A DNA stretch of 64,000 nucleotides from Candidatus Aminicenantales bacterium. GTDB lineage: Bacteria; Acidobacteriota; Aminicenantia; Aminicenantales; UBA4085. How positions within the stretch are numbered: the stretch's first letter is position 1; the number at the start of each line of letters is the position of its first letter. This document shows positions 1 to 64,000 of the stretch, piece by piece. The stretch is from contig JBEKTZ010000006.1 in NCBI GenBank assembly GCA_049515535.1, forward strand, positions 62,001-126,000. Reading direction: 5' to 3'. The notes under the pieces are model-generated. The model saw nothing but the letters and a program-made list of their open reading frames with translations. It did no database searches and was not told the DNA's origin. A program made the position numbers and the translations under genes.

Positions 1-1
1 A

Positions 2-628
2 TTTCGCTCTTGGGTTTTGTTGATTGGCGCAGTCGCGGTCTTGGGGTGTCTAGCTCTGGCCCAGACCCAGAAGCCGGCGAGCCCGCCGGGGACGGCGGCC
101 ACACAAGTCGGCGGCAAGTATGTCCAGGTTCAGAACAGCCAAAGATACCAAGGAGGCAAGTGGATCGAGATATCCTACGGCCGGCCCATCAAGCGCGAGC
201 GCCAGAACTTGTTCGGCGTGGGCGCTGAATACGGTAAAAAGCTGAACGACGAAGCGCCGGTTTGGCGCGCGGGAGCCAACAAGACAACGCGGCTCAAGAC
301 GGAAGTCCCGTTGATCTTTGATGGCAAGACGCTTCCGGCCGGCGAATATTGCGTCTTCGTCGACTTGAAGGAGAAGGCCTGGATCATCATCTTCTCCACG
401 TGGCCGGCGCAGGAGAAGTACGATCCCAAAAATAAGGACGCCCTCTGGGGTTCGTACGGGTACACGCCCGATAAGGACGTCCTCCGGGCCACGATGAAGC
501 TCGACATCCTGCCGTTCTCGATGGACCAATTCACGATCGCCTTCATCGATATGACCTCCGTTGACGGGAAGCTGGCCATGATGTGGGACAAGACGATGGC
601 CACCGTTCCCTTTAAAGTCGGGAGTTAG
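2..628 (+). CDS. DUF2911 domain-containing secreted protein (5' end probably cut by window edge)
   Basis: Motifs IEISYGRP, VWRAGAN, LPAGEY; hydrophobic signal peptide; frame is open back to position 2. Confidence 0.8.
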   Translation, partial: FRSWVLLIGAVAVLGCLALAQTQKPASPPGTAATQVGGKYVQVQNSQRYQGGKWIEISYGRPIKRERQNLFGVGAEYGKKLNDEAPVWRAGANKTTRLKTEVPLIFDGKTLPAGEYCVFVDLKEKAWIIIFSTWPAQEKYDPKNKDALWGSYGYTPDKDVLRATMKLDILPFSMDQFTIAFIDMTSVDGKLAMMWDKTMATVPFKVGS

Positions 629-724
629 TCGGAGAGAACGCCTTTTTGTTTCCGATAGAGATTCGACTATAATAAAAAGGGAGATGAAGAAAGACCCTGA
701 TTCCATCCCCACGAGGAGGAAACC

Positions 725-1309
725 ATGAAACGCATTGGTCTCACGAGTGTTCTCGCCCTGGGCCTCATTTTGTTCCTGTCCCTGCCTTCGGCCACTTTTG
801 CCCAGAGAAGTCAAGTCCGGCCGAGCCCCAAAGCCAGCGTCCTGCAAAGACTCGGCGCTGACACCGATATCACCATCCAGTACGGCCGGCCGGGTGTCAA
901 AGGGAGAAAAATATGGGGTGAGTTGGTGCCTTACGGCCTGGCTCCGGGGAACTCATCTTCGATGGGCAAGCCTTTTCCCTGGCGGGCCGGCGCCAACGAA
1001 AACACGACCATTGAATTCAACAAAGACATTCTGATCGAAGGGAATAAATTAGCGGCGGGCAAGTACGGCATCCATATGATCCCTTCGGAAAAAGATTGGA
1101 TCATCATCTTCAGCAAGAACAGCGGGTCCTGGGGAAGCTTTTCTTACAGCCAGGAGGAAGACGCCCTCCGGGTGACCGTGACCCCGGTCAAAGCTCCCCA
1201 CGAAGAATGGTTGACGTACGGGTTCGGTGACTTGGCGGGAGGCTCGGCCACCGCTTATCTCCACTGGGAACAATTGAAAATACCGTTCAAGATCAAATTG
1301 GCTCAATAG
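725..1309 (+). CDS. DUF2911 domain-containing secreted protein
   Basis: RPSPKASV, ITIQYGRPGVKGRKIWGELVPYG, WRAGANE; GAGGAGG RBS; signal peptide. Confidence 0.85.
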   Translation: MKRIGLTSVLALGLILFLSLPSATFAQRSQVRPSPKASVLQRLGADTDITIQYGRPGVKGRKIWGELVPYGLAPGNSSSMGKPFPWRAGANENTTIEFNKDILIEGNKLAAGKYGIHMIPSEKDWIIIFSKNSGSWGSFSYSQEEDALRVTVTPVKAPHEEWLTYGFGDLAGGSATAYLHWEQLKIPFKIKLAQ

Positions 1310-1376
1310 TCAATAGTCTTGTTTTAGAGTCGCTTTTCGGAAGCCCGGTCCCTTCCGGTCGAAGGATGAGCTTAAC

Positions 1377-3872
1377 ATGAAAAAGTGCCTTGCGGTCGTT
1401 TTTGGCTTGAGTTTGCTGCTTCCCATGTCGGCCCGAGCCCAACAGGGCCAGATCCCCAATACCGCGGAATTGGAAATCGCCCTTCACAAGCTCAACGTTC
1501 TAGGGAGCGCTCTTTTCATTGGAGCCCATCCGGACGATGAAAATTCCTCTGTTTTGGCCTATCTCTCGAAGGGCCGGAACTTGCGGACGGCCTATCTTTC
1601 CGTCACCCGCGGCGAAGGCGGCCAAAATCTGATCGGCTCGGAGAAAGGCGCCGAGATCGGTCTCCTCCGAACTCAAGAGCTCATGTCGGCCCGCCGGGTC
1701 GATGGGGCCGAACAGTTCTTTACACGGGCCGTCGATTTTGGCTATACCAAAACGGCCGAGGAAACCTTTGAATTCTGGGGGAAGGAAAAGATCCTCGGCG
1801 ATATCGTCTGGGTGATCCGAAAATTCCGACCCGATGTGATTCTCACCCGTTTTACGCCCGAGAACGCCGGCGGACACGGCCACCATATTGCCGCCGGACT
1901 GCTGACCAAGGAGGCGTTTGTCGCGGCCGCCGACCCGAAGAGATTTTCCGAGCAATTGAAATATGTGTCGGTCTGGAAGGCCAAGAGACTGTTCTGGAAC
2001 ACCTTCCGTTCTCCGCAGGCGGAGGCCGAGGTCCAGCTGCGGGTCGATACGGGAGGCTACAATCCTTGGCTGGGAAAATCATATACGGAAATGGCCGGAG
2101 AGAGCCGGTCCCAACATAAAAGCCAGGGATTCGGCTCGGCCGGGCGGCGGGGAGCTCAATACGAATCCTTCGAGCTTATGGACGGAGATCCGGCGACCAC
2201 GGACATTTTCGAGGGGATCGATGTCACCTGGAATCGCATCCCCGGCGGACGGGCCGTGGGGCTTATGCTGGCCGAGATCTTGAGGTCTTTTGACCCCGAA
2301 CATCCTTCAAAATCGATCCCCGGCTTGCTGGGCGTTTACACGGAATTGACCAAGCTCGGGGAAGAGCCTTGGGTCCACATAAAGAAAGAAGATCTGTTGC
2401 GAGTTCTTCAGGCCTGCGCCGGGCTCTGGATGGAGGCCATCGCCGGCGATTATGCCGCCGCTCCGGGAGACACGATCCAGGTCAGAACGACGCTCGTCAA
2501 TCGGTCCGACCAGCCGATGACACTTCACAGTCTCAGCCTTCCAACCGTCGCCCCGGAAGTTGTCCTTGATCGTTCCCTCAAGAACAACGAGCCCGTGACC
2601 ATAGAAAAAACGATTCTCATCCCAAAAGATTTTCCGCTCTCCCAGCCTTATTGGTTGGAGGCTCCCCGTCAAGACGGTTTCTTTTTTATCCGCGAGCAAA
2701 ATGTCACGGGGTTGGCGGAGAACCCTCCCTCCATCGAAATTAAACTCGGCTTGGACGCCGGCGGGAAACTTCTGGAGTATTCCATCCCCTTGTCCTTCCG
2801 CTGGACGGATCAAGTGGACGGCGAACTTTATCGGCTTTTTGAAGTCCGGCCTCCAGTGACCCTCCAGGTCGAAGAAAAAGTCGGCATTTTTACGGGTGAA
2901 AATCCAAAGAAGATCAAAATCAAACTCAAGAGCCACTCTCAGAATATCGCCGGGCAAGTCCGGCTCAAAGGGCCGGATGTTTGGAAAATCACCCCGGTCG
3001 CCATTCCCTTCTCTTTGACCGGAAAATACGAAGAGGGCGAGGTCACGTTCGACGTCATCCCTCCGAAATTCGCCGCCGAGGCCGACCTGACAGCGGAAGC
3101 CGAGTTCGGCGGAGAAAAAGCGAGCCGAGCGTTGGTGGAAATCTCTTATCCCCACATTCATCGGCAGGTCTATTTCCCCGAGAGCCGAATTCGCGTCGTC
3201 AAGCTGGATGTTAAAACCCAAGGAAAGAAAGTCGGCTATATCATGGGGGCGGGCGACGAGGTCCCCGATGCCCTGCGCAACCTAGGGTATGACGTGATTC
3301 AACTGAGCGATGGGATGCTCGAAAACGCGGACCTTTCCCAATTCGACGCCATCATCACCGGTGTCAGGGCCTACAATACGCGGGACAGCCTCAGGCTTAT
3401 CAAAGACAAACTTCTCCAATACGTAGAACGCGGGGGGAACCTCGTCGTCCAATATAATGTGCCCTCAGGCCAGTTGACCAACCGGATCGGCCCGTATCCC
3501 TTGACCATCGGCCGAGACCGGGTGGACGTGGAAAACGCGCCGGTGACCTTTCTGGCTCCCGAGCATCCGCTGCTGAATGTTCCAAACAAGATCACGCCCA
3601 AAGATTTTGAAGGGTGGATTCAGGAGAGAGGTTTGTATTTTGCTTCTCAGTGGGACGAAAAATATGAAGCGATTCTCTCGTCCCATGATCCGGGGGAGTC
3701 CGACAAAAAAGGCGGTCTCTTATACGCTCGTTATGGCCAAGGTGTTTTTATCTATACGGCCTTGGCTTGGTTTCGACAATTGCCGGATGGCGTGCCGGGC
3801 GCGTATCGGCTTTTTGCCAACTTGATTTCGGCGGGGAAAACCACTGGCAAACGCACCGACGGAAAAAACTGA
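1377..3872 (+). CDS. Secreted PIG-L/LmbE-family deacetylase with C-terminal Ig-like and GATase-like domains
   Basis: AHPDDE, TRGEGGQN, RTQEL, DFGY, HGHH motifs; N-terminal signal peptide; 831 aa. Confidence 0.85.
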   Translation: MKKCLAVVFGLSLLLPMSARAQQGQIPNTAELEIALHKLNVLGSALFIGAHPDDENSSVLAYLSKGRNLRTAYLSVTRGEGGQNLIGSEKGAEIGLLRTQELMSARRVDGAEQFFTRAVDFGYTKTAEETFEFWGKEKILGDIVWVIRKFRPDVILTRFTPENAGGHGHHIAAGLLTKEAFVAAADPKRFSEQLKYVSVWKAKRLFWNTFRSPQAEAEVQLRVDTGGYNPWLGKSYTEMAGESRSQHKSQGFGSAGRRGAQYESFELMDGDPATTDIFEGIDVTWNRIPGGRAVGLMLAEILRSFDPEHPSKSIPGLLGVYTELTKLGEEPWVHIKKEDLLRVLQACAGLWMEAIAGDYAAAPGDTIQVRTTLVNRSDQPMTLHSLSLPTVAPEVVLDRSLKNNEPVTIEKTILIPKDFPLSQPYWLEAPRQDGFFFIREQNVTGLAENPPSIEIKLGLDAGGKLLEYSIPLSFRWTDQVDGELYRLFEVRPPVTLQVEEKVGIFTGENPKKIKIKLKSHSQNIAGQVRLKGPDVWKITPVAIPFSLTGKYEEGEVTFDVIPPKFAAEADLTAEAEFGGEKASRALVEISYPHIHRQVYFPESRIRVVKLDVKTQGKKVGYIMGAGDEVPDALRNLGYDVIQLSDGMLENADLSQFDAIITGVRAYNTRDSLRLIKDKLLQYVERGGNLVVQYNVPSGQLTNRIGPYPLTIGRDRVDVENAPVTFLAPEHPLLNVPNKITPKDFEGWIQERGLYFASQWDEKYEAILSSHDPGESDKKGGLLYARYGQGVFIYTALAWFRQLPDGVPGAYRLFANLISAGKTTGKRTDGKN

Positions 3873-3990
3873 GAACGAACAGGATCGGCCGCCTTTCTTC
3901 TCGTCGTGGAACCGTCTCTATGCCCTCGTCCTGTTGAACCTGGCCTTCCAGATCTTCCTTTTTTATCTTTTCACCGAAGCTTTCAAATGA
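3844..3990 (+). CDS. Small membrane protein (48 aa, CTG start), not in the ORF track
   Basis: Reads LANAPTEKTENEQDRPPFFSSWNRLYALVLLNLAFQIFLFYLFTEAFK*; one TM helix; its TGA overlaps the bshC ATG (ATGA). Confidence 0.6.
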   Translation: MANAPTEKTENEQDRPPFFSSWNRLYALVLLNLAFQIFLFYLFTEAFK

Positions 3991-5612
3991 TGGCGATCCC
4001 GATGAGAAACCTGCCGCGCCTTCCGCGTCTGGTTCACGACTATTTTTATGCTTACGGCAAGGTCGAAGAGTTTTACAGCGGCGACTTTCGAGACGTCGCC
4101 GCTTTCGAGCGTCAGACGGAGAGAGCGATCGCCCGTCCTTTGCCGCGGAAATCCTTAGCCGAGGTTTTAACCGAGCAAAATCAAAGCTACGGCTGCGGGC
4201 CTCGGACACTCGGCCATATCCAGAAAATCGCCCAGGATCAGGCCTGTGCCGTCGTGACCGGACAGCAGGTCGGGCTCTTTTCGGGGCCGCTCTACACGAT
4301 CTATAAAGCCCTGACCGCGGTCAAACTCGCCGAACACCTCAATCGGCGGGGCCTCGGATGCTTCGTGCCGGTCTTTTGGTTGGCTTCGGACGATCACGAT
4401 TTGGCCGAAATCGATCATATCGTCCTGCTGGATAAGAATTATCAGCTCACGGACGTCCGCTGCCAGATGCCGTCCAGCGAAGCCAAGATCCCGGCTTCGC
4501 ATGTTGTTTTGCCGCCGGACATCACGGATTGTCTCCGGCAACTCGAGGATTTCACCCGGGATTCCGAATTCAAAGCGGACATCATCGAGCATCTGGCCGA
4601 CGCCTACCGGCCCGGCCGGTCGTTGGTCGAGGCTTTTGCCCGCTGGATGACCAGACTGTTCGCGTCTTCCGGGCTGATCTTTATGGACGCCGCCCACCCG
4701 AGCTTCAGGGCCCTGGGGAAAGAGGTTTTTTATCGAGAGATTGCCGAAGAGTCGCCCTCGACCCAGGCGGCCCTGGCGACGTCCGAAAAATTGCGTCTGG
4801 CCGGATACGATGAGCAAATCCACCTCCACGACCGGATCCTCAATATTTTTTATGCTGAACAGGGACGGCGGACCATTCAACGGAACGCAACCGGTTTCGA
4901 GATCAAAGATCCGCCGCAAGCGTTCCAGAAAGAAGAGCTTTTGGCCCTGGCGACGGAAAAGCCGTTTTTATTCAGTCCGAATGTCCTGCTCCGCCCCCTT
5001 TATCAAGACGCCCTTCTGCCGACGGTCGCCTACATCGGCGGGCCTGGAGAGATCGCCTATTTTGCCCAGATGAAGGGTGTCTATGACAGGTTCCGGTTGC
5101 CGATGCCGGTGATCTATCCCCGGAAAACTGTAACCATCGTCGAAAAGAAAATCGATCATATCCTGAAGAAATACGATCTTAAAATTCCCGATATCTGGTC
5201 GAAGGCGGATTACCTCATCCATGAGGTTGCTAAGGACACCATCCCCGAATCCATGGACGTGGCTTTGCGCCTCGCCCTGTCGCATCTTGACCAGGACTTT
5301 GAATCTCTGACGCGGGAGATCGCGGCCTTCGAACCGACCCTGAAAAATTCCGCCGGCCTCGCTCAGGGGAGAATGCATCAGCAATGGAGCTTTCTGGAAA
5401 AGAAGATCCTGCAAGCGGCGAAGAAACGGAACGAGATCGCGGTTCAGCAGCTTCGCCAGGCCCTCGATAATCTCTACCCGAACCGAAACCTCCAGGAGAG
5501 AGTGTTCAACATCGTGCCATATCTTATAAAATACGGCGCGGCCTTCATGGACAAACTTGACCAGGCCGTCGAGATCGATGAACATGATCATCAGATCATG
5601 ACGATGGGATAG
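3987..5612 (+). CDS. bshC: Bacillithiol biosynthesis cysteine-adding enzyme BshC
   Basis: VVTGQQVGLFSGPLYTIYKA, VPVFWLASDDHD, SPNVLLRPLYQD..LPTVAYIGGPGEIAY, LQER motifs; start moved to ATG 3987. Confidence 0.93.
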   Translation: MMAIPMRNLPRLPRLVHDYFYAYGKVEEFYSGDFRDVAAFERQTERAIARPLPRKSLAEVLTEQNQSYGCGPRTLGHIQKIAQDQACAVVTGQQVGLFSGPLYTIYKALTAVKLAEHLNRRGLGCFVPVFWLASDDHDLAEIDHIVLLDKNYQLTDVRCQMPSSEAKIPASHVVLPPDITDCLRQLEDFTRDSEFKADIIEHLADAYRPGRSLVEAFARWMTRLFASSGLIFMDAAHPSFRALGKEVFYREIAEESPSTQAALATSEKLRLAGYDEQIHLHDRILNIFYAEQGRRTIQRNATGFEIKDPPQAFQKEELLALATEKPFLFSPNVLLRPLYQDALLPTVAYIGGPGEIAYFAQMKGVYDRFRLPMPVIYPRKTVTIVEKKIDHILKKYDLKIPDIWSKADYLIHEVAKDTIPESMDVALRLALSHLDQDFESLTREIAAFEPTLKNSAGLAQGRMHQQWSFLEKKILQAAKKRNEIAVQQLRQALDNLYPNRNLQERVFNIVPYLIKYGAAFMDKLDQAVEIDEHDHQIMTMG

Positions 5613-5637
5613 GATCCCTTCGTTCAAGGAGACTGCT

Positions 5638-6381
5638 ATGGACTTGGATGCTCTAGCGTTTGGGGCGCATGCCGACGATGTGGAAATAACCTGCGGCGCG
5701 ACGATCATCAAATTGGCCGCGCTGGGCTATAAGACCGGAGTCATCACCCTGACCCGGGGCGAGATGGCCACCCGGGGCACTCCCGAAATCCGAGCCGAGG
5801 AGTTCAAAAAATCGGCGGAGATCATGGGCTTAGCCGTGCATAAAATGCTCGATATTCCCGACGGCCGGGTCGAGGTCACTTGGGAGAACAAGCTCAAGAT
5901 CATCGCCGAAATACGCGCCCATAAGCCAAGGATCGTTTTCGCCCCCTACTGGGTCGAGCGTCACCCGGATCATGAAAATACGTCTCATCTCGTGCGGGAA
6001 TCGGCCTACCTTTCAGGATTGAAAAAAATCGATACTGGGCAAGACGCCTTTCGGCCTCTGAGGGTCGTTTTTTACCAGAGCCGGTTCGAGTTCACGCCCT
6101 CGTTCGTTATCGATACGTCCGGCTTCTACGGCCGAAAGATGAGCGCGATCATGGCCTATGCATCCCAGTTCCATCGCCCGGATCGGGCCGGATCCGGACC
6201 CGGGTCCGAGGAAACGTCTATCAGCCGACCCGAATTCCTGGACCATATCGAGATCCGGGACAGGAGATACGGAGCTCAGATCGGCGCGAAATACGGGGAG
6301 CCTTTTCTCGTCCGCGAAGCCCTGAAAGTTGATGACCCGGTCGCGTTCTTCGGACCGGAATCCCTATGGACGATCCCATGA
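5638..6381 (+). CDS. bshB1: Bacillithiol biosynthesis deacetylase BshB1
   Basis: AFGAHADDVE, LTRGEM.TRG, RHPDH, AYASQF motifs; lies between bshC and bshA. Confidence 0.9.
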   Translation: MDLDALAFGAHADDVEITCGATIIKLAALGYKTGVITLTRGEMATRGTPEIRAEEFKKSAEIMGLAVHKMLDIPDGRVEVTWENKLKIIAEIRAHKPRIVFAPYWVERHPDHENTSHLVRESAYLSGLKKIDTGQDAFRPLRVVFYQSRFEFTPSFVIDTSGFYGRKMSAIMAYASQFHRPDRAGSGPGSEETSISRPEFLDHIEIRDRRYGAQIGAKYGEPFLVREALKVDDPVAFFGPESLWTIP

Positions 6382-6421
6382 TCTTCGGCGGCCGGGCTCA
6401 AGCGCCGGAAAGGATCTTCGG

Positions 6422-7543
6422 ATGAACATCGGCATCGTTTGCTATCCGACCCACGGGGGGAGCGGAGTCGTGGCCTCGGAATTGGCGATCGGTTTGGCTC
6501 AAAAGGGCCATGAGGTCCATATCGTCAGCTACGCGCCCCCTTTTCGTTTGCGCGCGTTCCATCAAAACATTTTCATTCACGAGGTTGACGTTGCGTCCTA
6601 TCCGTTGTTCAAGTACCCCTCCTACGAGTTGGGGCTGGCCGCCAAATTGGTCGAACTGGCGGAGATCCATCATCTCGACGTCATTCATGCCCATTATGCC
6701 CTCCCCCATGCGGCCAGCGCCTATTTGGCCAAACAGATATTCAATGCCCGGCGGCTCAAGACGGTCACCACCCTCCACGGCACGGATATCACCCTGGTCG
6801 GTGCCGACCCGTCGTTCCGCCGGGTCGTCAAATTCGCCATCGAGAAATCGGACGGTGTCACGGCGGTGTCCCATTATCTTAAGAACCGCACGATCGAAGA
6901 ATTCGATATCCATCGTGAGATCCGGGTCATCTATAATTTCGTCGACCCCGGCCGGCCGGCACGGAATCGCGGCCTGTGCTCCAGAGAGGCGTTCGCTCCC
7001 AAAGGGGAGAAGATCTTGATGCACGCCTCGAATTTCCGCCCGGTCAAAAGGGTCGGAGACGTCGTCCGGATTTTTGCCCAAGTTCACGGCCGGATCCCGG
7101 CCAAGCTCCTTTTAGTCGGCGAAGGGCCCGATCGTCCGTTCGTCCAGCAGTTAGCGAGCGAGATGAATCTCGGCTCCGATGTTCATTTCCTCGGAGAGCA
7201 GGATCAGCTGGAGCCTTTGTTTTTCTGCACCGACCTGTTTCTCCTGCCCAGCGAACAGGAGAGCTTCGGGTTGACGGCCCTGGAGGCCATGAATTGCGGC
7301 GTCCCCGTGATCGGCACCGACATCGGTGGATTGCCCGAGGTCATCGCCCAGGGAGAGACGGGATATATGTTCCCTATCGGCGATATCGCGGGCATGGCCG
7401 CGAAAGCCGTTGAACTTCTGAGCGATCCGGCCGCGCTTGAACTTTTCAAAACGCGGGCGCGGAGGCGCGCCGAACAATTCTTTGACGCCGCCCAGATCAT
7501 CCCTCAATACGAGGCATTTTACCGGGAGATATTGAACTCTTAG
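6422..7543 (+). CDS. bshA: N-acetyl-alpha-D-glucosaminyl L-malate synthase BshA (GT4)
   Basis: MNIGIVCYPTHGGSG, HAHYALPHA, TTLHGTDITLVG, SNFRPVKR, ESFGL motifs. Confidence 0.95.
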   Translation: MNIGIVCYPTHGGSGVVASELAIGLAQKGHEVHIVSYAPPFRLRAFHQNIFIHEVDVASYPLFKYPSYELGLAAKLVELAEIHHLDVIHAHYALPHAASAYLAKQIFNARRLKTVTTLHGTDITLVGADPSFRRVVKFAIEKSDGVTAVSHYLKNRTIEEFDIHREIRVIYNFVDPGRPARNRGLCSREAFAPKGEKILMHASNFRPVKRVGDVVRIFAQVHGRIPAKLLLVGEGPDRPFVQQLASEMNLGSDVHFLGEQDQLEPLFFCTDLFLLPSEQESFGLTALEAMNCGVPVIGTDIGGLPEVIAQGETGYMFPIGDIAGMAAKAVELLSDPAALELFKTRARRRAEQFFDAAQIIPQYEAFYREILNS

Positions 7544-7546
7544 CCC

Positions 7547-9247
7547 ATGGGTTCCTTCGACTGGATCGTCTTGAGTTCCTTTCTCCTGTTTGTGGCCGTC
7601 TATGGCGTTTGGAAAACCCGCGGCAAAAAAGACGTCCATGGCTATTTTCTGGCGAACAAATCGACGCCCTGGTACGCCATCACGATTTCGGTCATGGCCA
7701 CGCAAGCCAGCGCCATCACCTTTCTTTCCACTCCGGGACAGGCCTATGTGGACGGTATGCGGTTTGTCCAGTTCTATTTCGGTTTGCCCATCGCCATGAT
7801 CGTTCTATCCATCACGGCCGTTCCTATTTTCCATCGACTCAAGGTCTACACGGCCTACGAATTTTTGGAGCAGCGATTCGACCTGAAAAACCGCGTTTTG
7901 GGGAGCCTCCTCTTTCTCATCCAACGCGGACTCGCCGCCGGCTTCACGATCTTGGCCCCGGCCCTGGTCATTTCCGTCATTCTCGGCTGGGATTTCCGGC
8001 TGACGATCTTCATGACCGGAGGACTGGTGATCTTCTACACGGCGGCGGGGGGGACGGAGGCGGTCAGCAAAACACAGTTGCTGCAGATGATCATCATTTC
8101 TCTGGGGATGGGAGCGGCGCTCTTTATGATTTTTCGCCGCTTGCCGCCCGACATCTCTTTGGCCAAGGCCGTTCATGTCGCCGGAAAGCTTGGACGTCTG
8201 AACGTCGTCAATTTCGCTTTCGATTGGAAGGACCGCTATAATTTTTGGTCGGGCCTCATCGGGGGGGCTTTCGTCGCCCTCTCGTATTTCGGGACGGACC
8301 AGTCCCAGGTTCAGCGCTACCTGTCCGGACGTTCAGTCGCCCATATCCGGGTCGGGCTCCTCGCCAACGGCGTGCTGAAAGTCCCCATGCAGTTTATCAT
8401 TCTTTTCATCGGGGCCATGGTCTTCGTTTTCTATCAATTCGTCACGCCTCCGTTGTTCTTCAATCCGGTCGAGACCGCAGCCTTGAAAAGCAGTCCCTAC
8501 GCGGACGCCTATGCGAACTTGGAAGCGGACCAGGCTCGCCTGAACGGCGAGAAGCGGGAAACCCTCAGGAAAATGCTGGCGGCGATCGATGCCCGAAGCG
8601 ACGCGGACCTGAAGACCGCTTCTCAAGAGCTCCAACGAACGAGAGAATCCGAACTCGGCCTCCGGCGCGACGTCATCCAGCTTATCAAAAAAAGGAATCC
8701 CCTGGCCGAAACCAACGACACCAATTACATTTTTTTAAGTTTCGTGACCCGGTTTTTGCCGGTGGGGCTGGTCGGGCTGATCCTGGCGGCGATTCTCTCG
8801 GCCTCGATGTCGGCCTCATCCGCCGAACTCAACGCATTGGCCTCGGTCACGGTGCTCGACATATACAAACGAATTATAAGGAAAAACGCGCCGGACCGGC
8901 ACTATCTCATCGCTTCGAAAATGGCGACGGTCTTTTGGGGAATTTACGCCATCTGTTTCGCCCAGTTCGCCAACCATCTCGGCTCCTTGATCGAGGCCGT
9001 GAATATTTTGGGGTCCCTCTTTTACGGCACGATCCTGGGAATTTTTCTCGTTGCCTTCTATTTCAAAAAGATCGGTGGCCAGGCCACGTTCATCGCGGCA
9101 ATCGTCGCGGAATTGTCCGTCTTGGCCTGTTATTTTTTTACGAAGATCCCCTATTTGTGGTTCAATGTCATCGGCTGTTTGATCCTCATCGCCTTGGCGA
9201 ATTCATTGAACCCCCTGTTCGCCGCAAAAAAACATGCAACGGCGTAA
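7547..9247 (+). CDS. Sodium:solute symporter (SSS) family transporter
   Basis: ATQASAITFLS.PG, YFGTDQSQVQRYL, ~13 TM segments, helical insertion mid-protein. Confidence 0.9.
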   Translation: MGSFDWIVLSSFLLFVAVYGVWKTRGKKDVHGYFLANKSTPWYAITISVMATQASAITFLSTPGQAYVDGMRFVQFYFGLPIAMIVLSITAVPIFHRLKVYTAYEFLEQRFDLKNRVLGSLLFLIQRGLAAGFTILAPALVISVILGWDFRLTIFMTGGLVIFYTAAGGTEAVSKTQLLQMIIISLGMGAALFMIFRRLPPDISLAKAVHVAGKLGRLNVVNFAFDWKDRYNFWSGLIGGAFVALSYFGTDQSQVQRYLSGRSVAHIRVGLLANGVLKVPMQFIILFIGAMVFVFYQFVTPPLFFNPVETAALKSSPYADAYANLEADQARLNGEKRETLRKMLAAIDARSDADLKTASQELQRTRESELGLRRDVIQLIKKRNPLAETNDTNYIFLSFVTRFLPVGLVGLILAAILSASMSASSAELNALASVTVLDIYKRIIRKNAPDRHYLIASKMATVFWGIYAICFAQFANHLGSLIEAVNILGSLFYGTILGIFLVAFYFKKIGGQATFIAAIVAELSVLACYFFTKIPYLWFNVIGCLILIALANSLNPLFAAKKHATA

Positions 9248-9471
9248 CGCGACGCCGCAGCTTTTTAGCCCCGGTCTGATCTGCGTTTTCTCATATCTTT
9301 ATGTGGTGGAAGAGAGAGGCTGGCTAAAGTCCGGCCCCAAAATTCACTTTGTGAATGAATTGAATTATGTTAATCTTACTAATTGTATAGTAATAATAGG
9401 GGATATAGGCGAGGTTATCACTCCGATGAGAGTTCCGAGCGCTGCTTCCGCTGGAGATCCCTGGGGATGTT

Positions 9472-10824
9472 ATGATCGTTGAGGATAAGGGCACACCCGC
9501 GGCCGGAGTGTTCACGGTCGCTGCCATTCTCGTTTTTCTATTGCCCCTCGGTTGGAAAGCGCTCATCGCCCAGGACTCGATTGTCCCTCGCGTCTGGATC
9601 GATCGAGTCGTGGTTGCGGGAAACAAGATCACGGCTCAGGATGTCATTCTGCGGGAAATCCCCTTCAGCTTTCCCGCGGTTTTGGACGCAAACGATCTGA
9701 AGCTCATCGAGAACCGGGTCCAGAACCTGCGGCTTTTCAATCGGGTCGAACTCCGCGTTGACGAGCGCGAAGGCCAGAATGTTCTCACGGTCCTCGTCAC
9801 CGAGAGCTGGTATATTTTCCCCGCGCCCGTCTTTTTCTTCGGTGAGCGCGATTGGAGCAAAATCAGCTATGGCCTTGAGCTGACCGACAACAATTTCCGG
9901 GGCCGCGATGAGAAGCTCCGCGTCGGGGGCTGGCTTGGATACAACCCCTCCTATTCCCTTAATTATTCCATCCCTTGGATTGGCGAGCGACAGCGCCTGA
10001 TGCTCGGGGTGAGTATTTCCCAGGGGCAGACAGATAACAAGATCTTTGGCTTCCAGGAAGACAGGCTGGCGTTCAACCTGAGAGTTGGCAAACGGCTCTC
10101 CCTTAAGCTCGAGACGGACGTGCAATTTTCCCTCACCCGCGTCAAGCTGCCCCCCGAGTACCAGTCATTTTCCGCCTCCGGACTGGGGCAAGACATCGTC
10201 CCCAGTTTGTCCTGGCAGATCCAATGGGAAAACCGAGATTTGACCGAGTATCCCAGGAAGGGGACTTATCTAGCCGTCAACGTCCAGAGAACGGGCCTCG
10301 CGAAGGGCCAGCCCGATTATTGGCGGATGACATTCGACGGCCGATTTTATGAGCCGGTCCTCGGCTCGGTATCTTTGGCCGTCCGGCAGCTTTTCATCCT
10401 CAATAACGGGAACATGCCCGTCTATGCCCGGGTCTTCCTAGGGTTCAACGAACGCATTCGTGGCTATTACAACCTGATCCTGCCCGATCCTGCGCGCTAT
10501 GCTGACTATCAGAGCTATAACATCTCCTTAACCAGCTTGGAATTCCGCTTCCCGATCCTGCCTGTCCGCTATTTCTCGATCGAGAACGGGCCGCTTATCC
10601 CGAGCTTGTTCCGAAACCTGAAATTCGGTCTCAGCGCCGGTTTTTTCGTGGACAACGGGATCGTCTGGAGAAACGCCGGGGACATCCGTCTAAACGATTT
10701 CTACATAGGCTACGGGTTTGGGATCCACATTCACCTGCCCTACATCAACGTATTGCGCATCGAATATGCGCTCAACAAATTGGGACGGGGCCAGCTTATT
10801 TTCGATACGGGCGTCAGTTTCTAA
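9472..10824 (+). CDS. Omp85 (BamA/TamA) family outer membrane protein with one POTRA domain
   Basis: GNKIT..VILREI POTRA, NFRG, IRGY loop motif, C-terminal Phe. Confidence 0.85.
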   Translation: MIVEDKGTPAAGVFTVAAILVFLLPLGWKALIAQDSIVPRVWIDRVVVAGNKITAQDVILREIPFSFPAVLDANDLKLIENRVQNLRLFNRVELRVDEREGQNVLTVLVTESWYIFPAPVFFFGERDWSKISYGLELTDNNFRGRDEKLRVGGWLGYNPSYSLNYSIPWIGERQRLMLGVSISQGQTDNKIFGFQEDRLAFNLRVGKRLSLKLETDVQFSLTRVKLPPEYQSFSASGLGQDIVPSLSWQIQWENRDLTEYPRKGTYLAVNVQRTGLAKGQPDYWRMTFDGRFYEPVLGSVSLAVRQLFILNNGNMPVYARVFLGFNERIRGYYNLILPDPARYADYQSYNISLTSLEFRFPILPVRYFSIENGPLIPSLFRNLKFGLSAGFFVDNGIVWRNAGDIRLNDFYIGYGFGIHIHLPYINVLRIEYALNKLGRGQLIFDTGVSF

Positions 10825-10834
10825 AGATAAAATC

Positions 10835-10916
10835 GGAGACACAATACTCATTTCCTATTTCCGGGAGTGCTGGGGTGAGCAGAATTAGGGAATTAGGTAT
10901 TGTGTCTCCCAATTAC
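10835..10916. repeat. REP-like imperfect inverted repeat (GGAGACACAATAC...GTATTGTGTCTCC)
   Basis: 13-bp perfect arms extending imperfectly to ~27 bp; 10899-10916 is identical to 13204-13221. Confidence 0.7.
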
Positions 10917-10919
10917 CCC

Positions 10920-11084
10920 TTAAAGGCCGAGCAGGATCAAGACGCCGGCGGCGATGGCCAGGATCTCCATGATCAGCGTGGATTGGCTAAATTGCACTTT
11001 GAGCACCGGGATCAGCCCGTACAGGACGAGCCAGATGCCCAACAAGATCATTCCCACACTCTTCGTCACCTTGATTTTGGCCAT
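10920..11084 (-). CDS. Small two-helix membrane protein (54 aa), not in the ORF track
   Basis: AAGGAG RBS; MAKIKVTKSVGMILLGIWLVLYGLIPVLKVQFSQSTLIMEILAIAAGVLILLGL*. Confidence 0.75.
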   Translation of the reverse strand: MAKIKVTKSVGMILLGIWLVLYGLIPVLKVQFSQSTLIMEILAIAAGVLILLGL

Positions 11085-11361
11085 TTTTTCACTCCTTGAA
11101 AAAAGTACCTAAGGCCCTGGGGACGCCCTTCGTCCCTTATTTTGGCAGTTTATCATGCGACAATGGCAATAGCAAGCGAGCCTTTTCGGTGTGGGCTAAC
11201 CTCAGCCCAAGCGTGGGGGGACCAAACAGACAGCCTTGAGGACCACCGGGCTGGCGAGGATCAAGGGCCTTGCATGCTCTTCCGCTGCAGCTTATTGCGG
11301 CGATTGACATCGCCGCACGCAGGAAGTATCTTACAAATTGAAATCCTAAAGGAGGAATAAC

Positions 11362-11541
11362 ATGAAATCTGGCACGCAGGACCAGGCGGAAGGCAAGTTA
11401 CACAAAGCAAAGGGTAAGCTCAAGGAGATCGCCGGGAAACTTAGCGATAATCCAAAGTTGGAAGCTGAAGGTACCGATGAAAAGATAGCCGGCAAAGTTC
11501 AGGAAAAGATCGGTCAGGTCAAGAAGGTTTTGGGGAAGTAG
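11362..11541 (+). CDS. CsbD family general stress protein (59 aa), not in the ORF track
   Basis: AAGGAGG RBS; MKSGTQDQAEGKLHKAKGKLKEIAGKLSDNPKLEAEG... Confidence 0.9.
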   Translation: MKSGTQDQAEGKLHKAKGKLKEIAGKLSDNPKLEAEGTDEKIAGKVQEKIGQVKKVLGK

Positions 11542-11724
11542 GGAGAGCGGCGTATGCCGCCGGAGCGGGACCGTAACCGGGCCGTCATCCGAAGCGTGCC
11601 TTGTCTCGAAGGGAGCCACCGACAAGATTTCATCCTTCAAAATCGCGTATAAGTAAGACTGGCCCCCGTCTAATAGCGCTCCGCTTTCTCATCGGCCGCC
11701 TTCATGCCGGCCGGTTCCGCCGGT

Positions 11725-12810
11725 CTATCTCCTCCGTCCCCCTCCGCCGCGGGATGAGCCGCCGGACCGGGAACCGGAAAATCCCGGGAATGACCTCCCC
11801 CCCTGGCCGGCGAACGAGCGGGGCGCGATCGATCGCAGCGAGCCCGATCGGATAGTTCCCGATGCCGTCCGGGAGCCTGCGGAATTCGATGACGGCCGAA
11901 TGGCCCGCGTCGGAATCCTCGACGGATAGATGCCGGTGGCGGAATTCCCCGTGGACGAACCGGGCCTGAGCACGCGGTTCGACCCCCCTTCGAGTCCCCG
12001 CGGCCGCCGGATATCATCTCTCCGCATCACCCGATCGCCGGGGCGTCCGCCGCGGAAATACGCGCCGGCGTAGAATCCCCCGAAATACGAACCATAACCG
12101 TAGAACCCGGGATTCCCGAACCAGAACGGATTCCAGCCGAAGTACCAGGACGGCCAGGAATAATAAGACCACAGGTACGAATTCCAATAGGACCAATAGG
12201 GATAGAACCCTCCATACAAGTCAAGCGGCGATCCGGGCCAGAACGGGGAGAACGCCCCGCCATAGAACCAGGGCGATCGATAGCGCCCGGCCTCCGGCTC
12301 GCTCGAGGTCAGCGCCTCGTCGCGGCTCCGGCTCCAGCCGTCAAAGTCGTCTACGACCCGGGGGTTCTTGAAGATTTTCGTCTTGTTCTGGTCGATATCG
12401 ATCCGGACCAGCCCTTTGTCCTGGAAGAGGTCTTCTTCCTGGGCGCTCCGGACCTTGACGGCTTGGTCTTTCAGATGAAGATAGAGGCTTCCCTCCCACA
12501 GGCTTAGTGTGGCGGAGTCCTTTTGGATGTCGGTGAACACGACTCGCGTATTATAGTCGAGCCGGATCCAATTCCCTTCGCCGATCTCGATCTCGACCCG
12601 GCCTTTCTGCGTATTAAGCTCGTCGCCCGGCTTGACAGCCATATCGGCCTCGGCCTTTTCGAAATTCTGGAAGAAGGCCCGGCCTTCCACATGGGTAATC
12701 CAAGCGGCCGCCTCGACGCGGTCGGAAGCGGGTTTCTCCTGGCCCAGGAGCAGGGCGGGAACGAGGGCCATCATCGCGAAACATGGGATTAGGAATCGTC
12801 TAAGGCTCAT
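11725..12810 (-). CDS. Secreted FecR-like domain protein with aromatic-rich segment and Arg/Gly/Ser-rich tail
   Basis: GDELNT.GRVEI...IRLDYNT, LWEGSLY FecR-type motifs; AAGGAGG RBS; signal peptide. Confidence 0.7.
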   Translation of the reverse strand: MSLRRFLIPCFAMMALVPALLLGQEKPASDRVEAAAWITHVEGRAFFQNFEKAEADMAVKPGDELNTQKGRVEIEIGEGNWIRLDYNTRVVFTDIQKDSATLSLWEGSLYLHLKDQAVKVRSAQEEDLFQDKGLVRIDIDQNKTKIFKNPRVVDDFDGWSRSRDEALTSSEPEAGRYRSPWFYGGAFSPFWPGSPLDLYGGFYPYWSYWNSYLWSYYSWPSWYFGWNPFWFGNPGFYGYGSYFGGFYAGAYFRGGRPGDRVMRRDDIRRPRGLEGGSNRVLRPGSSTGNSATGIYPSRIPTRAIRPSSNSAGSRTASGTIRSGSLRSIAPRSFAGQGGRSFPGFSGSRSGGSSRGGGGRRR

Positions 12811-13028
12811 ATCATCCTCCTTGCAGGATGTCGGGAAACCGCGCCCTTTGACCGGACCGGACTCCCGGCATGATCCTTCCTTATTATTATATCACAATTC
12901 TAGCACAAGTCTCGGCTTTCGATGACGCGCCGCCGGATACCGCGTCAACAATTTTCTTTCCTAGAAAACCATTTCTTTGTGCAAAATTGCGATAATAAGG
13001 CTTCCTCAAAAGATCTTATTTAAAGCTA

Positions 13029-13144
13029 ACGAGCGGTTGATAAGTCCTATGGCTCGCCATATGGAACCGCGCCGTTTTGTACCCTAGAGTACAAAACGGT
13101 GTGCCCGTTGGAAGGGGGAAACGCGAAGCGGGTTCCCCCTCCAA
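13029..13144. repeat. Intergenic cluster of three hairpins
   Basis: CGAGC..GCTCG; GCGCCGTTTTGTAC/GTACAAAACGGTGT; TTGGAAGGGGGAA..TTCCCCCTCCAA. Confidence 0.6.
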
Positions 13145-13191
13145 ATTGACTCCCATTATTCCTGCAAATATTTTCGTATAATTTTCTTGAT

Positions 13192-13221
13192 GGGACACTA
13201 CTGATTGTGTCTCCCAATTAC
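13192..13221. repeat. Short copy of the GGAGACAC/GTGTCTCC REP-like element
   Basis: GGGACAC..GTGTCTCC hairpin; 18 bp identical to 10899-10916. Confidence 0.6.
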
Positions 13222-13293
13222 AATAAAAGCAGCGGTCAAGACCGGTCGTTTTCCAGTTTGACTTTGCCGCGCGGCAGGGGTAATCTCGGTCCA

Positions 13294-13662
13294 ATGAAAC
13301 CGAAGTACCGCCGCATGTTGCGGGGGATGAAGGCTCAAGAGGAACATACATCGCCGGCCGCGGGAGCCGTCTGGTCCCTCTACATCCTGAAATGCGGCGA
13401 CAGGTCCCTTTACACCGGTGTGACCATCGATGTAGACCGCCGGCTCCGGGAGCACCAGCAGGGCACGGCCTCCCGCTACACCCGGACCCGGCGCCCCTTG
13501 GTTCTGGCCTATCGGGAGGAGTGCGGCAGCCGGTCCCAGGCCTTGTCGCGCGAGTGTGCCGTCAAGTCCCTGAACCGGCAGCGCAAGAATGAGCTCATCT
13601 TGACTTCCCCCGGGGCTCTGGTTTATAAGGATCTCGCGCAACAAAAGGAGCCTGGACCATGA
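13294..13662 (+). CDS. GIY-YIG nuclease family protein (UPF0213-like)
   Basis: WSLYILKCGDRSLYTGVT.D..RRL.EH..G.ASRYTR, ALSRE..VK; start uncertain. Confidence 0.85.
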   Translation: MKPKYRRMLRGMKAQEEHTSPAAGAVWSLYILKCGDRSLYTGVTIDVDRRLREHQQGTASRYTRTRRPLVLAYREECGSRSQALSRECAVKSLNRQRKNELILTSPGALVYKDLAQQKEPGP

Positions 13663-16367
13663 TCGGCCAAAGTCTCCTGCATTATCGCATCCTCGAAAAA
13701 ATCGGAGAGGGCGGGATGGGGGAGGTTTACCGGGCCGAGGACCTGCGCCTTCACCGCCAGGTGGCCGTCAAAGTGCTCCCCGACCTCTTTGCCGCGGATC
13801 CAGAACGGCTGGCCCGGTTCGAGCGAGAAGCCAAGCTCCTGGCGGCGCTCAGCCATGCGAACATAGCCGCGATCTACGGCTTGGAGGAGGCTGAGGGCAA
13901 GCGCTTCCTCATCCTCGAACTGGTCGAAGGGGAGACGCTGGCCGAGCGGCTGGGGCGAGGTCCGCTTCCGGTCGATGAGGCGCTCGAGGTCTGTCGCCAG
14001 GTCGCGGAGGGCCTCGAGGCCGCGCACGAGAAGAGCATCGTCCACCGCGACTTGAAGCCCTCGAACATCAAGCTCACGCCCGAGGGGAAGGTCAAGATCC
14101 TGGATTTCGGGCTGGCCAGGGCGTTTCTAGATAAGTCGCCGGTCGGAGTTATTGCCGGCTCGCCGACGATCACGGCCGCGATGACCCAGCCGGGAATTAT
14201 CCTCGGGACGGCGGCCTACATGAGCCCGGAGCAGGCAAAGTGAAAGCAGGCCGATAAGCGTGCGGACATCTGGGCCTTCGGCTGCATCCTTTTCGAATGC
14301 CTGACCGGGAAAACCGCCTTTCCCGGGGAGACGATTACCGAGGTCCTCGCGTCGGTGCTCAAGGGCGAGCCGGACTGGGACGCGTTGCCGAAGGATTTGC
14401 CGGCGAATGTGAGCGCCGTCCTGCACCGCTGCCTTCAGAAAGACCGGAACCTGCGCTTCCATGAGATCGCCGACGCCCGGATCGAGCTGTTCGAAGCTCC
14501 CCTTGCGCCGCTAACGATAGAAACAGCTCGGCGTTTCCCTTGGATCTGGGTGATCGCAGTCGGCGTAGTCATCCTGCTCGCTGGCGTTCTAATCGGGCGA
14601 CTCGTCTTGAAGTCCCCCGCTATTACGCCACATACCGTTCTTTCAAAGACGACGATCAAGGTCGAACCCGGATACTCGCTCGACGGAATGCGAAGAGCCG
14701 CGGAATTCCTCTGGCCGACCCTAACGGCCATGGATATTTCGCATGACGGCCGCTTTATCGTTTATTGCGCGGTCAAGGACGACGGTTCGTCCACACCGAC
14801 GCCCGGGCTCTTTCTACGAAGACTCGATGAATTGGAGGCCAAACCAATCCGCGGGACCGAAGGCGGCATTTGTCCCGTCCTATCTCCCGACGACAAGTGG
14901 GTTTGTTTTTATTTAGAGAAAAAGCTCAGAAAGGTGCCCATCGAAGGCGGAGTCCCGCAGGATATTTGCGAATTGCCCAACGTGCCACATGGAATTGCTT
15001 GGGGCCCGAAGGGATTCTTGTATTTTGCCCAATCCCGCATCCTCGGCCTTTTTCGCGTTTCCGCCGCCGGAGGGACGCCGGAGGCGCTGACGCATCCCGA
15101 CCCGAAGAGGAAGGAATTCGATCACCGCCTTCCTTATCCTCTCCCGAATGACAAAGGGCTCTTGTTCACGATCATGGCCCACGAAGCCGATAACCGGCCA
15201 TCGGTCGCGGTGATGGACTTCGCTACCCGCGCCTGGAAGGTCCTTTTCGAAGACGGATCGGACGCCCGCTATGTCTCGACCGGCCATCTGGTCTTCCTGC
15301 GCCAGGGAAAGCTCATGGCCGCGCCGTTTAGCCTCGATAAGCTCGAGGCGAACGGGCAGCCAGTCCCCGTCATCGATACGGTCATGCATGCAATTAATGC
15401 GTCGTTGGTGACCTCTAATACCGGGGCCGGCCAATTCGGTATCTCGCCGTCGGGGAGCTTGATTTATGCGCCGGGCGGCTTCTTCCCCTTTGAAAACAAT
15501 TCCTTGGTCTGGGTTGACCGGAACGGCCGAGCCGATCGGGTCGGGTTTTTGACCGGTTCCTTCACGAGCGCGCGGATTTCGCCGGACGGCAAGAAGATCG
15601 CATATGCCTCCCAAAAGCATCTCTGGATCTACGACCTTGAGCGAGGCGTTCCCGAGCGGCTGACCTCCTCGGGAAGCGTCACCTTCACGATCTGGTCGCC
15701 CGACGGAAAGCGGATTGTCTTCGGATTCCGCGAATTCGGCCCCGGGAATCTCTTCTGGATGCCCATCGACGGCAGTACCGGTATGGAGAAGCTTCGGACG
15801 AGCGAATTCATGGATTGGCCCGGGTCGTGGTCTCCCGACGGCGAGATATTCGCTTTTGTCGAGGTGAGACAAAGCCTAGATATCTTTCTGCTTCATATCA
15901 AAGATAAAAGCGCTACCCCATTTGCGGCGACAAGCGCTAATGAAAGCCACGCCGAGTTTTCGCCGGATGGAAAATGGCTCGCTTATCTGTCCGACGAGCT
16001 CGGGGCGACGGAAGTCTTCGTTCGGGCATTATCGGGTGGCAGGGCATATCGGATTTCTCTCGAAGGTGGGATAGAACCGCTTTGGGCGAAAAGCGGAAAA
16101 CGGATCTATTTCCGGAACGGCGCTCGCATGTTTGCGGTCGATATCCTAAGGACGGAACCCGATTTTGCCGTCTCCAAGCCGCGGCTGTTGTTCGAGCAGG
16201 CCGGCTATGCTTCCGCGTCTCCAGCAAGATCTTTCGACATGACGCAGGACGAGCAGCGATTTCTGATGATCAAACGGGAGGAAAGGAAGCCTCAGCCTGT
16301 CACCGAGATGATCCTCATCCAAAACTGGTTCGAGGAGCTTAACCGCCTCTGCCCGGCAAAAAAATAG
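13659..16367 (+). pseudogene. Ser/Thr protein kinase-TM-PD40/TolB-like beta-propeller, interrupted by an in-frame TGA at 14241-14243
   Basis: HRDLKPSN, DFG, YMSPEQAK*KQADKRADIW; the 13659 and 14355 ORFs are in the same frame. Confidence 0.85.
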
Positions 16368-16446
16368 AACGCCCCTCTTTTTTTTCAAAGGCTCGGGGAA
16401 TGACGCTTTCTCGCGGTCTAAAGCGTTATTATCAATTGCCGTGCCC

Positions 16447-16586
16447 GTCAAGGGACGAGCCAAAGGCTCGCCACTCGCCCGTGTCAACTATCGACGGGCG
16501 AGTACTGCGGAATTGGACTCCCAAGCAAAGCCTGGGGCCCCCATCCGCCGTGGATCCCCGGGTAAAGCCCGGGGCCCTGGCCGCCG
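16447..16586 (+). repeat. Multi-hairpin dispersed repeat, copy 1 (last hairpin module duplicated)
   Basis: Aligns with 39473-39575; starts GTCAAGGGACGAGCC. Confidence 0.8.
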
Positions 16587-16609
16587 TGAACCAAAAAAAT
16601 GTGATGAAC

Positions 16610-16638
16610 TTGACATTAATAAGCTGATAGCATATATT
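16610..16638 (+). promoter_or_regulatory. sigma70-type promoter of the TA operon
   Basis: TTGACA-17 bp-TATATT. Confidence 0.7.
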
Positions 16639-16655
16639 ATATGACGGAGTATGAA

Positions 16656-16883
16656 ATGGTAAGAAAAACTGTCATGATTGAAACGGATTTGGCCAATGAT
16701 ATCGACCTTTTCGCCAGAAAAGAGGACCGGGATTTTTCTGGAGCCCTGCGATATGCAGCCCGGATAGGCCTATTGGCCATCGAGAACCCCGAGTTCACGG
16801 TCCAGGAGATCAAGGATATCCTGGAAGCCAAGGCTGAGTTCGAAAAAGGAAAAATGACGGAACTCGATGTTCGGACGATTTGA
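16656..16883 (+). CDS. ParD-like antitoxin
   Basis: Small protein with IGLLAIENPEF..QEIKDILEAKAE motif directly upstream of a toxin; GGAG RBS favours ATG 16656. Confidence 0.7.
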   Translation: MVRKTVMIETDLANDIDLFARKEDRDFSGALRYAARIGLLAIENPEFTVQEIKDILEAKAEFEKGKMTELDVRTI

Positions 16884-17141
16884 ATGCGGCTCCTCGAAAC
16901 TCCGAAGTTCCAGAAGCTCCGGAAGAAGCTAAAGGAAGAAGACGAGAGAGGCGCGCTCAGGGAAGCGGTTCTTTACATACTTGAAAATCCGGAATCCGGG
17001 AAAAAGCTCAAGGGAGAGTTTCGGAACCTGCGTTCGTTCCGTTATTCGGCTAAAGGACGGGCCCGCCGCTTGATTTACAGGCACGAAAAAGATTCTATCG
17101 TCCTTTTCTCCTTCGGTCCGCGGCAGGGAATCTATACGTAA
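16884..17141 (+). CDS. Type II toxin, RelE/ParE family
   Basis: Basic 85 aa; TPKFQK..KKL, NPESGKKLKG, RLIY, FGPR. Confidence 0.85.
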   Translation: MRLLETPKFQKLRKKLKEEDERGALREAVLYILENPESGKKLKGEFRNLRSFRYSAKGRARRLIYRHEKDSIVLFSFGPRQGIYT

Positions 17142-17420
17142 TCAAAGAACGGTTTAGCTGAGAAATCTCCTTGCTAGCCAAAGGCGCGGCGCAAATCCCG
17201 CAAAACCGGGTATCCTGGGTATTGTTAAAGCGGTATTTGGGAAACTGCATGCCCGCCGGCCTCCTTCACGGCCATCATCGTTCTCGTTGACATCGATCAG
17301 CAGCCGGGAATATCCTTTGCTCGTGAAGGGCGCCAACGATTCTGATCTCAGCGGGGGGATAAATCCCAGGTCCGGCAAAAGGAAATTCCTTTCGCTCGCG
17401 CAACAAAAGGGGCCTGAATC

Positions 17421-20150
17421 ATGATCGGCCAAAGTCTCCTCCATTATCGCATCGTCGAAAAAATCGGCGAGGGCGGGATGGGCGTTGTCTATAAAGCCGT
17501 CGACACTCATCTCGACCGTCCGGTGGCCATTAAAATCCTGCCGCCCGACAAAGTCGCCGACTCTGAGCGAAAGCGGCGTTTCGTCCTCGAGGCCAAGTCC
17601 GCGTCCGCGCTTCATCACCCCAATATCGTCATCATCCACGATATCGCCTCGGACCGGGGCTTCGATTTCATCGTCATGGAGTACGTGGACGGCCAATCCC
17701 TCGATCAGCTCGTCGGACGCCGCGGGATGAAGCTCGGCCCGGCCCTCGGCTACGCCGTCCAGATCGCCGACGGCCTGGCCAGAGCCCACGCCGCGGGGAT
17801 CATCCACCGCGATCTCAAGCCGACCAACGTCATGGTCACCGCCGGGGGGCTGATCAAGATCCTCGATTTCGGGCTGGCCAAGCTGTCCGACCAAGCCCCT
17901 TCCGCTGCCGGCGCGGAGACCATGACTCTCGCCCAGGCCGAAAAGCCGCGAACCGAAGAAGGCTATGTCGTCGGCACGGCGGCCTATATGTCGCCCGAGC
18001 AGGCCGAGGGGGGAGTGGTCGACTCCCGTTCCGATATTTTCTCGTTCGGCGTCCTTCTCTACGAAATGCTCACCGGCCAGAAGGCTTTCCAGCGGGACAG
18101 CCGAATGAAGACGTTGGCCGCCGTCCTCAACGAGGAACCGCGCGCCGCCTCGGACATCAACGAGGCCGTCCCGCCCGAGGCAGAACGCCTCCTCGCCCGC
18201 TGTTTGCGGAAGGATCCCCAGCGGCGCTGGCAGACGGTTTCCGATCTCAAAGTCGCCCTTCAGGATTTGAAAGAGGATTCCGAATCGGGAAAACTCCCGG
18301 CGGCCGAGCACACTGCGCGCGCCCGGAAGCGGCCCGCTGCGCTCGTCATCGCCGGAGCGGTTTTCCTTCTCGCCGCCGCGGCCTTCCTGCTCCGCCCGTT
18401 GTTCTTCAAACCGGCCGGGGAGGCGAAGTTCGAAACCACCCGCCTGACGTTCGATTCCGGCCTGACCACAACGCCGGCGTTCTCGCCGGATGGGAAAATG
18501 GTGGCTTACGCCTCGGACCGTGAGGGAACCGGGACCCTCGATCTTTGGATCCAACAGGTTTCGGGCGGCAAGCCGCTCCGTCTGACCGATCATCCGGCCA
18601 ACGATTGGTTCCCGGATTTTTCTCCCGACGGGACAAAAATCGTTTTCCGGTCCGAACGCGATGGCGGCGGGATCTACGTCATCGATACTCTGGGAGGGGA
18701 GGCCCGGCGGATCGCCGACAAGGGCACGCAGCCGCGTTTCTCTCCGGACGGATCCCTCGTTTCCTATGTCGTTATCCCCGCCTCGCTCGATACGCAGCGC
18801 TTCAAAGTTTTCGTTGTTCCGGCCAAGGGAGGGACGCCCCGAGCAGTCTTGCCGAAATTCCGATTCATCAGCATCGCTACGGGAGCGGGGCCGGTCTGGT
18901 CCCCGGACGGGACGGCCATTCTCTTCAGCGGAGCATCCGAGAGCGACCCCAATTCGTCGGACTGGTGGGTCGTCCCCGTCGAGGGAGGGGAGCCCATCCG
19001 GACGCACGCCGTGGCCAATCTGGCCTTGCCGGCTTACGTTCAGTTCCCCTATGCCTGGAAGGGAAAAGATGTTTATTTCATTTCCGGCACCACGGTCGAA
19101 GGCGTCAACATCTTCCGGGTCTCCATCGATCCGAAATCCCGCCGGATTTCAGGACCCGCTCTGCCCATCACGAGCGGACCGGGCATGAAGATGATGATTT
19201 CCGTGTTGGCGAACGGATCGCTCGTCTACGCCCATACAACCGCCATCATGGATGCCTGGAGTCTCGACGCCCGGCCCGATGAAGGTGTTGTGGCCGGAGA
19301 ATTCCGCAAAATCACCCAAGATCTTATGCAGAAATTCTACCCCTCCGTAAGCCGCGACGGAAAGAAAATCGCCTTCGCGGCCTTCGGGGGGCTGCAGAAC
19401 ACGCGCATCGAAGTCCGGCTGAAGAGCCTGCCGGACGGGCACGAAACGGTTATCCCCTCGCAGGGTCAGTCCACGAGCTTCGCTCTATTTCCGAGGCTGA
19501 ACGCGGACGGAACGATGCTCGCCTTCCGGGATTTTGTCGCCGGGAAGTGGCATACTTTCATCCTTCCGGCGGGATCGACGACCCCCACAGACGCGGGCGA
19601 GACGGGCCGGGTTCTGGATTTCTTCTCCGATCCCAATTGGGTCCTTGTGCAAACGAAATCAAATGCGCTGGCCAAGCGGAACATCAAAAGCGGAGAAACG
19701 ACTCCGGTCCTCGAACTGCCGTCCGGATCTCTCAATGACGGCCATTTGTCCGCCGACAACCGCTGGGTAGCCTTCGGCACGAACCTGCCCGACGGTCGGG
19801 CGGCGATCTCCATCGCCCCACTGGGTCCTGTCCCGGCTTCGCCCCGCGATATCGTGCCCGTCGTCGAAAGCGATCACTATCTCAGCAACCCTCGCTGGTC
19901 TCCCAACGGGCGCTATGTCTATTATCTGTCCGAACAAAGCGGACGCTGCGGTCTGTACGCCCAGAAGCTCGATCCCCAAACAAAAAAACCGCTGGGCGAG
20001 GCCCAGGCGGTCTTTTTCACGCAGGGGGAACGCATCAACCTGAATTTTCCCAGGGGCCTCGGATTCATCGATGTGGCCGCGGACAAGATCATTCTCGCGG
20101 TGGACGAGATTACGAGCAACATCTTCCTCGTGAAGCCCGTCGCGCGTTGA
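17421..20150 (+). CDS. Ser/Thr protein kinase-TM-PD40/TolB-like beta-propeller
   Basis: [25 protein letters not shown] helix; repeated (F/W)SPDG. Confidence 0.92.
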
Positions 20151-20223
20151 ACGGACGGAGCCCTACTCTCGTCGTCATCAAGCGGAGCCCCGCGCCGTGC
20201 GCCGAGGCCCTGCTGAAGTGACC

Positions 20224-21006
20224 TTACTTGCGGGCGTTGATGACGTCCAGGACCTTGAACAAATAATCGTAGCTCGGCCGGTCCGTCGTGTTCTGCCCCA
20301 TGTACTTGAAAAGTAGAATCCCGTCCTTGTCCAGGATATAGACGCTGGGGATGTTCTGATCCACCTTGCCCCCACTCCACTCCGTCTGGAAAAGACCTAA
20401 CTGCTTCGAAACCGTCCGGTCGGCGTCGACGAGGATCGGGAAGGGGTCGAGGATCTCGCCCTTCTTCAGGCTGAAATCCTTGGGATAGAATACGCGGGAC
20501 CGCGCCATCCGCCTTTTGCCGACTTCGTCGAGCTTGTCCTGGTCGGGCGGGTTCTTGGCGACCCTGATTTTTTCGAGCTGATCGGGCAGAGCTTCGATCC
20601 AGCTCTTGACGATATCCCGGCTGTAGGGAAAGACGACCAGGATCTCGACGTTGTATTTCTTGCGGATCTGCTGGGCCTTTTCGAGATCGGCGAGTTCCAC
20701 GTACCTGTAATTGCAGATCGTGCACCAATAGTCCTTGGCCGCGTACCCGCGCGGGAAGATGATCATCACGTTTTTACCCTTGAACTGGGAGAGTGCCGCG
20801 GTTCCGCCTTGGTAAACGGGGAGCGTGAAATCGGACATGGGCTGCTCGATGATGGCGGGCTTGAAGTCAGGCGCTTTCTGAGCCGGTTGAGCCGGCTGCG
20901 CCTGCGTCTGGGCCTGGCCCGCGATCGCTACGGCGGTCGCGCCCGTCGCCCCGACCAGCGCGATGAGTCCGATCACTGCGAAAATTCTTGAAATGACGGT
21001 TTTCAT
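20224..21006 (-). CDS. Secreted redoxin (AhpC/TSA-like) domain protein
   Basis: DFTLP, WCTIC CxxC, FPILVDADR, PSVYILDKDG; signal peptide. Confidence 0.8.
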   Translation of the reverse strand: MKTVISRIFAVIGLIALVGATGATAVAIAGQAQTQAQPAQPAQKAPDFKPAIIEQPMSDFTLPVYQGGTAALSQFKGKNVMIIFPRGYAAKDYWCTICNYRYVELADLEKAQQIRKKYNVEILVVFPYSRDIVKSWIEALPDQLEKIRVAKNPPDQDKLDEVGKRRMARSRVFYPKDFSLKKGEILDPFPILVDADRTVSKQLGLFQTEWSGGKVDQNIPSVYILDKDGILLFKYMGQNTTDRPSYDYLFKVLDVINARK

Positions 21007-21232
21007 CGTTCCTCCTTGATCCTCTGTTTCTTTTCGGTCTTTTTTGTCTTTTTATTCTCCGGGGTCAACCTTCATCCATTTAGTGTACCACCTGTAAAAT
21101 GAAAGTTCCAGGAGGACGGGATCGAGATCCCGCTTTTCTAAACTTGCCTTTTCATTAAGGCCGATTCTGTGATAAATTAAAAACCGGGCGCCGGGCTTAG
21201 ACTTCACGCGGCCGGGCGCGCCGTGGAACTCC

Positions 21233-22246
21233 ATGGATAGCAAGAAAAGGGTTTTTGTCTCACTTGCCATCTTCCTCATTGTCTTCGCCGTTGGCATAAC
21301 GGGTTTCAGGATCCTGGGCGGGCCGGGGACGACTGTCCTCGACAGCGTCTATATGACGGTCATCACCATTTCGACCATCGGCTATGGTGAGGCCATTAAC
21401 ACGGCGAACAATCCGGCAGCTCGCGTCTTTACGATCGTTTACATCATCGTCTGCCTGGGGACGATCGCCTACGCCGTCTCGTCCCTGACGGCCTTCGTCG
21501 TGGAAGGGGAGCTCAAAAACATTCTTGGGAGAAGGAAAATGGAAAAGGAAATCGCCCGGCTTCAGGACCACTATATCATCTGCGGCTCCGACGAAACGGC
21601 CCAGACGATCGCCCAGGAGATGCTGCTCACGCAGAAGAAATTCGTGCTCATCGAGTCCGACAAGGAGAGGATCGAGCGGCTGGGGACCCTCGGCGCGTTG
21701 ATCATCGTCCACGGCGATTCCACGGAAGACGGCGTCTTGCATAAGGCCGGCATCGAGCGGGCCAAAGGGCTGATCACCTGCCTGCCGACGGACGAGGCGA
21801 ACCTGTTCGTGACCATCAGCGCCCGGAGCCTGAATCCCGGCCTCCGCATCGTGGCCAAGGGCGTTGACACGCGGTCGCACAAGAAAATGATCAAGGCCGG
21901 CGCGGACAGCGTTATTTCACCCGCCTATATCGGCGGCATGCGCATGGTCTCGGAAATGGTCCGGCCCGCGGTCACCACGTTTCTCGACATGATGCTCCGC
22001 GAGCGGGAGCGCGTGCTGCGTTTCGACGAGGTGACGGTCGCCGCCGGCTCGCCGCTCCTGGGCAAGACCATCTGCGATTCGAAGCTCGAGGAGAAGACGG
22101 GCGCCCTCCTCGTCGCGCTCCGCAAAGGCGGGGTCAAGGACTTCGATTTCAATCCGGCCAAGTCGACCCAGCTCGCGGAAAACGATGTCCTCGTCTTCAT
22201 CGCCACGCCGGAGATGATCAAGGAGATGGATAAAGTCCTGGCTTAA
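21233..22246 (+). CDS. Potassium channel protein with RCK (TrkA-N/TrkA-C) domains
   Basis: TISTIGYG selectivity filter between two TMs; HYIICG Rossmann start. Confidence 0.9.
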   Translation: MDSKKRVFVSLAIFLIVFAVGITGFRILGGPGTTVLDSVYMTVITISTIGYGEAINTANNPAARVFTIVYIIVCLGTIAYAVSSLTAFVVEGELKNILGRRKMEKEIARLQDHYIICGSDETAQTIAQEMLLTQKKFVLIESDKERIERLGTLGALIIVHGDSTEDGVLHKAGIERAKGLITCLPTDEANLFVTISARSLNPGLRIVAKGVDTRSHKKMIKAGADSVISPAYIGGMRMVSEMVRPAVTTFLDMMLRERERVLRFDEVTVAAGSPLLGKTICDSKLEEKTGALLVALRKGGVKDFDFNPAKSTQLAENDVLVFIATPEMIKEMDKVLA

Positions 22247-23370
22247 TTATCCGTTTTCTTATCCACGGGTTTTATATCCTCAGGGCCCGCTTCCAACAGG
22301 TCCGTCGATTTCCCCCCGCTCAAGTTCTCGAGCTTGTCGGAGAACTTGTCCAGTCTCTTTTCCGCGTCTTCATATTTGCTCTTGGCGTTGGAGAGGTGCG
22401 AGCCGAGGACCTGAAAATCGCTCTTGAACCGCGAGAGGTCCCCGTGGATCCGGGCCAGCGATTGGAGCATGGAAAGAGCGGATTTTTCGATCTGCAGTCC
22501 TTTGAGGCCGAGGATGATCACCTGAAGATAGGCATAGAATGAATTGGGCGAGACGGGGATGACCTTCTTCTGCATGGCATAGCTGAAGGTGCTTTTTTCC
22601 TGTCCGAAAGCCTCATCCTTCAGGATCGTTTCGTAGTAGATGTTCTCCGCCGGAATGTACATCAGGGCGAACTCGTAGGTCCCTTCGTCCGGCAGGATAT
22701 ATTTCGTGGCGATGCCGTCGATGTGCTTTTTGACGTCGGCGTAGAATTTCTTTTTGTAAGCGTCCTTGGCTTTTTCGTCTTCCTCCTCGACGAATTTCTT
22801 GAAGTTTTCGAGAGGGAATTTCGAGTCGACGGGGACGAGGTTTGCGCCGATCTTGACGACAGCGTCCACTTTTTCTCCGCTTTTGAAGGCGTATTGCGTT
22901 TCGTAATTGGCCGGCGGCAGGATCTGGCTCAAAAGGTCGTTGAGGAAGAGCTCGCCCATGCCGCCTCGAAATTTCGGCGCGCGGAGCAGATCGCCGAGCT
23001 CCGCGATATTTTTGGATTTTTCAAGGACCTCTTGGGTGACGATCTCGATCTTCCCGAGATAGGAGCGCACGTCGCCCAGGCTCTGGCCGATGTTGCCGGT
23101 GGTATCGCGGAACTGGGCGGACATGTTCTGGATCTGCTGCCCGATTGTGCCGGTCGTCTTCAAGAAATGATCGCTCATGGCCTGGAGCTGCTGGTTCAGA
23201 TTTTGGGTGAGCTGGCCGATCTGCTGCTGCATCAGGGACAGCGCCTGGTTGTCGGTTTGCGAGCGGCGGATCTCTTCGATTTTGGAGGAGGTGGCCCTGA
23301 CCGAGAAGAAAAAGACGGCGGCGATTACGATCACGGCGGCGATAAAGACAAGAAGGCTGATGATCGTCAT
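22243..23370 (-). CDS. rmuC: DNA recombination protein RmuC
   Basis: N-terminal TM plus coiled coil; RG.MGE, VPVDSKFP, KYI, FALMYIPAE, VSPN. Confidence 0.9.
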   Translation of the reverse strand: MTIISLLVFIAAVIVIAAVFFFSVRATSSKIEEIRRSQTDNQALSLMQQQIGQLTQNLNQQLQAMSDHFLKTTGTIGQQIQNMSAQFRDTTGNIGQSLGDVRSYLGKIEIVTQEVLEKSKNIAELGDLLRAPKFRGGMGELFLNDLLSQILPPANYETQYAFKSGEKVDAVVKIGANLVPVDSKFPLENFKKFVEEEDEKAKDAYKKKFYADVKKHIDGIATKYILPDEGTYEFALMYIPAENIYYETILKDEAFGQEKSTFSYAMQKKVIPVSPNSFYAYLQVIILGLKGLQIEKSALSMLQSLARIHGDLSRFKSDFQVLGSHLSNAKSKYEDAEKRLDKFSDKLENLSGGKSTDLLEAGPEDIKPVDKKTDN

Positions 23371-23435
23371 GAGAAATTCCCTTCGCCGTGATTATAGCAA
23401 TACGGCCGCATTAAAAATAGTCAAAAATAGTGCCC

Positions 23436-23464
23436 TTGCGAGACCGGGGGGTTTTTGCTACAAT
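23436..23464 (+). promoter_or_regulatory. sigma70-type promoter of tRNA-Lys
   Basis: TTGCGA-17 bp-TACAAT with extended TGn. Confidence 0.65.
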
Positions 23465-23478
23465 GGTGCGGTTTTTAT

Positions 23479-23551
23479 GGCCCGTTAGCTCAATTGGTAG
23501 AGCAGCAGACTCTTAATCTGCGGGTTGTAGGTTCGAGTCCTACACGGGTCA
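23479..23551 (+). tRNA. tRNA-Lys (CTT), CCA not encoded
   Basis: Complete cloverleaf: acceptor GGCCCGT/ACGGGTC, anticodon stem GCAGA/TCTGC with CTT, T-loop TTCGAGT. Confidence 0.97.
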
Positions 23552-23682
23552 GTTTCTTTCTCGTTCGAAAATCAATCACTTACGCGGAAATATTCATGTT
23601 GCTTGACATCGATCGGCGGCTGTGTCAAGTCTTTGGAGGGAGGGTGGTACCGATTCCGATCTGAACGGGAGGGCTCGTCGCG

Positions 23683-24042
23683 TTGCGTGAAAAAGCAAAT
23701 CCTCAAGAGACCAGGCATAGGATACTCGCCGCTTATAGGTTATTTGGATTTTTCTATGAAGACGCCCGTAGTCACCCGTATTCATGGGATGGCGCTATAT
23801 TTCTGACGAGTGATACCAATAGGGAAAAGTCTTATTTGACCGGCGAAAAAGTGAAGCTTATGAAAGAATATCAGGATATGCTCTCGAAGGACGGTTTGAT
23901 GCTTGTCAAAAAGTGCAAGGTCGATTATATATTGGCTGTAGATAAAAAGGACGACACTCTGATAAAGCGGCTTACGGATTCAGGGCATGAGAAAGTTTAT
24001 AATGATGGACGATATTCTATCATAAAAATAGGAAGGCGCTAA
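23683..24042 (+). pseudogene. Probable 3' remnant of a hypothetical gene
   Basis: No convincing start or RBS; stop overlaps the start of the next gene; KVDYIL..EKVY.D.YSI.KI C-terminus. Confidence 0.45.
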
Positions 24043-25478
24043 TGGCCAAAATAGGACTTATACCTGCCGCTGGAGCCGGTGTGAGGGCATATCCTACCAC
24101 GAATTATATCCCGAAAGTTATGCTGGAGATTGCGGGTAAGCCCATCGTATTGAGGAATATCGAAATAATGCGGGATAAGCTCGGTATAAAGGACATATTT
24201 GTCATTACCGGTTACATGGCCGATGTCATTAAGAGTTTTTTAAAGGACGGCTCGGCATTCGGAGTTCGAATAAAGTATATAAACTGCGATGAGCATACGG
24301 TCGGGCTCGCCAGGGGGATCCTACTGGCAAAGGATATTATTAAAGAAGACTTCGTGGCTATCCTGGGAGATGAGGTTTACATTAATTCCGATCATGAGAT
24401 CATAAGCGATATAAAGGGATGGGATTTTGCGGTTGGCTGCGCTCTTATGCGTAGTGACGACGCAAAACTTATAAGCAAGAATTATACGGTCACCGTGAAT
24501 GGGGACAGAATAACGACCTTAATAGAAAAACCTCAGCACATTGAGCATGATATTCTCGGATGCGGCACATATCTCTTTACCCCTGCGATATTCGATGCCA
24601 TTGAGAAGACGGCGCCGTCAAAACGATCTGGCAAGGTTGAGTTGACCGACGCAATCGGTACGCTCGTCGCGCAGGGAAAGAAAGTTTACCCGCTATTCCT
24701 AATAGGCGAATACCATAACATTAACTCCGTTGAGGATTATAACTTCGCAAATTACATGTGTCGAGCCACCTACTTTAACACGTTCAAAGTAAGCGTGGTG
24801 ATACCGGCGTACAATGAGGCGGAATCGATAGCGTACGTGGTCAAGGATTTTGTCGATAAGGTGGATGAGGTGTTTGTCGTTGATAATTCATCGAAGGATC
24901 GGACTCGTGAAGCAGCGCTCGAAGCTGGTGCCCGGGTGGAGACGGTCAGTCTGGAGGGCTATGGGGACACTATACGGTACGGACTTGATAATGCGAAGGG
25001 CGACATCCTGGTGGTGGTCGAGGCGGACCATTCTTTCAGGGCCAAGGACCTCGGCAAGTTTCTCGAATACATGAAAGATTCTGATATGGTTATCGGCACG
25101 CGCACAACACGACAGATGGTCGAGCAAGGCGCTAACATGAAGGGGTTGCTCAGATGGGGAAATGTTTTTGTTGGCAAGCTGGTCGAATTCCTGTGGTGGG
25201 GCCATGAGCCGCGTTTTACCGATGTCGGATGCACATATAGGGCAATCTGGAAAGATACTTATTTAAAGATAAGAGACCGATTGGAGGGCGTAGGTCCGGA
25301 ATTTTCTCCGGAGATGATGATAGAGGTCTTACGCGCGCGAAAGCGTATCATTGAGATCCCGATATCATATTATAAGCGTTCTACGGGCGTGTCGAAGCAT
25401 TCCGAGAATTATCTCAAAGTGTCGAAGACCGCCTTGAGAATGCTAGTGATGATCTTTAAAAAGAGGTGGAAAAAATGA
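24042..25478 (+). CDS. Fused sugar-phosphate nucleotidyltransferase + GT2 (polyprenol-phosphate glycosyltransferase-like)
   Basis: N-terminal IPAAGAGVR..PK, EKP, ELTDAI; C-terminal SVVIPAYNEA, VVDN.S.D, GYG, EAD. Confidence 0.88.
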   Translation: MAKIGLIPAAGAGVRAYPTTNYIPKVMLEIAGKPIVLRNIEIMRDKLGIKDIFVITGYMADVIKSFLKDGSAFGVRIKYINCDEHTVGLARGILLAKDIIKEDFVAILGDEVYINSDHEIISDIKGWDFAVGCALMRSDDAKLISKNYTVTVNGDRITTLIEKPQHIEHDILGCGTYLFTPAIFDAIEKTAPSKRSGKVELTDAIGTLVAQGKKVYPLFLIGEYHNINSVEDYNFANYMCRATYFNTFKVSVVIPAYNEAESIAYVVKDFVDKVDEVFVVDNSSKDRTREAALEAGARVETVSLEGYGDTIRYGLDNAKGDILVVVEADHSFRAKDLGKFLEYMKDSDMVIGTRTTRQMVEQGANMKGLLRWGNVFVGKLVEFLWWGHEPRFTDVGCTYRAIWKDTYLKIRDRLEGVGPEFSPEMMIEVLRARKRIIEIPISYYKRSTGVSKHSENYLKVSKTALRMLVMIFKKRWKK

Positions 25479-25780
25479 AGTTTAAAGGCTATGAAGTAAC
25501 GCATAATCCTCCGGAAGATGCCTGGCTAAAAGGGTATTTCTATATTAATACTCCTGCTGTTGCGGGGGATGTAAGAAAATTGCAGTTTTCGGATAACTAC
25601 TTCGATAAGGTAATCTCGTCTGTTTTTTTTGAACACTTAAGCCCTGAAGACAATGCGTTGGTTTTGAAAGAAGCATACCGTGTGTTAAGACCCGGCGGAG
25701 CTCTTATCATCAAGACCCCAAGAGTTGAAATATATAAGCCAATGATAACGTCTTTATTCGAAAGGAATCTTAGTATATGA
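25475..25780 (+). pseudogene. Class I SAM methyltransferase fragment
   Basis: GDVRKLQF.DNYFD, FEHL, RVLRPGG present; motif I (GxGxG) absent; only ~100 aa. Confidence 0.6.
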
Positions 25781-26820
25781 GAATTCTAGTTACGGGTGGT
25801 GCTGGTTTTCTAGGAATAAATTTGATCCGCCTTCTTATGGAGAAGGGTGTTAAGGAGATCGTTTCGGTTGATATTGCGGAATTTGATTATCCCGAGCGGG
25901 ATAAGGTGAGGATCTTCAAGGGTGATATAAGAGATGCTACGTTGATGGATAAGGCCATGGAAGGGGTAGACATGGTCGTCCACACTGCCGCAGCGCTTCC
26001 GCTGTATAAGAAAGAAGAGATATACTCGATAGATGTTGACGGCATGCATACAGTCCTCGACGCTGCCCTAAGGCATAAAGCGAAGAGAGTTGTTCATATT
26101 TCTACCACCGCTGTTTACGGAATACCAAAGAAACATCCCATATACGAGACAGATCCGCTCGGAGGTGAGGAGGTCGGTGATTACGGCAAAGCGAAGATAA
26201 TGGCTGAAGATGTCTGCAAAGAATATCGAAAGAAGGGGATGTGTATTCCTATTTTGCGGCCCAAGTCGTTCATAGGACCAGAGCGACTCGGGATATTCGC
26301 ACTCCTCTACGATTGGGCATACTCCGGAAAGAACTTTCCGATCGTAGGGAAAGGCGATAATCTCTTCCAGTTGATGGACGTCTATGATCTGTCGGAGGCG
26401 ATCTATGCCTGCTTGACCAAAGATGCGCAGGCGGTTAATGATACGTTTAATCTCGGAGCAAAAGAGTTCAGAACAATACGGGAGGATTTCCAGTCCGTTC
26501 TAGACGAGGCGGGGTATGGCAAGCGGATCGTCTCGTTTCCCATTAAGCCGTCACTCTTTGCGCTCGAGCTATTGCACTATCTGAAGCTCTCCCCGGTATA
26601 TAAATGGAATTACGGAACCGTATACGTAGAGTCCTTTACTTCAATCGAGAAGGCGCAGAAGATCCTCGGATTCGATCCTAAGTATTCGAACAGGGACGCA
26701 CTTATACGCAACTATAAGTGGTACCTTATCAATAAAGATAATTTCGGTAAGGCCACCGGTGTTTCTCACCGTGTTCCGTGGAACCAGGGAGTCTGGAAGA
26801 TCGCGAAGATCTTTTTTTAG
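25777..26820 (+). CDS. NAD-dependent epimerase/dehydratase (extended SDR)
   Basis: VTGGAGFLG, HTAA, ISTTAVYG, YGKAK (YxxxK). Confidence 0.92.
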   Translation: MRILVTGGAGFLGINLIRLLMEKGVKEIVSVDIAEFDYPERDKVRIFKGDIRDATLMDKAMEGVDMVVHTAAALPLYKKEEIYSIDVDGMHTVLDAALRHKAKRVVHISTTAVYGIPKKHPIYETDPLGGEEVGDYGKAKIMAEDVCKEYRKKGMCIPILRPKSFIGPERLGIFALLYDWAYSGKNFPIVGKGDNLFQLMDVYDLSEAIYACLTKDAQAVNDTFNLGAKEFRTIREDFQSVLDEAGYGKRIVSFPIKPSLFALELLHYLKLSPVYKWNYGTVYVESFTSIEKAQKILGFDPKYSNRDALIRNYKWYLINKDNFGKATGVSHRVPWNQGVWKIAKIFF

Positions 26821-26853
26821 AGTGTGAAAAAAATAGTTTATTAAAAGATGTGA

Positions 26854-27702
26854 TCGCAAGACGTTTATTCTCTAGGAGCCCTTAAGGTCTTTTTCGGTGT
26901 TTGCTTCTTTCAGGATATCAATACCCTTGATATTGAGAAGTTTAAGACACAAAGGCTCAAAGAGGGCAATTCCAAGGCAAGGGTCAACCGGTATTTATCC
27001 CTTTTGAAAAAAATGTTCAATCTGGCTATTGACTGGGGTTATGCCAAGGACAATCCAGTCCGGAGGGTGAAACTCTTCTCAGAGAAGGACAACTTGAAGG
27101 AGAGGATTCTGACGGATGATGAGGAGGAGAGGCTCCTGGAGGCCTCCAAGTCCCATCTGAGGCCGATTATCCTCACCGCTCTTCATACAGGCATGAGAAG
27201 AGGAGAGATTCTTGGCCTCAAATAGCATCAAGTTGATCTAGCGAAACGGATAATCCGGGTTGAGAAGACTAAAAGCGGAAAAAACCGGTTTATCCCCATC
27301 AGTGAGTTCCTCATGTTAGAGCTCGTGAAGCTCAAGAAGGAAAACGGTACGTCCCAATTTGTTTTCTTGAACCCCAGGACTAGAAAGCCCATGACAGATG
27401 TTAAAACAAGTTTCAACGCGGCCACCAGGAGAGCTGGAATTTATGGGCTTCGCTTCCACGATTTGCGGCACACCTTTGCCAGCCGCCTTGTTGAGATGGG
27501 ATTTGACCTGATCACCGTGAAAGACCTTCTTGGTCACAACAGCGTAATAACCACCCAGCGTTATACGCATGCCAATGCGGAACAGAAGAAGAAAGCGGTT
27601 CATGCACTGGGACAAAAAGCATCCCCCATGTCGGATTTCATCCCCGCCGTGTCCACTCGGCCAGAAGGTACGGTTCTAGTTGATGTATTATCAACGAATT
27701 AG
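26854..27702 (+). pseudogene. Tyrosine recombinase/integrase, 5'-truncated, with internal TAG at 27223-27225
   Basis: TGMRRGEILGLK*HQVDL, TKSG, FHDLRH, LLGH, TQRY; the two ORF halves are in frame. Confidence 0.9.
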
Positions 27703-27704
27703 AG

Positions 27705-27761
27705 TGGTAGAGCAGCAGACTCTTAATCTGCGGGCTGTAGGTTCGTGTCCTACACGGGTCA
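27705..27761 (+). repeat. attR: duplicated 3' 57 bp of tRNA-Lys
   Basis: Matches 23495-23551 with 2 substitutions; lacks the 5' acceptor strand. Confidence 0.92.
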
Positions 27762-27831
27762 ATTTGTTTTTCATATGTAAATCCCAGAATTTTCAAAGCG
27801 TCGGCAATTTCCTGCTTCACAGGGAAGGCCG

Positions 27832-28971
27832 TCAGCGGAAGGACACTATGAATTGGACGATCTCCGAGACGCTGCCGGTCCTGACCGGCATGCCCCAGGT
27901 CCCGACCCCGCAGGTGATGTAATACTGCGTTTTCCCCCGGCGCCAATAGCCCCAGTTTTGCTCGTACATCCTTTTGTTGATGAGGTTGATGGGGAAAAGC
28001 TGGCCGGCATGGGTGTGGCCCGAAACCTGGAGATCGATTCCGTTTTGCTCCGCTTCCTCAAGATGGAAAGGCTGATGGTCCATCAGAATCAGGGGCAGGC
28101 TTTTGTCCATCCCTTGCAAGATTTCGCCGAGCGGCTTCCGGCCGTCGCTCACACGCTCGGCCGAGCGGTCCTTGCGGCCTATGAGGTAAAAGGCTTCGTC
28201 GATCTTGACGAATTCGTCCTGCAAAACCCTGACCTTGGCCTTGGACAAATAGGCGAGGTTCTTGGCCAATCCGCCGTAATATTCATGATTGCCGGTCACG
28301 GCGAACACGCCCAGCGGAGCTCGGATAGTCTGGAGCGTGACGACCATTTTGTCCTCTTCGCTCGGGGAGATGACGATATCCACGATGTCTCCGGCGAGGA
28401 GGACGAGGTCCGGCTCGAGACCGTTGATCTTGGCTACGATCTTTTTCAGATGACCGTCGCCAAAGAACGCGCCGAGATGGATGTCGGAGACCATGACGAT
28501 ATTCAACCGCTCCAGTGTTCCGGCTTTTTTCTCGATGGTCAGGTCAAGCCTGCGGACCCTGGGATGAACGGCGGCCATAATACCGCCGATGAGGACCAGA
28601 GCTATGACTCCCAGGACGGCCCAGAATGAAATGAACGCGGCCTTTTGTGGATTCCCGGCGATGCCCCCCGGGAAAATGTGGAATAGGGCATTGGCTAGGC
28701 GGAGCAAGTCGATGATGAGGAGCAGAAAAAAAGCATAAATCAGCGCCGCGATAAAGATCCCGCCCACATAACTGAGGAAGGTCGTCAGGAACTGGGGCAG
28801 GATTCGTGTGGCCAGGCGGCTGAGCGGATAGGAAAGAACGAAAAAGATCGCGATCCCAAGGAAGATCCATCGTGCGGTCTGAGCGCCGGCCAAGGCCTGC
28901 CAGCCGCGGCGAACGACATAGAGGTTCAGCAGCCCGTAGACGATGAGCATGGTTATGAAATAGCGGCTCAT
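27832..28971 (-). CDS. Membrane-anchored metallophosphoesterase (YkuE-like)
   Basis: SDIH, GD.VD, GNHE, DHQP, GHTH; four N-terminal TMs; start uncertain. Confidence 0.9.
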   Translation of the reverse strand: MSRYFITMLIVYGLLNLYVVRRGWQALAGAQTARWIFLGIAIFFVLSYPLSRLATRILPQFLTTFLSYVGGIFIAALIYAFFLLLIIDLLRLANALFHIFPGGIAGNPQKAAFISFWAVLGVIALVLIGGIMAAVHPRVRRLDLTIEKKAGTLERLNIVMVSDIHLGAFFGDGHLKKIVAKINGLEPDLVLLAGDIVDIVISPSEEDKMVVTLQTIRAPLGVFAVTGNHEYYGGLAKNLAYLSKAKVRVLQDEFVKIDEAFYLIGRKDRSAERVSDGRKPLGEILQGMDKSLPLILMDHQPFHLEEAEQNGIDLQVSGHTHAGQLFPINLINKRMYEQNWGYWRRGKTQYYITCGVGTWGMPVRTGSVSEIVQFIVSFR

Positions 28972-29147
28972 TTTCGAAATCCTCATTCGATTTTGGAGTC
29001 TTTCAATATAAATCAAAAGGCCGGCTCATTCCATCCTAAAAATTACAAGTATTGTGGCTCCCTATTTTCGATATCGAACGCGGTTTGCAAGACCCGGCCG
29101 CGTCAAGAAATCGCCAAGAAGGCGATTTTCTGCTAGAATTCAATAAA

Positions 29148-29627
29148 ATGTTCAACATCAATAGATTCAGCATAGGCGCCACGGCGGCCATTACCACCAG
29201 CATGGGCTTGATTGCGGGATTGACTCAAGGAGACGGCGCAAAAACAAGCATCATTACCGGCCTTTTGATAATCGCGATCGCGGATAATATCTCCGACTCT
29301 TTAGGTATCCATATCTATAAAGAATCGGAGGGAGCTTCCAGGCGAGACATTAAATCATTCACATATGGAAATTTTATCGTCAGGTTAATTCTGGCATTCA
29401 CTTTCGTATTGATCGTTTTGTCACTTCCTTCGTACATCGCTCTCGTCGTTTCTTCAATCTGGGGTTTGGTTTTACTCACGATCTTAAGCTATCTCATCGC
29501 AAAAAATAAGAAAACAAGTCCAGTTTTAGAGATCGTATGGCACTTGATCATTGCCTTGATCGTTATTGCCGGAAGTAAACTTCTGGGCAATTTCATTTTA
29601 AAGAGGATCATTTTGAAATTGAAATAA
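29148..29627 (+). CDS. VIT1/CCC1-like membrane protein
   Basis: AIADNISDSLGIHIYKESE motif; ~5 TMs; AT-rich. Confidence 0.65.
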   Translation: MFNINRFSIGATAAITTSMGLIAGLTQGDGAKTSIITGLLIIAIADNISDSLGIHIYKESEGASRRDIKSFTYGNFIVRLILAFTFVLIVLSLPSYIALVVSSIWGLVLLTILSYLIAKNKKTSPVLEIVWHLIIALIVIAGSKLLGNFILKRIILKLK

Positions 29628-29663
29628 GACAGCTTCCTTTCATAAACGGGGAGGAACGAGCGA

Positions 29664-31391
29664 ATGTCAAAAAATAATCTTCGCGTCTTCATCGGCGCGC
29701 TGCTTGTCGCCCTTGGCGCGGTGGGCGTGGCCGCGTGCTCGCACTCGAAGGCCCCCGCCGATCCTGATTTCGATCTTGTCATTTCTAACGGACACGTCGT
29801 CGACGGCACCGGCTCCCCGTGGTTCCGCGGCGACGTTGGGATTCAGGGGGACCGGATCAAAGCGATTGGCGATTTGAGGTCAGTATCGACGCGAACCCGA
29901 ATCGACGCCGCTGACCTTGTCATTGCGCCGGGTTTTATCGATATGCTGGGTCAGTCCGAGTTCAGCTTGCTGGTCGACAACCGCGCTGTCAGCAAGATCA
30001 CTCAGGGCATAACGACAGAGGTGACGGGCGAAGGAACGTCGATTGCTCCGGTCAATGATCGGATGATCGAAGAGGCGTCACCCATGTACAAACACTTCGG
30101 CGTGATAGCCGACTGGAGGACGTTAGCGGAGTATTTCAGGCGATTGGACGAAAGCACCCACCCGGCGATCAACCTCGCCACGTTCGTCGGAGCGGGCGGC
30201 CTGCGCCATTACGTGATAGGCGAGGAAGACCGGCCGGCCACGCCCCAAGAACTGGAACAGATGAAGAAGCTCGTAGCCGAGGCCATGGAGCAGGGTGCGC
30301 TCGGCCTGAGTTCTTCTCTGCAATACATGCCGGACCGTTTTGCGACGACCGATGAGCTCATCGCCCTGGCCGGCGTCGCGGCGCAATACGGCGGCATCTA
30401 TCTCACGCACCAGCGCTCGGAAGGAAACAAGATCTTCGAGTCTCTCCAGGAGGTCTTCACTATCGCGGAGAAAGCCCACATTCCCGCTGAGATCTGGCAT
30501 CTGAAGGTCGCCTATAAGGCCAATTGGAGCAAAATGGCCGAGGTGCTCGCCCGAATGGATGCCGCCCGCGAGAACGGTCTCGACATTACGGCGAACCAAT
30601 ATCCTTACATCCGGGCGTCCAATGGTCTCGATGCCTGCCTGCCGCTTTGGGTTCGCGAAGGCGGGTTTGACAAGATGCTTCCGCGCCTGAAGGATCGCGT
30701 GCAGCGCGAACGCATTAAAAAGGAGATGGAGGATCCGGCTGTCACCACTTGGGAGAACCAGTGGTATGGGTCCGGGGGTGGGGACGGTATTCTGCTCGTC
30801 TCGGTCCTCAATCAGGATTTGAAGAAATATGAAGGGATGAATCTCACCGAGATCGGCAAGCAACTCGGCAAGGACCCCCGTGACGTCGTCATGGATTTTG
30901 TCATTGCCGATAAAGGGCAGTGCTCCTGCGTCACTTCGATTATGAACGAAGATGATGTGCGGACGGCCCTGAGACACCCGTTTGTCTCAGTCTGTACCGA
31001 CTCGGAGGCGAGGGCGGAAGACGGGCTGTTGTCTGAATCGAAGTCTCATCCGCGTGCGTGGGGCACGTTCCCGCGCATTCTCGGCAAATACGTCCGTGAC
31101 GAAAAGCTGCTGAGGCTTGAAGAAGCCATCCGAAAGATGACCTCGCTCCCCGCGTCCCGCGTGGGGCTCCGCGACCGGGGGATTCTCAGGCCGGGGATGA
31201 TGGCGGATGTGGTGGTTTTCGATCCGGTCACGATCCGGGACGTGGCGACCTTCGAAGATCCAAACCACTGCTCGGTCGGCATGAAATACGTGTTCGTCAA
31301 TGGCCAGGCGGTCGTTGCGGAAGGCAAGGTTACCTCGAAGCGGCCGGGCCGTGCCCTGCGCGGGCCGGGATACGATCGAAATTTTCAGTAA
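29664..31391 (+). CDS. N-acyl-D-amino-acid deacylase family amidohydrolase (probable lipoprotein)
   Basis: VVDGTG, APGFID, HQRSEG, HLK, HPRAWGTFPR, MTSLPA; AAC lipobox. Confidence 0.9.
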   Translation: MSKNNLRVFIGALLVALGAVGVAACSHSKAPADPDFDLVISNGHVVDGTGSPWFRGDVGIQGDRIKAIGDLRSVSTRTRIDAADLVIAPGFIDMLGQSEFSLLVDNRAVSKITQGITTEVTGEGTSIAPVNDRMIEEASPMYKHFGVIADWRTLAEYFRRLDESTHPAINLATFVGAGGLRHYVIGEEDRPATPQELEQMKKLVAEAMEQGALGLSSSLQYMPDRFATTDELIALAGVAAQYGGIYLTHQRSEGNKIFESLQEVFTIAEKAHIPAEIWHLKVAYKANWSKMAEVLARMDAARENGLDITANQYPYIRASNGLDACLPLWVREGGFDKMLPRLKDRVQRERIKKEMEDPAVTTWENQWYGSGGGDGILLVSVLNQDLKKYEGMNLTEIGKQLGKDPRDVVMDFVIADKGQCSCVTSIMNEDDVRTALRHPFVSVCTDSEARAEDGLLSESKSHPRAWGTFPRILGKYVRDEKLLRLEEAIRKMTSLPASRVGLRDRGILRPGMMADVVVFDPVTIRDVATFEDPNHCSVGMKYVFVNGQAVVAEGKVTSKRPGRALRGPGYDRNFQ

Positions 31392-31392
31392 G

Positions 31393-33321
31393 ATGCGGGG
31401 CATCCTGATTCGACGCCTGCCGGCAGCGGTTCTTTGCGGAGTATTGGGTTTTCTTTCACCCAAGGCGGAAGCTTCCTCGTCTGAAATTTACCGGCTCAAA
31501 GTTTCGTTGACCACGACCTCTGATTGGACATCCGTGGATTTCAAGGACGTCCCCATGGGAGCGTTCATCAGCGAGATTAAAGAAGGTTCGAACGCGCCGA
31601 ACCTATGGATCGATAAAGGCCCTAATTTGGGGATCGCGAAAACGAGCTATGATCAAACCAAAGTCGTGATCGATTTCGAAGTCTATATCGATCTTGAAGG
31701 CTATCAACAAACTTTCCTGACACTTGGAATCAGCAAGGGTTGGCTGAACTCCACGAACGTCGTTCTCTTCAATCAAAATTCGACGTCGGCCGTGCTCATC
31801 GCAAGTTACGCGCACGAAGGCGTGGCCGACCCAAACGACCCGGCCAACAGGAAAGAATTCAATGTCCCTTTGGACAAAATCACCGAGGGAGGGCCGCTGC
31901 CGTCTCGTTCCTATGAGAAGACAGTTTTGTCTTTCTACTATCCTTGGTTCGGCACCCCTTGGGGGCCGACGGGCTATTGGCATCAATGGATACCGAGCCT
32001 GCCGCGCTATGGCTCCGCTCATACGCCGTATTACGGCTTCTATGACTCCTTGGATGAGACGACCATTCGACGCCATATCCAAGAGGCGCGTGAGGCCGGA
32101 ATCGACGGGTTGGTGGTTTCCTGGTGGGGGCGCGATTCCTTTGAAGACCGGGCGTTCAAAAAAATTCTGCCTATCGCCGAAGAAGCGTTCTTTCCGATCA
32201 CCATCTACTACGAAGCGGCCGATAACATCCATCAGGTTACCGATGACATTCAATACCTTATCCAACAGTATGGCCAGAGCCCGAGTTTTTTCAAAGAAGG
32301 GGATGTCCCGGTCATTTTTATCTACGGGCGGGTCATCCTGAAATTCAGAAAAGAAGAATGGGAATCCTTGTTTCAAAGCTTGGACCAAAAACGCATACGC
32401 TGCTTTCTCGTGGCCGACGGGCTATGGAATTACCACCTGGGGGACGACAGCTTGGAATTTCTCTTTGAACTTTTTCAGGGTGTTCACGCCTATATCCCCA
32501 TCTCGCTCGACGAGATATCGCTCCGCGACATGAATGTCGTGAACTCGCTTCGGGCCAAAGGAAGGAACGTACTCTTCGCGGCCACGGTCGTCCCCGGCTT
32601 CGACAATACCCCGACCCATGATCCAGGCTTCAAGCGAGAGCGGCAGGATGGAGCCTATTATCGCCAGGGATGGAACGCGGCCATGGCCGGCAAACCGGAC
32701 TGGATCCTTGTGACCACGTTTAACGAATGGCATGAGGGGACGGAAATCGAACCAAGCGCGGAGTCAGGAAACCAATATTTGAAATTGACCCTTGAGCTGG
32801 GAAACGTTTGGAATCCCATTAAAAAGCTGAGGATCATGACTCAAGCGGGGGGGACGACGGAGCCGGAGCCGGGGACGTATTCTTTTGACCTGGGACATGA
32901 AGCGACTGTCACAGCCGTGCCCGACCTCTATTACGATTTAAAAAGCTGGAGCGGAGACGCAACAGGGAGGACGAATCCGATCACTATTACTCTTAATATG
33001 AATAAGCTCATCATGGCGAATTTCATCAAAATAAATGCGCCTTTAAATTTTGTCGTCCGGCGCGTGTTGAATCGTTCCCTGGCTCAAACCGAATATATCA
33101 ATGTTCTGACTTGGGACGCCAATCCGGCTAATGAAGATATCGCAAGTTATAGGGTTTATCTCGTCGAGGAAGACCAAAAAACATTGCTCGCGACATTGGG
33201 TTCGGGAGATTTTATATACCAGCATCGAAAAACGGACAAGAATAAGGCGTATACGTATTGGATCGTCGCGGTCGGCAGCTCGTCGAGAGAAGGCGAGCCT
33301 GCGGTCGTGACGTTCGAATGA
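31393..33321 (+). CDS. Secreted GH99/GH71-like glycoside hydrolase with C-terminal beta-repeat and FN3-like domains
   Basis: FYYPWF, GFYDS, AGIDG..VSWW, VPGFDN, TTFNEWHEGTEIEP. Confidence 0.8.
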   Translation: MRGILIRRLPAAVLCGVLGFLSPKAEASSSEIYRLKVSLTTTSDWTSVDFKDVPMGAFISEIKEGSNAPNLWIDKGPNLGIAKTSYDQTKVVIDFEVYIDLEGYQQTFLTLGISKGWLNSTNVVLFNQNSTSAVLIASYAHEGVADPNDPANRKEFNVPLDKITEGGPLPSRSYEKTVLSFYYPWFGTPWGPTGYWHQWIPSLPRYGSAHTPYYGFYDSLDETTIRRHIQEAREAGIDGLVVSWWGRDSFEDRAFKKILPIAEEAFFPITIYYEAADNIHQVTDDIQYLIQQYGQSPSFFKEGDVPVIFIYGRVILKFRKEEWESLFQSLDQKRIRCFLVADGLWNYHLGDDSLEFLFELFQGVHAYIPISLDEISLRDMNVVNSLRAKGRNVLFAATVVPGFDNTPTHDPGFKRERQDGAYYRQGWNAAMAGKPDWILVTTFNEWHEGTEIEPSAESGNQYLKLTLELGNVWNPIKKLRIMTQAGGTTEPEPGTYSFDLGHEATVTAVPDLYYDLKSWSGDATGRTNPITITLNMNKLIMANFIKINAPLNFVVRRVLNRSLAQTEYINVLTWDANPANEDIASYRVYLVEEDQKTLLATLGSGDFIYQHRKTDKNKAYTYWIVAVGSSSREGEPAVVTFE

Positions 33322-33364
33322 AAATTGTCCGGACCTGTTTTTGGGAATCGCTCACTGGCGGGGT

Positions 33365-33886
33365 TCACCAAGACCTGACCGGCCCCGTGTCGATCTGGAT
33401 GAAATCGGAACTCCGATAGTAGCCGGTCCCTCCCCGGTTCATGGACTTGGCGATGTCATAAAGCTTCTTGGTGTCGACGCCGGGCAAGCGGATGTCGATG
33501 GCGCGGCCCTTCGTATGCAGGCTTCCCAGGGCTACCCCGCTGGTGCGGTTGTGGAGCATGGTGTTCGTTTGAGGCGAGCGATAGCCGCAGACGATATGGA
33601 CCTCTTGATGATATCCGGTTTTTTCCAGCAGATCATAGAGAAAATCGAGGAGACCGGGGTCTATCGGATGTTCCTCGCCGCCGATGGTATCCCGCAGAAT
33701 GTGGTTGATCTTGGCGAGCGCCGCTGGAGCGTAGTCCTTACCGCGTCGATAAATCACGGTGAGGTGCTCTTGAGAATGGGTATTGAAAAAAGCGAGGGTG
33801 CGATCTTGCCCAGACCCCGGCGCTTGGGCCGCCGCGGCCATAACCAGGAGGAACATCACGCCGGCTGGTGCCAAAGCCCGACCCAA
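33365..33886 (-). CDS. YcbK/MepK (DUF882, peptidase M15) family protein
   Basis: NTH..E.L, IDP.L.D, GYRSP.TN, SLH..GRAID, DTGPVRSW. Confidence 0.88.
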   Translation of the reverse strand: MGRALAPAGVMFLLVMAAAAQAPGSGQDRTLAFFNTHSQEHLTVIYRRGKDYAPAALAKINHILRDTIGGEEHPIDPGLLDFLYDLLEKTGYHQEVHIVCGYRSPQTNTMLHNRTSGVALGSLHTKGRAIDIRLPGVDTKKLYDIAKSMNRGGTGYYRSSDFIQIDTGPVRSW

Positions 33887-33901
33887 AGCCTGTCGAAGAA
33901 A

Positions 33902-34117
33902 TCAGGCCGCCGGGTTCTGTTTTTTCTTCGTCGAAATCTTGAACGGCATGTACAGCGGACAAACCCCGAAGCTGCTCGTCCCGACGAAAATGACCGCCAG
34001 GACGCCCAAAATGAACGCGCCCGTCCCGGTGATTTGTTTCGTGAAGTAGAGAACCGCAATCACGACGGCCAAGATGAGCCGGATGATCCGATCAACCAAA
34101 CCCATGTTCGTTTTCAT
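33902..34117 (-). CDS. DUF2892 (YgaP-like) small membrane protein
   Basis: MKTNMGLVDRIIR, CPLY.PFKIST; AAGGAG RBS. Confidence 0.88.
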   Translation of the reverse strand: MKTNMGLVDRIIRLILAVVIAVLYFTKQITGTGAFILGVLAVIFVGTSSFGVCPLYMPFKISTKKKQNPAA

Positions 34118-34263
34118 GCCGCGCTCCTTTCCTGAGATGCCGAAATTCTGAGTCATAATATAACACACTTCTTATATGATCGCTGAATCATGGGGAGACA
34201 CAGGACCTGTTTCCTTGACAAAAATGGCCCGACGCCGCTGGTAGCCGTTTCTCTTGATCGATA

Positions 34264-35784
34264 TTATTTCCAGATACAGCGCGCGACCGAATAAGCCGGG
34301 AGATCGATGTGAAGCGATGATGTGACCGCTGACACCGTCGCCGCCTTCTTTTCGTATTCCCAGAGCGCTCCCGCGCTCACGATCTCGACCGTTTCGGGCA
34401 CTTTCCCGTCGCGAAGGGAGGTCAGGTCGAGGATGCGGTTTTTTGCGGAGGCGTTATCGATGATGAGCGTCGTCTTTTCGGCGGCCGTGAAGAGACCACC
34501 TTCGATCTCGTAGTAGCGCTCGTGTTTGGCGTTGGCACCATCGATCCGCGATGCGTTTTGCTCGGTCATCCGCTGGAATGCCGCGCCGCCGTTGGCCGCT
34601 TCGTTGAGCCAGCCCAGGGCGACCGGGACTGGAAGCGGAGCAAAATTCCCGTGGCCGACGGGGACGTAGGAGTTGAAGGTGGTGCCGAAGGTGAACATGA
34701 AATACAGCGAGACCGTGACGGTGTCATGGCGAAGGAGCGCGAGCGCGGTGCGCGTGCACAGGTGAAGCAGCATCGGCGGCGTGACGGGGTCGATCTTCTC
34801 TTTCGCGATAACGCTTGCCCCGCGCGGGCTCCATTCGGTGACCCATATCTGTTTTCCCGGCAAGCGCTTCTCAAGCGCGTCGATAACGGTGTCGACACCT
34901 TCATCGGCGTGCGCCATCAGGGCCTTGAATAACGCGGGGGATGTCGAGGGCGAGGGGTGTTCGGAGAGCACGTCAGCCCGTCCGGTGACCGTATTAAGGC
35001 GCGGGTACAGATGTATCGTCACGGCGTCGAACCAGGTCTCGGGTTTCAGCGAATCATCCCACGAACGCAGCCGTTCGGCATAGCGGTTATGCTCGTCGTC
35101 GCCGAGGTCGAATGACCCCGGCGACGCCTGCACGGCGATCTTGGCGTCGTTGGGAAGATAAGGGCGAAGAGCTTCACAATATTCGCGCATGATCTTCATC
35201 GACGTCTCCGCGTTTGGCCAGCGCTTTAAGACGTTCGGGTCCATGACCATCGCAATGTAGAACTCGTTGCCGAGCTCGATATGCGACGGCACGATGTTCA
35301 ATTCCTTAAGATGCTTGAACCATGCGATCTGCTCCTCGATCGTCGAGGTCTCGAGGTTGGGGACAAATATGACGTCGGCGCCGATCGCGTCGTTGAAGGG
35401 CTTATACGCTTCGTACGTGACGCCATCCGGGAACCCTCGCGCGATCTTTGGTGCGACGGTCGCCCAGTATTTCGTATATGTGGAACTGTTAGGAGAGGCG
35501 TTGACGACAGGGACGCCTTTGCGCCAGTCGTAATAGTTCGCATCGCTCCCGCCGGGAAAGCGGGTGAAGGCGAGGTGGAGCGTTTTGAGGATGTCTTGCT
35601 TTTGCGTATTGGCGAGAAGATGCTCGAAAAACGGCGCGATGCTTGCGCCCAAGATCCGCGCGGGCAGTATGCGCGGCGAGCCCGATGCGACAAGCGCGAG
35701 CGGCTTCGGCGCATCCGTGGAGAATAGATGTGTTACGGCGGCGAGAAGAATGACGGGGATAAGAAAACGCGAAGGACGGCTCAA
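34264..35784 (-). CDS. Secreted clan GH-A glycoside hydrolase (GH79/GH51-like)
   Basis: RFPGGS, IELGNE (acid/base), IHLY, IWVTEW (nucleophile), LPAYSV C-terminus. Confidence 0.7.
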   Translation of the reverse strand: MSRPSRFLIPVILLAAVTHLFSTDAPKPLALVASGSPRILPARILGASIAPFFEHLLANTQKQDILKTLHLAFTRFPGGSDANYYDWRKGVPVVNASPNSSTYTKYWATVAPKIARGFPDGVTYEAYKPFNDAIGADVIFVPNLETSTIEEQIAWFKHLKELNIVPSHIELGNEFYIAMVMDPNVLKRWPNAETSMKIMREYCEALRPYLPNDAKIAVQASPGSFDLGDDEHNRYAERLRSWDDSLKPETWFDAVTIHLYPRLNTVTGRADVLSEHPSPSTSPALFKALMAHADEGVDTVIDALEKRLPGKQIWVTEWSPRGASVIAKEKIDPVTPPMLLHLCTRTALALLRHDTVTVSLYFMFTFGTTFNSYVPVGHGNFAPLPVPVALGWLNEAANGGAAFQRMTEQNASRIDGANAKHERYYEIEGGLFTAAEKTTLIIDNASAKNRILDLTSLRDGKVPETVEIVSAGALWEYEKKAATVSAVTSSLHIDLPAYSVARCIWK

Positions 35785-36470
35785 AGAGTTCCCGGGTCTT
35801 TCTTTTTCTTCTGCTCTAAAATCGGGCCGCTTTGGTCCCCGTTGTTATTGTAGCCTTGGGTTTCCCAATAACCGCGGTAATTCGGGTCGTTCGACAGTTC
35901 GATCTTCGTCACCCACTTGGCCCATTTGTAGCCCCATTTGTCCTCCGCGACGACCAGGAACGGGAAGCCCCGTTCATCGGGCAGAGGGATGTCGTTCATG
36001 TTGTAGGCCAGAAGGATGTTTTTCTTCGTGATGTAATCGAGCGGCAGGGATGTCGAATAATCGTCATAGGACCTGAAGATGACCGTGTTCGCGGCCGGCT
36101 TGACGCCCGCTTCTCCCAATAAATCCGCGATCGGCACGCCCTCCCAGAGGATCTTCACATCCCAGCCTTCGACGCAGTGAATGACCGTGATTTTCGAAAC
36201 GGCTTTGCGCGACAAAACGTCCCGGTAGGAATAGCTCAAGGATTTATTGACGAGCCCGCTGATTTTCAGGTTGTACTTGGCGATGTCGACGTGCTGCGGC
36301 CCTTTGATGGAGTTCTCCTCGAATTTCCCGATCGGGTCCAGTTTTTCACCCCTGTATTCTTTGACTTCGACCCGCTGGATCTTCTCTTTCGTTTGATCCT
36401 GCGCGCACCCCAGGAACAAGGCCAAACCCGCCGCTATGGCCAGGACGCCGTATTTCCTGTTTATTTTCAA
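35781..36470 (-). CDS. Molybdopterin-dependent oxidoreductase (sulfite oxidase family), lipoprotein
   Basis: IHCVEGW, WEGV, LLAY.MN..LP.ERGFP, GYKWAKWV, GYWE..GY; LGC lipobox; TTG start inferred. Confidence 0.85.
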   Translation of the reverse strand: MKINRKYGVLAIAAGLALFLGCAQDQTKEKIQRVEVKEYRGEKLDPIGKFEENSIKGPQHVDIAKYNLKISGLVNKSLSYSYRDVLSRKAVSKITVIHCVEGWDVKILWEGVPIADLLGEAGVKPAANTVIFRSYDDYSTSLPLDYITKKNILLAYNMNDIPLPDERGFPFLVVAEDKWGYKWAKWVTKIELSNDPNYRGYWETQGYNNNGDQSGPILEQKKKKDPGTL

Positions 36471-36492
36471 AGGACGCGTCCCCCGAAGGATA

Positions 36493-36879
36493 TTATTTTT
36501 CTTGCGGGAAAATGTAGATCGCGATCGCCTTTCCCTTGCGTTCCGGCGATATTCCGAATATCGCCCCCGCGATTTTCGCTCCAGCCGACGGTTCACTCAG
36601 GGCATCCAGGATGATGCCATTGGCCCCAAATTCTCCGGCTTTCTTTTTCATCGCGTCATACATCCCGCTCTCCGTGGTCCACGTCGACGAACCCGTGGCA
36701 TTCAATAAGGCGACTTCTTCATATTTTCCGGGGACCTTATCCGCCGTCAGGTAGATGACGACTTGATCGGCCGGGACGATCGGACGCTGAGGCGCCAGCC
36801 CCAACCTGGTGGCGTCAACGCTGACACATGCGACGAGCGAGACTAAAAGTATAGACAATATCAAAGCTCTTTTGCCCAT
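36493..36879 (-). CDS. Hypothetical lipoprotein
   Basis: AAGGAGG RBS; LVAC lipobox; A..GANGIIL motif. Confidence 0.7.
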   Translation of the reverse strand: MGKRALILSILLVSLVACVSVDATRLGLAPQRPIVPADQVVIYLTADKVPGKYEEVALLNATGSSTWTTESGMYDAMKKKAGEFGANGIILDALSEPSAGAKIAGAIFGISPERKGKAIAIYIFPQEK

Positions 36880-36901
36880 CTTCAAACCTCCTTCTCAAGC
36901 T

Positions 36902-37771
36902 TTAAAAAAACCATTTCTCGAATGTTATATCGTCCATAGACTCACGCGGTTCGGCACCATCCGTGAGGCGGATGTCGGAATAGATTTCCTCGGAGATCAT
37001 CCGGACGCGCTTGATGAATAAAAAACCGCCGTTGACTTTGTACCAGGTCCGTTTGGGAATGAAGACCGGCCCGGCGAAAATTTCGGCCTCCGCCTCGACC
37101 TCGAGTTCTTTGACCATCGAGGGTGTCTCGGAGGGCTTTAAAACCGCCTTGAGGGCATCGCCCGTCTCCGGGTCGATGGTGTAGGTCCCCTCCCAGTTGT
37201 TGGGATCTTTGATTTTGGCTTTGACGTCGAGAAGCACCAACGGGCGGCCGTCGGCGTCTCTCGTCTCCCGGAGGTTGAATATGAACCCGGGTCGTCGTTC
37301 CGGGGCGAAGGGGAGAAGATCCTCGATGCCGCGGGGCATCCGGCGGGGATTCCGATTCCCGGCCTGGGGTTTTGTTTGGGGCTGCGCCGCGCGCCGGGCT
37401 CTATCCTTTTCCCGCTGCACGCGCAGATTGGCGATATATTGAGCGGTGATGTCTTTGGTTCGGCCGTCCTCGGTGACTTCGGCCTTGAGGATCGTTTCTT
37501 CGCGGCGGCCTTTCACGACGGAGACGGTCTTGGTGATGACCGTCGTTTTCTCCGGATTCCATTTCCGATCCGTTTCGATCTTGGTGTTTGTTACGGTCGC
37601 CGTCCAACTTGCCGTCGCGGCATAGGATTCGATCCGGGCCGCGACGCGGTCGAGAAGGGCGCTGATGTCCGCGGGCGTTTGAGCCAAAAGCGGGCAGGAG
37701 GCGGCGATCAGCACGGCCAGAACCGCCGGCCGGAACCAAAAACGCGAGTGTCGAAGGGTCGCTAGCGTCAT
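36902..37771 (-). CDS. Hypothetical secreted protein
   Basis: Signal peptide; start overlaps the upstream stop (ATGA). Confidence 0.65.
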   Translation of the reverse strand: MTLATLRHSRFWFRPAVLAVLIAASCPLLAQTPADISALLDRVAARIESYAATASWTATVTNTKIETDRKWNPEKTTVITKTVSVVKGRREETILKAEVTEDGRTKDITAQYIANLRVQREKDRARRAAQPQTKPQAGNRNPRRMPRGIEDLLPFAPERRPGFIFNLRETRDADGRPLVLLDVKAKIKDPNNWEGTYTIDPETGDALKAVLKPSETPSMVKELEVEAEAEIFAGPVFIPKRTWYKVNGGFLFIKRVRMISEEIYSDIRLTDGAEPRESMDDITFEKWFF

Positions 37772-38028
37772 GTCTTCCATAGGGATACCGCCCACAATAC
37801 GACGAAAATCAGGGCGATTCCGCTGACGACCAGAATAAACGTGCCGGTCGAAATTTTTTGACGGACTTCGGCCGGGAATTCGCTTCTTGGAATTTTCTCG
37901 CAATTCTTGCATTTGAACGCTCCAAATGCGGCGAAGAACATGGCGCCCACCACGCCGGCAGCCAATTGCCCCGAGGTGCTGCGGCCGCGTTGAACAGGTT
38001 CTCCACATCTTGGACATTTGTAGGCCAT
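37768..38028 (-). CDS. Small zinc-ribbon membrane protein
   Basis: CPRC...CKNC plus hydrophobic helices. Confidence 0.65.
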   Translation of the reverse strand: MAYKCPRCGEPVQRGRSTSGQLAAGVVGAMFFAAFGAFKCKNCEKIPRSEFPAEVRQKISTGTFILVVSGIALIFVVLWAVSLWKT

Positions 38029-38225
38029 ATTATTCTTCTCGGCGAATGCTTTGTTTCGAATCCCTCCTCTTGAACACGCGCGAAATATAGCACCGCCCGA
38101 GGCGTGAAGTCAAATGGACGGGAATCAACGCTTGCGCTATGTGTGAGCCCTATTATATCCTCATCCCCGATGACGTCTTAAATAAAAGTCGAATCATGAT
38201 CCAAAGAGGTTCATAAGGTGATCCG

Positions 38226-39434
38226 ATGAGTGAAAAACCGATCAAAGTCTATCCCTATCGCTGGCTGGTCCTTCTCGCCTTCGCTCTTGTGGCATGCATG
38301 ACGCAGGTGCTCTGGATAACGTTCGCCCCGATCACCAGCGCCGCGGCGCAGTTCTATCACAAGTCGGACTTGACGATCGGACTCCTGTCCATGAGCTTCA
38401 TGGTCATATATGTTCTCATCGTCCTGCCTTCGGCCTGGGTGATCGACACCTTGGGTTTCCGGGCCGCGGTCGGTATCGGCGCCGTCCTATCGGCCGTCTT
38501 TGCTCTGACGCGCGGCATATTTGCGTCGAATTTTAAAATCGTATTCCTCTCCCAGATCGGTATCGCCGTCGGCCAGCCTTTTGTGATCGGCGCCATCACC
38601 AAGGTCGCGGCGCGCTGGTTTCCGGTCAAGGAGCGAGCTCTTGCCTCCGGACTGGGTTCTCTGGCGCTTTATCTCGGCCCTCTGGCGGCGATGCTCATCA
38701 CCCCATTTTTAGCCCTCCGCTTTGGCCTTGGTCCTATGCTCGTGACCTATGGCATCGCCGCGGCTGCCGCGGCGGTCATTTTCCTCCTCGTAGCCCGCGA
38801 GCATCCGCCCACACCGGCCGGCCGGGATGAGCGGGTCTTGATGTTCGTCGGCCTTAAATCCATGCTTCGCCAGCGTGACTTTATCTTCCTTCTCCTGATG
38901 TTCTTTGTCGGGCTGGGCATGTTCAACAGCGTCTCGACTTGGATCGAAGACATCGTCCGGCCGCGGGGTTTTACGATTTCTCAGGCCGGAATGCTCGGCG
39001 GGCTGATGCTCATCGGCGGCATTGTCGGCGCGATCATCATCCCGCTCCTTTCCGACCGGTCCCGCCGCCGGAAGCCGTTCATCCTCATGGCCATGATCGG
39101 ATTGATTCCCGGACTCCTGGGCATGACCTATGCGACGAGCTACTGGCTGTTGCTGCTATCGGGTTTCGTTTTCGGTTTTTTCCTGCTGAGCGCCGGACCT
39201 ATCGGTTTCCAGTACGCAGCTGAGATCACTCACCCGGCTCCGGAAGGCACATCCAATAGCTTGCTGTTGGTGATGGGCCAGATATCGGGAATCGTCTTCA
39301 TCTTTCTTATGGACGCGCTCAAGGTCCCGTCAACCGGAGCCATGACGACTTCGCTCCTCGCCCTGGCCCTTCTCGCGGTCGTCAGCGTTATTCTCGCGAC
39401 GAGGCTCCGTGAATCGCCGGTGCATTCTCGGTGA
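38226..39434 (+). CDS. MFS transporter
   Basis: 12 TMs; YRW, WITFAPI, WFP..ER, LSDR..RRK, AEIT.PAPEG. Confidence 0.92.
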   Translation: MSEKPIKVYPYRWLVLLAFALVACMTQVLWITFAPITSAAAQFYHKSDLTIGLLSMSFMVIYVLIVLPSAWVIDTLGFRAAVGIGAVLSAVFALTRGIFASNFKIVFLSQIGIAVGQPFVIGAITKVAARWFPVKERALASGLGSLALYLGPLAAMLITPFLALRFGLGPMLVTYGIAAAAAAVIFLLVAREHPPTPAGRDERVLMFVGLKSMLRQRDFIFLLLMFFVGLGMFNSVSTWIEDIVRPRGFTISQAGMLGGLMLIGGIVGAIIIPLLSDRSRRRKPFILMAMIGLIPGLLGMTYATSYWLLLLSGFVFGFFLLSAGPIGFQYAAEITHPAPEGTSNSLLLVMGQISGIVFIFLMDALKVPSTGAMTTSLLALALLAVVSVILATRLRESPVHSR

Positions 39435-39472
39435 CAGTCAACGGAATCCTTAAATTCCGTGAATGTCAACGA

Positions 39473-39575
39473 GTCAAGGGACGAGCCTTCGGCTCGCCAC
39501 TCGCCCGTGGCTTATATCCACGGGGGAGTACGGCAGAAGTGGACCCCCGGGCAAAGCCCGGGGCCCCGGCCGCCG
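39473..39575 (+). repeat. Multi-hairpin dispersed repeat, copy 2
   Basis: Aligns with 16447-16586; lies between convergent genes. Confidence 0.8.
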
Positions 39576-39593
39576 CCGGTATGTATCGCCGGA

Positions 39594-40157
39594 TTATTTG
39601 ATCACCTGGTAATAGCTGGCGTATTTTTTCTGACGGGGGGTGGGTTTGAATCCATCCGGCTTATAGCCGAGCGTTACGGCGAAATAGACTTCACAGCCCT
39701 CGGGAATTCCCATTTTCTGATGGTTCTTCCCATCCAAGAAATAGAATTTGGCGAAGCCTATCCAGCACGAGCCGATATTGAAGCTCTCGGCCGCGATCAG
39801 CATATTTTGGATCGCGGCGCAGACATCGGCCAGCGGAGTCACCGCGTCTTTTCGCGCGGCGACGATCACGGCGGTCGGAGCATTGTAAAAGATATTATAG
39901 TTTTCATTTTTTCCGGCGTTGACGATCCAATCGATGCCGGTTTTCTGCATGACCCGTTTGCTTCCATCGCTGATTTCCTTGAGGATGTCCCTGTTTTGGA
40001 CCACCGAGAAATACCAGGGTTGATCTCCGTGTCCGCTGGGAGCCGCCAGCCCCGCCTCGAGGATGGCGAAGAGCTCGGCGTCCTTGATTTGTTCAGGTCC
40101 GAACTGACGGAGACTCCGCCGGTTGTGGATGGCTTTTAATACGTCATTCATTGTCAT
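39594..40157 (-). CDS. Nitroreductase family protein
   Basis: RRS.R.F, APS...QPW, AP, GSCWIG, LGY. Confidence 0.92.
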   Translation of the reverse strand: MTMNDVLKAIHNRRSLRQFGPEQIKDAELFAILEAGLAAPSGHGDQPWYFSVVQNRDILKEISDGSKRVMQKTGIDWIVNAGKNENYNIFYNAPTAVIVAARKDAVTPLADVCAAIQNMLIAAESFNIGSCWIGFAKFYFLDGKNHQKMGIPEGCEVYFAVTLGYKPDGFKPTPRQKKYASYYQVIK

Positions 40158-40544
40158 TCTCCAAATGATGAAAATTCAGGCGCCACTATAACATTCGCTC
40201 AAAGCCGCGGTCAACGTTCCGGTAGCCCCGGAGCGGATAATCTGATTTATGAGGCAAACATTCCTTGACAATCTTAATGCCTTCGTCGTATTTATTCACA
40301 TATTTGATGGGAATATTTGGCCTGAACCATTGTCTTTATCAAAGAAGGTACTTCTCGCATTTTTATATGGACGGGCCGGAATATTGGCCCGTTTTTTGCT
40401 GTGGATTTGGACAAAGGGAATGAAACCGTATCTTCGCGCCTTTCGCCAAATTGGGCTATAAAGCAACGATACTTTATATATCGGCGTTTTTATGATTGAA
40501 TATCCTGCGTATCGATCGGGGGATCGCGAAGGGAGCAAATTGAG

Positions 40545-41843
40545 ATGATCATTCCCAAAAAAATCCTGAACTTTGTTCTGGTTTTTCTCATTCTTGCCGC
40601 CGGCGTCTACTTCATCGGCGTCAAAAAAGTGTTTCAACCTAAGCATAATCAACAGGCTGGAGAATCGGCCGCGCTATCTGGAGCTTCTGGCAAAGGCGCG
40701 CCCACGGCCGCGGCGAATCCCGCTTCCGGGGCGCCCGATCAGAAAGTCGAAGCGACGCCTCTTCCGGTCAAGGTCGCCGTCGCCCATAAAGCCGATCTTG
40801 TCATGACTCTCAAATCGCCGGGCGAAGCTTTTACGGAGCGGAAGATTACCCTCAAGGCCGAGGTTTCCGGAGAAGTAAAAAACCTTTACGCGGCCGAAGG
40901 AAAACACTTCAGGGAGGACGATCTGATTATGGCCCTTGACGATCTGAAATACCGTCTCAACCTCGAGAAGCTCGAAGCGTCGCGATTGAAAAGTTTGTCC
41001 GAAATGTTCCTCGAAAGGCAATATGCCGCTTCCGAGCAGGCGGCCGTCCCGGCGGGCGCGCTGGAAAAGCTCAAAACGGCCCTGGCCGCTTTCGAAAAGG
41101 CCGCATCCGTTTTTGAGAAAGGCGAAATCTCCCGCGATCAATACGAAAAAGTCCGCAATGATTATGAAATGGCCTTGATCGAGTCGGGTCGGAGAAAAGA
41201 CGACATCATGGCCACCTCCAAGAACCTGACCCAGACCGATATCGACATCAAACTCGCCCGGATGGATCTCGATAAAACCCTTGTCCGCGCGCCGTTCGGC
41301 GGAGTCGTGACCGACATCAAAATTTCGCCGCGGGAACACATTGACGCCGGCCGGGAGCTGTTCACCCTGGTGGACCTCGGCCGGATCAAGGTCAAGGCTA
41401 AGGTCCTCGAAAGCGAGATCGGCAAGATGAAGACAGGCCGGGAGGTGGACCTCCGGTTCAGCGCTTATCCGGGCAAGGTCTTCAAAGGGACGGTCGAGGC
41501 GATCAGCCCCATCGTCAATTCCGACGATAAGACATGCTCGGTTTTCATCACTATGAGCAATCCGAACGAAGAGATAAAGCCCGGCATGCATGCTGAAGTC
41601 GAGATCGCCGCGGAAATCTACAACAATAGGCTTCTCGTGCCGCAGGATGCCGTGCTCGTTCGCGGCGGCCGCAAGCTCGTTTTTGTCATCGAGGGCGACC
41701 TGGCCAAGTGGCGTTATGTCGGGATCGGCCTCGAGAACGAACGCTACGCGGAGATCCTGGACGGCGTCAAGGAAGGCGAGCAGGTCATCATCGAAGGCCA
41801 TTTCACGTTGGCCCACGACGCCCGGGTTTCGGTCGTCAAATAA
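40545..41843 (+). CDS. RND efflux periplasmic adaptor (membrane fusion protein)
   Basis: N-terminal TM, lipoyl halves (EVSG.V, VRAPFGGVV), helical hairpin, KPGM, VP..AV. Confidence 0.92.
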   Translation: MIIPKKILNFVLVFLILAAGVYFIGVKKVFQPKHNQQAGESAALSGASGKGAPTAAANPASGAPDQKVEATPLPVKVAVAHKADLVMTLKSPGEAFTERKITLKAEVSGEVKNLYAAEGKHFREDDLIMALDDLKYRLNLEKLEASRLKSLSEMFLERQYAASEQAAVPAGALEKLKTALAAFEKAASVFEKGEISRDQYEKVRNDYEMALIESGRRKDDIMATSKNLTQTDIDIKLARMDLDKTLVRAPFGGVVTDIKISPREHIDAGRELFTLVDLGRIKVKAKVLESEIGKMKTGREVDLRFSAYPGKVFKGTVEAISPIVNSDDKTCSVFITMSNPNEEIKPGMHAEVEIAAEIYNNRLLVPQDAVLVRGGRKLVFVIEGDLAKWRYVGIGLENERYAEILDGVKEGEQVIIEGHFTLAHDARVSVVK

Positions 41844-41871
41844 CCCGTCCCAGTCCATGTCGAAGGGGGAT

Positions 41872-43449
41872 ATGATGTTCAAAAGACAAAAATCCATAAG
41901 CGCGTTCCTTCTGGTTTCGTTTATTGCCTGGTCGCTCGTCCTCGCCCAGGAACGCGGCTCCGGCAAGCCGTCCCAGGCGATGACCCTTCGGGAATGCATC
42001 GCCGCCGCTCTGGCCAATAATCTGGACCTCTCGATTGCGGCGTATGATCCGGCCATGAGCGAAGAGTCGATCTCGGCCACGATGGAACAATATCTTCCTC
42101 AGTTCAGTCTCAGTTATAACAAATACGACCAGACCCAGCCGGGAAGCTGGGGAGTCGAAGGGCAGAGCATCCGGACCAAGAACGATAATTATTCGCTCAC
42201 CCTAAGCGAAAAAATCGTCACGGGCACAATCGCCTCGCTTTCCTTTTCGAACGGCATGACCGATACATCGCGGGCATATTCCCTTGTGAATCCCGCCTAC
42301 AATAGCGAATTCAGGTTCAATTTGACGCAGCCGCTGCTCAAAGGATTCGGGCCCAAGGTCAACCGGATCGCCACGCTCCAGGCCGAAAACCTGAGAGACA
42401 TTTCGGTTTCGACCCTTAAATCCACGTTGCTTCAGATGATATTCGATATCGAGAACGCTTACTGGAACCTGTATTCGGCGATCGAAAACATGAAGGTTCA
42501 GGAAGGCTCACTCGAGGAAAGCCGGACGCTCCTCAAAAAAAACCGGGAGGCTGTCCGAATCGGAACGAAGTCGGCGTTCGATATCCTGGGTTCGGAGGCC
42601 GAGGTCGCCCAGTATGAAGACGCCCTCGTCTCGGCGCGGCTCACGGTCGAACAAGGCGAGGCCTTGCTGAAGAAGCTCCTGAATCTGCCCGCGGATTCGC
42701 CGGTATCGGGCCGGACGCTGATTCCCGCGGATACGCCCATGATCGAAAAGAAAGATCTCGCTTACGACGAGGCGTTACGCATCGCCCTGGATCAGCGCCC
42801 GGAAATGACCCAGTCCGCGAAAGAGATAGAAAATTACGGATATAGTATCAGCTCCTATCGGAACGAGCTTCTTCCGCGGCTCGACTTGACGTTTTCGGCC
42901 TGGAGTCCCGGCCAATCCGGCGTTCTGTACGTCTATGATAACAACAATTCCATCACCGGTACCCTCATCAATAAAATCCAAGGCAGCCGGACGGACGCCC
43001 TTAAGCAGGCCTTTAAAATGACTTATAAAAATTGGTCGCTTCGGCTGGATTTCAATCTTCCCCTGGCCAATATTTTCACACGATCGAGCCTGGCCAAGGC
43101 CAAAATGGAGCGCGACCAGGCGCTGCTGAAATTGGAGCGGGAAAAGCAAAGCATCGCCTATGAAATCGCCGACGCGATCAAGACGCTGGAAAACGCCGCC
43201 CGGAGAATCGAATCGTCGAGGGTTTCGCGCGAGCTTCAGGAGAAACGCGTTGCGGCCGAAACGCAGAGATACCAGCTCGGCCTCGTCGGAAGCGAATGGC
43301 TGCTCAGCTATCAGCGGCAATTGACGGATGCCCGGACGAGCGAGATCCGGGCGTTGATCGATTATAAGCTCGCCGTGGCCAAGCTCGAGAAGGCCATGGG
43401 CACGACGCTTCAAACGATGGGCCTCAAGTTCCGGAACTTCGCGTTTTAA
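41872..43449 (+). CDS. TolC family outer membrane protein
   Basis: TL.ECI..AL.NN, LTQPLLKGFG, AL..RPE, LP.LD, LEKAMG. Confidence 0.9.
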   Translation: MMFKRQKSISAFLLVSFIAWSLVLAQERGSGKPSQAMTLRECIAAALANNLDLSIAAYDPAMSEESISATMEQYLPQFSLSYNKYDQTQPGSWGVEGQSIRTKNDNYSLTLSEKIVTGTIASLSFSNGMTDTSRAYSLVNPAYNSEFRFNLTQPLLKGFGPKVNRIATLQAENLRDISVSTLKSTLLQMIFDIENAYWNLYSAIENMKVQEGSLEESRTLLKKNREAVRIGTKSAFDILGSEAEVAQYEDALVSARLTVEQGEALLKKLLNLPADSPVSGRTLIPADTPMIEKKDLAYDEALRIALDQRPEMTQSAKEIENYGYSISSYRNELLPRLDLTFSAWSPGQSGVLYVYDNNNSITGTLINKIQGSRTDALKQAFKMTYKNWSLRLDFNLPLANIFTRSSLAKAKMERDQALLKLEREKQSIAYEIADAIKTLENAARRIESSRVSRELQEKRVAAETQRYQLGLVGSEWLLSYQRQLTDARTSEIRALIDYKLAVAKLEKAMGTTLQTMGLKFRNFAF

Positions 43450-43465
43450 ATAATAAGGGGGAAAG

Positions 43466-44566
43466 ATGATTAAAAAAATGATGGCGATCGGATCAGCGAT
43501 GTTCCTGTTATCCCTTCTTGCCCTTGCCCAGCAAATCATCGAAAACTCGGGCAAGCCGCTCTCAAAAAACGCCGGGCGAGTGATCGGGCTCAAAGAAGTC
43601 CTGAAAATAACCGATGAGAGCGGAGCGTTTTATTTTAAATATCCGAGAATTTCCGCGATCGGGCCTGACGGATCGATATTCGTCCAGGATAATGAGCAGA
43701 TCCTGCATTTCGACAAAGACGGAAAATTCGTCCGCAATTATTTCAAAAAAGGCCAGGGACCGGGGGAAATGACTAATGCCTTCGCTTTAATTCCGAATGC
43801 GCAAGGGCTTTGTATCGAAGCGTACGCTCCCGGAAAGCTCGTTTGGTTTGACGGGCAGGGGATGCTTGTCAAGGAGCGCCCGGTTCGCCCTGCGGGACGC
43901 TCGCTAATAATCCTGCAAGCGATCTTCAGCGATATGTATATTTTTTCGAGTTCTGAATTCCCCGCCGTCACGGGTGAGCCTCAGGTCCTCGATAATCCGT
44001 GCACGATTTTCTGCATGAAGGACGGCACGGAGGAACTGAAAAAGCTCCAGTCATTTCCCGTGAAGGCATGGGTCGTTACGTCCGGCGGTGGCGGGGGCAT
44101 GTCTTCTATGGCCCCGTTTTTCGCGGTTCCGTTGAAATCGGGCTTTTTGGTCATCGTCCATACATCGGAATATCTTATAAAAATCCTCGATGTCGCAGCC
44201 AATGAGGTCATTCGCGTATTCAATAGAAAATACGATCGCGTCGAAACTCCGCCGGCTAAACCCCAAGAAAAAGCCGGCACGGTGATGGTCAACAGTATGA
44301 CGCCTCCCCGGCAAAAATATTTGAACGATATCTCAAGGATTTTTGTCAAAAGTGACGCGATTTGGGCGGTGACTTCGACCAGAGATCCGAAAAAAGGCGT
44401 CATGATCGATGTTTTCAATGCCGCGGGCGCTTATACGGACAGCTTTTATTTGAATGTTCCTGCGGGAGTCCAGTTTTTCATTTTCGGCGATTTTTGCTAT
44501 ACGGCCGAGAAGAATGCGGACGAGACATATGCGATCAAGAAATACAAAATCGAATGGAAGGATTGA
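43466..44566 (+). CDS. Secreted 6-bladed beta-propeller (NHL-like) protein 1
   Basis: Signal peptide; DGSIFV, FDKDGKF, KGQGPGE, IDVF. Confidence 0.8.
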   Translation: MIKKMMAIGSAMFLLSLLALAQQIIENSGKPLSKNAGRVIGLKEVLKITDESGAFYFKYPRISAIGPDGSIFVQDNEQILHFDKDGKFVRNYFKKGQGPGEMTNAFALIPNAQGLCIEAYAPGKLVWFDGQGMLVKERPVRPAGRSLIILQAIFSDMYIFSSSEFPAVTGEPQVLDNPCTIFCMKDGTEELKKLQSFPVKAWVVTSGGGGGMSSMAPFFAVPLKSGFLVIVHTSEYLIKILDVAANEVIRVFNRKYDRVETPPAKPQEKAGTVMVNSMTPPRQKYLNDISRIFVKSDAIWAVTSTRDPKKGVMIDVFNAAGAYTDSFYLNVPAGVQFFIFGDFCYTAEKNADETYAIKKYKIEWKD

Positions 44567-44592
44567 AGATGCGCAATTCACGCGGAGAAGAG

Positions 44593-44676
44593 ATGACTAA
44601 AAAAGCGATCGCGATCAGCTCAGCTTTATTCCAGGCATCGATTTTTACCACTCCTCAGACGCTTTGGAGAGGATGA
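44593..44676 (+). pseudogene. Signal-peptide-only remnant of a propeller paralog
   Basis: MTKKAIAISSALF resembles MIKKMMAIGSAMF at 43466; GGAG RBS. Confidence 0.4.
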
Positions 44677-44695
44677 AATATACAAGGAGATCATC

Positions 44696-45841
44696 ATGAT
44701 AAAGAGAATTTCCGCGTGTGCAATCGTCGGGTGTTTTTTCATAGCCATAGGGTTGGCCGTGAGCGTTCTCCCATCTCAAACCTCCCCATGGAAGGGCAAA
44801 ATCGAAACCGTTGACGGAGTCAAAGTCATTCGAAACCCGAATGAGCCTCTTTACGGCAACCTGAAGCTCGATCTCGCGGCAGATCTCAAGATCGGCCGGG
44901 CGGACGACGAAAATTATCTTCTTGACCGCGTCCGGGACATCGAAGTGGACAAAGAGGGGAACATTTACGTCGTCGATTTACGGAATTTCCGTGTCCAGAA
45001 ATTCGATAAAAACGGGAAATATCTCCTGACCTTTGGCCGGAAAGGCCAGGGCCCCGGCGAGTTCGATTTGCCTATAAAGGTCCGGCTTGATGAAAGCACC
45101 GGGAATATCGCCGTCCAGGACCAGGTTTACACCATCGAATATTTCGCCTCGGACGGCAAGCCGCTCAAGTCGGTCCGGCTGGCCAACGCTTTTTTTGATT
45201 TTCGCATATCTCCGACTGGAACGGTCTTTGCGATCATCGGAACCGAATCCAACCTGAAAGTCATGCGCAGTCTCGGCAAGATCAACGGCCAAGGTCAAGT
45301 GGAAAAGATTTTCGCGGAATTTCCCTATAATCTTTATATCCAGAAAATGGGCGAAAGTACGATGTCCATCAGCACCGGTCATGAGCTTTCCCTCCTTTTC
45401 AACAGGCTCGGCGAAGAGTCGCTGATTTACGGATATTCGAGGAATTACGAACTTACGGTCGCGGATTTCGACGGAAACACGCGCTTCCGAATCGCCAAAG
45501 ACGAGCCTCTTCCCAGGTTTACCGACAAGGAAAAAAGTGAATTTAGAAAAATGCCGCTCCCCGAGGCAAAACCCTATTTTTATGCGTTGTTCGTCGATGA
45601 CCTAGGCCGGATCTATGTTCAGAGAAATCAGGCGGACTTCCACGTCAAAGACGATATCCAGAAAGAACTCGATGTCTTCAGCAAAGACGGATATTTCTTG
45701 TATCGGACGAAGCTCCCGAAGGATATGTACGTCATCCGCAGCGGATACGTTTATTGCTGCGAAGTCGGCGATGAGGAAATCATCAAGCGGTACAAGATCA
45801 AGAATTGGGATACGATGAAAGCGTCGGCCGAAGGGAGCTAA
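44696..45841 (+). CDS. Secreted 6-bladed beta-propeller protein 2
   Basis: VDKEGNIYV, FDKNGKY, GRKGQGPGEF, DDLGRIYV, DVFSKDG. Confidence 0.85.
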   Translation: MIKRISACAIVGCFFIAIGLAVSVLPSQTSPWKGKIETVDGVKVIRNPNEPLYGNLKLDLAADLKIGRADDENYLLDRVRDIEVDKEGNIYVVDLRNFRVQKFDKNGKYLLTFGRKGQGPGEFDLPIKVRLDESTGNIAVQDQVYTIEYFASDGKPLKSVRLANAFFDFRISPTGTVFAIIGTESNLKVMRSLGKINGQGQVEKIFAEFPYNLYIQKMGESTMSISTGHELSLLFNRLGEESLIYGYSRNYELTVADFDGNTRFRIAKDEPLPRFTDKEKSEFRKMPLPEAKPYFYALFVDDLGRIYVQRNQADFHVKDDIQKELDVFSKDGYFLYRTKLPKDMYVIRSGYVYCCEVGDEEIIKRYKIKNWDTMKASAEGS

Positions 45842-45855
45842 TTCAGCGAAAAAAA

Positions 45856-46098
45856 ATGAACGAGCGCATTAGAAGGGCATTTCCAATCATCGTTTTATCA
45901 TTCGTCCTATTGCCATTGATCCTTTTTTCCCAACAAATCATCGAGAATCCTGATAAGCCGCTCGCGAGGAATGCCGGCCGGATTCTCAAACTTCAGGAAG
46001 TCTGGAGAATCACGGACGAGGGAGGACGGTTCTATTTCAAAGCGCCAAGCAATCTTGAGGTTGCCAAGCGCTATTCCGCCGAGTGGCTCAAGAAATGA
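45856..46098 (+). pseudogene. N-terminal fragment of a propeller paralog
   Basis: QQIIENPDKPLARNAGRILKLQEVWRITDEGGRFYFK closely matches the N-terminus of 43466, then stops. Confidence 0.75.
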
Positions 46099-46119
46099 CG
46101 GATAAATCGTAGGGAAAGG

Positions 46120-47301
46120 ATGAAGCTCATGACCCGACCGACAGGTAATATCGCGGCCATTTTTGGGGCCATAGTTTTAACGGTTTGTCTTTATCCGGCG
46201 GCAAACGCCGACCGATCACTCGCGGAGATCTATAAGACCGGCAAGGTCCGTTTCGTCCCGGAAATGACCATTACGGACGCGGCCATGGGCGGGAAGGAAT
46301 TTTTCGGAATGGTCATGGATATCGCTTTGGACGATCAAGGCTTTATCTATGTCTGCGATTACAAAACCAATAACATCAAGAAATTCGATTCGTCCGGGAA
46401 ATTCCTCAGGACGATCGGCAAGGCGGGGCAAGGTCCCGGTGATTTCGACGGACCGAGCGAGCTCGAATTCTCGCATGGACGTTTGGTTGTCCGGGAGGGA
46501 ATGAATCGTCGCGTCTCCATTCTCCATTCCGACGGATCATTCATTAAATCCATTCCCATAGATTTTCAGAAAGGATCCTGGATGGCCATGCGAGCCCTGC
46601 CGGACGGCCGATTCATGGTCCAAAAAGAAAAAGTCGATTACAACGACTTGAACGCTCCCCAGGAACTGTATCTCGATCTCTATTCGGCCGAGTTGGATTA
46701 CATCAAGACGATTTATCACAGACAGGTCCGGAGCAATAAATATATCCGAGAACCGTACTATTCAAATGTCCCCATTCCGTTTGCGCCCATGGTCTATTGG
46801 GATGTCACGGCGGACGGAAAAATCGCCGTCGGATACTCGGATCATCTCGAGATCGAGATCTACGATCCGGACAAGGGAAAGATTTCCGGCTTCACCCATT
46901 CCTCCAAGGCGGTCGAGGTGACGTCTCAAGATCAAGAGCAATTCTTCGCGAACATGAGCAGCTCCGTTCGAACGGGTTCGAACGTGGTCATGCGGCGCGG
47001 GGCGCCCGAGTGGATCGTGAAAAACACCGAATTTCCAAAATATTTTTCCGCTTTTCGCGACGTGAAAGTCGATGGACAAGGAAACATTTGGGTCGTCCCG
47101 TGGACGTCCGCTTCTCAAAAAGCCGCGCCGGATTTTGACGCATTCACTCCGGACGGCAAATTCCTGGGCCGTGTCCAAATTGACGATGAAAAATTCATGC
47201 CTTATCGACCGTTTTGGCTGCCGAACGGATTTTGGTCCGCGAAAACCAGCGCGGACGGTGAATATCAGGTCGTGAAATATAAAATCACTGGTCTGAATTA
47301 A
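46120..47301 (+). CDS. Secreted 6-bladed beta-propeller protein 3
   Basis: DDQGFIYV, FDSSGKF, GKAGQGPGDF, DGQGNIWV. Confidence 0.85.
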   Translation: MKLMTRPTGNIAAIFGAIVLTVCLYPAANADRSLAEIYKTGKVRFVPEMTITDAAMGGKEFFGMVMDIALDDQGFIYVCDYKTNNIKKFDSSGKFLRTIGKAGQGPGDFDGPSELEFSHGRLVVREGMNRRVSILHSDGSFIKSIPIDFQKGSWMAMRALPDGRFMVQKEKVDYNDLNAPQELYLDLYSAELDYIKTIYHRQVRSNKYIREPYYSNVPIPFAPMVYWDVTADGKIAVGYSDHLEIEIYDPDKGKISGFTHSSKAVEVTSQDQEQFFANMSSSVRTGSNVVMRRGAPEWIVKNTEFPKYFSAFRDVKVDGQGNIWVVPWTSASQKAAPDFDAFTPDGKFLGRVQIDDEKFMPYRPFWLPNGFWSAKTSADGEYQVVKYKITGLN

Positions 47302-47316
47302 CCTGAAGAGGCGGCC

Positions 47317-50300
47317 ATGAAAATCGCGAAATACGCTATCGATCGGCCGGTGACGACCATGATGTTCTACCTGGCCATCGTCCTGCTCGGCCTGATTTCC
47401 CTGCGTCAGTTGAGCGTCGACCTCATGCCGAACATCAGCTATCCGCGCCTGTCGGTCATGACCGAATATTCAGGCGTCGCCCCTGAGGAAGTCGAGACGC
47501 TGGTCACGGCCCCGCTGGAAGCGGCGGTCGGGCGCATCCCCGGCCTACGGCGCGTCGAGTCGGTGTCCAAGGAGGGCGTCTCCTTCCTGACCCTCGAGTT
47601 TGCCTGGGGCTCGAACATGGACTTTACCATGCTCCATACGCGCGAGGCGCTGGACAGCACGCGCGAGAGCCTGCCCGAAGGCGCCCGCAGTCCGACGATC
47701 ATCCCCATGGACCCGCAGAGCAAGCCGATCCTCGTTCTAGCCTTGTCCGGCGAGGGGGGACTGCTCGATCTCAAGGAATTCGGCGAGGAACTGGTCAAGC
47801 CGCGCCTCGAACAGATTGACGGCATCGCCTCGGCCGAGATTACCGGAGGGATCGAGCGCGAGATCCAGGTCGAGATCGATCCGAACCGGCTGGCCCTCTA
47901 TGGGCTGACGATCGACGAGGTGGCCGCGCGCATTGACGCCTTCAACCGCAACCTCCAGGGCGGGACGATCCGCAAGGGCACGTTCAAGTACGCCATCCGT
48001 GTGGTCGGCGAATTCGAGACGGTCAAGGAGATCGGCGAGATCGGCCTGAAGACGACCAAAGAGCGGGGTGTGGTCCGCCTTCTGGATATCGCCCGCATCC
48101 AGGATTCGATCAAGGAGAGGCAGGGGATGACCCGGCTCGACCGGAAAGAGAGCATCGGCATCCTGGTGCACAAGGAAGCCGGGGCCAACACCGTCCAGAC
48201 GACGAAGCTGGCCAAGTCCGTGCTCGAGCAGATCCGCAAGGAGAATCCCAAGATCAACGTTTTCATCGTCTCCGAGCAGGCCGCCTATATCGAGTCGGTC
48301 GTCGCCGCCGTCAACGACGAAATCGTCCAGGGCGCGATCTTGGTTTTTCTCGTTGTCCTGCTTTTTCTCCAGGAATTCAAGACCCCGATCATTATCAACA
48401 TCGTCATCCCCATCTCGATCATCGCCACGTTCAACCTCATGTACTTCTGCCACATCACCCTCAACATCATGTCGCTGGGCGGACTGGCCTTGGGGGTGGG
48501 CATGCTCGACGACTGCGCCGACGTCGTTTCGGAAAACATCTTTCGCCACCGGAGCATGGGCAAGAAGACGGCCCAGGCGGCCTATGACGGCGTGCGCGAG
48601 GTCGGCGGCGCGGTCGCGGCTACGGCCTTGACTACGGTCGTCGTCTTCCTGCCGATCATCTACGTCCGCGGTATCGCCGGCCCTCTATTCAAGGACGCGG
48701 CCTTGACCGTCAGCTTCTCGCTGCTGGCGTCGATGATGCTGGCCCTGACCCTCCTTCCCATGCTGCAGGGACGATGGGTCAAAAAGCGGGCCGAGTTGGG
48801 ATTGCCGCAAAAAATGGAACCGGTCGATTTCGGTCTGCCGAAAAGACCGGCGCGGCGTTTTTCGTTTCTCCTTTGGCCCTGGAAGGGATTGCGCTGGATC
48901 CTCTATAAGATCCCCCGGGGCGTGCTCGCGGTTTTGCGGGCCGTCCTGGGAACCTTGTGGGACGGACTGAAGACCATCGCCGAAGTCCTGGCTTGGCCCT
49001 TCCGCCACCTTTTAAAGCTGGTTTTCCGGGGCTTCAACGCCGTCTATCATCCGTTCGTCAAGCGCTATCGTGGCTGGCTTGTCTGGAGCCTGAACCATAA
49101 GCGCATCATCGGGGCGGTGACGATCGTATTCTTCGCCGTGACGTTCGTCATCGGCTACCGGCTGCCTCGTGAGCACATGCCCAAGATCAAGGCCATCTCC
49201 TTCGAGGTGAGCCTGAAAACGCCCGTCGATTACTCGCTCGACCAAACCGCGGGCGTCGTCCAGACGCTCGAGCAGCACCTCCAGACGATTCGGACGGTGA
49301 AGAAGACCTTTTCCCAGATCGGGCTGGTCAGCGGCATGGAAAGCTTGAACCCGGACGTTGCCCTCAACGCGGCCAAGATCTACGTTGAGGTCGCTTCGCC
49401 CGCTGATTGGGAACCGGCTCTCATCAGCCTGCGGCGGAAGCTGGCCGATTTTCCCGACGTCACGTATTCCATCGCCGGAGAGCAATCCGTTCTGGCCGAT
49501 TTCCTGACGTTTTCCTCGAGCGAGATCAGCCTCAAAGTCCAGGGATTGGAGCTGGACCGCCTGAACGCCATTGCCCGCGATTTGGTCGGCCGTTTGAGGA
49601 CGGTCCGCGGGCTCGTCGATTTAAGCGCCGCGAGCGGCGAGGGCAAGCCGGAATTCCGGATCAAAATCCGCAAGGACGCCCTCGACAAATACGTCGGGCT
49701 CACGCCCGGAGAGATCAGCGGCTGGCTGGTCAACGCCGTACGGGGGAAGAAAGCCACGCAGTTCAACGAGATGGAGAAGAAATACGACGTCTGGGTCCGG
49801 TTGGGCGAGTCGTCGCGGGCCACCCTCGATTCGATCCTCAACGGCGAGCTCCCGCATCAAGGGACGCTTATCCCGCTGCGAGAGCTGGTCACGGTGGAAC
49901 CCGCGCGGGGGCCGCAGGAAATCCGCCGCGAGAACCAGCAACGGGAGATTGTGGTCTCGGCCAACCTCCAGGGCGCCAAACTCAGCCAGGTCGTTCCGGC
50001 CATTAACGCGGCCATCAAGCAAATCAAGCTCCCCGAGGGCTATCAAATTGTCTTTGGCGGCGAACAGGAGGAAATGAACAAATCTTTCCAAAGCCTGATG
50101 CTGGCGCTTGGGTTAGCCGTCTTACTGACGTACATGATCATGGCCGCCCAGTTCGAGTCTCTTCTGCATCCGTTCCTGGTCATGCTGACGCTCCCGATGG
50201 GCGCGGCCGGCGCCTTCGTTTCGCTGTGGGCCGGCGGGCAGACGCTCAACGTCATGGCCATCATTGGCATGGTCGTCCTGGTCGGGCTGGTGGTGGACGA

Positions 50301-50631
50301 TGCCATCGTCGAGATCGACTTCATCAATCAACTGCGGCGCGGCGGAAAGGGCCTGCGGGATTCCGTCGTCGAAGGGTGCATGACGCGGCTGCGAGCCATC
50401 TTGATGGCCTCGCTGGACACAGTCGCCGGGCTCATCCCCATGGCCCTGGGCCTTGAGCGCGGATCAGAGCTCTTGAAGCCCCTGGGCATTGTCGTGGCCG
50501 GCGGGTTGTTGTTCTCGACCCTGCTGACGTTGATTTTGATTCCTGTCGTCTATGAGGCGGTCGAAGCGCGGAAAGAGCGGCGGGGCATCGGCGTCCATGC
50601 GGGCATCGTCGCCGAAACCGCGGCGGAGTAG
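47317..50631 (+). CDS. RND efflux permease subunit A (AcrB/AcrD/AcrF family)
   Basis: AI.RPV, LN.MSL.GL, QFES..HP, 12 TMs, two large periplasmic loops. Confidence 0.93.
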   Translation: MKIAKYAIDRPVTTMMFYLAIVLLGLISLRQLSVDLMPNISYPRLSVMTEYSGVAPEEVETLVTAPLEAAVGRIPGLRRVESVSKEGVSFLTLEFAWGSNMDFTMLHTREALDSTRESLPEGARSPTIIPMDPQSKPILVLALSGEGGLLDLKEFGEELVKPRLEQIDGIASAEITGGIEREIQVEIDPNRLALYGLTIDEVAARIDAFNRNLQGGTIRKGTFKYAIRVVGEFETVKEIGEIGLKTTKERGVVRLLDIARIQDSIKERQGMTRLDRKESIGILVHKEAGANTVQTTKLAKSVLEQIRKENPKINVFIVSEQAAYIESVVAAVNDEIVQGAILVFLVVLLFLQEFKTPIIINIVIPISIIATFNLMYFCHITLNIMSLGGLALGVGMLDDCADVVSENIFRHRSMGKKTAQAAYDGVREVGGAVAATALTTVVVFLPIIYVRGIAGPLFKDAALTVSFSLLASMMLALTLLPMLQGRWVKKRAELGLPQKMEPVDFGLPKRPARRFSFLLWPWKGLRWILYKIPRGVLAVLRAVLGTLWDGLKTIAEVLAWPFRHLLKLVFRGFNAVYHPFVKRYRGWLVWSLNHKRIIGAVTIVFFAVTFVIGYRLPREHMPKIKAISFEVSLKTPVDYSLDQTAGVVQTLEQHLQTIRTVKKTFSQIGLVSGMESLNPDVALNAAKIYVEVASPADWEPALISLRRKLADFPDVTYSIAGEQSVLADFLTFSSSEISLKVQGLELDRLNAIARDLVGRLRTVRGLVDLSAASGEGKPEFRIKIRKDALDKYVGLTPGEISGWLVNAVRGKKATQFNEMEKKYDVWVRLGESSRATLDSILNGELPHQGTLIPLRELVTVEPARGPQEIRRENQQREIVVSANLQGAKLSQVVPAINAAIKQIKLPEGYQIVFGGEQEEMNKSFQSLMLALGLAVLLTYMIMAAQFESLLHPFLVMLTLPMGAAGAFVSLWAGGQTLNVMAIIGMVVLVGLVVDDAIVEIDFINQLRRGGKGLRDSVVEGCMTRLRAILMASLDTVAGLIPMALGLERGSELLKPLGIVVAGGLLFSTLLTLILIPVVYEAVEARKERRGIGVHAGIVAETAAE

Positions 50632-50639
50632 GAGCGGCC

Positions 50640-53600
50640 ATGAAATTCTTCGTCGACCGGCCGGTGGCGACGGCCATGATCTTTCTCTCGCTCCTCGTCC
50701 TGGGCGTTTACTCGTTTCTCAATACCCCGCTCGAACTGGAGCCCAATGAGAATTATCCGCAAGTCGATATCCAGACTTCCTGGCCGGGCGTTCCGCCCGA
50801 GATCATCCAGACCAAGATCACGGCCCCGCTCGAAGAAGTCGCGGCAACGGTCAAGGGCGTCCAAAAGATGACTTCAACTTCGGCCATCGGCTTGTCGCAG
50901 ATCACGCTCGAGTTCAGCTCCAAAACGAACATGGAGTTCGCCACCCTCGCCCTACGCGAGAACATCGACCAGGTGCGACGGCGCAGCGATTTCCCTGCCG
51001 GAGTAAGGCCTATCGTCCAAGCCTACGTTCCGGAAGATTTCCGCGTCCGGCCGTTCCTGAGCTACACGGTCTCGGGAAACTATTCCCTGCAAAAACTTCG
51101 GGAGCTGGTCAAGGACAAGATCGAATTCGGCTTGGGATCGGTTTCCGGCGTAGGCCACGTCGGCGTCTCCGGAGGGTCCAATCCCGAAGTCCGGGTCACG
51201 CTGGACAAGGCCGCTCTTAAGGCTCTTAACATCGAACCCTACCAGGTCATGATGGCCATCCGCGATCGGCTGAGTATCTATCCTTCGGGGCGCGTCGTCC
51301 AGGGGACGCAGGAATATCTTTTCAAGTTCACGGATGCGGCCCGGGACATGCGCGAGATCGGAGAAACGGTCGTCGGTGCGGCCGGAGCTCATCCTGTCCG
51401 GGTCCGCGACGTAGCCCAAGTCGGATTGGCTTACGGCGACGTTTACTCCATCCGCCGCATCAACGGCCGGCCGACGATCGGCGTGACCGTCATCAAAGAG
51501 AAGGGCACCAATACCCTGCAGGTATCCCGTGAGGTCAAGCGCAAGGTCGAGGAGATCAAGCGCAGCCTGCCCGGCGATCTCGATTTCAAGATCGTCGACG
51601 ACGAGAGCCAGGAGATCCGTCAGAACCTCAACGATCTTTATCGCCTGGCCGCGATCATCACGGCCATCGTTTTTCTCATGATTTTCGTAGTCCTGCGGCG
51701 CTCCAAGCCGTCCCTGCTCATCCTCTCCTCGATCGCGTTTTCCGTGGTCATCACCTTTCTGCTCATCTATGCGTTCAAGATCTCGCTCAACATGCTGACC
51801 CTCGGCGCCCTGGCCCTCGGGTTCGGCATGTTCGTCGACGACGCGATTGTCGTCTTCGACAACATCCTGCGCCAACGGGAGAAGGGGCTTTCCCCGCGCG
51901 AGGCTGCGGTCCAAGGTCCGAAGGAGGTGTTCACCGCCGTCCTGGCGTCGACGTTGACCACGGTCTCGGTCTTCTGTTGTTTCCCGTTTTTCCAGGGGCG
52001 GCTCAAGATCTTTTATCTGCCGCTGGCCATCGTCATGACCTCAGCCCTCCTGGCTTCGCTGGTCGTTTCGTTCACGGTCATTCCAGCGCTCTCGCCCCGG
52101 CTCCTGCGTGAACGGAAGATCAAGGCCCCCAAGCGAATGCGAGGACGGTTTGACCGGGTCCTGCGCTTTTTTCTTCGTCATCCGATCGAGGTCGTTCTCG
52201 TCGTCGCCGCGATTCTCTTCGGGACCTATAAGTGGTTCCGGGCCGAAGTCACGATCGGAGAATGGTTCCGTTGGTATTCCAAGGATTTTCTCTACGTCAG
52301 CGTCGGCATGCCGCCGGGCACCGATATTTCCAGGACCGACACGGCCATCCGGATGTTCGAAACCAAGGTCATGGAGCAACCCTACGCCAAGGACATGAAT
52401 GCCGACATCGCGTCTGAAAACGCTTCCATTCGGATCGGCTTTCCGCCGGACATCGAGCGTTCGTACCGGCCCTATGCCCTCAAGGAAGAATTGATCCAGT
52501 TGGCCACCCAATTCGCCGGCCTGAACATCAACGTCAGCGGGTTCGACCAGCAGTATTACTACTCGAGCATGGGAACGGGGACGTCTTACAGCTCGCAGAT
52601 CAAGTTCTTCGGCTACAATCTCAAGAAACTCAAGGAGATCACGGCCGACCTGGAGGGAACGTTGAAACGCAATCCGCGCATCAAGGAAGTGCGGACGGTG
52701 TCCAGCCGCTACGGCTGGTGGCGCGGGGATACCTTCGAGAACATTCTCAAGATCGACAAGGCCGCCCTGCGCCAGTACGACGTCGATCCCTTGTACCTGT
52801 ATTATTATCTCCAGACGCTCCTGCGCGGACAATTCGGCTCCCCGGCCAGGATGCAGATGGAAGGTAAGGAGATCATTATCTCGGTTAAGTTCCCCGACGC
52901 CGAGACGCTCGACATGCGGGCTTTGCGCGAAACCTTGATCCGGACACGGGGCGGCGAGTATCTGCGCCTGGGGCAGGTCGCCTCTTTCGATGAACGGCCG
53001 ATTGCCGGTTCCATCGACCGCGAGAACCAGCAATTCCAGCAGACGATCATGTGGGAGTTTCGCGGCCCGTCAAAGGCCGAGGAACGCTACCGGAAAAGCG
53101 TTTTTGCCAGCCTCCATCTCCCGGCCGGATTTTCGGCGGTGATGGAGGAAAGCTATCGAATGACCGAGAAGGAAAAAGGCCAGATCACCATGGCCATCGT
53201 CATATCGTTGGCCCTCATCTTCATGATCCTGGCTTCGCTCTACGAATCCCTGGTCCAGCCCTTTCTCATCCTGCTGGCCGTGCCGCTCGAATTGATAGGG
53301 GTCTTCATCGCTTTCATCGTCGCCGGGGCGGCCTTCGACGCCTCGGCTTACATCGGCGTCGTTCTTCTCGGCGGGATCGTGGTCAAGAACGCCATCCTGC
53401 TCGTCGATCACATGAATTTGAAGAGGCGCCAGGGACGGCCCCTGCTCGACGCCGTCGTCGAGGGCACGCGGGACCGGCTTCGGCCGATCATCATGACCAC
53501 AGGGACAACCGTTTTCGGTATCATGCCCATGTTGCTCCTGACCGCCGCAACGGGGAGGCGCCAGATCTGGAACGCGTTGGCTTTATGCACCGCCGGCGGG

Positions 53601-53726
53601 CTGGTCAGCTCAACTCTCTTCATTCTGGCCGTCGTGCCGATTTTCTATTATTACGTGGAGAAATGGCGAGTCCGAAGAACTTATCAAATGCAGAATGCAG
53701 ATCACTCCGAGTCGGTAGAATTGTAA
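50640..53726 (+). CDS. RND efflux permease subunit B (AcrB/AcrD/AcrF family)
   Basis: VDDAIVV, VVKNAILLVD, RLRPIIMTT. Confidence 0.93.
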   Translation: MKFFVDRPVATAMIFLSLLVLGVYSFLNTPLELEPNENYPQVDIQTSWPGVPPEIIQTKITAPLEEVAATVKGVQKMTSTSAIGLSQITLEFSSKTNMEFATLALRENIDQVRRRSDFPAGVRPIVQAYVPEDFRVRPFLSYTVSGNYSLQKLRELVKDKIEFGLGSVSGVGHVGVSGGSNPEVRVTLDKAALKALNIEPYQVMMAIRDRLSIYPSGRVVQGTQEYLFKFTDAARDMREIGETVVGAAGAHPVRVRDVAQVGLAYGDVYSIRRINGRPTIGVTVIKEKGTNTLQVSREVKRKVEEIKRSLPGDLDFKIVDDESQEIRQNLNDLYRLAAIITAIVFLMIFVVLRRSKPSLLILSSIAFSVVITFLLIYAFKISLNMLTLGALALGFGMFVDDAIVVFDNILRQREKGLSPREAAVQGPKEVFTAVLASTLTTVSVFCCFPFFQGRLKIFYLPLAIVMTSALLASLVVSFTVIPALSPRLLRERKIKAPKRMRGRFDRVLRFFLRHPIEVVLVVAAILFGTYKWFRAEVTIGEWFRWYSKDFLYVSVGMPPGTDISRTDTAIRMFETKVMEQPYAKDMNADIASENASIRIGFPPDIERSYRPYALKEELIQLATQFAGLNINVSGFDQQYYYSSMGTGTSYSSQIKFFGYNLKKLKEITADLEGTLKRNPRIKEVRTVSSRYGWWRGDTFENILKIDKAALRQYDVDPLYLYYYLQTLLRGQFGSPARMQMEGKEIIISVKFPDAETLDMRALRETLIRTRGGEYLRLGQVASFDERPIAGSIDRENQQFQQTIMWEFRGPSKAEERYRKSVFASLHLPAGFSAVMEESYRMTEKEKGQITMAIVISLALIFMILASLYESLVQPFLILLAVPLELIGVFIAFIVAGAAFDASAYIGVVLLGGIVVKNAILLVDHMNLKRRQGRPLLDAVVEGTRDRLRPIIMTTGTTVFGIMPMLLLTAATGRRQIWNALALCTAGGLVSSTLFILAVVPIFYYYVEKWRVRRTYQMQNADHSESVEL

Positions 53727-53819
53727 TGGTCCGCGGACGGATATATCTTTTTCTTGTGAGGGACGGTAACGATTCCGAGCTTAACGGGAGGGATCGTCGC
53801 CTTGCGCGAAAATGCAACT

Positions 53820-53835
53820 TGCTTTAGCTAAAGCA
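53820..53835. promoter_or_regulatory. Perfect 16-bp palindrome TGCTTTAGCTAAAGCA, possible operator
   Basis: Self-complementary; ~20 bp upstream of the ATG at 53856. Confidence 0.4.
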
Positions 53836-53855
53836 TGAAATTGCGAGGAGGAAAG

Positions 53856-54983
53856 ATGAAAAAACCAATCGCCCTTTTGGCGTTGACCGGCGCCCTTTGT
53901 TTGACCGCCGCCACCGCCGACCTCCTGACTTCTTATCAAACGGGGGAAATCAAGCTCGTCGCCGATCCCGGTTTCGGTGGCAAGACAGTGTGGGACATGC
54001 TCTTTCAACCCGCCGACGACCGTTCCATCGCCTTCCTCTCCGACGGAAGTTTTTTCCGTGCCGCTTCGAAAGATTCAAGAATCTACAAATTCAACGCCGC
54101 CGGCGAAAAAATCTTCGAGTTCGGCGCGAAGGGCCAGGGACCCGGCGACCTCATGAACCCGAACGGACTGGGCATCCTCGACGATAAAACGCTCGTGGTT
54201 AATGATTCCGGAAACAAGCGCCTCTCCCTATTCGACCTCACCGGAAAATTCGTCAAGAGCGTAAAAACGAACGACTCGACGACGTCGCTCGTTGCCCTCT
54301 GCAATGGAAAGGTCGCGCTCGTCACATGGCCGGTCGGCCAGAGCCCGGCGAACTCTATCTTTTGGCGCAATTGCATCGTCCTCAAGGACCTCGAAACCGG
54401 CGCTGAGACCGAGCTCGCGTCATTCGAGGATTTGCAGCCGCGGTCGGCATTCGTCGCAAAAATCGGCCAGTTCATCGGAGCGGCGCAAATCGTCCGGCTT
54501 GGGCCCGACAAGCTAGTCGTTGGCTATACAAAAAGCCGGGATATCGCGATTTATTCGGCAGAGGGTAAAAAACTGGCCTCTTTCGCCTTGGACCTCGAGC
54601 GGGTGAAGATCACGTTCGACCATCTCCTCTATATCAACGACTCGAGCTCGGATAGCGAGAAAGACAAGGAGATGGGCCGGAAAATCTTCACGATGAACAA
54701 GGCAAAAATCGAGCTTCCTGAATACCATCCCTACTACTCCGACCTCGCCGTCGATTCGGACGGACATATTCTTGTCTATTTGAACGGGTTGGCCAAGATG
54801 ACGCGAGACGTCGCGTTCCAGGCGTATTCGGCCGACGGAAAGCTTCTCGCCTCGGTCAAGGTCAATCCCGGGGATTACGCGCCTGCCGTCATCAGGAGTT
54901 TTTATAAGAATTTCGGCTTCACCACGCTGGCGACCAGGGACGGCACTTCGAGCCTTCTCGCGCGAATTAAAATCGGCATGTGA
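53856..54983 (+). CDS. Secreted 6-bladed beta-propeller protein 4
   Basis: GAGGAGG RBS; signal peptide; YQTGEIKL (cf. YKTGKVRF in 46120), GAKGQGPGDL, VDSDGHILV. Confidence 0.85.
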   Translation: MKKPIALLALTGALCLTAATADLLTSYQTGEIKLVADPGFGGKTVWDMLFQPADDRSIAFLSDGSFFRAASKDSRIYKFNAAGEKIFEFGAKGQGPGDLMNPNGLGILDDKTLVVNDSGNKRLSLFDLTGKFVKSVKTNDSTTSLVALCNGKVALVTWPVGQSPANSIFWRNCIVLKDLETGAETELASFEDLQPRSAFVAKIGQFIGAAQIVRLGPDKLVVGYTKSRDIAIYSAEGKKLASFALDLERVKITFDHLLYINDSSSDSEKDKEMGRKIFTMNKAKIELPEYHPYYSDLAVDSDGHILVYLNGLAKMTRDVAFQAYSADGKLLASVKVNPGDYAPAVIRSFYKNFGFTTLATRDGTSSLLARIKIGM

Positions 54984-55472
54984 CACCCTTTTTCTCCGCT
55001 GACGACGGATTTGTTTTGCTACGGTTTATCCGATGAATACCGGATTTGCGTCGCCGACGCCGAGGGACGGACGGCCTATATCATCGCCAAGGACGAGAAA
55101 CCTCAATCCATTTCGGGCAAGGAGAAGGACCTGACGAAAAAAGACGGCATCTTCGTTTGGATGGGAACGAGCGAAAAGCCTTTGGACGCCGTTATTTTTC
55201 CCGACCATCGCCCGTTTTTCGGGAATATCATGAGCGACGATGCCGGCCGTCTCTACGTCGTGAGATCGTGGTCCATCCTCGACAAGGACGCGCCCCGCCA
55301 CATCGACGTCTTTTCAAAAGACGGAATTTTCCTCTACCGGATGCCGTGGAATTTCATCCCCTCCGCCATTAAGAACGGATTTCTCTATGAAATTCACACG
55401 GACGAGGAGACCGGAGAGATAACGATCGTCCGCCATAAGGTCAAGAATTGGGACGCGATGAAAACCGGCTGA
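54984..55472 (+). pseudogene. C-terminal fragment of a propeller paralog
   Basis: YG.S.EY.I.VAD.EG, DDAGRLYV, DVFSKDG.FLYR, KNWD.MK match the C-half of 44696; no start or signal peptide. Confidence 0.75.
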
Positions 55473-55498
55473 GAGAGCGGTGACCCGAGCCTTTATTC

Positions 55499-56629
55499 TC
55501 ACTTTATATCGTATATAGCTAGTTCTAAATATCCGGAATCTTTCTCTCTGAGACAGTAAAATTTATGGCCTTTAATACGCGCCCATAGCTGGCCTTCCCA
55601 AACATGAATATTTAAGCTTTTTCTTCCAATAAAAACGCCCTCTTGGTTGAAAATGTCCAGCATGAAATCTCCCGGGCTATTGCCTTTTTCGAACGTCGAC
55701 ACCAAAAGCATTCCATCATCTCCGGCGACTAGGGATCGAACGGGAGGATAGCATTCCGGGAAATAGGCAATATGTCTCAAGTTGTTTGGCACATGATTGA
55801 GCATTTCCTTTTTGTCGCTTTCGGAAATGGAAATTTTTCGATATTCTTTTCGTATTTTACGTACCAATTTTCCTTGGAAATCATAAACCCAAATCTCATA
55901 ACCTTTGTCTTCATTCGCCACATAGATATTGTCACGCGATGCACTCCAGCAAAATATCGGCTCGATCGCCCGGAATTTCTCTCGTTCCATCTTAAAGCTA
56001 TAACCATCTAAGACGCTTATTTCCTTTAAATCGGAATTCAGCAGTTTTAGGGAAAATGACTGCTTGGAATTGACGGGATCGAATGAATTATCCAAAACAA
56101 GCAAACCTGTTTTGGGGCCGGATGTGACTTTTACGGCGTTTCTTGCTATTTCATAGCCGCTAATAAAAAGCCCATCTTTGTCATATTTATTCAGGGGATA
56201 TCTTCCTAAATCGGAAATAACGATATGATCTTCGCTGTCCAATAAAATATATCTTGGGTTCCCCAGCTCTCCCGGCCCCTCTCCTTTAAACCCAAATGAT
56301 TTTACATATTTTCCATTTCCATCAAATTTAAAAATATAATTTCCTTTATTGACGAATCCTAAAAAAAATATTTCGCCCCGGGAATTGACCTCGAAACCGA
56401 GGATATGGGCAAGGCCAAGATTAATGATATCGTCTCTCTCCGTATCAATTTTAAATTTTTCTTCCAAGGCTAGAGAGCTTGTCTTGTTGATTTTGTATGG
56501 TTCCAAATGATTGATGACGACTTCTACTCCATTTTCGAAAGCCCTCTCTACTTGGCCTTGCTTCTTGCCGCAACAAATAAAAAGAAAAAAACAGAATATT
56601 AAGGATATCCAATTTCTTATGTTTCTCAT
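55499..56629 (-). CDS. 6-bladed beta-propeller lipoprotein 5 (AT-rich)
   Basis: ICCGKK lipobox; ENGVEVVIN..EP, FDGNGKY, GEGPGEL, DIFN.EG. Confidence 0.82.
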   Translation of the reverse strand: MRNIRNWISLIFCFFLFICCGKKQGQVERAFENGVEVVINHLEPYKINKTSSLALEEKFKIDTERDDIINLGLAHILGFEVNSRGEIFFLGFVNKGNYIFKFDGNGKYVKSFGFKGEGPGELGNPRYILLDSEDHIVISDLGRYPLNKYDKDGLFISGYEIARNAVKVTSGPKTGLLVLDNSFDPVNSKQSFSLKLLNSDLKEISVLDGYSFKMEREKFRAIEPIFCWSASRDNIYVANEDKGYEIWVYDFQGKLVRKIRKEYRKISISESDKKEMLNHVPNNLRHIAYFPECYPPVRSLVAGDDGMLLVSTFEKGNSPGDFMLDIFNQEGVFIGRKSLNIHVWEGQLWARIKGHKFYCLREKDSGYLELAIYDIK

Positions 56630-56832
56630 GATCCCCCCCCTCCTTTGATGCATTTATTTGCCCAATGCCATGCAAAGGATAGTTCATTCTACACGATATA
56701 GAGCCGCGCGTGCAAGATGACGAATCGGGCGGCGGCAGGGATCTCGCTGGACAAAAAAGGTCTATCGGTGTAAAAATAGCTAAAACAGGGAAAAGAGATC
56801 CGGGCGAAGCAGCCGAAAATAAAGAGACGGAC

Positions 56833-58092
56833 ATGGAGAAAAGAGTTATAACGAAGCACCGAGTCGTCGTCACGGGGTTGGGCGTTGTCAGCCCGATCGG
56901 CGCCGGGATCGAGGATTTCTGGGAAGGGTTACTGCGGGGGCGGAACGGAATCGCGAGGATCACGCACTTCGATCCCTCGGAATTCCGATCGCAGATGGCC
57001 GCCGAAGTCAAGAATTTCAATCCTGAGGAATGGATCGAGGAGAAGACTGCGGCGCGCATGGACCGGTTCACCCACTTTGCCTTGGCCTCCGCGGCGATGG
57101 CCATGCGGGACGCTGGATTGAAGGAATCCGGATACGACGGGAATCGGGCCGGCGTCATCATCGGATCCGGAATCGGCGGAGCCCAAAGCATCGAGGATGG
57201 CCATACCCTGCTGCGGGACAAAGGGCCGAAATCTCTCGGGCCTTTCTTCGTGTCCAGAGTTTTGATCAACACGGCCGCCTGCATGGTGTCCATCGCCCAT
57301 GGTCTCAAAGGACCCCTGTCGGCTCCTTCCGTGGCCTGCTCCACGGGCGCCAACGCCATCGGCGACGCCTTTCGCATTCTTCAGCGGGGCGACGCCGACA
57401 TCATGCTGGCCGGGGGGGCCGAAGCCAGCGTGAGTCCTCTGCCTTTTGGCGGGTTTTGCGGTACCCGCTCGATGTCGACCCGCAACGACTGCGTTGAAAA
57501 AGCGAGCCGTCCCTTTGATTTGCATCGCGACGGATTTGTCATGGGGGAAGGGGCCGGTGTCGCCGTCATGGAAAGGCTTGATCATGCCCTCCGGCGTCAG
57601 GCTCCTATCCGCGCCGAGCTCGTCGGCTATGGTAATACCGCGGACGCCTTTCATTTCACGGCGCCGGAACCCGGCGGCGACGGGATGATCAGAGTCATGA
57701 AGGCGGCCCTGGAGGACGCGGACCTGGAACCGGAAAAAATCGGCTACATCAATGCTCACGGGACCTCCACGGTCCTGAACGATAAGATCGAAAGCGCGGC
57801 CATTTTGAAGGTCTTCGGCGATCACGCAAAGCGTCTCAAGGTCAGTTCCATCAAGTCGATGATCGGGCACCTTCTCGCGGCGGCCGGGGCCGTGGAATTC
57901 GCGGCCACCGTGATGAGCGTCGCCACGGGCATGATCCCGCCCACGATCAATTATGAAGAATCCGACCCGGACTGCCCCCTGGACTACGTCACCGGAGGGG
58001 CCGAATCCAAGGACTTCGAGGCGGCGCTGAGCAATTCCTTCGGTTTCGGGGGCGGCAACGTCTGCCTGGTCGTGAAAAGGTACGAGGGCTAA
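56833..58092 (+). CDS. fabF: Beta-ketoacyl-ACP synthase II
   Basis: RVVVTGLG, ACSTG, INAHGTST, KSMIGHLL, NSFGFGG. Confidence 0.95.
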   Translation: MEKRVITKHRVVVTGLGVVSPIGAGIEDFWEGLLRGRNGIARITHFDPSEFRSQMAAEVKNFNPEEWIEEKTAARMDRFTHFALASAAMAMRDAGLKESGYDGNRAGVIIGSGIGGAQSIEDGHTLLRDKGPKSLGPFFVSRVLINTAACMVSIAHGLKGPLSAPSVACSTGANAIGDAFRILQRGDADIMLAGGAEASVSPLPFGGFCGTRSMSTRNDCVEKASRPFDLHRDGFVMGEGAGVAVMERLDHALRRQAPIRAELVGYGNTADAFHFTAPEPGGDGMIRVMKAALEDADLEPEKIGYINAHGTSTVLNDKIESAAILKVFGDHAKRLKVSSIKSMIGHLLAAAGAVEFAATVMSVATGMIPPTINYEESDPDCPLDYVTGGAESKDFEAALSNSFGFGGGNVCLVVKRYEG

Positions 58093-58094
58093 AA

Positions 58095-59162
58095 ATGAAA
58101 ATCCCCAAGCTTCAAATCGGGAACGTCACCGCCGACATCCCGATCATCCAGGGTGGCATGGGGGTGAGAGTCTCCCTCTCTTCGCTGGCCGCGGCCGTCG
58201 CGGAGGAAGGCGCGATCGGAACCATCTCGAGTATCGGATTGGGCGATATCGAAGCCTCCAAGCTGGAATACGAGAAGACGTCGAGGGAAGCCCTGGAACG
58301 GGAAATCCGCAAGGCGAAAAGCATGACCGCCGGCCATCTCGCCATCAACTTCATGGGCGTGCTCAGCAACGTGGACGATCTGATCTTGGCCGCGGTCCGA
58401 GAGGGCATCAAGATCATCGTCTATGGCGCCGGGCTTCCGGCCAAGCTTCCCGGACTGATCGAAGACACGTCCGTCAACCTCGTTCCGATCGTCAGCTCCG
58501 CGCGGGTCGCCGAGCTGATTCTACGGTCCTGGGAGAGACGGTTCGAGAGGACGGCCGACGCCCTCATCCTGGAGGGCCCTCTGGCGGGAGGCCATCTCGG
58601 ATTTTCCATGGAACAGCTCGAACATCCCGAAGACTATTCCCTGGAAAAACTCCTGCCCGAAATCCTGGAGGCGATCAAGCCGTTCGAAGATCGATTCGGA
58701 AAGAAAATTCCGGTGATCACCGGCGGAGGAATCTTCACCGGCGGGGATATCGCCCGGATGCTGTCCCTGGGGGCTTCCGGGGTCCAGATCGCGACGCGAT
58801 TTGTCTGCACTCGGGAATGCGGCGTATCCCAAGAATTCAAGCAGAGCTACCTCGAGGCCAAGGAAGAGGACATCGTCATCATCAAGAGCCCTGTCGGGAT
58901 GCCGGGCAGAGCCATCCGGAACAAATTTCTGAAGGACTTGGAGATCCAGGGCAGGATTCCCATCAAGTGCGATTACCGGTGCCTTTCCGTCTGCAAGGTT
59001 TCGGAAGCCAAGTACTGCATCGCGCAGGCCCTCGTCAACTCGTATTTCGGGGATGTGGATCACGGCCTGATCTTCTGCGGGCAGAATGCCTACCGCGTCG
59101 ACAAGATCGTGACGGTCAAGGAGCTCATCTCGGAGCTTCTGGCCGAACTCGAAGCCTCCTGA
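58095..59162 (+). CDS. Nitronate monooxygenase/FabK-family flavoprotein with Fe-S motif (FabX/UfaA-like)
   Basis: PIIQGGMGV, EGP.AGGH, GVQ.ATRF, SPVGMPGRA, CxxxCxxxC..YCI. Confidence 0.85.
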   Translation: MKIPKLQIGNVTADIPIIQGGMGVRVSLSSLAAAVAEEGAIGTISSIGLGDIEASKLEYEKTSREALEREIRKAKSMTAGHLAINFMGVLSNVDDLILAAVREGIKIIVYGAGLPAKLPGLIEDTSVNLVPIVSSARVAELILRSWERRFERTADALILEGPLAGGHLGFSMEQLEHPEDYSLEKLLPEILEAIKPFEDRFGKKIPVITGGGIFTGGDIARMLSLGASGVQIATRFVCTRECGVSQEFKQSYLEAKEEDIVIIKSPVGMPGRAIRNKFLKDLEIQGRIPIKCDYRCLSVCKVSEAKYCIAQALVNSYFGDVDHGLIFCGQNAYRVDKIVTVKELISELLAELEAS

Positions 59163-59179
59163 ATCGGATTGGATTCGTT

Positions 59180-60280
59180 TTAGACCGTCGGAAGAAAGCC
59201 GGCCTCCCGGAGATCGGAGACCGTCTCGAAAATCGCGCGGATTTTGTCGTCCGTCACCCGGTCGTCCATATTGATACAGCAAATGCCCGTGAGATAGGAA
59301 TCATTGGACGCGGCGAAACGCGCGACGATCGCGGCCCGGATTTCGTCGCTGCTCTGGTCGATGATCTCGATCGGGCTCAACCGGATGTTGAGAAACGTGC
59401 GCGGGAGTTTCTCGCGCAGAACGCGCAGGTCGCCGCCCCAGCCCACGTCGAGAAAATCGAGATGGGGGATTTTGGCGAAGGCGTCCGCGAAGCGGTGCGC
59501 GTCCGCTCCGCAATAGTGGACGCCGAATGGCCGATGCAGCTCGCTCCAGGCGCAGTCGTGGGGCAGGATGAATTCCTCGTAATGCGCCGTCGAAATCATG
59601 GTCAGGGCGCATTCGGAGTGGAGGAAGATCGGTCCTCGGATGTGCCGGACCGTCCGGTTGACCGATATCGAAGTTGTTCCCGTCTCCCGCTCGATTTCGG
59701 ACGTGAAGCGCTCGATGACGGCGGCGATCTTTCCGATATACGTTCGGACCTCGCCCGGCCGGTCGAGCATGTCGAGGAAAATGTCCTGGCCGCGAAGATC
59801 GAGTGCGAGATTCAAGAGGCCGGCCCAGTTGACGTCGCCCACGAGATATCCGAATTGCGTTTTCAGCGCATCCATGAGCCGGCGAAGACGCCGATAAACG
59901 GGACTTGAAAAGGAAGCGCCGGCGTCGAGAGCGAGATCCGGCCGTTGAGAGGGAACGACGAGCGGCGGGGCACCCTCGCCGTATTTCACGTCGCAGCCGA
60001 GCATCTCGGATACGAGATACCCGGCCGCGTTGTGGACGGCGCCGATGACGGGAAGGTCCCTGTCCCGGTCTTCGCCCAAGCCGAGATCTCCGAACCGATC
60101 GTAAAGGACCTGCTCCATCCGCCGCTCGACTTCCACGCGCCGCGCCGGATGGTAGAAGAAATCCTCGTCGAAGACGATCCCCGCGTGTCGCCGCCACCAG
60201 GAAGGGTGAAAGATCACCTCCACCGGCAGCGGGCCGTTTCTCAAGACTGGATTCGGCGGGCCATTGGTCGTCGGGCTCAA
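59180..60280 (-). CDS. Uroporphyrinogen decarboxylase/MtaA-CmuA superfamily protein
   Basis: LRG..IF.DM, MIS...YEEF.LP, HYCG; start uncertain. Confidence 0.65.
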   Translation of the reverse strand: MSPTTNGPPNPVLRNGPLPVEVIFHPSWWRRHAGIVFDEDFFYHPARRVEVERRMEQVLYDRFGDLGLGEDRDRDLPVIGAVHNAAGYLVSEMLGCDVKYGEGAPPLVVPSQRPDLALDAGASFSSPVYRRLRRLMDALKTQFGYLVGDVNWAGLLNLALDLRGQDIFLDMLDRPGEVRTYIGKIAAVIERFTSEIERETGTTSISVNRTVRHIRGPIFLHSECALTMISTAHYEEFILPHDCAWSELHRPFGVHYCGADAHRFADAFAKIPHLDFLDVGWGGDLRVLREKLPRTFLNIRLSPIEIIDQSSDEIRAAIVARFAASNDSYLTGICCINMDDRVTDDKIRAIFETVSDLREAGFLPTV

Positions 60281-60362
60281 ACGTCTTTCCCATACGGTTG
60301 ATATGATATCAAGGCGCAGCCGGGCGCAAAAATCCTTTTCATTTTATGTTCCTTGTCCGGCC

Positions 60363-63300
60363 TTATCTCCGGGCCCAGCGGATGAGGGAGTTGGTCCAAT
60401 CCGGGTCTTCCTCGCCCAAAAAGCCCCACACTGCCGCGGCCTTGACGAAACCGCGCAGGCGGCTCAGCGCGGGCGCGTAGTTCGCCCGGGGTTGAATCGA
60501 AAGCAGAGGAACGTCGTCGCGGAACGCGTCGTCGAATTCCTTGAGCGTCGCGAGCCCCGAGACGAACCCGACGCGCGGCTCAATGAGCGCGGCCATGAGC
60601 GCCGACTGGCCGGCCGTTGGTCCCCGCCCGATGACGGCGATTTTCACGGCGCCGGTCGCGAACGCGGCGATCGCCCGGGCGATATCCCAGCTCATCCCGA
60701 ACGCGGGGGACCGGCCCAAATAGGTCGAGAGGCGCAGGTCCATGTCTTTCAATTCGCCCAGGCCGCGCGGGTCGACGGCGACGCAGGCGATTCCCGCTTT
60801 GCAAAGTTTTTCGATCTCGAATTCTTTGAGCGCCCCCGCTTTTCCGTTTTCGGAAACGAGGAAGGCGAACGCTTTGGTTTCTCCCCGTGCCGGCCAGATG
60901 ACGGCCGGCAGGGTCAGGCCGGGCTCTGAGACGAACGTGGAACGGACCTTGCCTTCGGCCTCGCTCCATTTCTTTGGTTCACCGGGAATCGACGCCGGAA
61001 GCCCGCCGTTGAGCCCGACAAAATCCTCCCACGTCCCTCCGGTTTTTGATGGCGCGAACATCGCTTCGGCGATTCCCCGCATCGTCAGCGTATTCGTCGG
61101 CGGCTCCGGCAGAACATACAATTCCGGCGAGTCGGGCGGCTCGGTCTCGAATTCCGGCTCGGGCACCGGCGATCCGTCGCCGACGCCGCGGAGATATTTG
61201 TCGAAAAACCCGATCACCGTCTCACGCATCGGCCGGCTGTAATCGTGCCCGCCCGGGAACATGCGCAGCCAGGCGTCGGCCGATTTTCCGAAAAGTCCCC
61301 AGAGTTTATTGAGCTTCTCTCCGGACAGCCGCATGCCCGCCGCCGGAAATTCCGTATCCTCCTCGGCGCCGATGATCAGAACCGGCGCCGGCGCCCGCAG
61401 GGCGAGCACGTCGGCCCGGTCGCCGATCTGGAGCGAAGCGGGCACGTGATTGCAGAGACAGCCGTTCTGCGGATTGATCTCGAAGCTGCTGGCGAAGACG
61501 ACCGAGGCTGCGGCCGTAAAGCGCGGCTCGGCGGCGAAGGCCCACAGCGTCGCCAGTCCGCCCCCCGACGCGCCCGTCAGCCCGACCCGCGTCATATCGG
61601 CCTCGGGCCGCGTCGCGAGATAATCGAGCGCACGAATCAGGTCCCAGACATAGACGCTCGTCGCGTTCTGAGAGCCCAGAATCAAACGCAAATCATCATG
61701 CGTTCCCGCGGAGCGGCGCTCGACGCGGTTGCCGCCTTCGAAGCTGTATCCCGGCGAATCGATGACCATGGCCAGATAGCCGCCGAGCGCCTGGCCGATC
61801 AGGCGCGATTGCACGGTCGGCTCCTGTTTCTTCCAACCCCAGTGGCCGTGAGGATTGACGATGACGGGGAGTTTCTTTCCGGCGTTCTTTTCAGGCACGT
61901 ACAGATGCGCCGTCACCGGAAAATCCGGCCGGCTCTCGTAGACGATTTTCTCGATGTGATATCCTTTGCGCCGGATCGTGCCGATGACCCTTGCCTTGAG
62001 CGGCGTGCGCGACGGCAGCGGATCGAGCCCCAGGTCCCGCATGAGTTCCTTGCGCTGCGTTTCCCGCCTTCGCTCCAGGTCTTCCTTCGACGCGGGAACG
62101 GGCAGCGCGGCCGCGGCTTTCACTTGCCGGTCGAGATAGCGATTGACCATTGACGTGCCGTTCATGTTCTGCGACGAGAGGATGTCGTCGTCGTCCACGC
62201 GGCCCGCGATCGGCCGGGCCGCTTTCGTCCCCTGCGTCCGGCCGATCACCTCGCCCAGCGTCAGGAACGGAATGTCGCGCGCGTTCATGAAATCGATGAC
62301 GACCGACGAGGCGAATTGAGCGCCTTCGGTCCCGGCGTCGATGACCACCACGGGCTTTTTGCGGCCACCCGACTCCAAAATCTTGGCCAGCGCCTCGGCG
62401 CAGGCCGGAATGTGCAGGCGCTCGAGCAGCCGGGCGTTGATCAAGACGATCCGGCCCTTGCCCCAACGCGTTGTCGCCATTCCGCCGTTGCCCGGCACGG
62501 TCCAACCCGCGCTCTTGACGAACCGCTGGCGCAGGATGTCCTCATCCTTGATCTTTTTCAAGCCGAGCATGCCCGCCGAGTCGAAAACTTTGTCCCGGCT
62601 GTTCTCGACGCCGAGCGGCTTGGGCAGCCAGTCGAGCGCGTAACGGCCCGCGGCATAGGTCTGGGCCAGGACGACCAGCGTCATCCCGCGCTCGACGGCG
62701 TCGAGGATTTTGCGCTCGGTCGGAACGTTGAACGACCGGCTGAAATTCCAGGCCCGCGACGAAATGAGGAGAAGCCCGTGATCCTTCGACGACAGGACGG
62801 CCGGGTCGAGATAGGCCAGAGCTTCTTCGCTCGAATAGAGAAGAGGAGTCGAACCGACCTGCGAGGAAACGACGAGATACGGCGCGTCGGCCTCCCATCC
62901 CGGCACGCGCCGGACGCGGCCGTCGAGCTCGAGTTCGGCGGCGACCGAATGGCCCCACGGCTCGCGTTTGAATTCGTATTCGAACTTGTCTCCGCGTTTG
63001 ATCATCGGCGCTTTATGGAAGAAGGCGCTGCTCGGCAGTGGCTTGACGAGCGCCCAGGCGCGCGCGATCCCCGCGGCCGGCAGCGAAATCTTCGCCGTCT
63101 CCACGCCGATCTCGAGGGCGAGCGCCGGAGGGTTCGCGCCCTTCGCCGCGGGCGTTATGGGATCAGGCGCGGCCGCCGCGATCTTGGCCAGCCGATCGGC
63201 CTCGGCCTTGATCTTCGGCAGTTCCTGCGCCCAATGATAGGCATTGGTCCGCATGCGCAACCGCTCGGTGAACGGCTTGTAATAGGAGTTCGCGGCAAGT

Positions 63301-63998
63301 CGGCTCCATTCTTTTTCGGCTTCCAGCATATGGAACGTCGCTTTCGCCGAGGCGTCCACGGTTCCCGCCTGCGCTTGCCCCGCCCGATACGCCGACATGA
63401 ACCGCTCGGCGTAATAGCGGCCCAAATGGGCCGCCTGTCCGCAGGCCGCGATCAATTCCTTGAGTCGCTTTTGCTCGCCGGCCGGCGCGCTTGTCAGCGG
63501 GATATCCGCCGCTTTCGCCGCCGTCGCCGCGTCGGCCTCGAGCGCCGCCGCCGTTTCGCGCGGAGAGATCCGCCCGTCCGAGGCCTTTGTCGCGCCGTCC
63601 GCCAAATCCTCTTTGATCGACTTGAAAACATGCGAGTCGAACGGCTCGGCCGCTAAATACCCCGCCGTGTCCCCGCCCCATTCGAGCTCGATCGCGTGAT
63701 TGCGGTGGTCGGGCCCGAGCGAGAATGCCGAGAACGCGGTCGAGACGATCCGGCTCGCCGCCGTCCACGACTCGATCAGCGGCGTCGCGGACTTGCCCAA
63801 TTTATCCGCGACCATCGCCTCGAACAGCTCGTCGGGCGTCGCCGGGTCATAGCCGAGGCGGCCCCAGAGATTCAGATACATCCAGTCCCGCTCGTGAAGC
63901 CAGTCGCAATAAGCGTCGCCCGGATCGGCGAGATAATATTTCTGCGTCTTTGGATAATACGTGTCCAGGCCCTCGACAACGAAGCCGCTGGCCGTGCC
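60363..63998 (-). CDS. Large multidomain protein with a C-terminal alpha/beta-hydrolase (acetylxylan esterase-like); 5' end lies beyond the window
   Basis: YES.P...VTA.LY.P, PHGH, GASGGG nucleophile elbow, HDY; frame open to the window end. Confidence 0.8.
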   Translation of the reverse strand, partial: GTASGFVVEGLDTYYPKTQKYYLADPGDAYCDWLHERDWMYLNLWGRLGYDPATPDELFEAMVADKLGKSATPLIESWTAASRIVSTAFSAFSLGPDHRNHAIELEWGGDTAGYLAAEPFDSHVFKSIKEDLADGATKASDGRISPRETAAALEADAATAAKAADIPLTSAPAGEQKRLKELIAACGQAAHLGRYYAERFMSAYRAGQAQAGTVDASAKATFHMLEAEKEWSRLAANSYYKPFTERLRMRTNAYHWAQELPKIKAEADRLAKIAAAAPDPITPAAKGANPPALALEIGVETAKISLPAAGIARAWALVKPLPSSAFFHKAPMIKRGDKFEYEFKREPWGHSVAAELELDGRVRRVPGWEADAPYLVVSSQVGSTPLLYSSEEALAYLDPAVLSSKDHGLLLISSRAWNFSRSFNVPTERKILDAVERGMTLVVLAQTYAAGRYALDWLPKPLGVENSRDKVFDSAGMLGLKKIKDEDILRQRFVKSAGWTVPGNGGMATTRWGKGRIVLINARLLERLHIPACAEALAKILESGGRKKPVVVIDAGTEGAQFASSVVIDFMNARDIPFLTLGEVIGRTQGTKAARPIAGRVDDDDILSSQNMNGTSMVNRYLDRQVKAAAALPVPASKEDLERRRETQRKELMRDLGLDPLPSRTPLKARVIGTIRRKGYHIEKIVYESRPDFPVTAHLYVPEKNAGKKLPVIVNPHGHWGWKKQEPTVQSRLIGQALGGYLAMVIDSPGYSFEGGNRVERRSAGTHDDLRLILGSQNATSVYVWDLIRALDYLATRPEADMTRVGLTGASGGGLATLWAFAAEPRFTAAASVVFASSFEINPQNGCLCNHVPASLQIGDRADVLALRAPAPVLIIGAEEDTEFPAAGMRLSGEKLNKLWGLFGKSADAWLRMFPGGHDYSRPMRETVIGFFDKYLRGVGDGSPVPEPEFETEPPDSPELYVLPEPPTNTLTMRGIAEAMFAPSKTGGTWEDFVGLNGGLPASIPGEPKKWSEAEGKVRSTFVSEPGLTLPAVIWPARGETKAFAFLVSENGKAGALKEFEIEKLCKAGIACVAVDPRGLGELKDMDLRLSTYLGRSPAFGMSWDIARAIAAFATGAVKIAVIGRGPTAGQSALMAALIEPRVGFVSGLATLKEFDDAFRDDVPLLSIQPRANYAPALSRLRGFVKAAAVWGFLGEEDPDWTNSLIRWARR

Positions 63999-64000
63999 GA

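Follow-up and report, generated by a model that had tools for sequence, protein, structure and literature searches.

A conserved two-permease RND pump clade and a dispersed family of DUF5128 propellers: hints of a putative partnership in Aminicenantia

Among described exporters, MdtABC-TolC of E. coli resembles the locus reported here in having two dissimilar RND permeases (as an MdtB2C heterotrimer) and a single adaptor, and MdtB is the best solved-structure match (9lyq, 273.7 bits). The MdtBC passages of PMC4462101 describe a division of labour between the subunits, which resembles the full relay of our RND-B beside the broken relay of our RND-A, and name no propeller partner. Orthology to MdtB or MdtC was rejected: with the NCBIfam models, RND-A reached 403.6 (cut-off 1584) and 425.6 (cut-off 1774), and RND-B, at 322.8 and 356.6, fell far below the same cut-offs. 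The CusA/CzcA (HME) permease type was rejected as well (TIGR00914, 498 and 312 bits, cut-off 701). CusF is one small metal chaperone, whereas here we describe a 40-kDa propeller family of variable number and mostly unlinked. According to PMC8277102, CusF is a non-essential periplasmic protein that passes substrate to the CusCBA RND system, a periplasmic hand-over like the one that we propose below. SwrC/YerP of Bacillus subtilis, a lipopeptide-exporting RND protein, reportedly needs an interacting accessory protein (bioRxiv 10.64898/2026.08.10.744025); it differs in being a single permease of a monoderm with no propellers. The cargo of the Aat system, CexE, is listed as 12 kDa. Aat is ABC-powered and handles small cargo. 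The abstract of PMC7943197 presents Aat as a composite system, with type I secretion elements, that can place a Sec-exported protein on the cell surface, a likeness taken up below, but its ABC ATPase/permease and acyltransferase are absent among the ORFs of this locus. In B. thetaiotaomicron, a six-bladed propeller gene, BT0664, lies near the RND adaptor gene BT0669 (PMC10434189). BVU_1028 (3s9j) and BF0058 (4raa), solved relatives from DUF5128 (PF17170), share family and fold with the propellers of this study. A literature search of main texts, mostly open-access, found no paper linking RND to DUF5128, none containing the term 'DUF5128' and no function for the family.

The locus occupies positions 40545..56629 of the window, by which we mean the whole 64,000-nucleotide stretch of Candidatus Aminicenantales DNA that was analysed. 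It opens with an RND periplasmic adaptor (MFP, 432 aa; 40545..41843, forward strand; TIGR01730 188 bits against a cut-off of 94.9, with PF16576 and PF13437) and a TolC-family outer-membrane factor (41872..43449, forward; two PF02321 stretches). Still on the forward strand follow propeller 1 (p1, 366 aa; 43466..44566), a 27-codon propeller remnant (44593..44676), propeller 2 (p2, 381 aa; 44696..45841), an 80-aa N-fragment (45856..46098), propeller 3 (p3, 393 aa; 46120..47301), the RND-A permease (1104 aa; 47317..50631), the RND-B permease (1028 aa; 50640..53726), propeller 4 (p4, 375 aa; 53856..54983) and a C-fragment (54984..55472). Propeller 5 (p5, 376 aa; 55499..56629) is on the reverse strand. 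This anatomy, five intact propellers of 366-393 aa and three scraps, agrees in order, strands and sizes with the earlier note. Its gaps under 20 bp were also recovered (16 bp from TolC to p1, 15 bp from p3 to RND-A), as were the motif G[QE]GPG[ED] in all five intact propellers, their divergence otherwise (pairwise local identity 19-40%) and, by eye only, the export signals, Sec-like in p1-p4 and lipobox-like in p5 (Cys19/20). Five of the eight single-domain propellers of the host genome fall inside these 16 kb, a clustering above chance. Gap lengths alone suggest that the genes of the locus are co-transcribed; the gap from RND-B to p4 is 129 bp, and p5, being convergent, is excluded from the same transcript.

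Propellers p2-p5 scored 27.8-35.7 bits with PF17170, above the Pfam cut-off of 22.9. Although p1 fell just below it (21.4 bits), its Atlas value to DUF5128 clusters was 0.98. The model of p2 (pLDDT 92.3) matched best to six-bladed NHL domains, 3s9j and 4raa, including the Brat NHL domain (Z 22.8, rmsd 3.5, 264 aligned) and BVU_1028 (Z 19.1, rmsd 3.9, 293 aligned), so that p2 is, as modelled, a six-bladed propeller of the DUF5128/NHL type. A profile search also found PF01436 matches among the propellers of the locus. The GPG motif is like the turn of an NHL repeat; consequently, G[QE]GPG[ED] need not be a functional signature. Glycines are the sole invariant residues across 56 propellers, as would suit binding scaffolds better than a single enzyme. 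No universal export motif was found among 184 propellers, one N-terminal pattern occurring in 30 of them and another in 27. We also considered a slot-specific subfamily and ruled it out, since subfamilies contain both slot and non-slot members; for the p1 subfamily, 9 of 59 matches (self excluded) lie at a pump.

Both permeases match the AcrB/AcrD/AcrF (HAE1-like) family PF00873 over their full length (797 and 619 bits), and the RND-B model shows ordinary AcrB architecture (TM 0.77). They belong to a deep RND-A/RND-B clade, mostly present as a single copy, whose members come from Aminicenantia and from other lineages as well; a scan of the genome contigs found one locus, and plasmid and viral collections yielded no clade member. 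By motif columns, RND-A of the window lacks the equivalents of AcrB D408, K940 and T978, whereas RND-B has the full AcrB-type relay (D407, D408, K940, R971, T978). Across the clade, RND-B has Asn at the D408 position in 78 of 82 proteins and at the K940 position in 75 of 82, a difference from MdtBC, and some lineages show a coupled return from Asn/Asn to Asp/Lys. Single changes at relay residues kill AcrB, according to PMC4359379. The Asn/Asn relay is not unique to the clade, as D408 and K940 are missing from all 40 control paralogs too. The idea that the Asp/Lys relay marks a change from Na+ to H+ energetics was unsupported: the F-type c subunits of three genomes with Asp/Lys pumps (G000, G147, G127) share Q..ET..Y with that of an Asn/Asn genome (G113), the same pattern in both relay types. 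Q..ET..Y is read here as a Na+ motif. Residues invariant specifically in RND-B lie in TM5 and in the opening part of the second periplasmic loop. A complex prediction of the RND-B periplasmic loops with p2, run without folded controls, scored 0.01, which counts neither for nor against contact.

We compared 79 orthologous loci from 42 genera with 40 single-RND paralog loci. MFP, RND-A and RND-B occur together in 64 of the 79, and TolC in only 7. By HMM, propellers were near the pump at 29 of 79 orthologous loci and at 2 of 40 control loci. Motif matches at pump loci numbered 42 against 4.5 expected, a roughly nine-fold local enrichment, and were found at 25 of 79 loci (4.3 expected) and in 14 of 42 genera (4.0 expected), while the controls gave 0 (1.95 expected). 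Of 64 propeller ORFs at pump loci, 59 are on the pump strand, and 18 of the 29 propeller-bearing loci have a propeller no more than 500 bp from a core gene. Positions vary: before or after MFP, between A and B, or after B. The link recurred in every family sampled within the class (11 of 11) and in three families outside it, where 5 of 19 loci have flanking propellers, one with zero gap after RND-B. We conclude that the association of this RND clade with propellers is non-random, on the strength of the local enrichment, the contrast with controls, the recurrence in other classes and the genome-level co-occurrence given below. However, 50 of the 79 loci have no propeller in the fetched region, which reached about 4 kb downstream and was often cut by contig ends, and 795 of 837 motif matches genome-wide (95%) lie away from the pump locus. 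The earlier note had read the propellers as part of a dedicated system. Its association of clade and propellers stands, even though most orthologs lack adjacent propellers and the family is scattered, two outcomes which the note had named as refuting and which are each seen in part; its locus-dedicated propeller subunits were too strong a claim, since empty loci, dispersed motifs and the absence of a slot-tied subfamily indicate that propellers are not obligatory or locus-dedicated. A single pump serving a dispersed propeller family fits better than a dedicated locus.

The genome-wide association was stronger than that at the locus. In genomes with completeness of 90% or more, at least five propeller motifs occurred in 68 of the 88 that have the pump, compared with 1 of the 21 that lack it (median size of these 21, 3.0 Mb), and the median motif number was 8.5 versus 1, statistics inflated by kinship, as 22 of the 40 pump-negative genomes belong to one genus. 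Within-genus pairs gave 18 versus 1, 17 versus 2 and 34 versus 3 HMM matches. The dependence is one-way: pumps without propellers occur, and motifs number fewer than five in 30 of the 111 genomes that have the pump, but large propeller families without a pump are rare, one exception (G131, 86% complete) having 24 motifs and no pump found. Pump-negative genomes mostly match paralogous RND, yet have almost no propellers.

Several features point to turnover at the locus. The remnant is a decayed signal peptide with the initial propeller residues (blastx match at E=0.001 with the N-terminal end of a slot propeller of locus L173). The N-fragment is a p1-type N-terminus (65% over 63 aa to locus L039) whose tail of about 13 residues resembles the C-terminus of another subfamily (weak match, E=0.065), and is a probable deletion scar. 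The C-fragment, a C-terminal half without its own start codon, lies in frame directly after the p4 stop and matches intact propellers of loci L036, L176, L181 and L183 (47-48% over 160 aa). Intact copies have relatives at other pumps, p1 with 64% identity to the same-slot gene of L173 and p3 with 54% to a propeller that follows RND-B in locus L195. GC3 is 0.40-0.72 in propellers versus 0.78-0.84 in permeases; p5 (GC 0.39, GC3 0.40) is probably a recent arrival. Within the operon span of orthologous loci, 27 of 42 ORFs are propellers and 15 are unrelated, and genes such as HEPN/MNT, thiD and ABC genes also enter the slot. An integron-like cassette array was ruled out: repeat families of the window fall in coding or ribosome-binding sequence, and locus L173 contains one two-copy 57-nt repeat and no recombination sites repeated between cassettes. 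A promoter and terminator scan of the window stayed at shuffle level (7 versus 8.5 and 27 versus 23.2).

Our preferred reading, a tentative one, is that one pump serves a set of envelope capture proteins, the propellers, any of which can stand in for another. The core would be an old, vertically inherited MFP, RND-A and RND-B exporter, the two permeases most likely forming a heteromer, with TolC local in some loci and otherwise presumably borrowed. Propellers, exported by Sec and acting as binding proteins in the periplasm or at the outer membrane, would be its optional, exchangeable clients. Each would capture a ligand of its own, most likely a peptide or another envelope-active molecule, and deliver it to the pump in the way that CusF supplies CusCBA. 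Most copies could reside elsewhere in the genome because any family member can serve, and the operon would be a preferred parking site where copies acquire the pump promoter and are rapidly gained and lost. A somewhat doubtful account dispenses with any physical link: pump and propellers would share a lifestyle or regulon, and the operon would be a tolerant insertion hotspot where an abundant array-forming family decays. That most propellers form arrays remote from any RND gene agrees with this, as do the 50 empty loci, the three scraps among eight propeller units in the window, the unrelated ORFs in the slot and the lower GC3 of propellers. The lack of enrichment at control RND loci, the recurrence at differing positions in so many families and the near absence of propellers from pump-negative genomes, most of which still match a paralogous RND, argue against it.

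It is unlikely, in our judgement, that the propellers are cargo, a family of surface proteins which an assembly of RND-A/B, MFP and TolC carries, after Sec export, to the cell surface or outer membrane. A dedicated export route would predict the one-way dependence, and a single pump per genome coexists with up to 130 propeller matches (G152); the non-canonical relay, the RND-B-specific invariant residues and the Aat precedent are also consistent with cargo. However, the permeases, judged by the RND-B model, retain ordinary AcrB architecture, TolC is seldom local, no export motif is universal, and a folded 40-kDa propeller exceeds the width of the TolC channel. Still less probable is a role in immunity, with propellers protecting against peptide products that the pump or neighbouring cells export. 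The propeller arrays are divergent and fast-turning, and at some distant loci (L099, L096, L087, L086, L088) a C39-peptidase ABC exporter is accompanied by HlyD, radical SAM, MauE or redoxin genes, but these neighbours are uncommon and vary from locus to locus, and the ORFs of the window's locus include no precursor or biosynthetic gene. A broader reading, to which we give a rather low probability, is that the clade is not a drug pump but a single dedicated machine for propellers, acting through surface export or through ligand uptake from propeller adaptors. It would stand behind the DUF5128 expansions in Aminicenantia, in other Acidobacteriota and, probably, in bacteria of the FCB group, and for ligand uptake it would draw on a library of exchangeable adaptors that could reach 100 or more.

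The capture reading, like the others in which pump and propellers work together, hints at an undescribed, putative partnership. For RND energy coupling, the Asn/Asn relay with its coupled return to Asp/Lys in some lineages amounts to a natural experiment. If propellers programme the pump or pass through it, RND specificity would be modular, unlike that of AcrB-type pumps, and a dedicated propeller machine would represent a new class of RND system, defined by protein handling or by modular specificity. DUF5128 copies can exceed a hundred per genome, and one conserved pump clade provides a testable handle on this family.

The earlier note had described the gene order, strands, lengths and short gaps of the locus, and all were present in the window sequence. 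Pfam searches identified an RND adaptor (the MFP), an OEP/TolC protein, two PF00873 permeases and DUF5128 propellers, with the score of propeller p1 just below the cut-off. The predicted structure of p2 is a six-bladed NHL-type propeller (pLDDT 92.3), and the nearest bacterial structures to this model were the Bacteroides proteins BVU_1028 and BF0058. Judging from sequence similarity, the three gene scraps at the locus are evidently propeller-derived. The 27-codon remnant resembles the start of an intact propeller at the pump locus of a close relative (E=0.001), and the C-fragment, amounting to half a gene, follows the p4 stop in frame. The 80-aa fragment has a p1-type N-terminus, and its final residues weakly resemble the C-terminus of another subfamily (E=0.065), the pattern expected from a deletion between tandem propeller copies. 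The locus is followed, at 56710-59162, by genes for ketoacyl synthase and for nitronate-monooxygenase-family proteins, a place where a PLP enzyme and an SPFH pair are commoner in relatives. Elsewhere in the window, 24001-28000 has low GC (0.46-0.48) and a strong GC skew.

RND-A and RND-B of the window are 31% identical in their best stretch, score far under the MdtB, MdtC and CusA cut-offs, and belong to separate clades with similar branching. Most clade members have Asn at the positions of AcrB D408 and K940, as do single-RND paralogs. Asp and Lys occur together there in window RND-B (50640-53726) and three others of 82, while window RND-A is without D408, K940 and T978. This difference resembles how MdtB and MdtC divide their functions, as far as an excerpt of PMC4462101 describes it, and we infer that RND-A and RND-B would form a heteromer. 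The Asp/Lys pair was also seen in RND-B of L001, L032, L041, L173, L182, L184, L202, L212 and L228, and in P0160 of a distant branch, which suggests, from sequence comparison, that a coupled Asn/Asn to Asp/Lys change may have happened repeatedly. F-type ATP synthase c subunits at L271-L274 show a Q..ET..Y pattern and are extended at the N-terminus by a signal-like stretch.

A clade-specific RND-B segment was present in 111 of the 151 genomes of class Aminicenantia, almost always as a single copy. Whole-protein pump matches were found in 19 of 274 other Acidobacteriota. MAGs of KSB1, Delongbacteria and Bacteroidota are among the named members of the wider clade, for which 20 of 150 representatives were looked up. 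We fetched loci from 79 of the 111 pump-positive genomes, picked by score and contig position, taking in ~12.5 kb on the upstream side of RND-B and 4.4 kb on its downstream side; many were cut short. MFP, RND-A and RND-B occurred together in 64 of these loci and TolC was local in 7; L106:6867-16475 has RND-A followed by two RND-B copies.

The check suggested in the earlier note, whether propeller genes are consistently embedded beside RND-A/RND-B orthologs, gave partial support: HMM searches detected them in 29 of 79 pump loci versus 2 of 40 control loci with single-RND paralogs, but in 50 of 79 fetched pump loci detected none. Of 64 propeller ORFs, 59 lay on the pump strand, and in 13 loci (5 genera) propellers lay within the MFP-to-RND-B span. 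A DNA motif, which picks up 44 of the 61 full-length propellers and yields next to no matches in reversed form, gave 42 matches at the 79 loci, where the motif density of each genome would predict 4.5; under the same fetch rule, the controls gave 0 versus 1.95 expected. Beyond the class, propellers directly flank the pump in 5 of 19 loci, these five being spread over three families. In metagenomes such flanking propellers were present in 30 of 80 loci, one being the window contig itself and some duplicates. In L173, whose permeases are 89-93% identical to those of the window, there are 12 propellers in a different set and order, which implies fast propeller turnover. Two propeller gene ends in this 12-gene array carry a 57-nt direct repeat (91%; 15618-15674 and 18521-18577). 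In G147, seven propellers run from RND-B toward the contig end (C55:5125-13308) and ~18 more lie on a second contig (C29:4595-25137); these may be one array.

Most propellers lie elsewhere: 795 of 837 motif matches in the same genomes were away from the pump locus, and propeller arrays often occur with no RND at all. Among 59 non-self matches of p1, just 9 lay at a pump, and propeller clusters mixed members from pump loci and other places. Empty loci, distant motifs and mixed clusters thus show that the propellers are not obligatory subunits. Non-propeller ORFs also occurred within the operon span (15 of 42, a few of them doubtful calls).

Immediately upstream of MFP, L091:6577-7764 and 11 other family-f8 loci, mostly propeller-free, encode a ~396-aa protein that is conserved, looks exported and matches nothing in Pfam; it may be another accessory protein. 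Proteins of ~1090 aa, putative tricorn proteases, lie beside lone propellers or near the pump (L257:11026-14328, L265:2853-6131, L266:7983-11237, L164:12983-16216). In distant families, the pump has beside it either a C39-peptidase ABC exporter together with HlyD or genes for MauE, radical SAM or redoxin proteins (L099:11981-15563; L086, L087, L088, L096), a hint of peptide-related loci.

Co-occurrence was stronger at the genome level. Within the class, the median was 8 motifs in pump-positive versus 1 in pump-negative genomes, and at least 5 motifs were found in 81/111 versus 3/40, a comparison whose p-values are overstated because 22 of the 40 negatives belong to one genus. Restricting the comparison to genomes with a completeness of 90% or higher gave 68/88 versus 1/21. 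Pump-positive members averaged more motifs in the seven mixed genera (in g39, a later recheck found that the sole 'negative' genome carries the pump, split by a contig end), and HMM counts agreed for three genus pairs. Outside the class, at least 5 motifs were found in 11/19 pump-positive versus 13/255 pump-negative genomes, the latter taking in the unpublished G173. Three of 7 rechecked genomes among these 13 exceptions are probably pump-bearing (G238, G292, G386), rechecks limited to exceptions being biased toward the link; an HMM propeller recheck of G198 and G186 gave no match. G131 remains an exception (24 motifs, 86% complete), and G003 and G227 have few propellers despite a pump. In G152 (5.9 Mb), a single pump match was accompanied by at least 130 matches to propellers among the 150 of 228 candidates scored, many in long arrays (e.g. 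C1 2637575-2747705); one propeller on C1 lies directly beyond RND-A.

Two-permease operons and DUF5128 are each known separately, and our literature searches found no account of a link between them; the control-locus comparison and genome-level co-occurrence were computed here. According to table rows in PMC10434189, B. thetaiotaomicron has a propeller gene close to one for an RND adaptor. Export of the propellers as cargo would account for the same one-way dependence on the pump and has a precedent in Aat (PMC7943197, in extract), but it strains the AcrB-like architecture of the permeases and we consider it unlikely. An immunity role, with little backing at the window locus, is very improbable. 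A shared regulon combined with a hotspot tolerant of insertion is a possible, if doubtful, explanation.

We tentatively favor the reading that the propellers are a library of exchangeable binding proteins, useful only when the pump is present. Such a library would fit the one-way dependence, and also the observation that the propellers have neither a dedicated subfamily nor invariant polar residues. Hand-over from propeller to pump might then be modeled functionally on CusF, as portrayed in part of PMC8277102.
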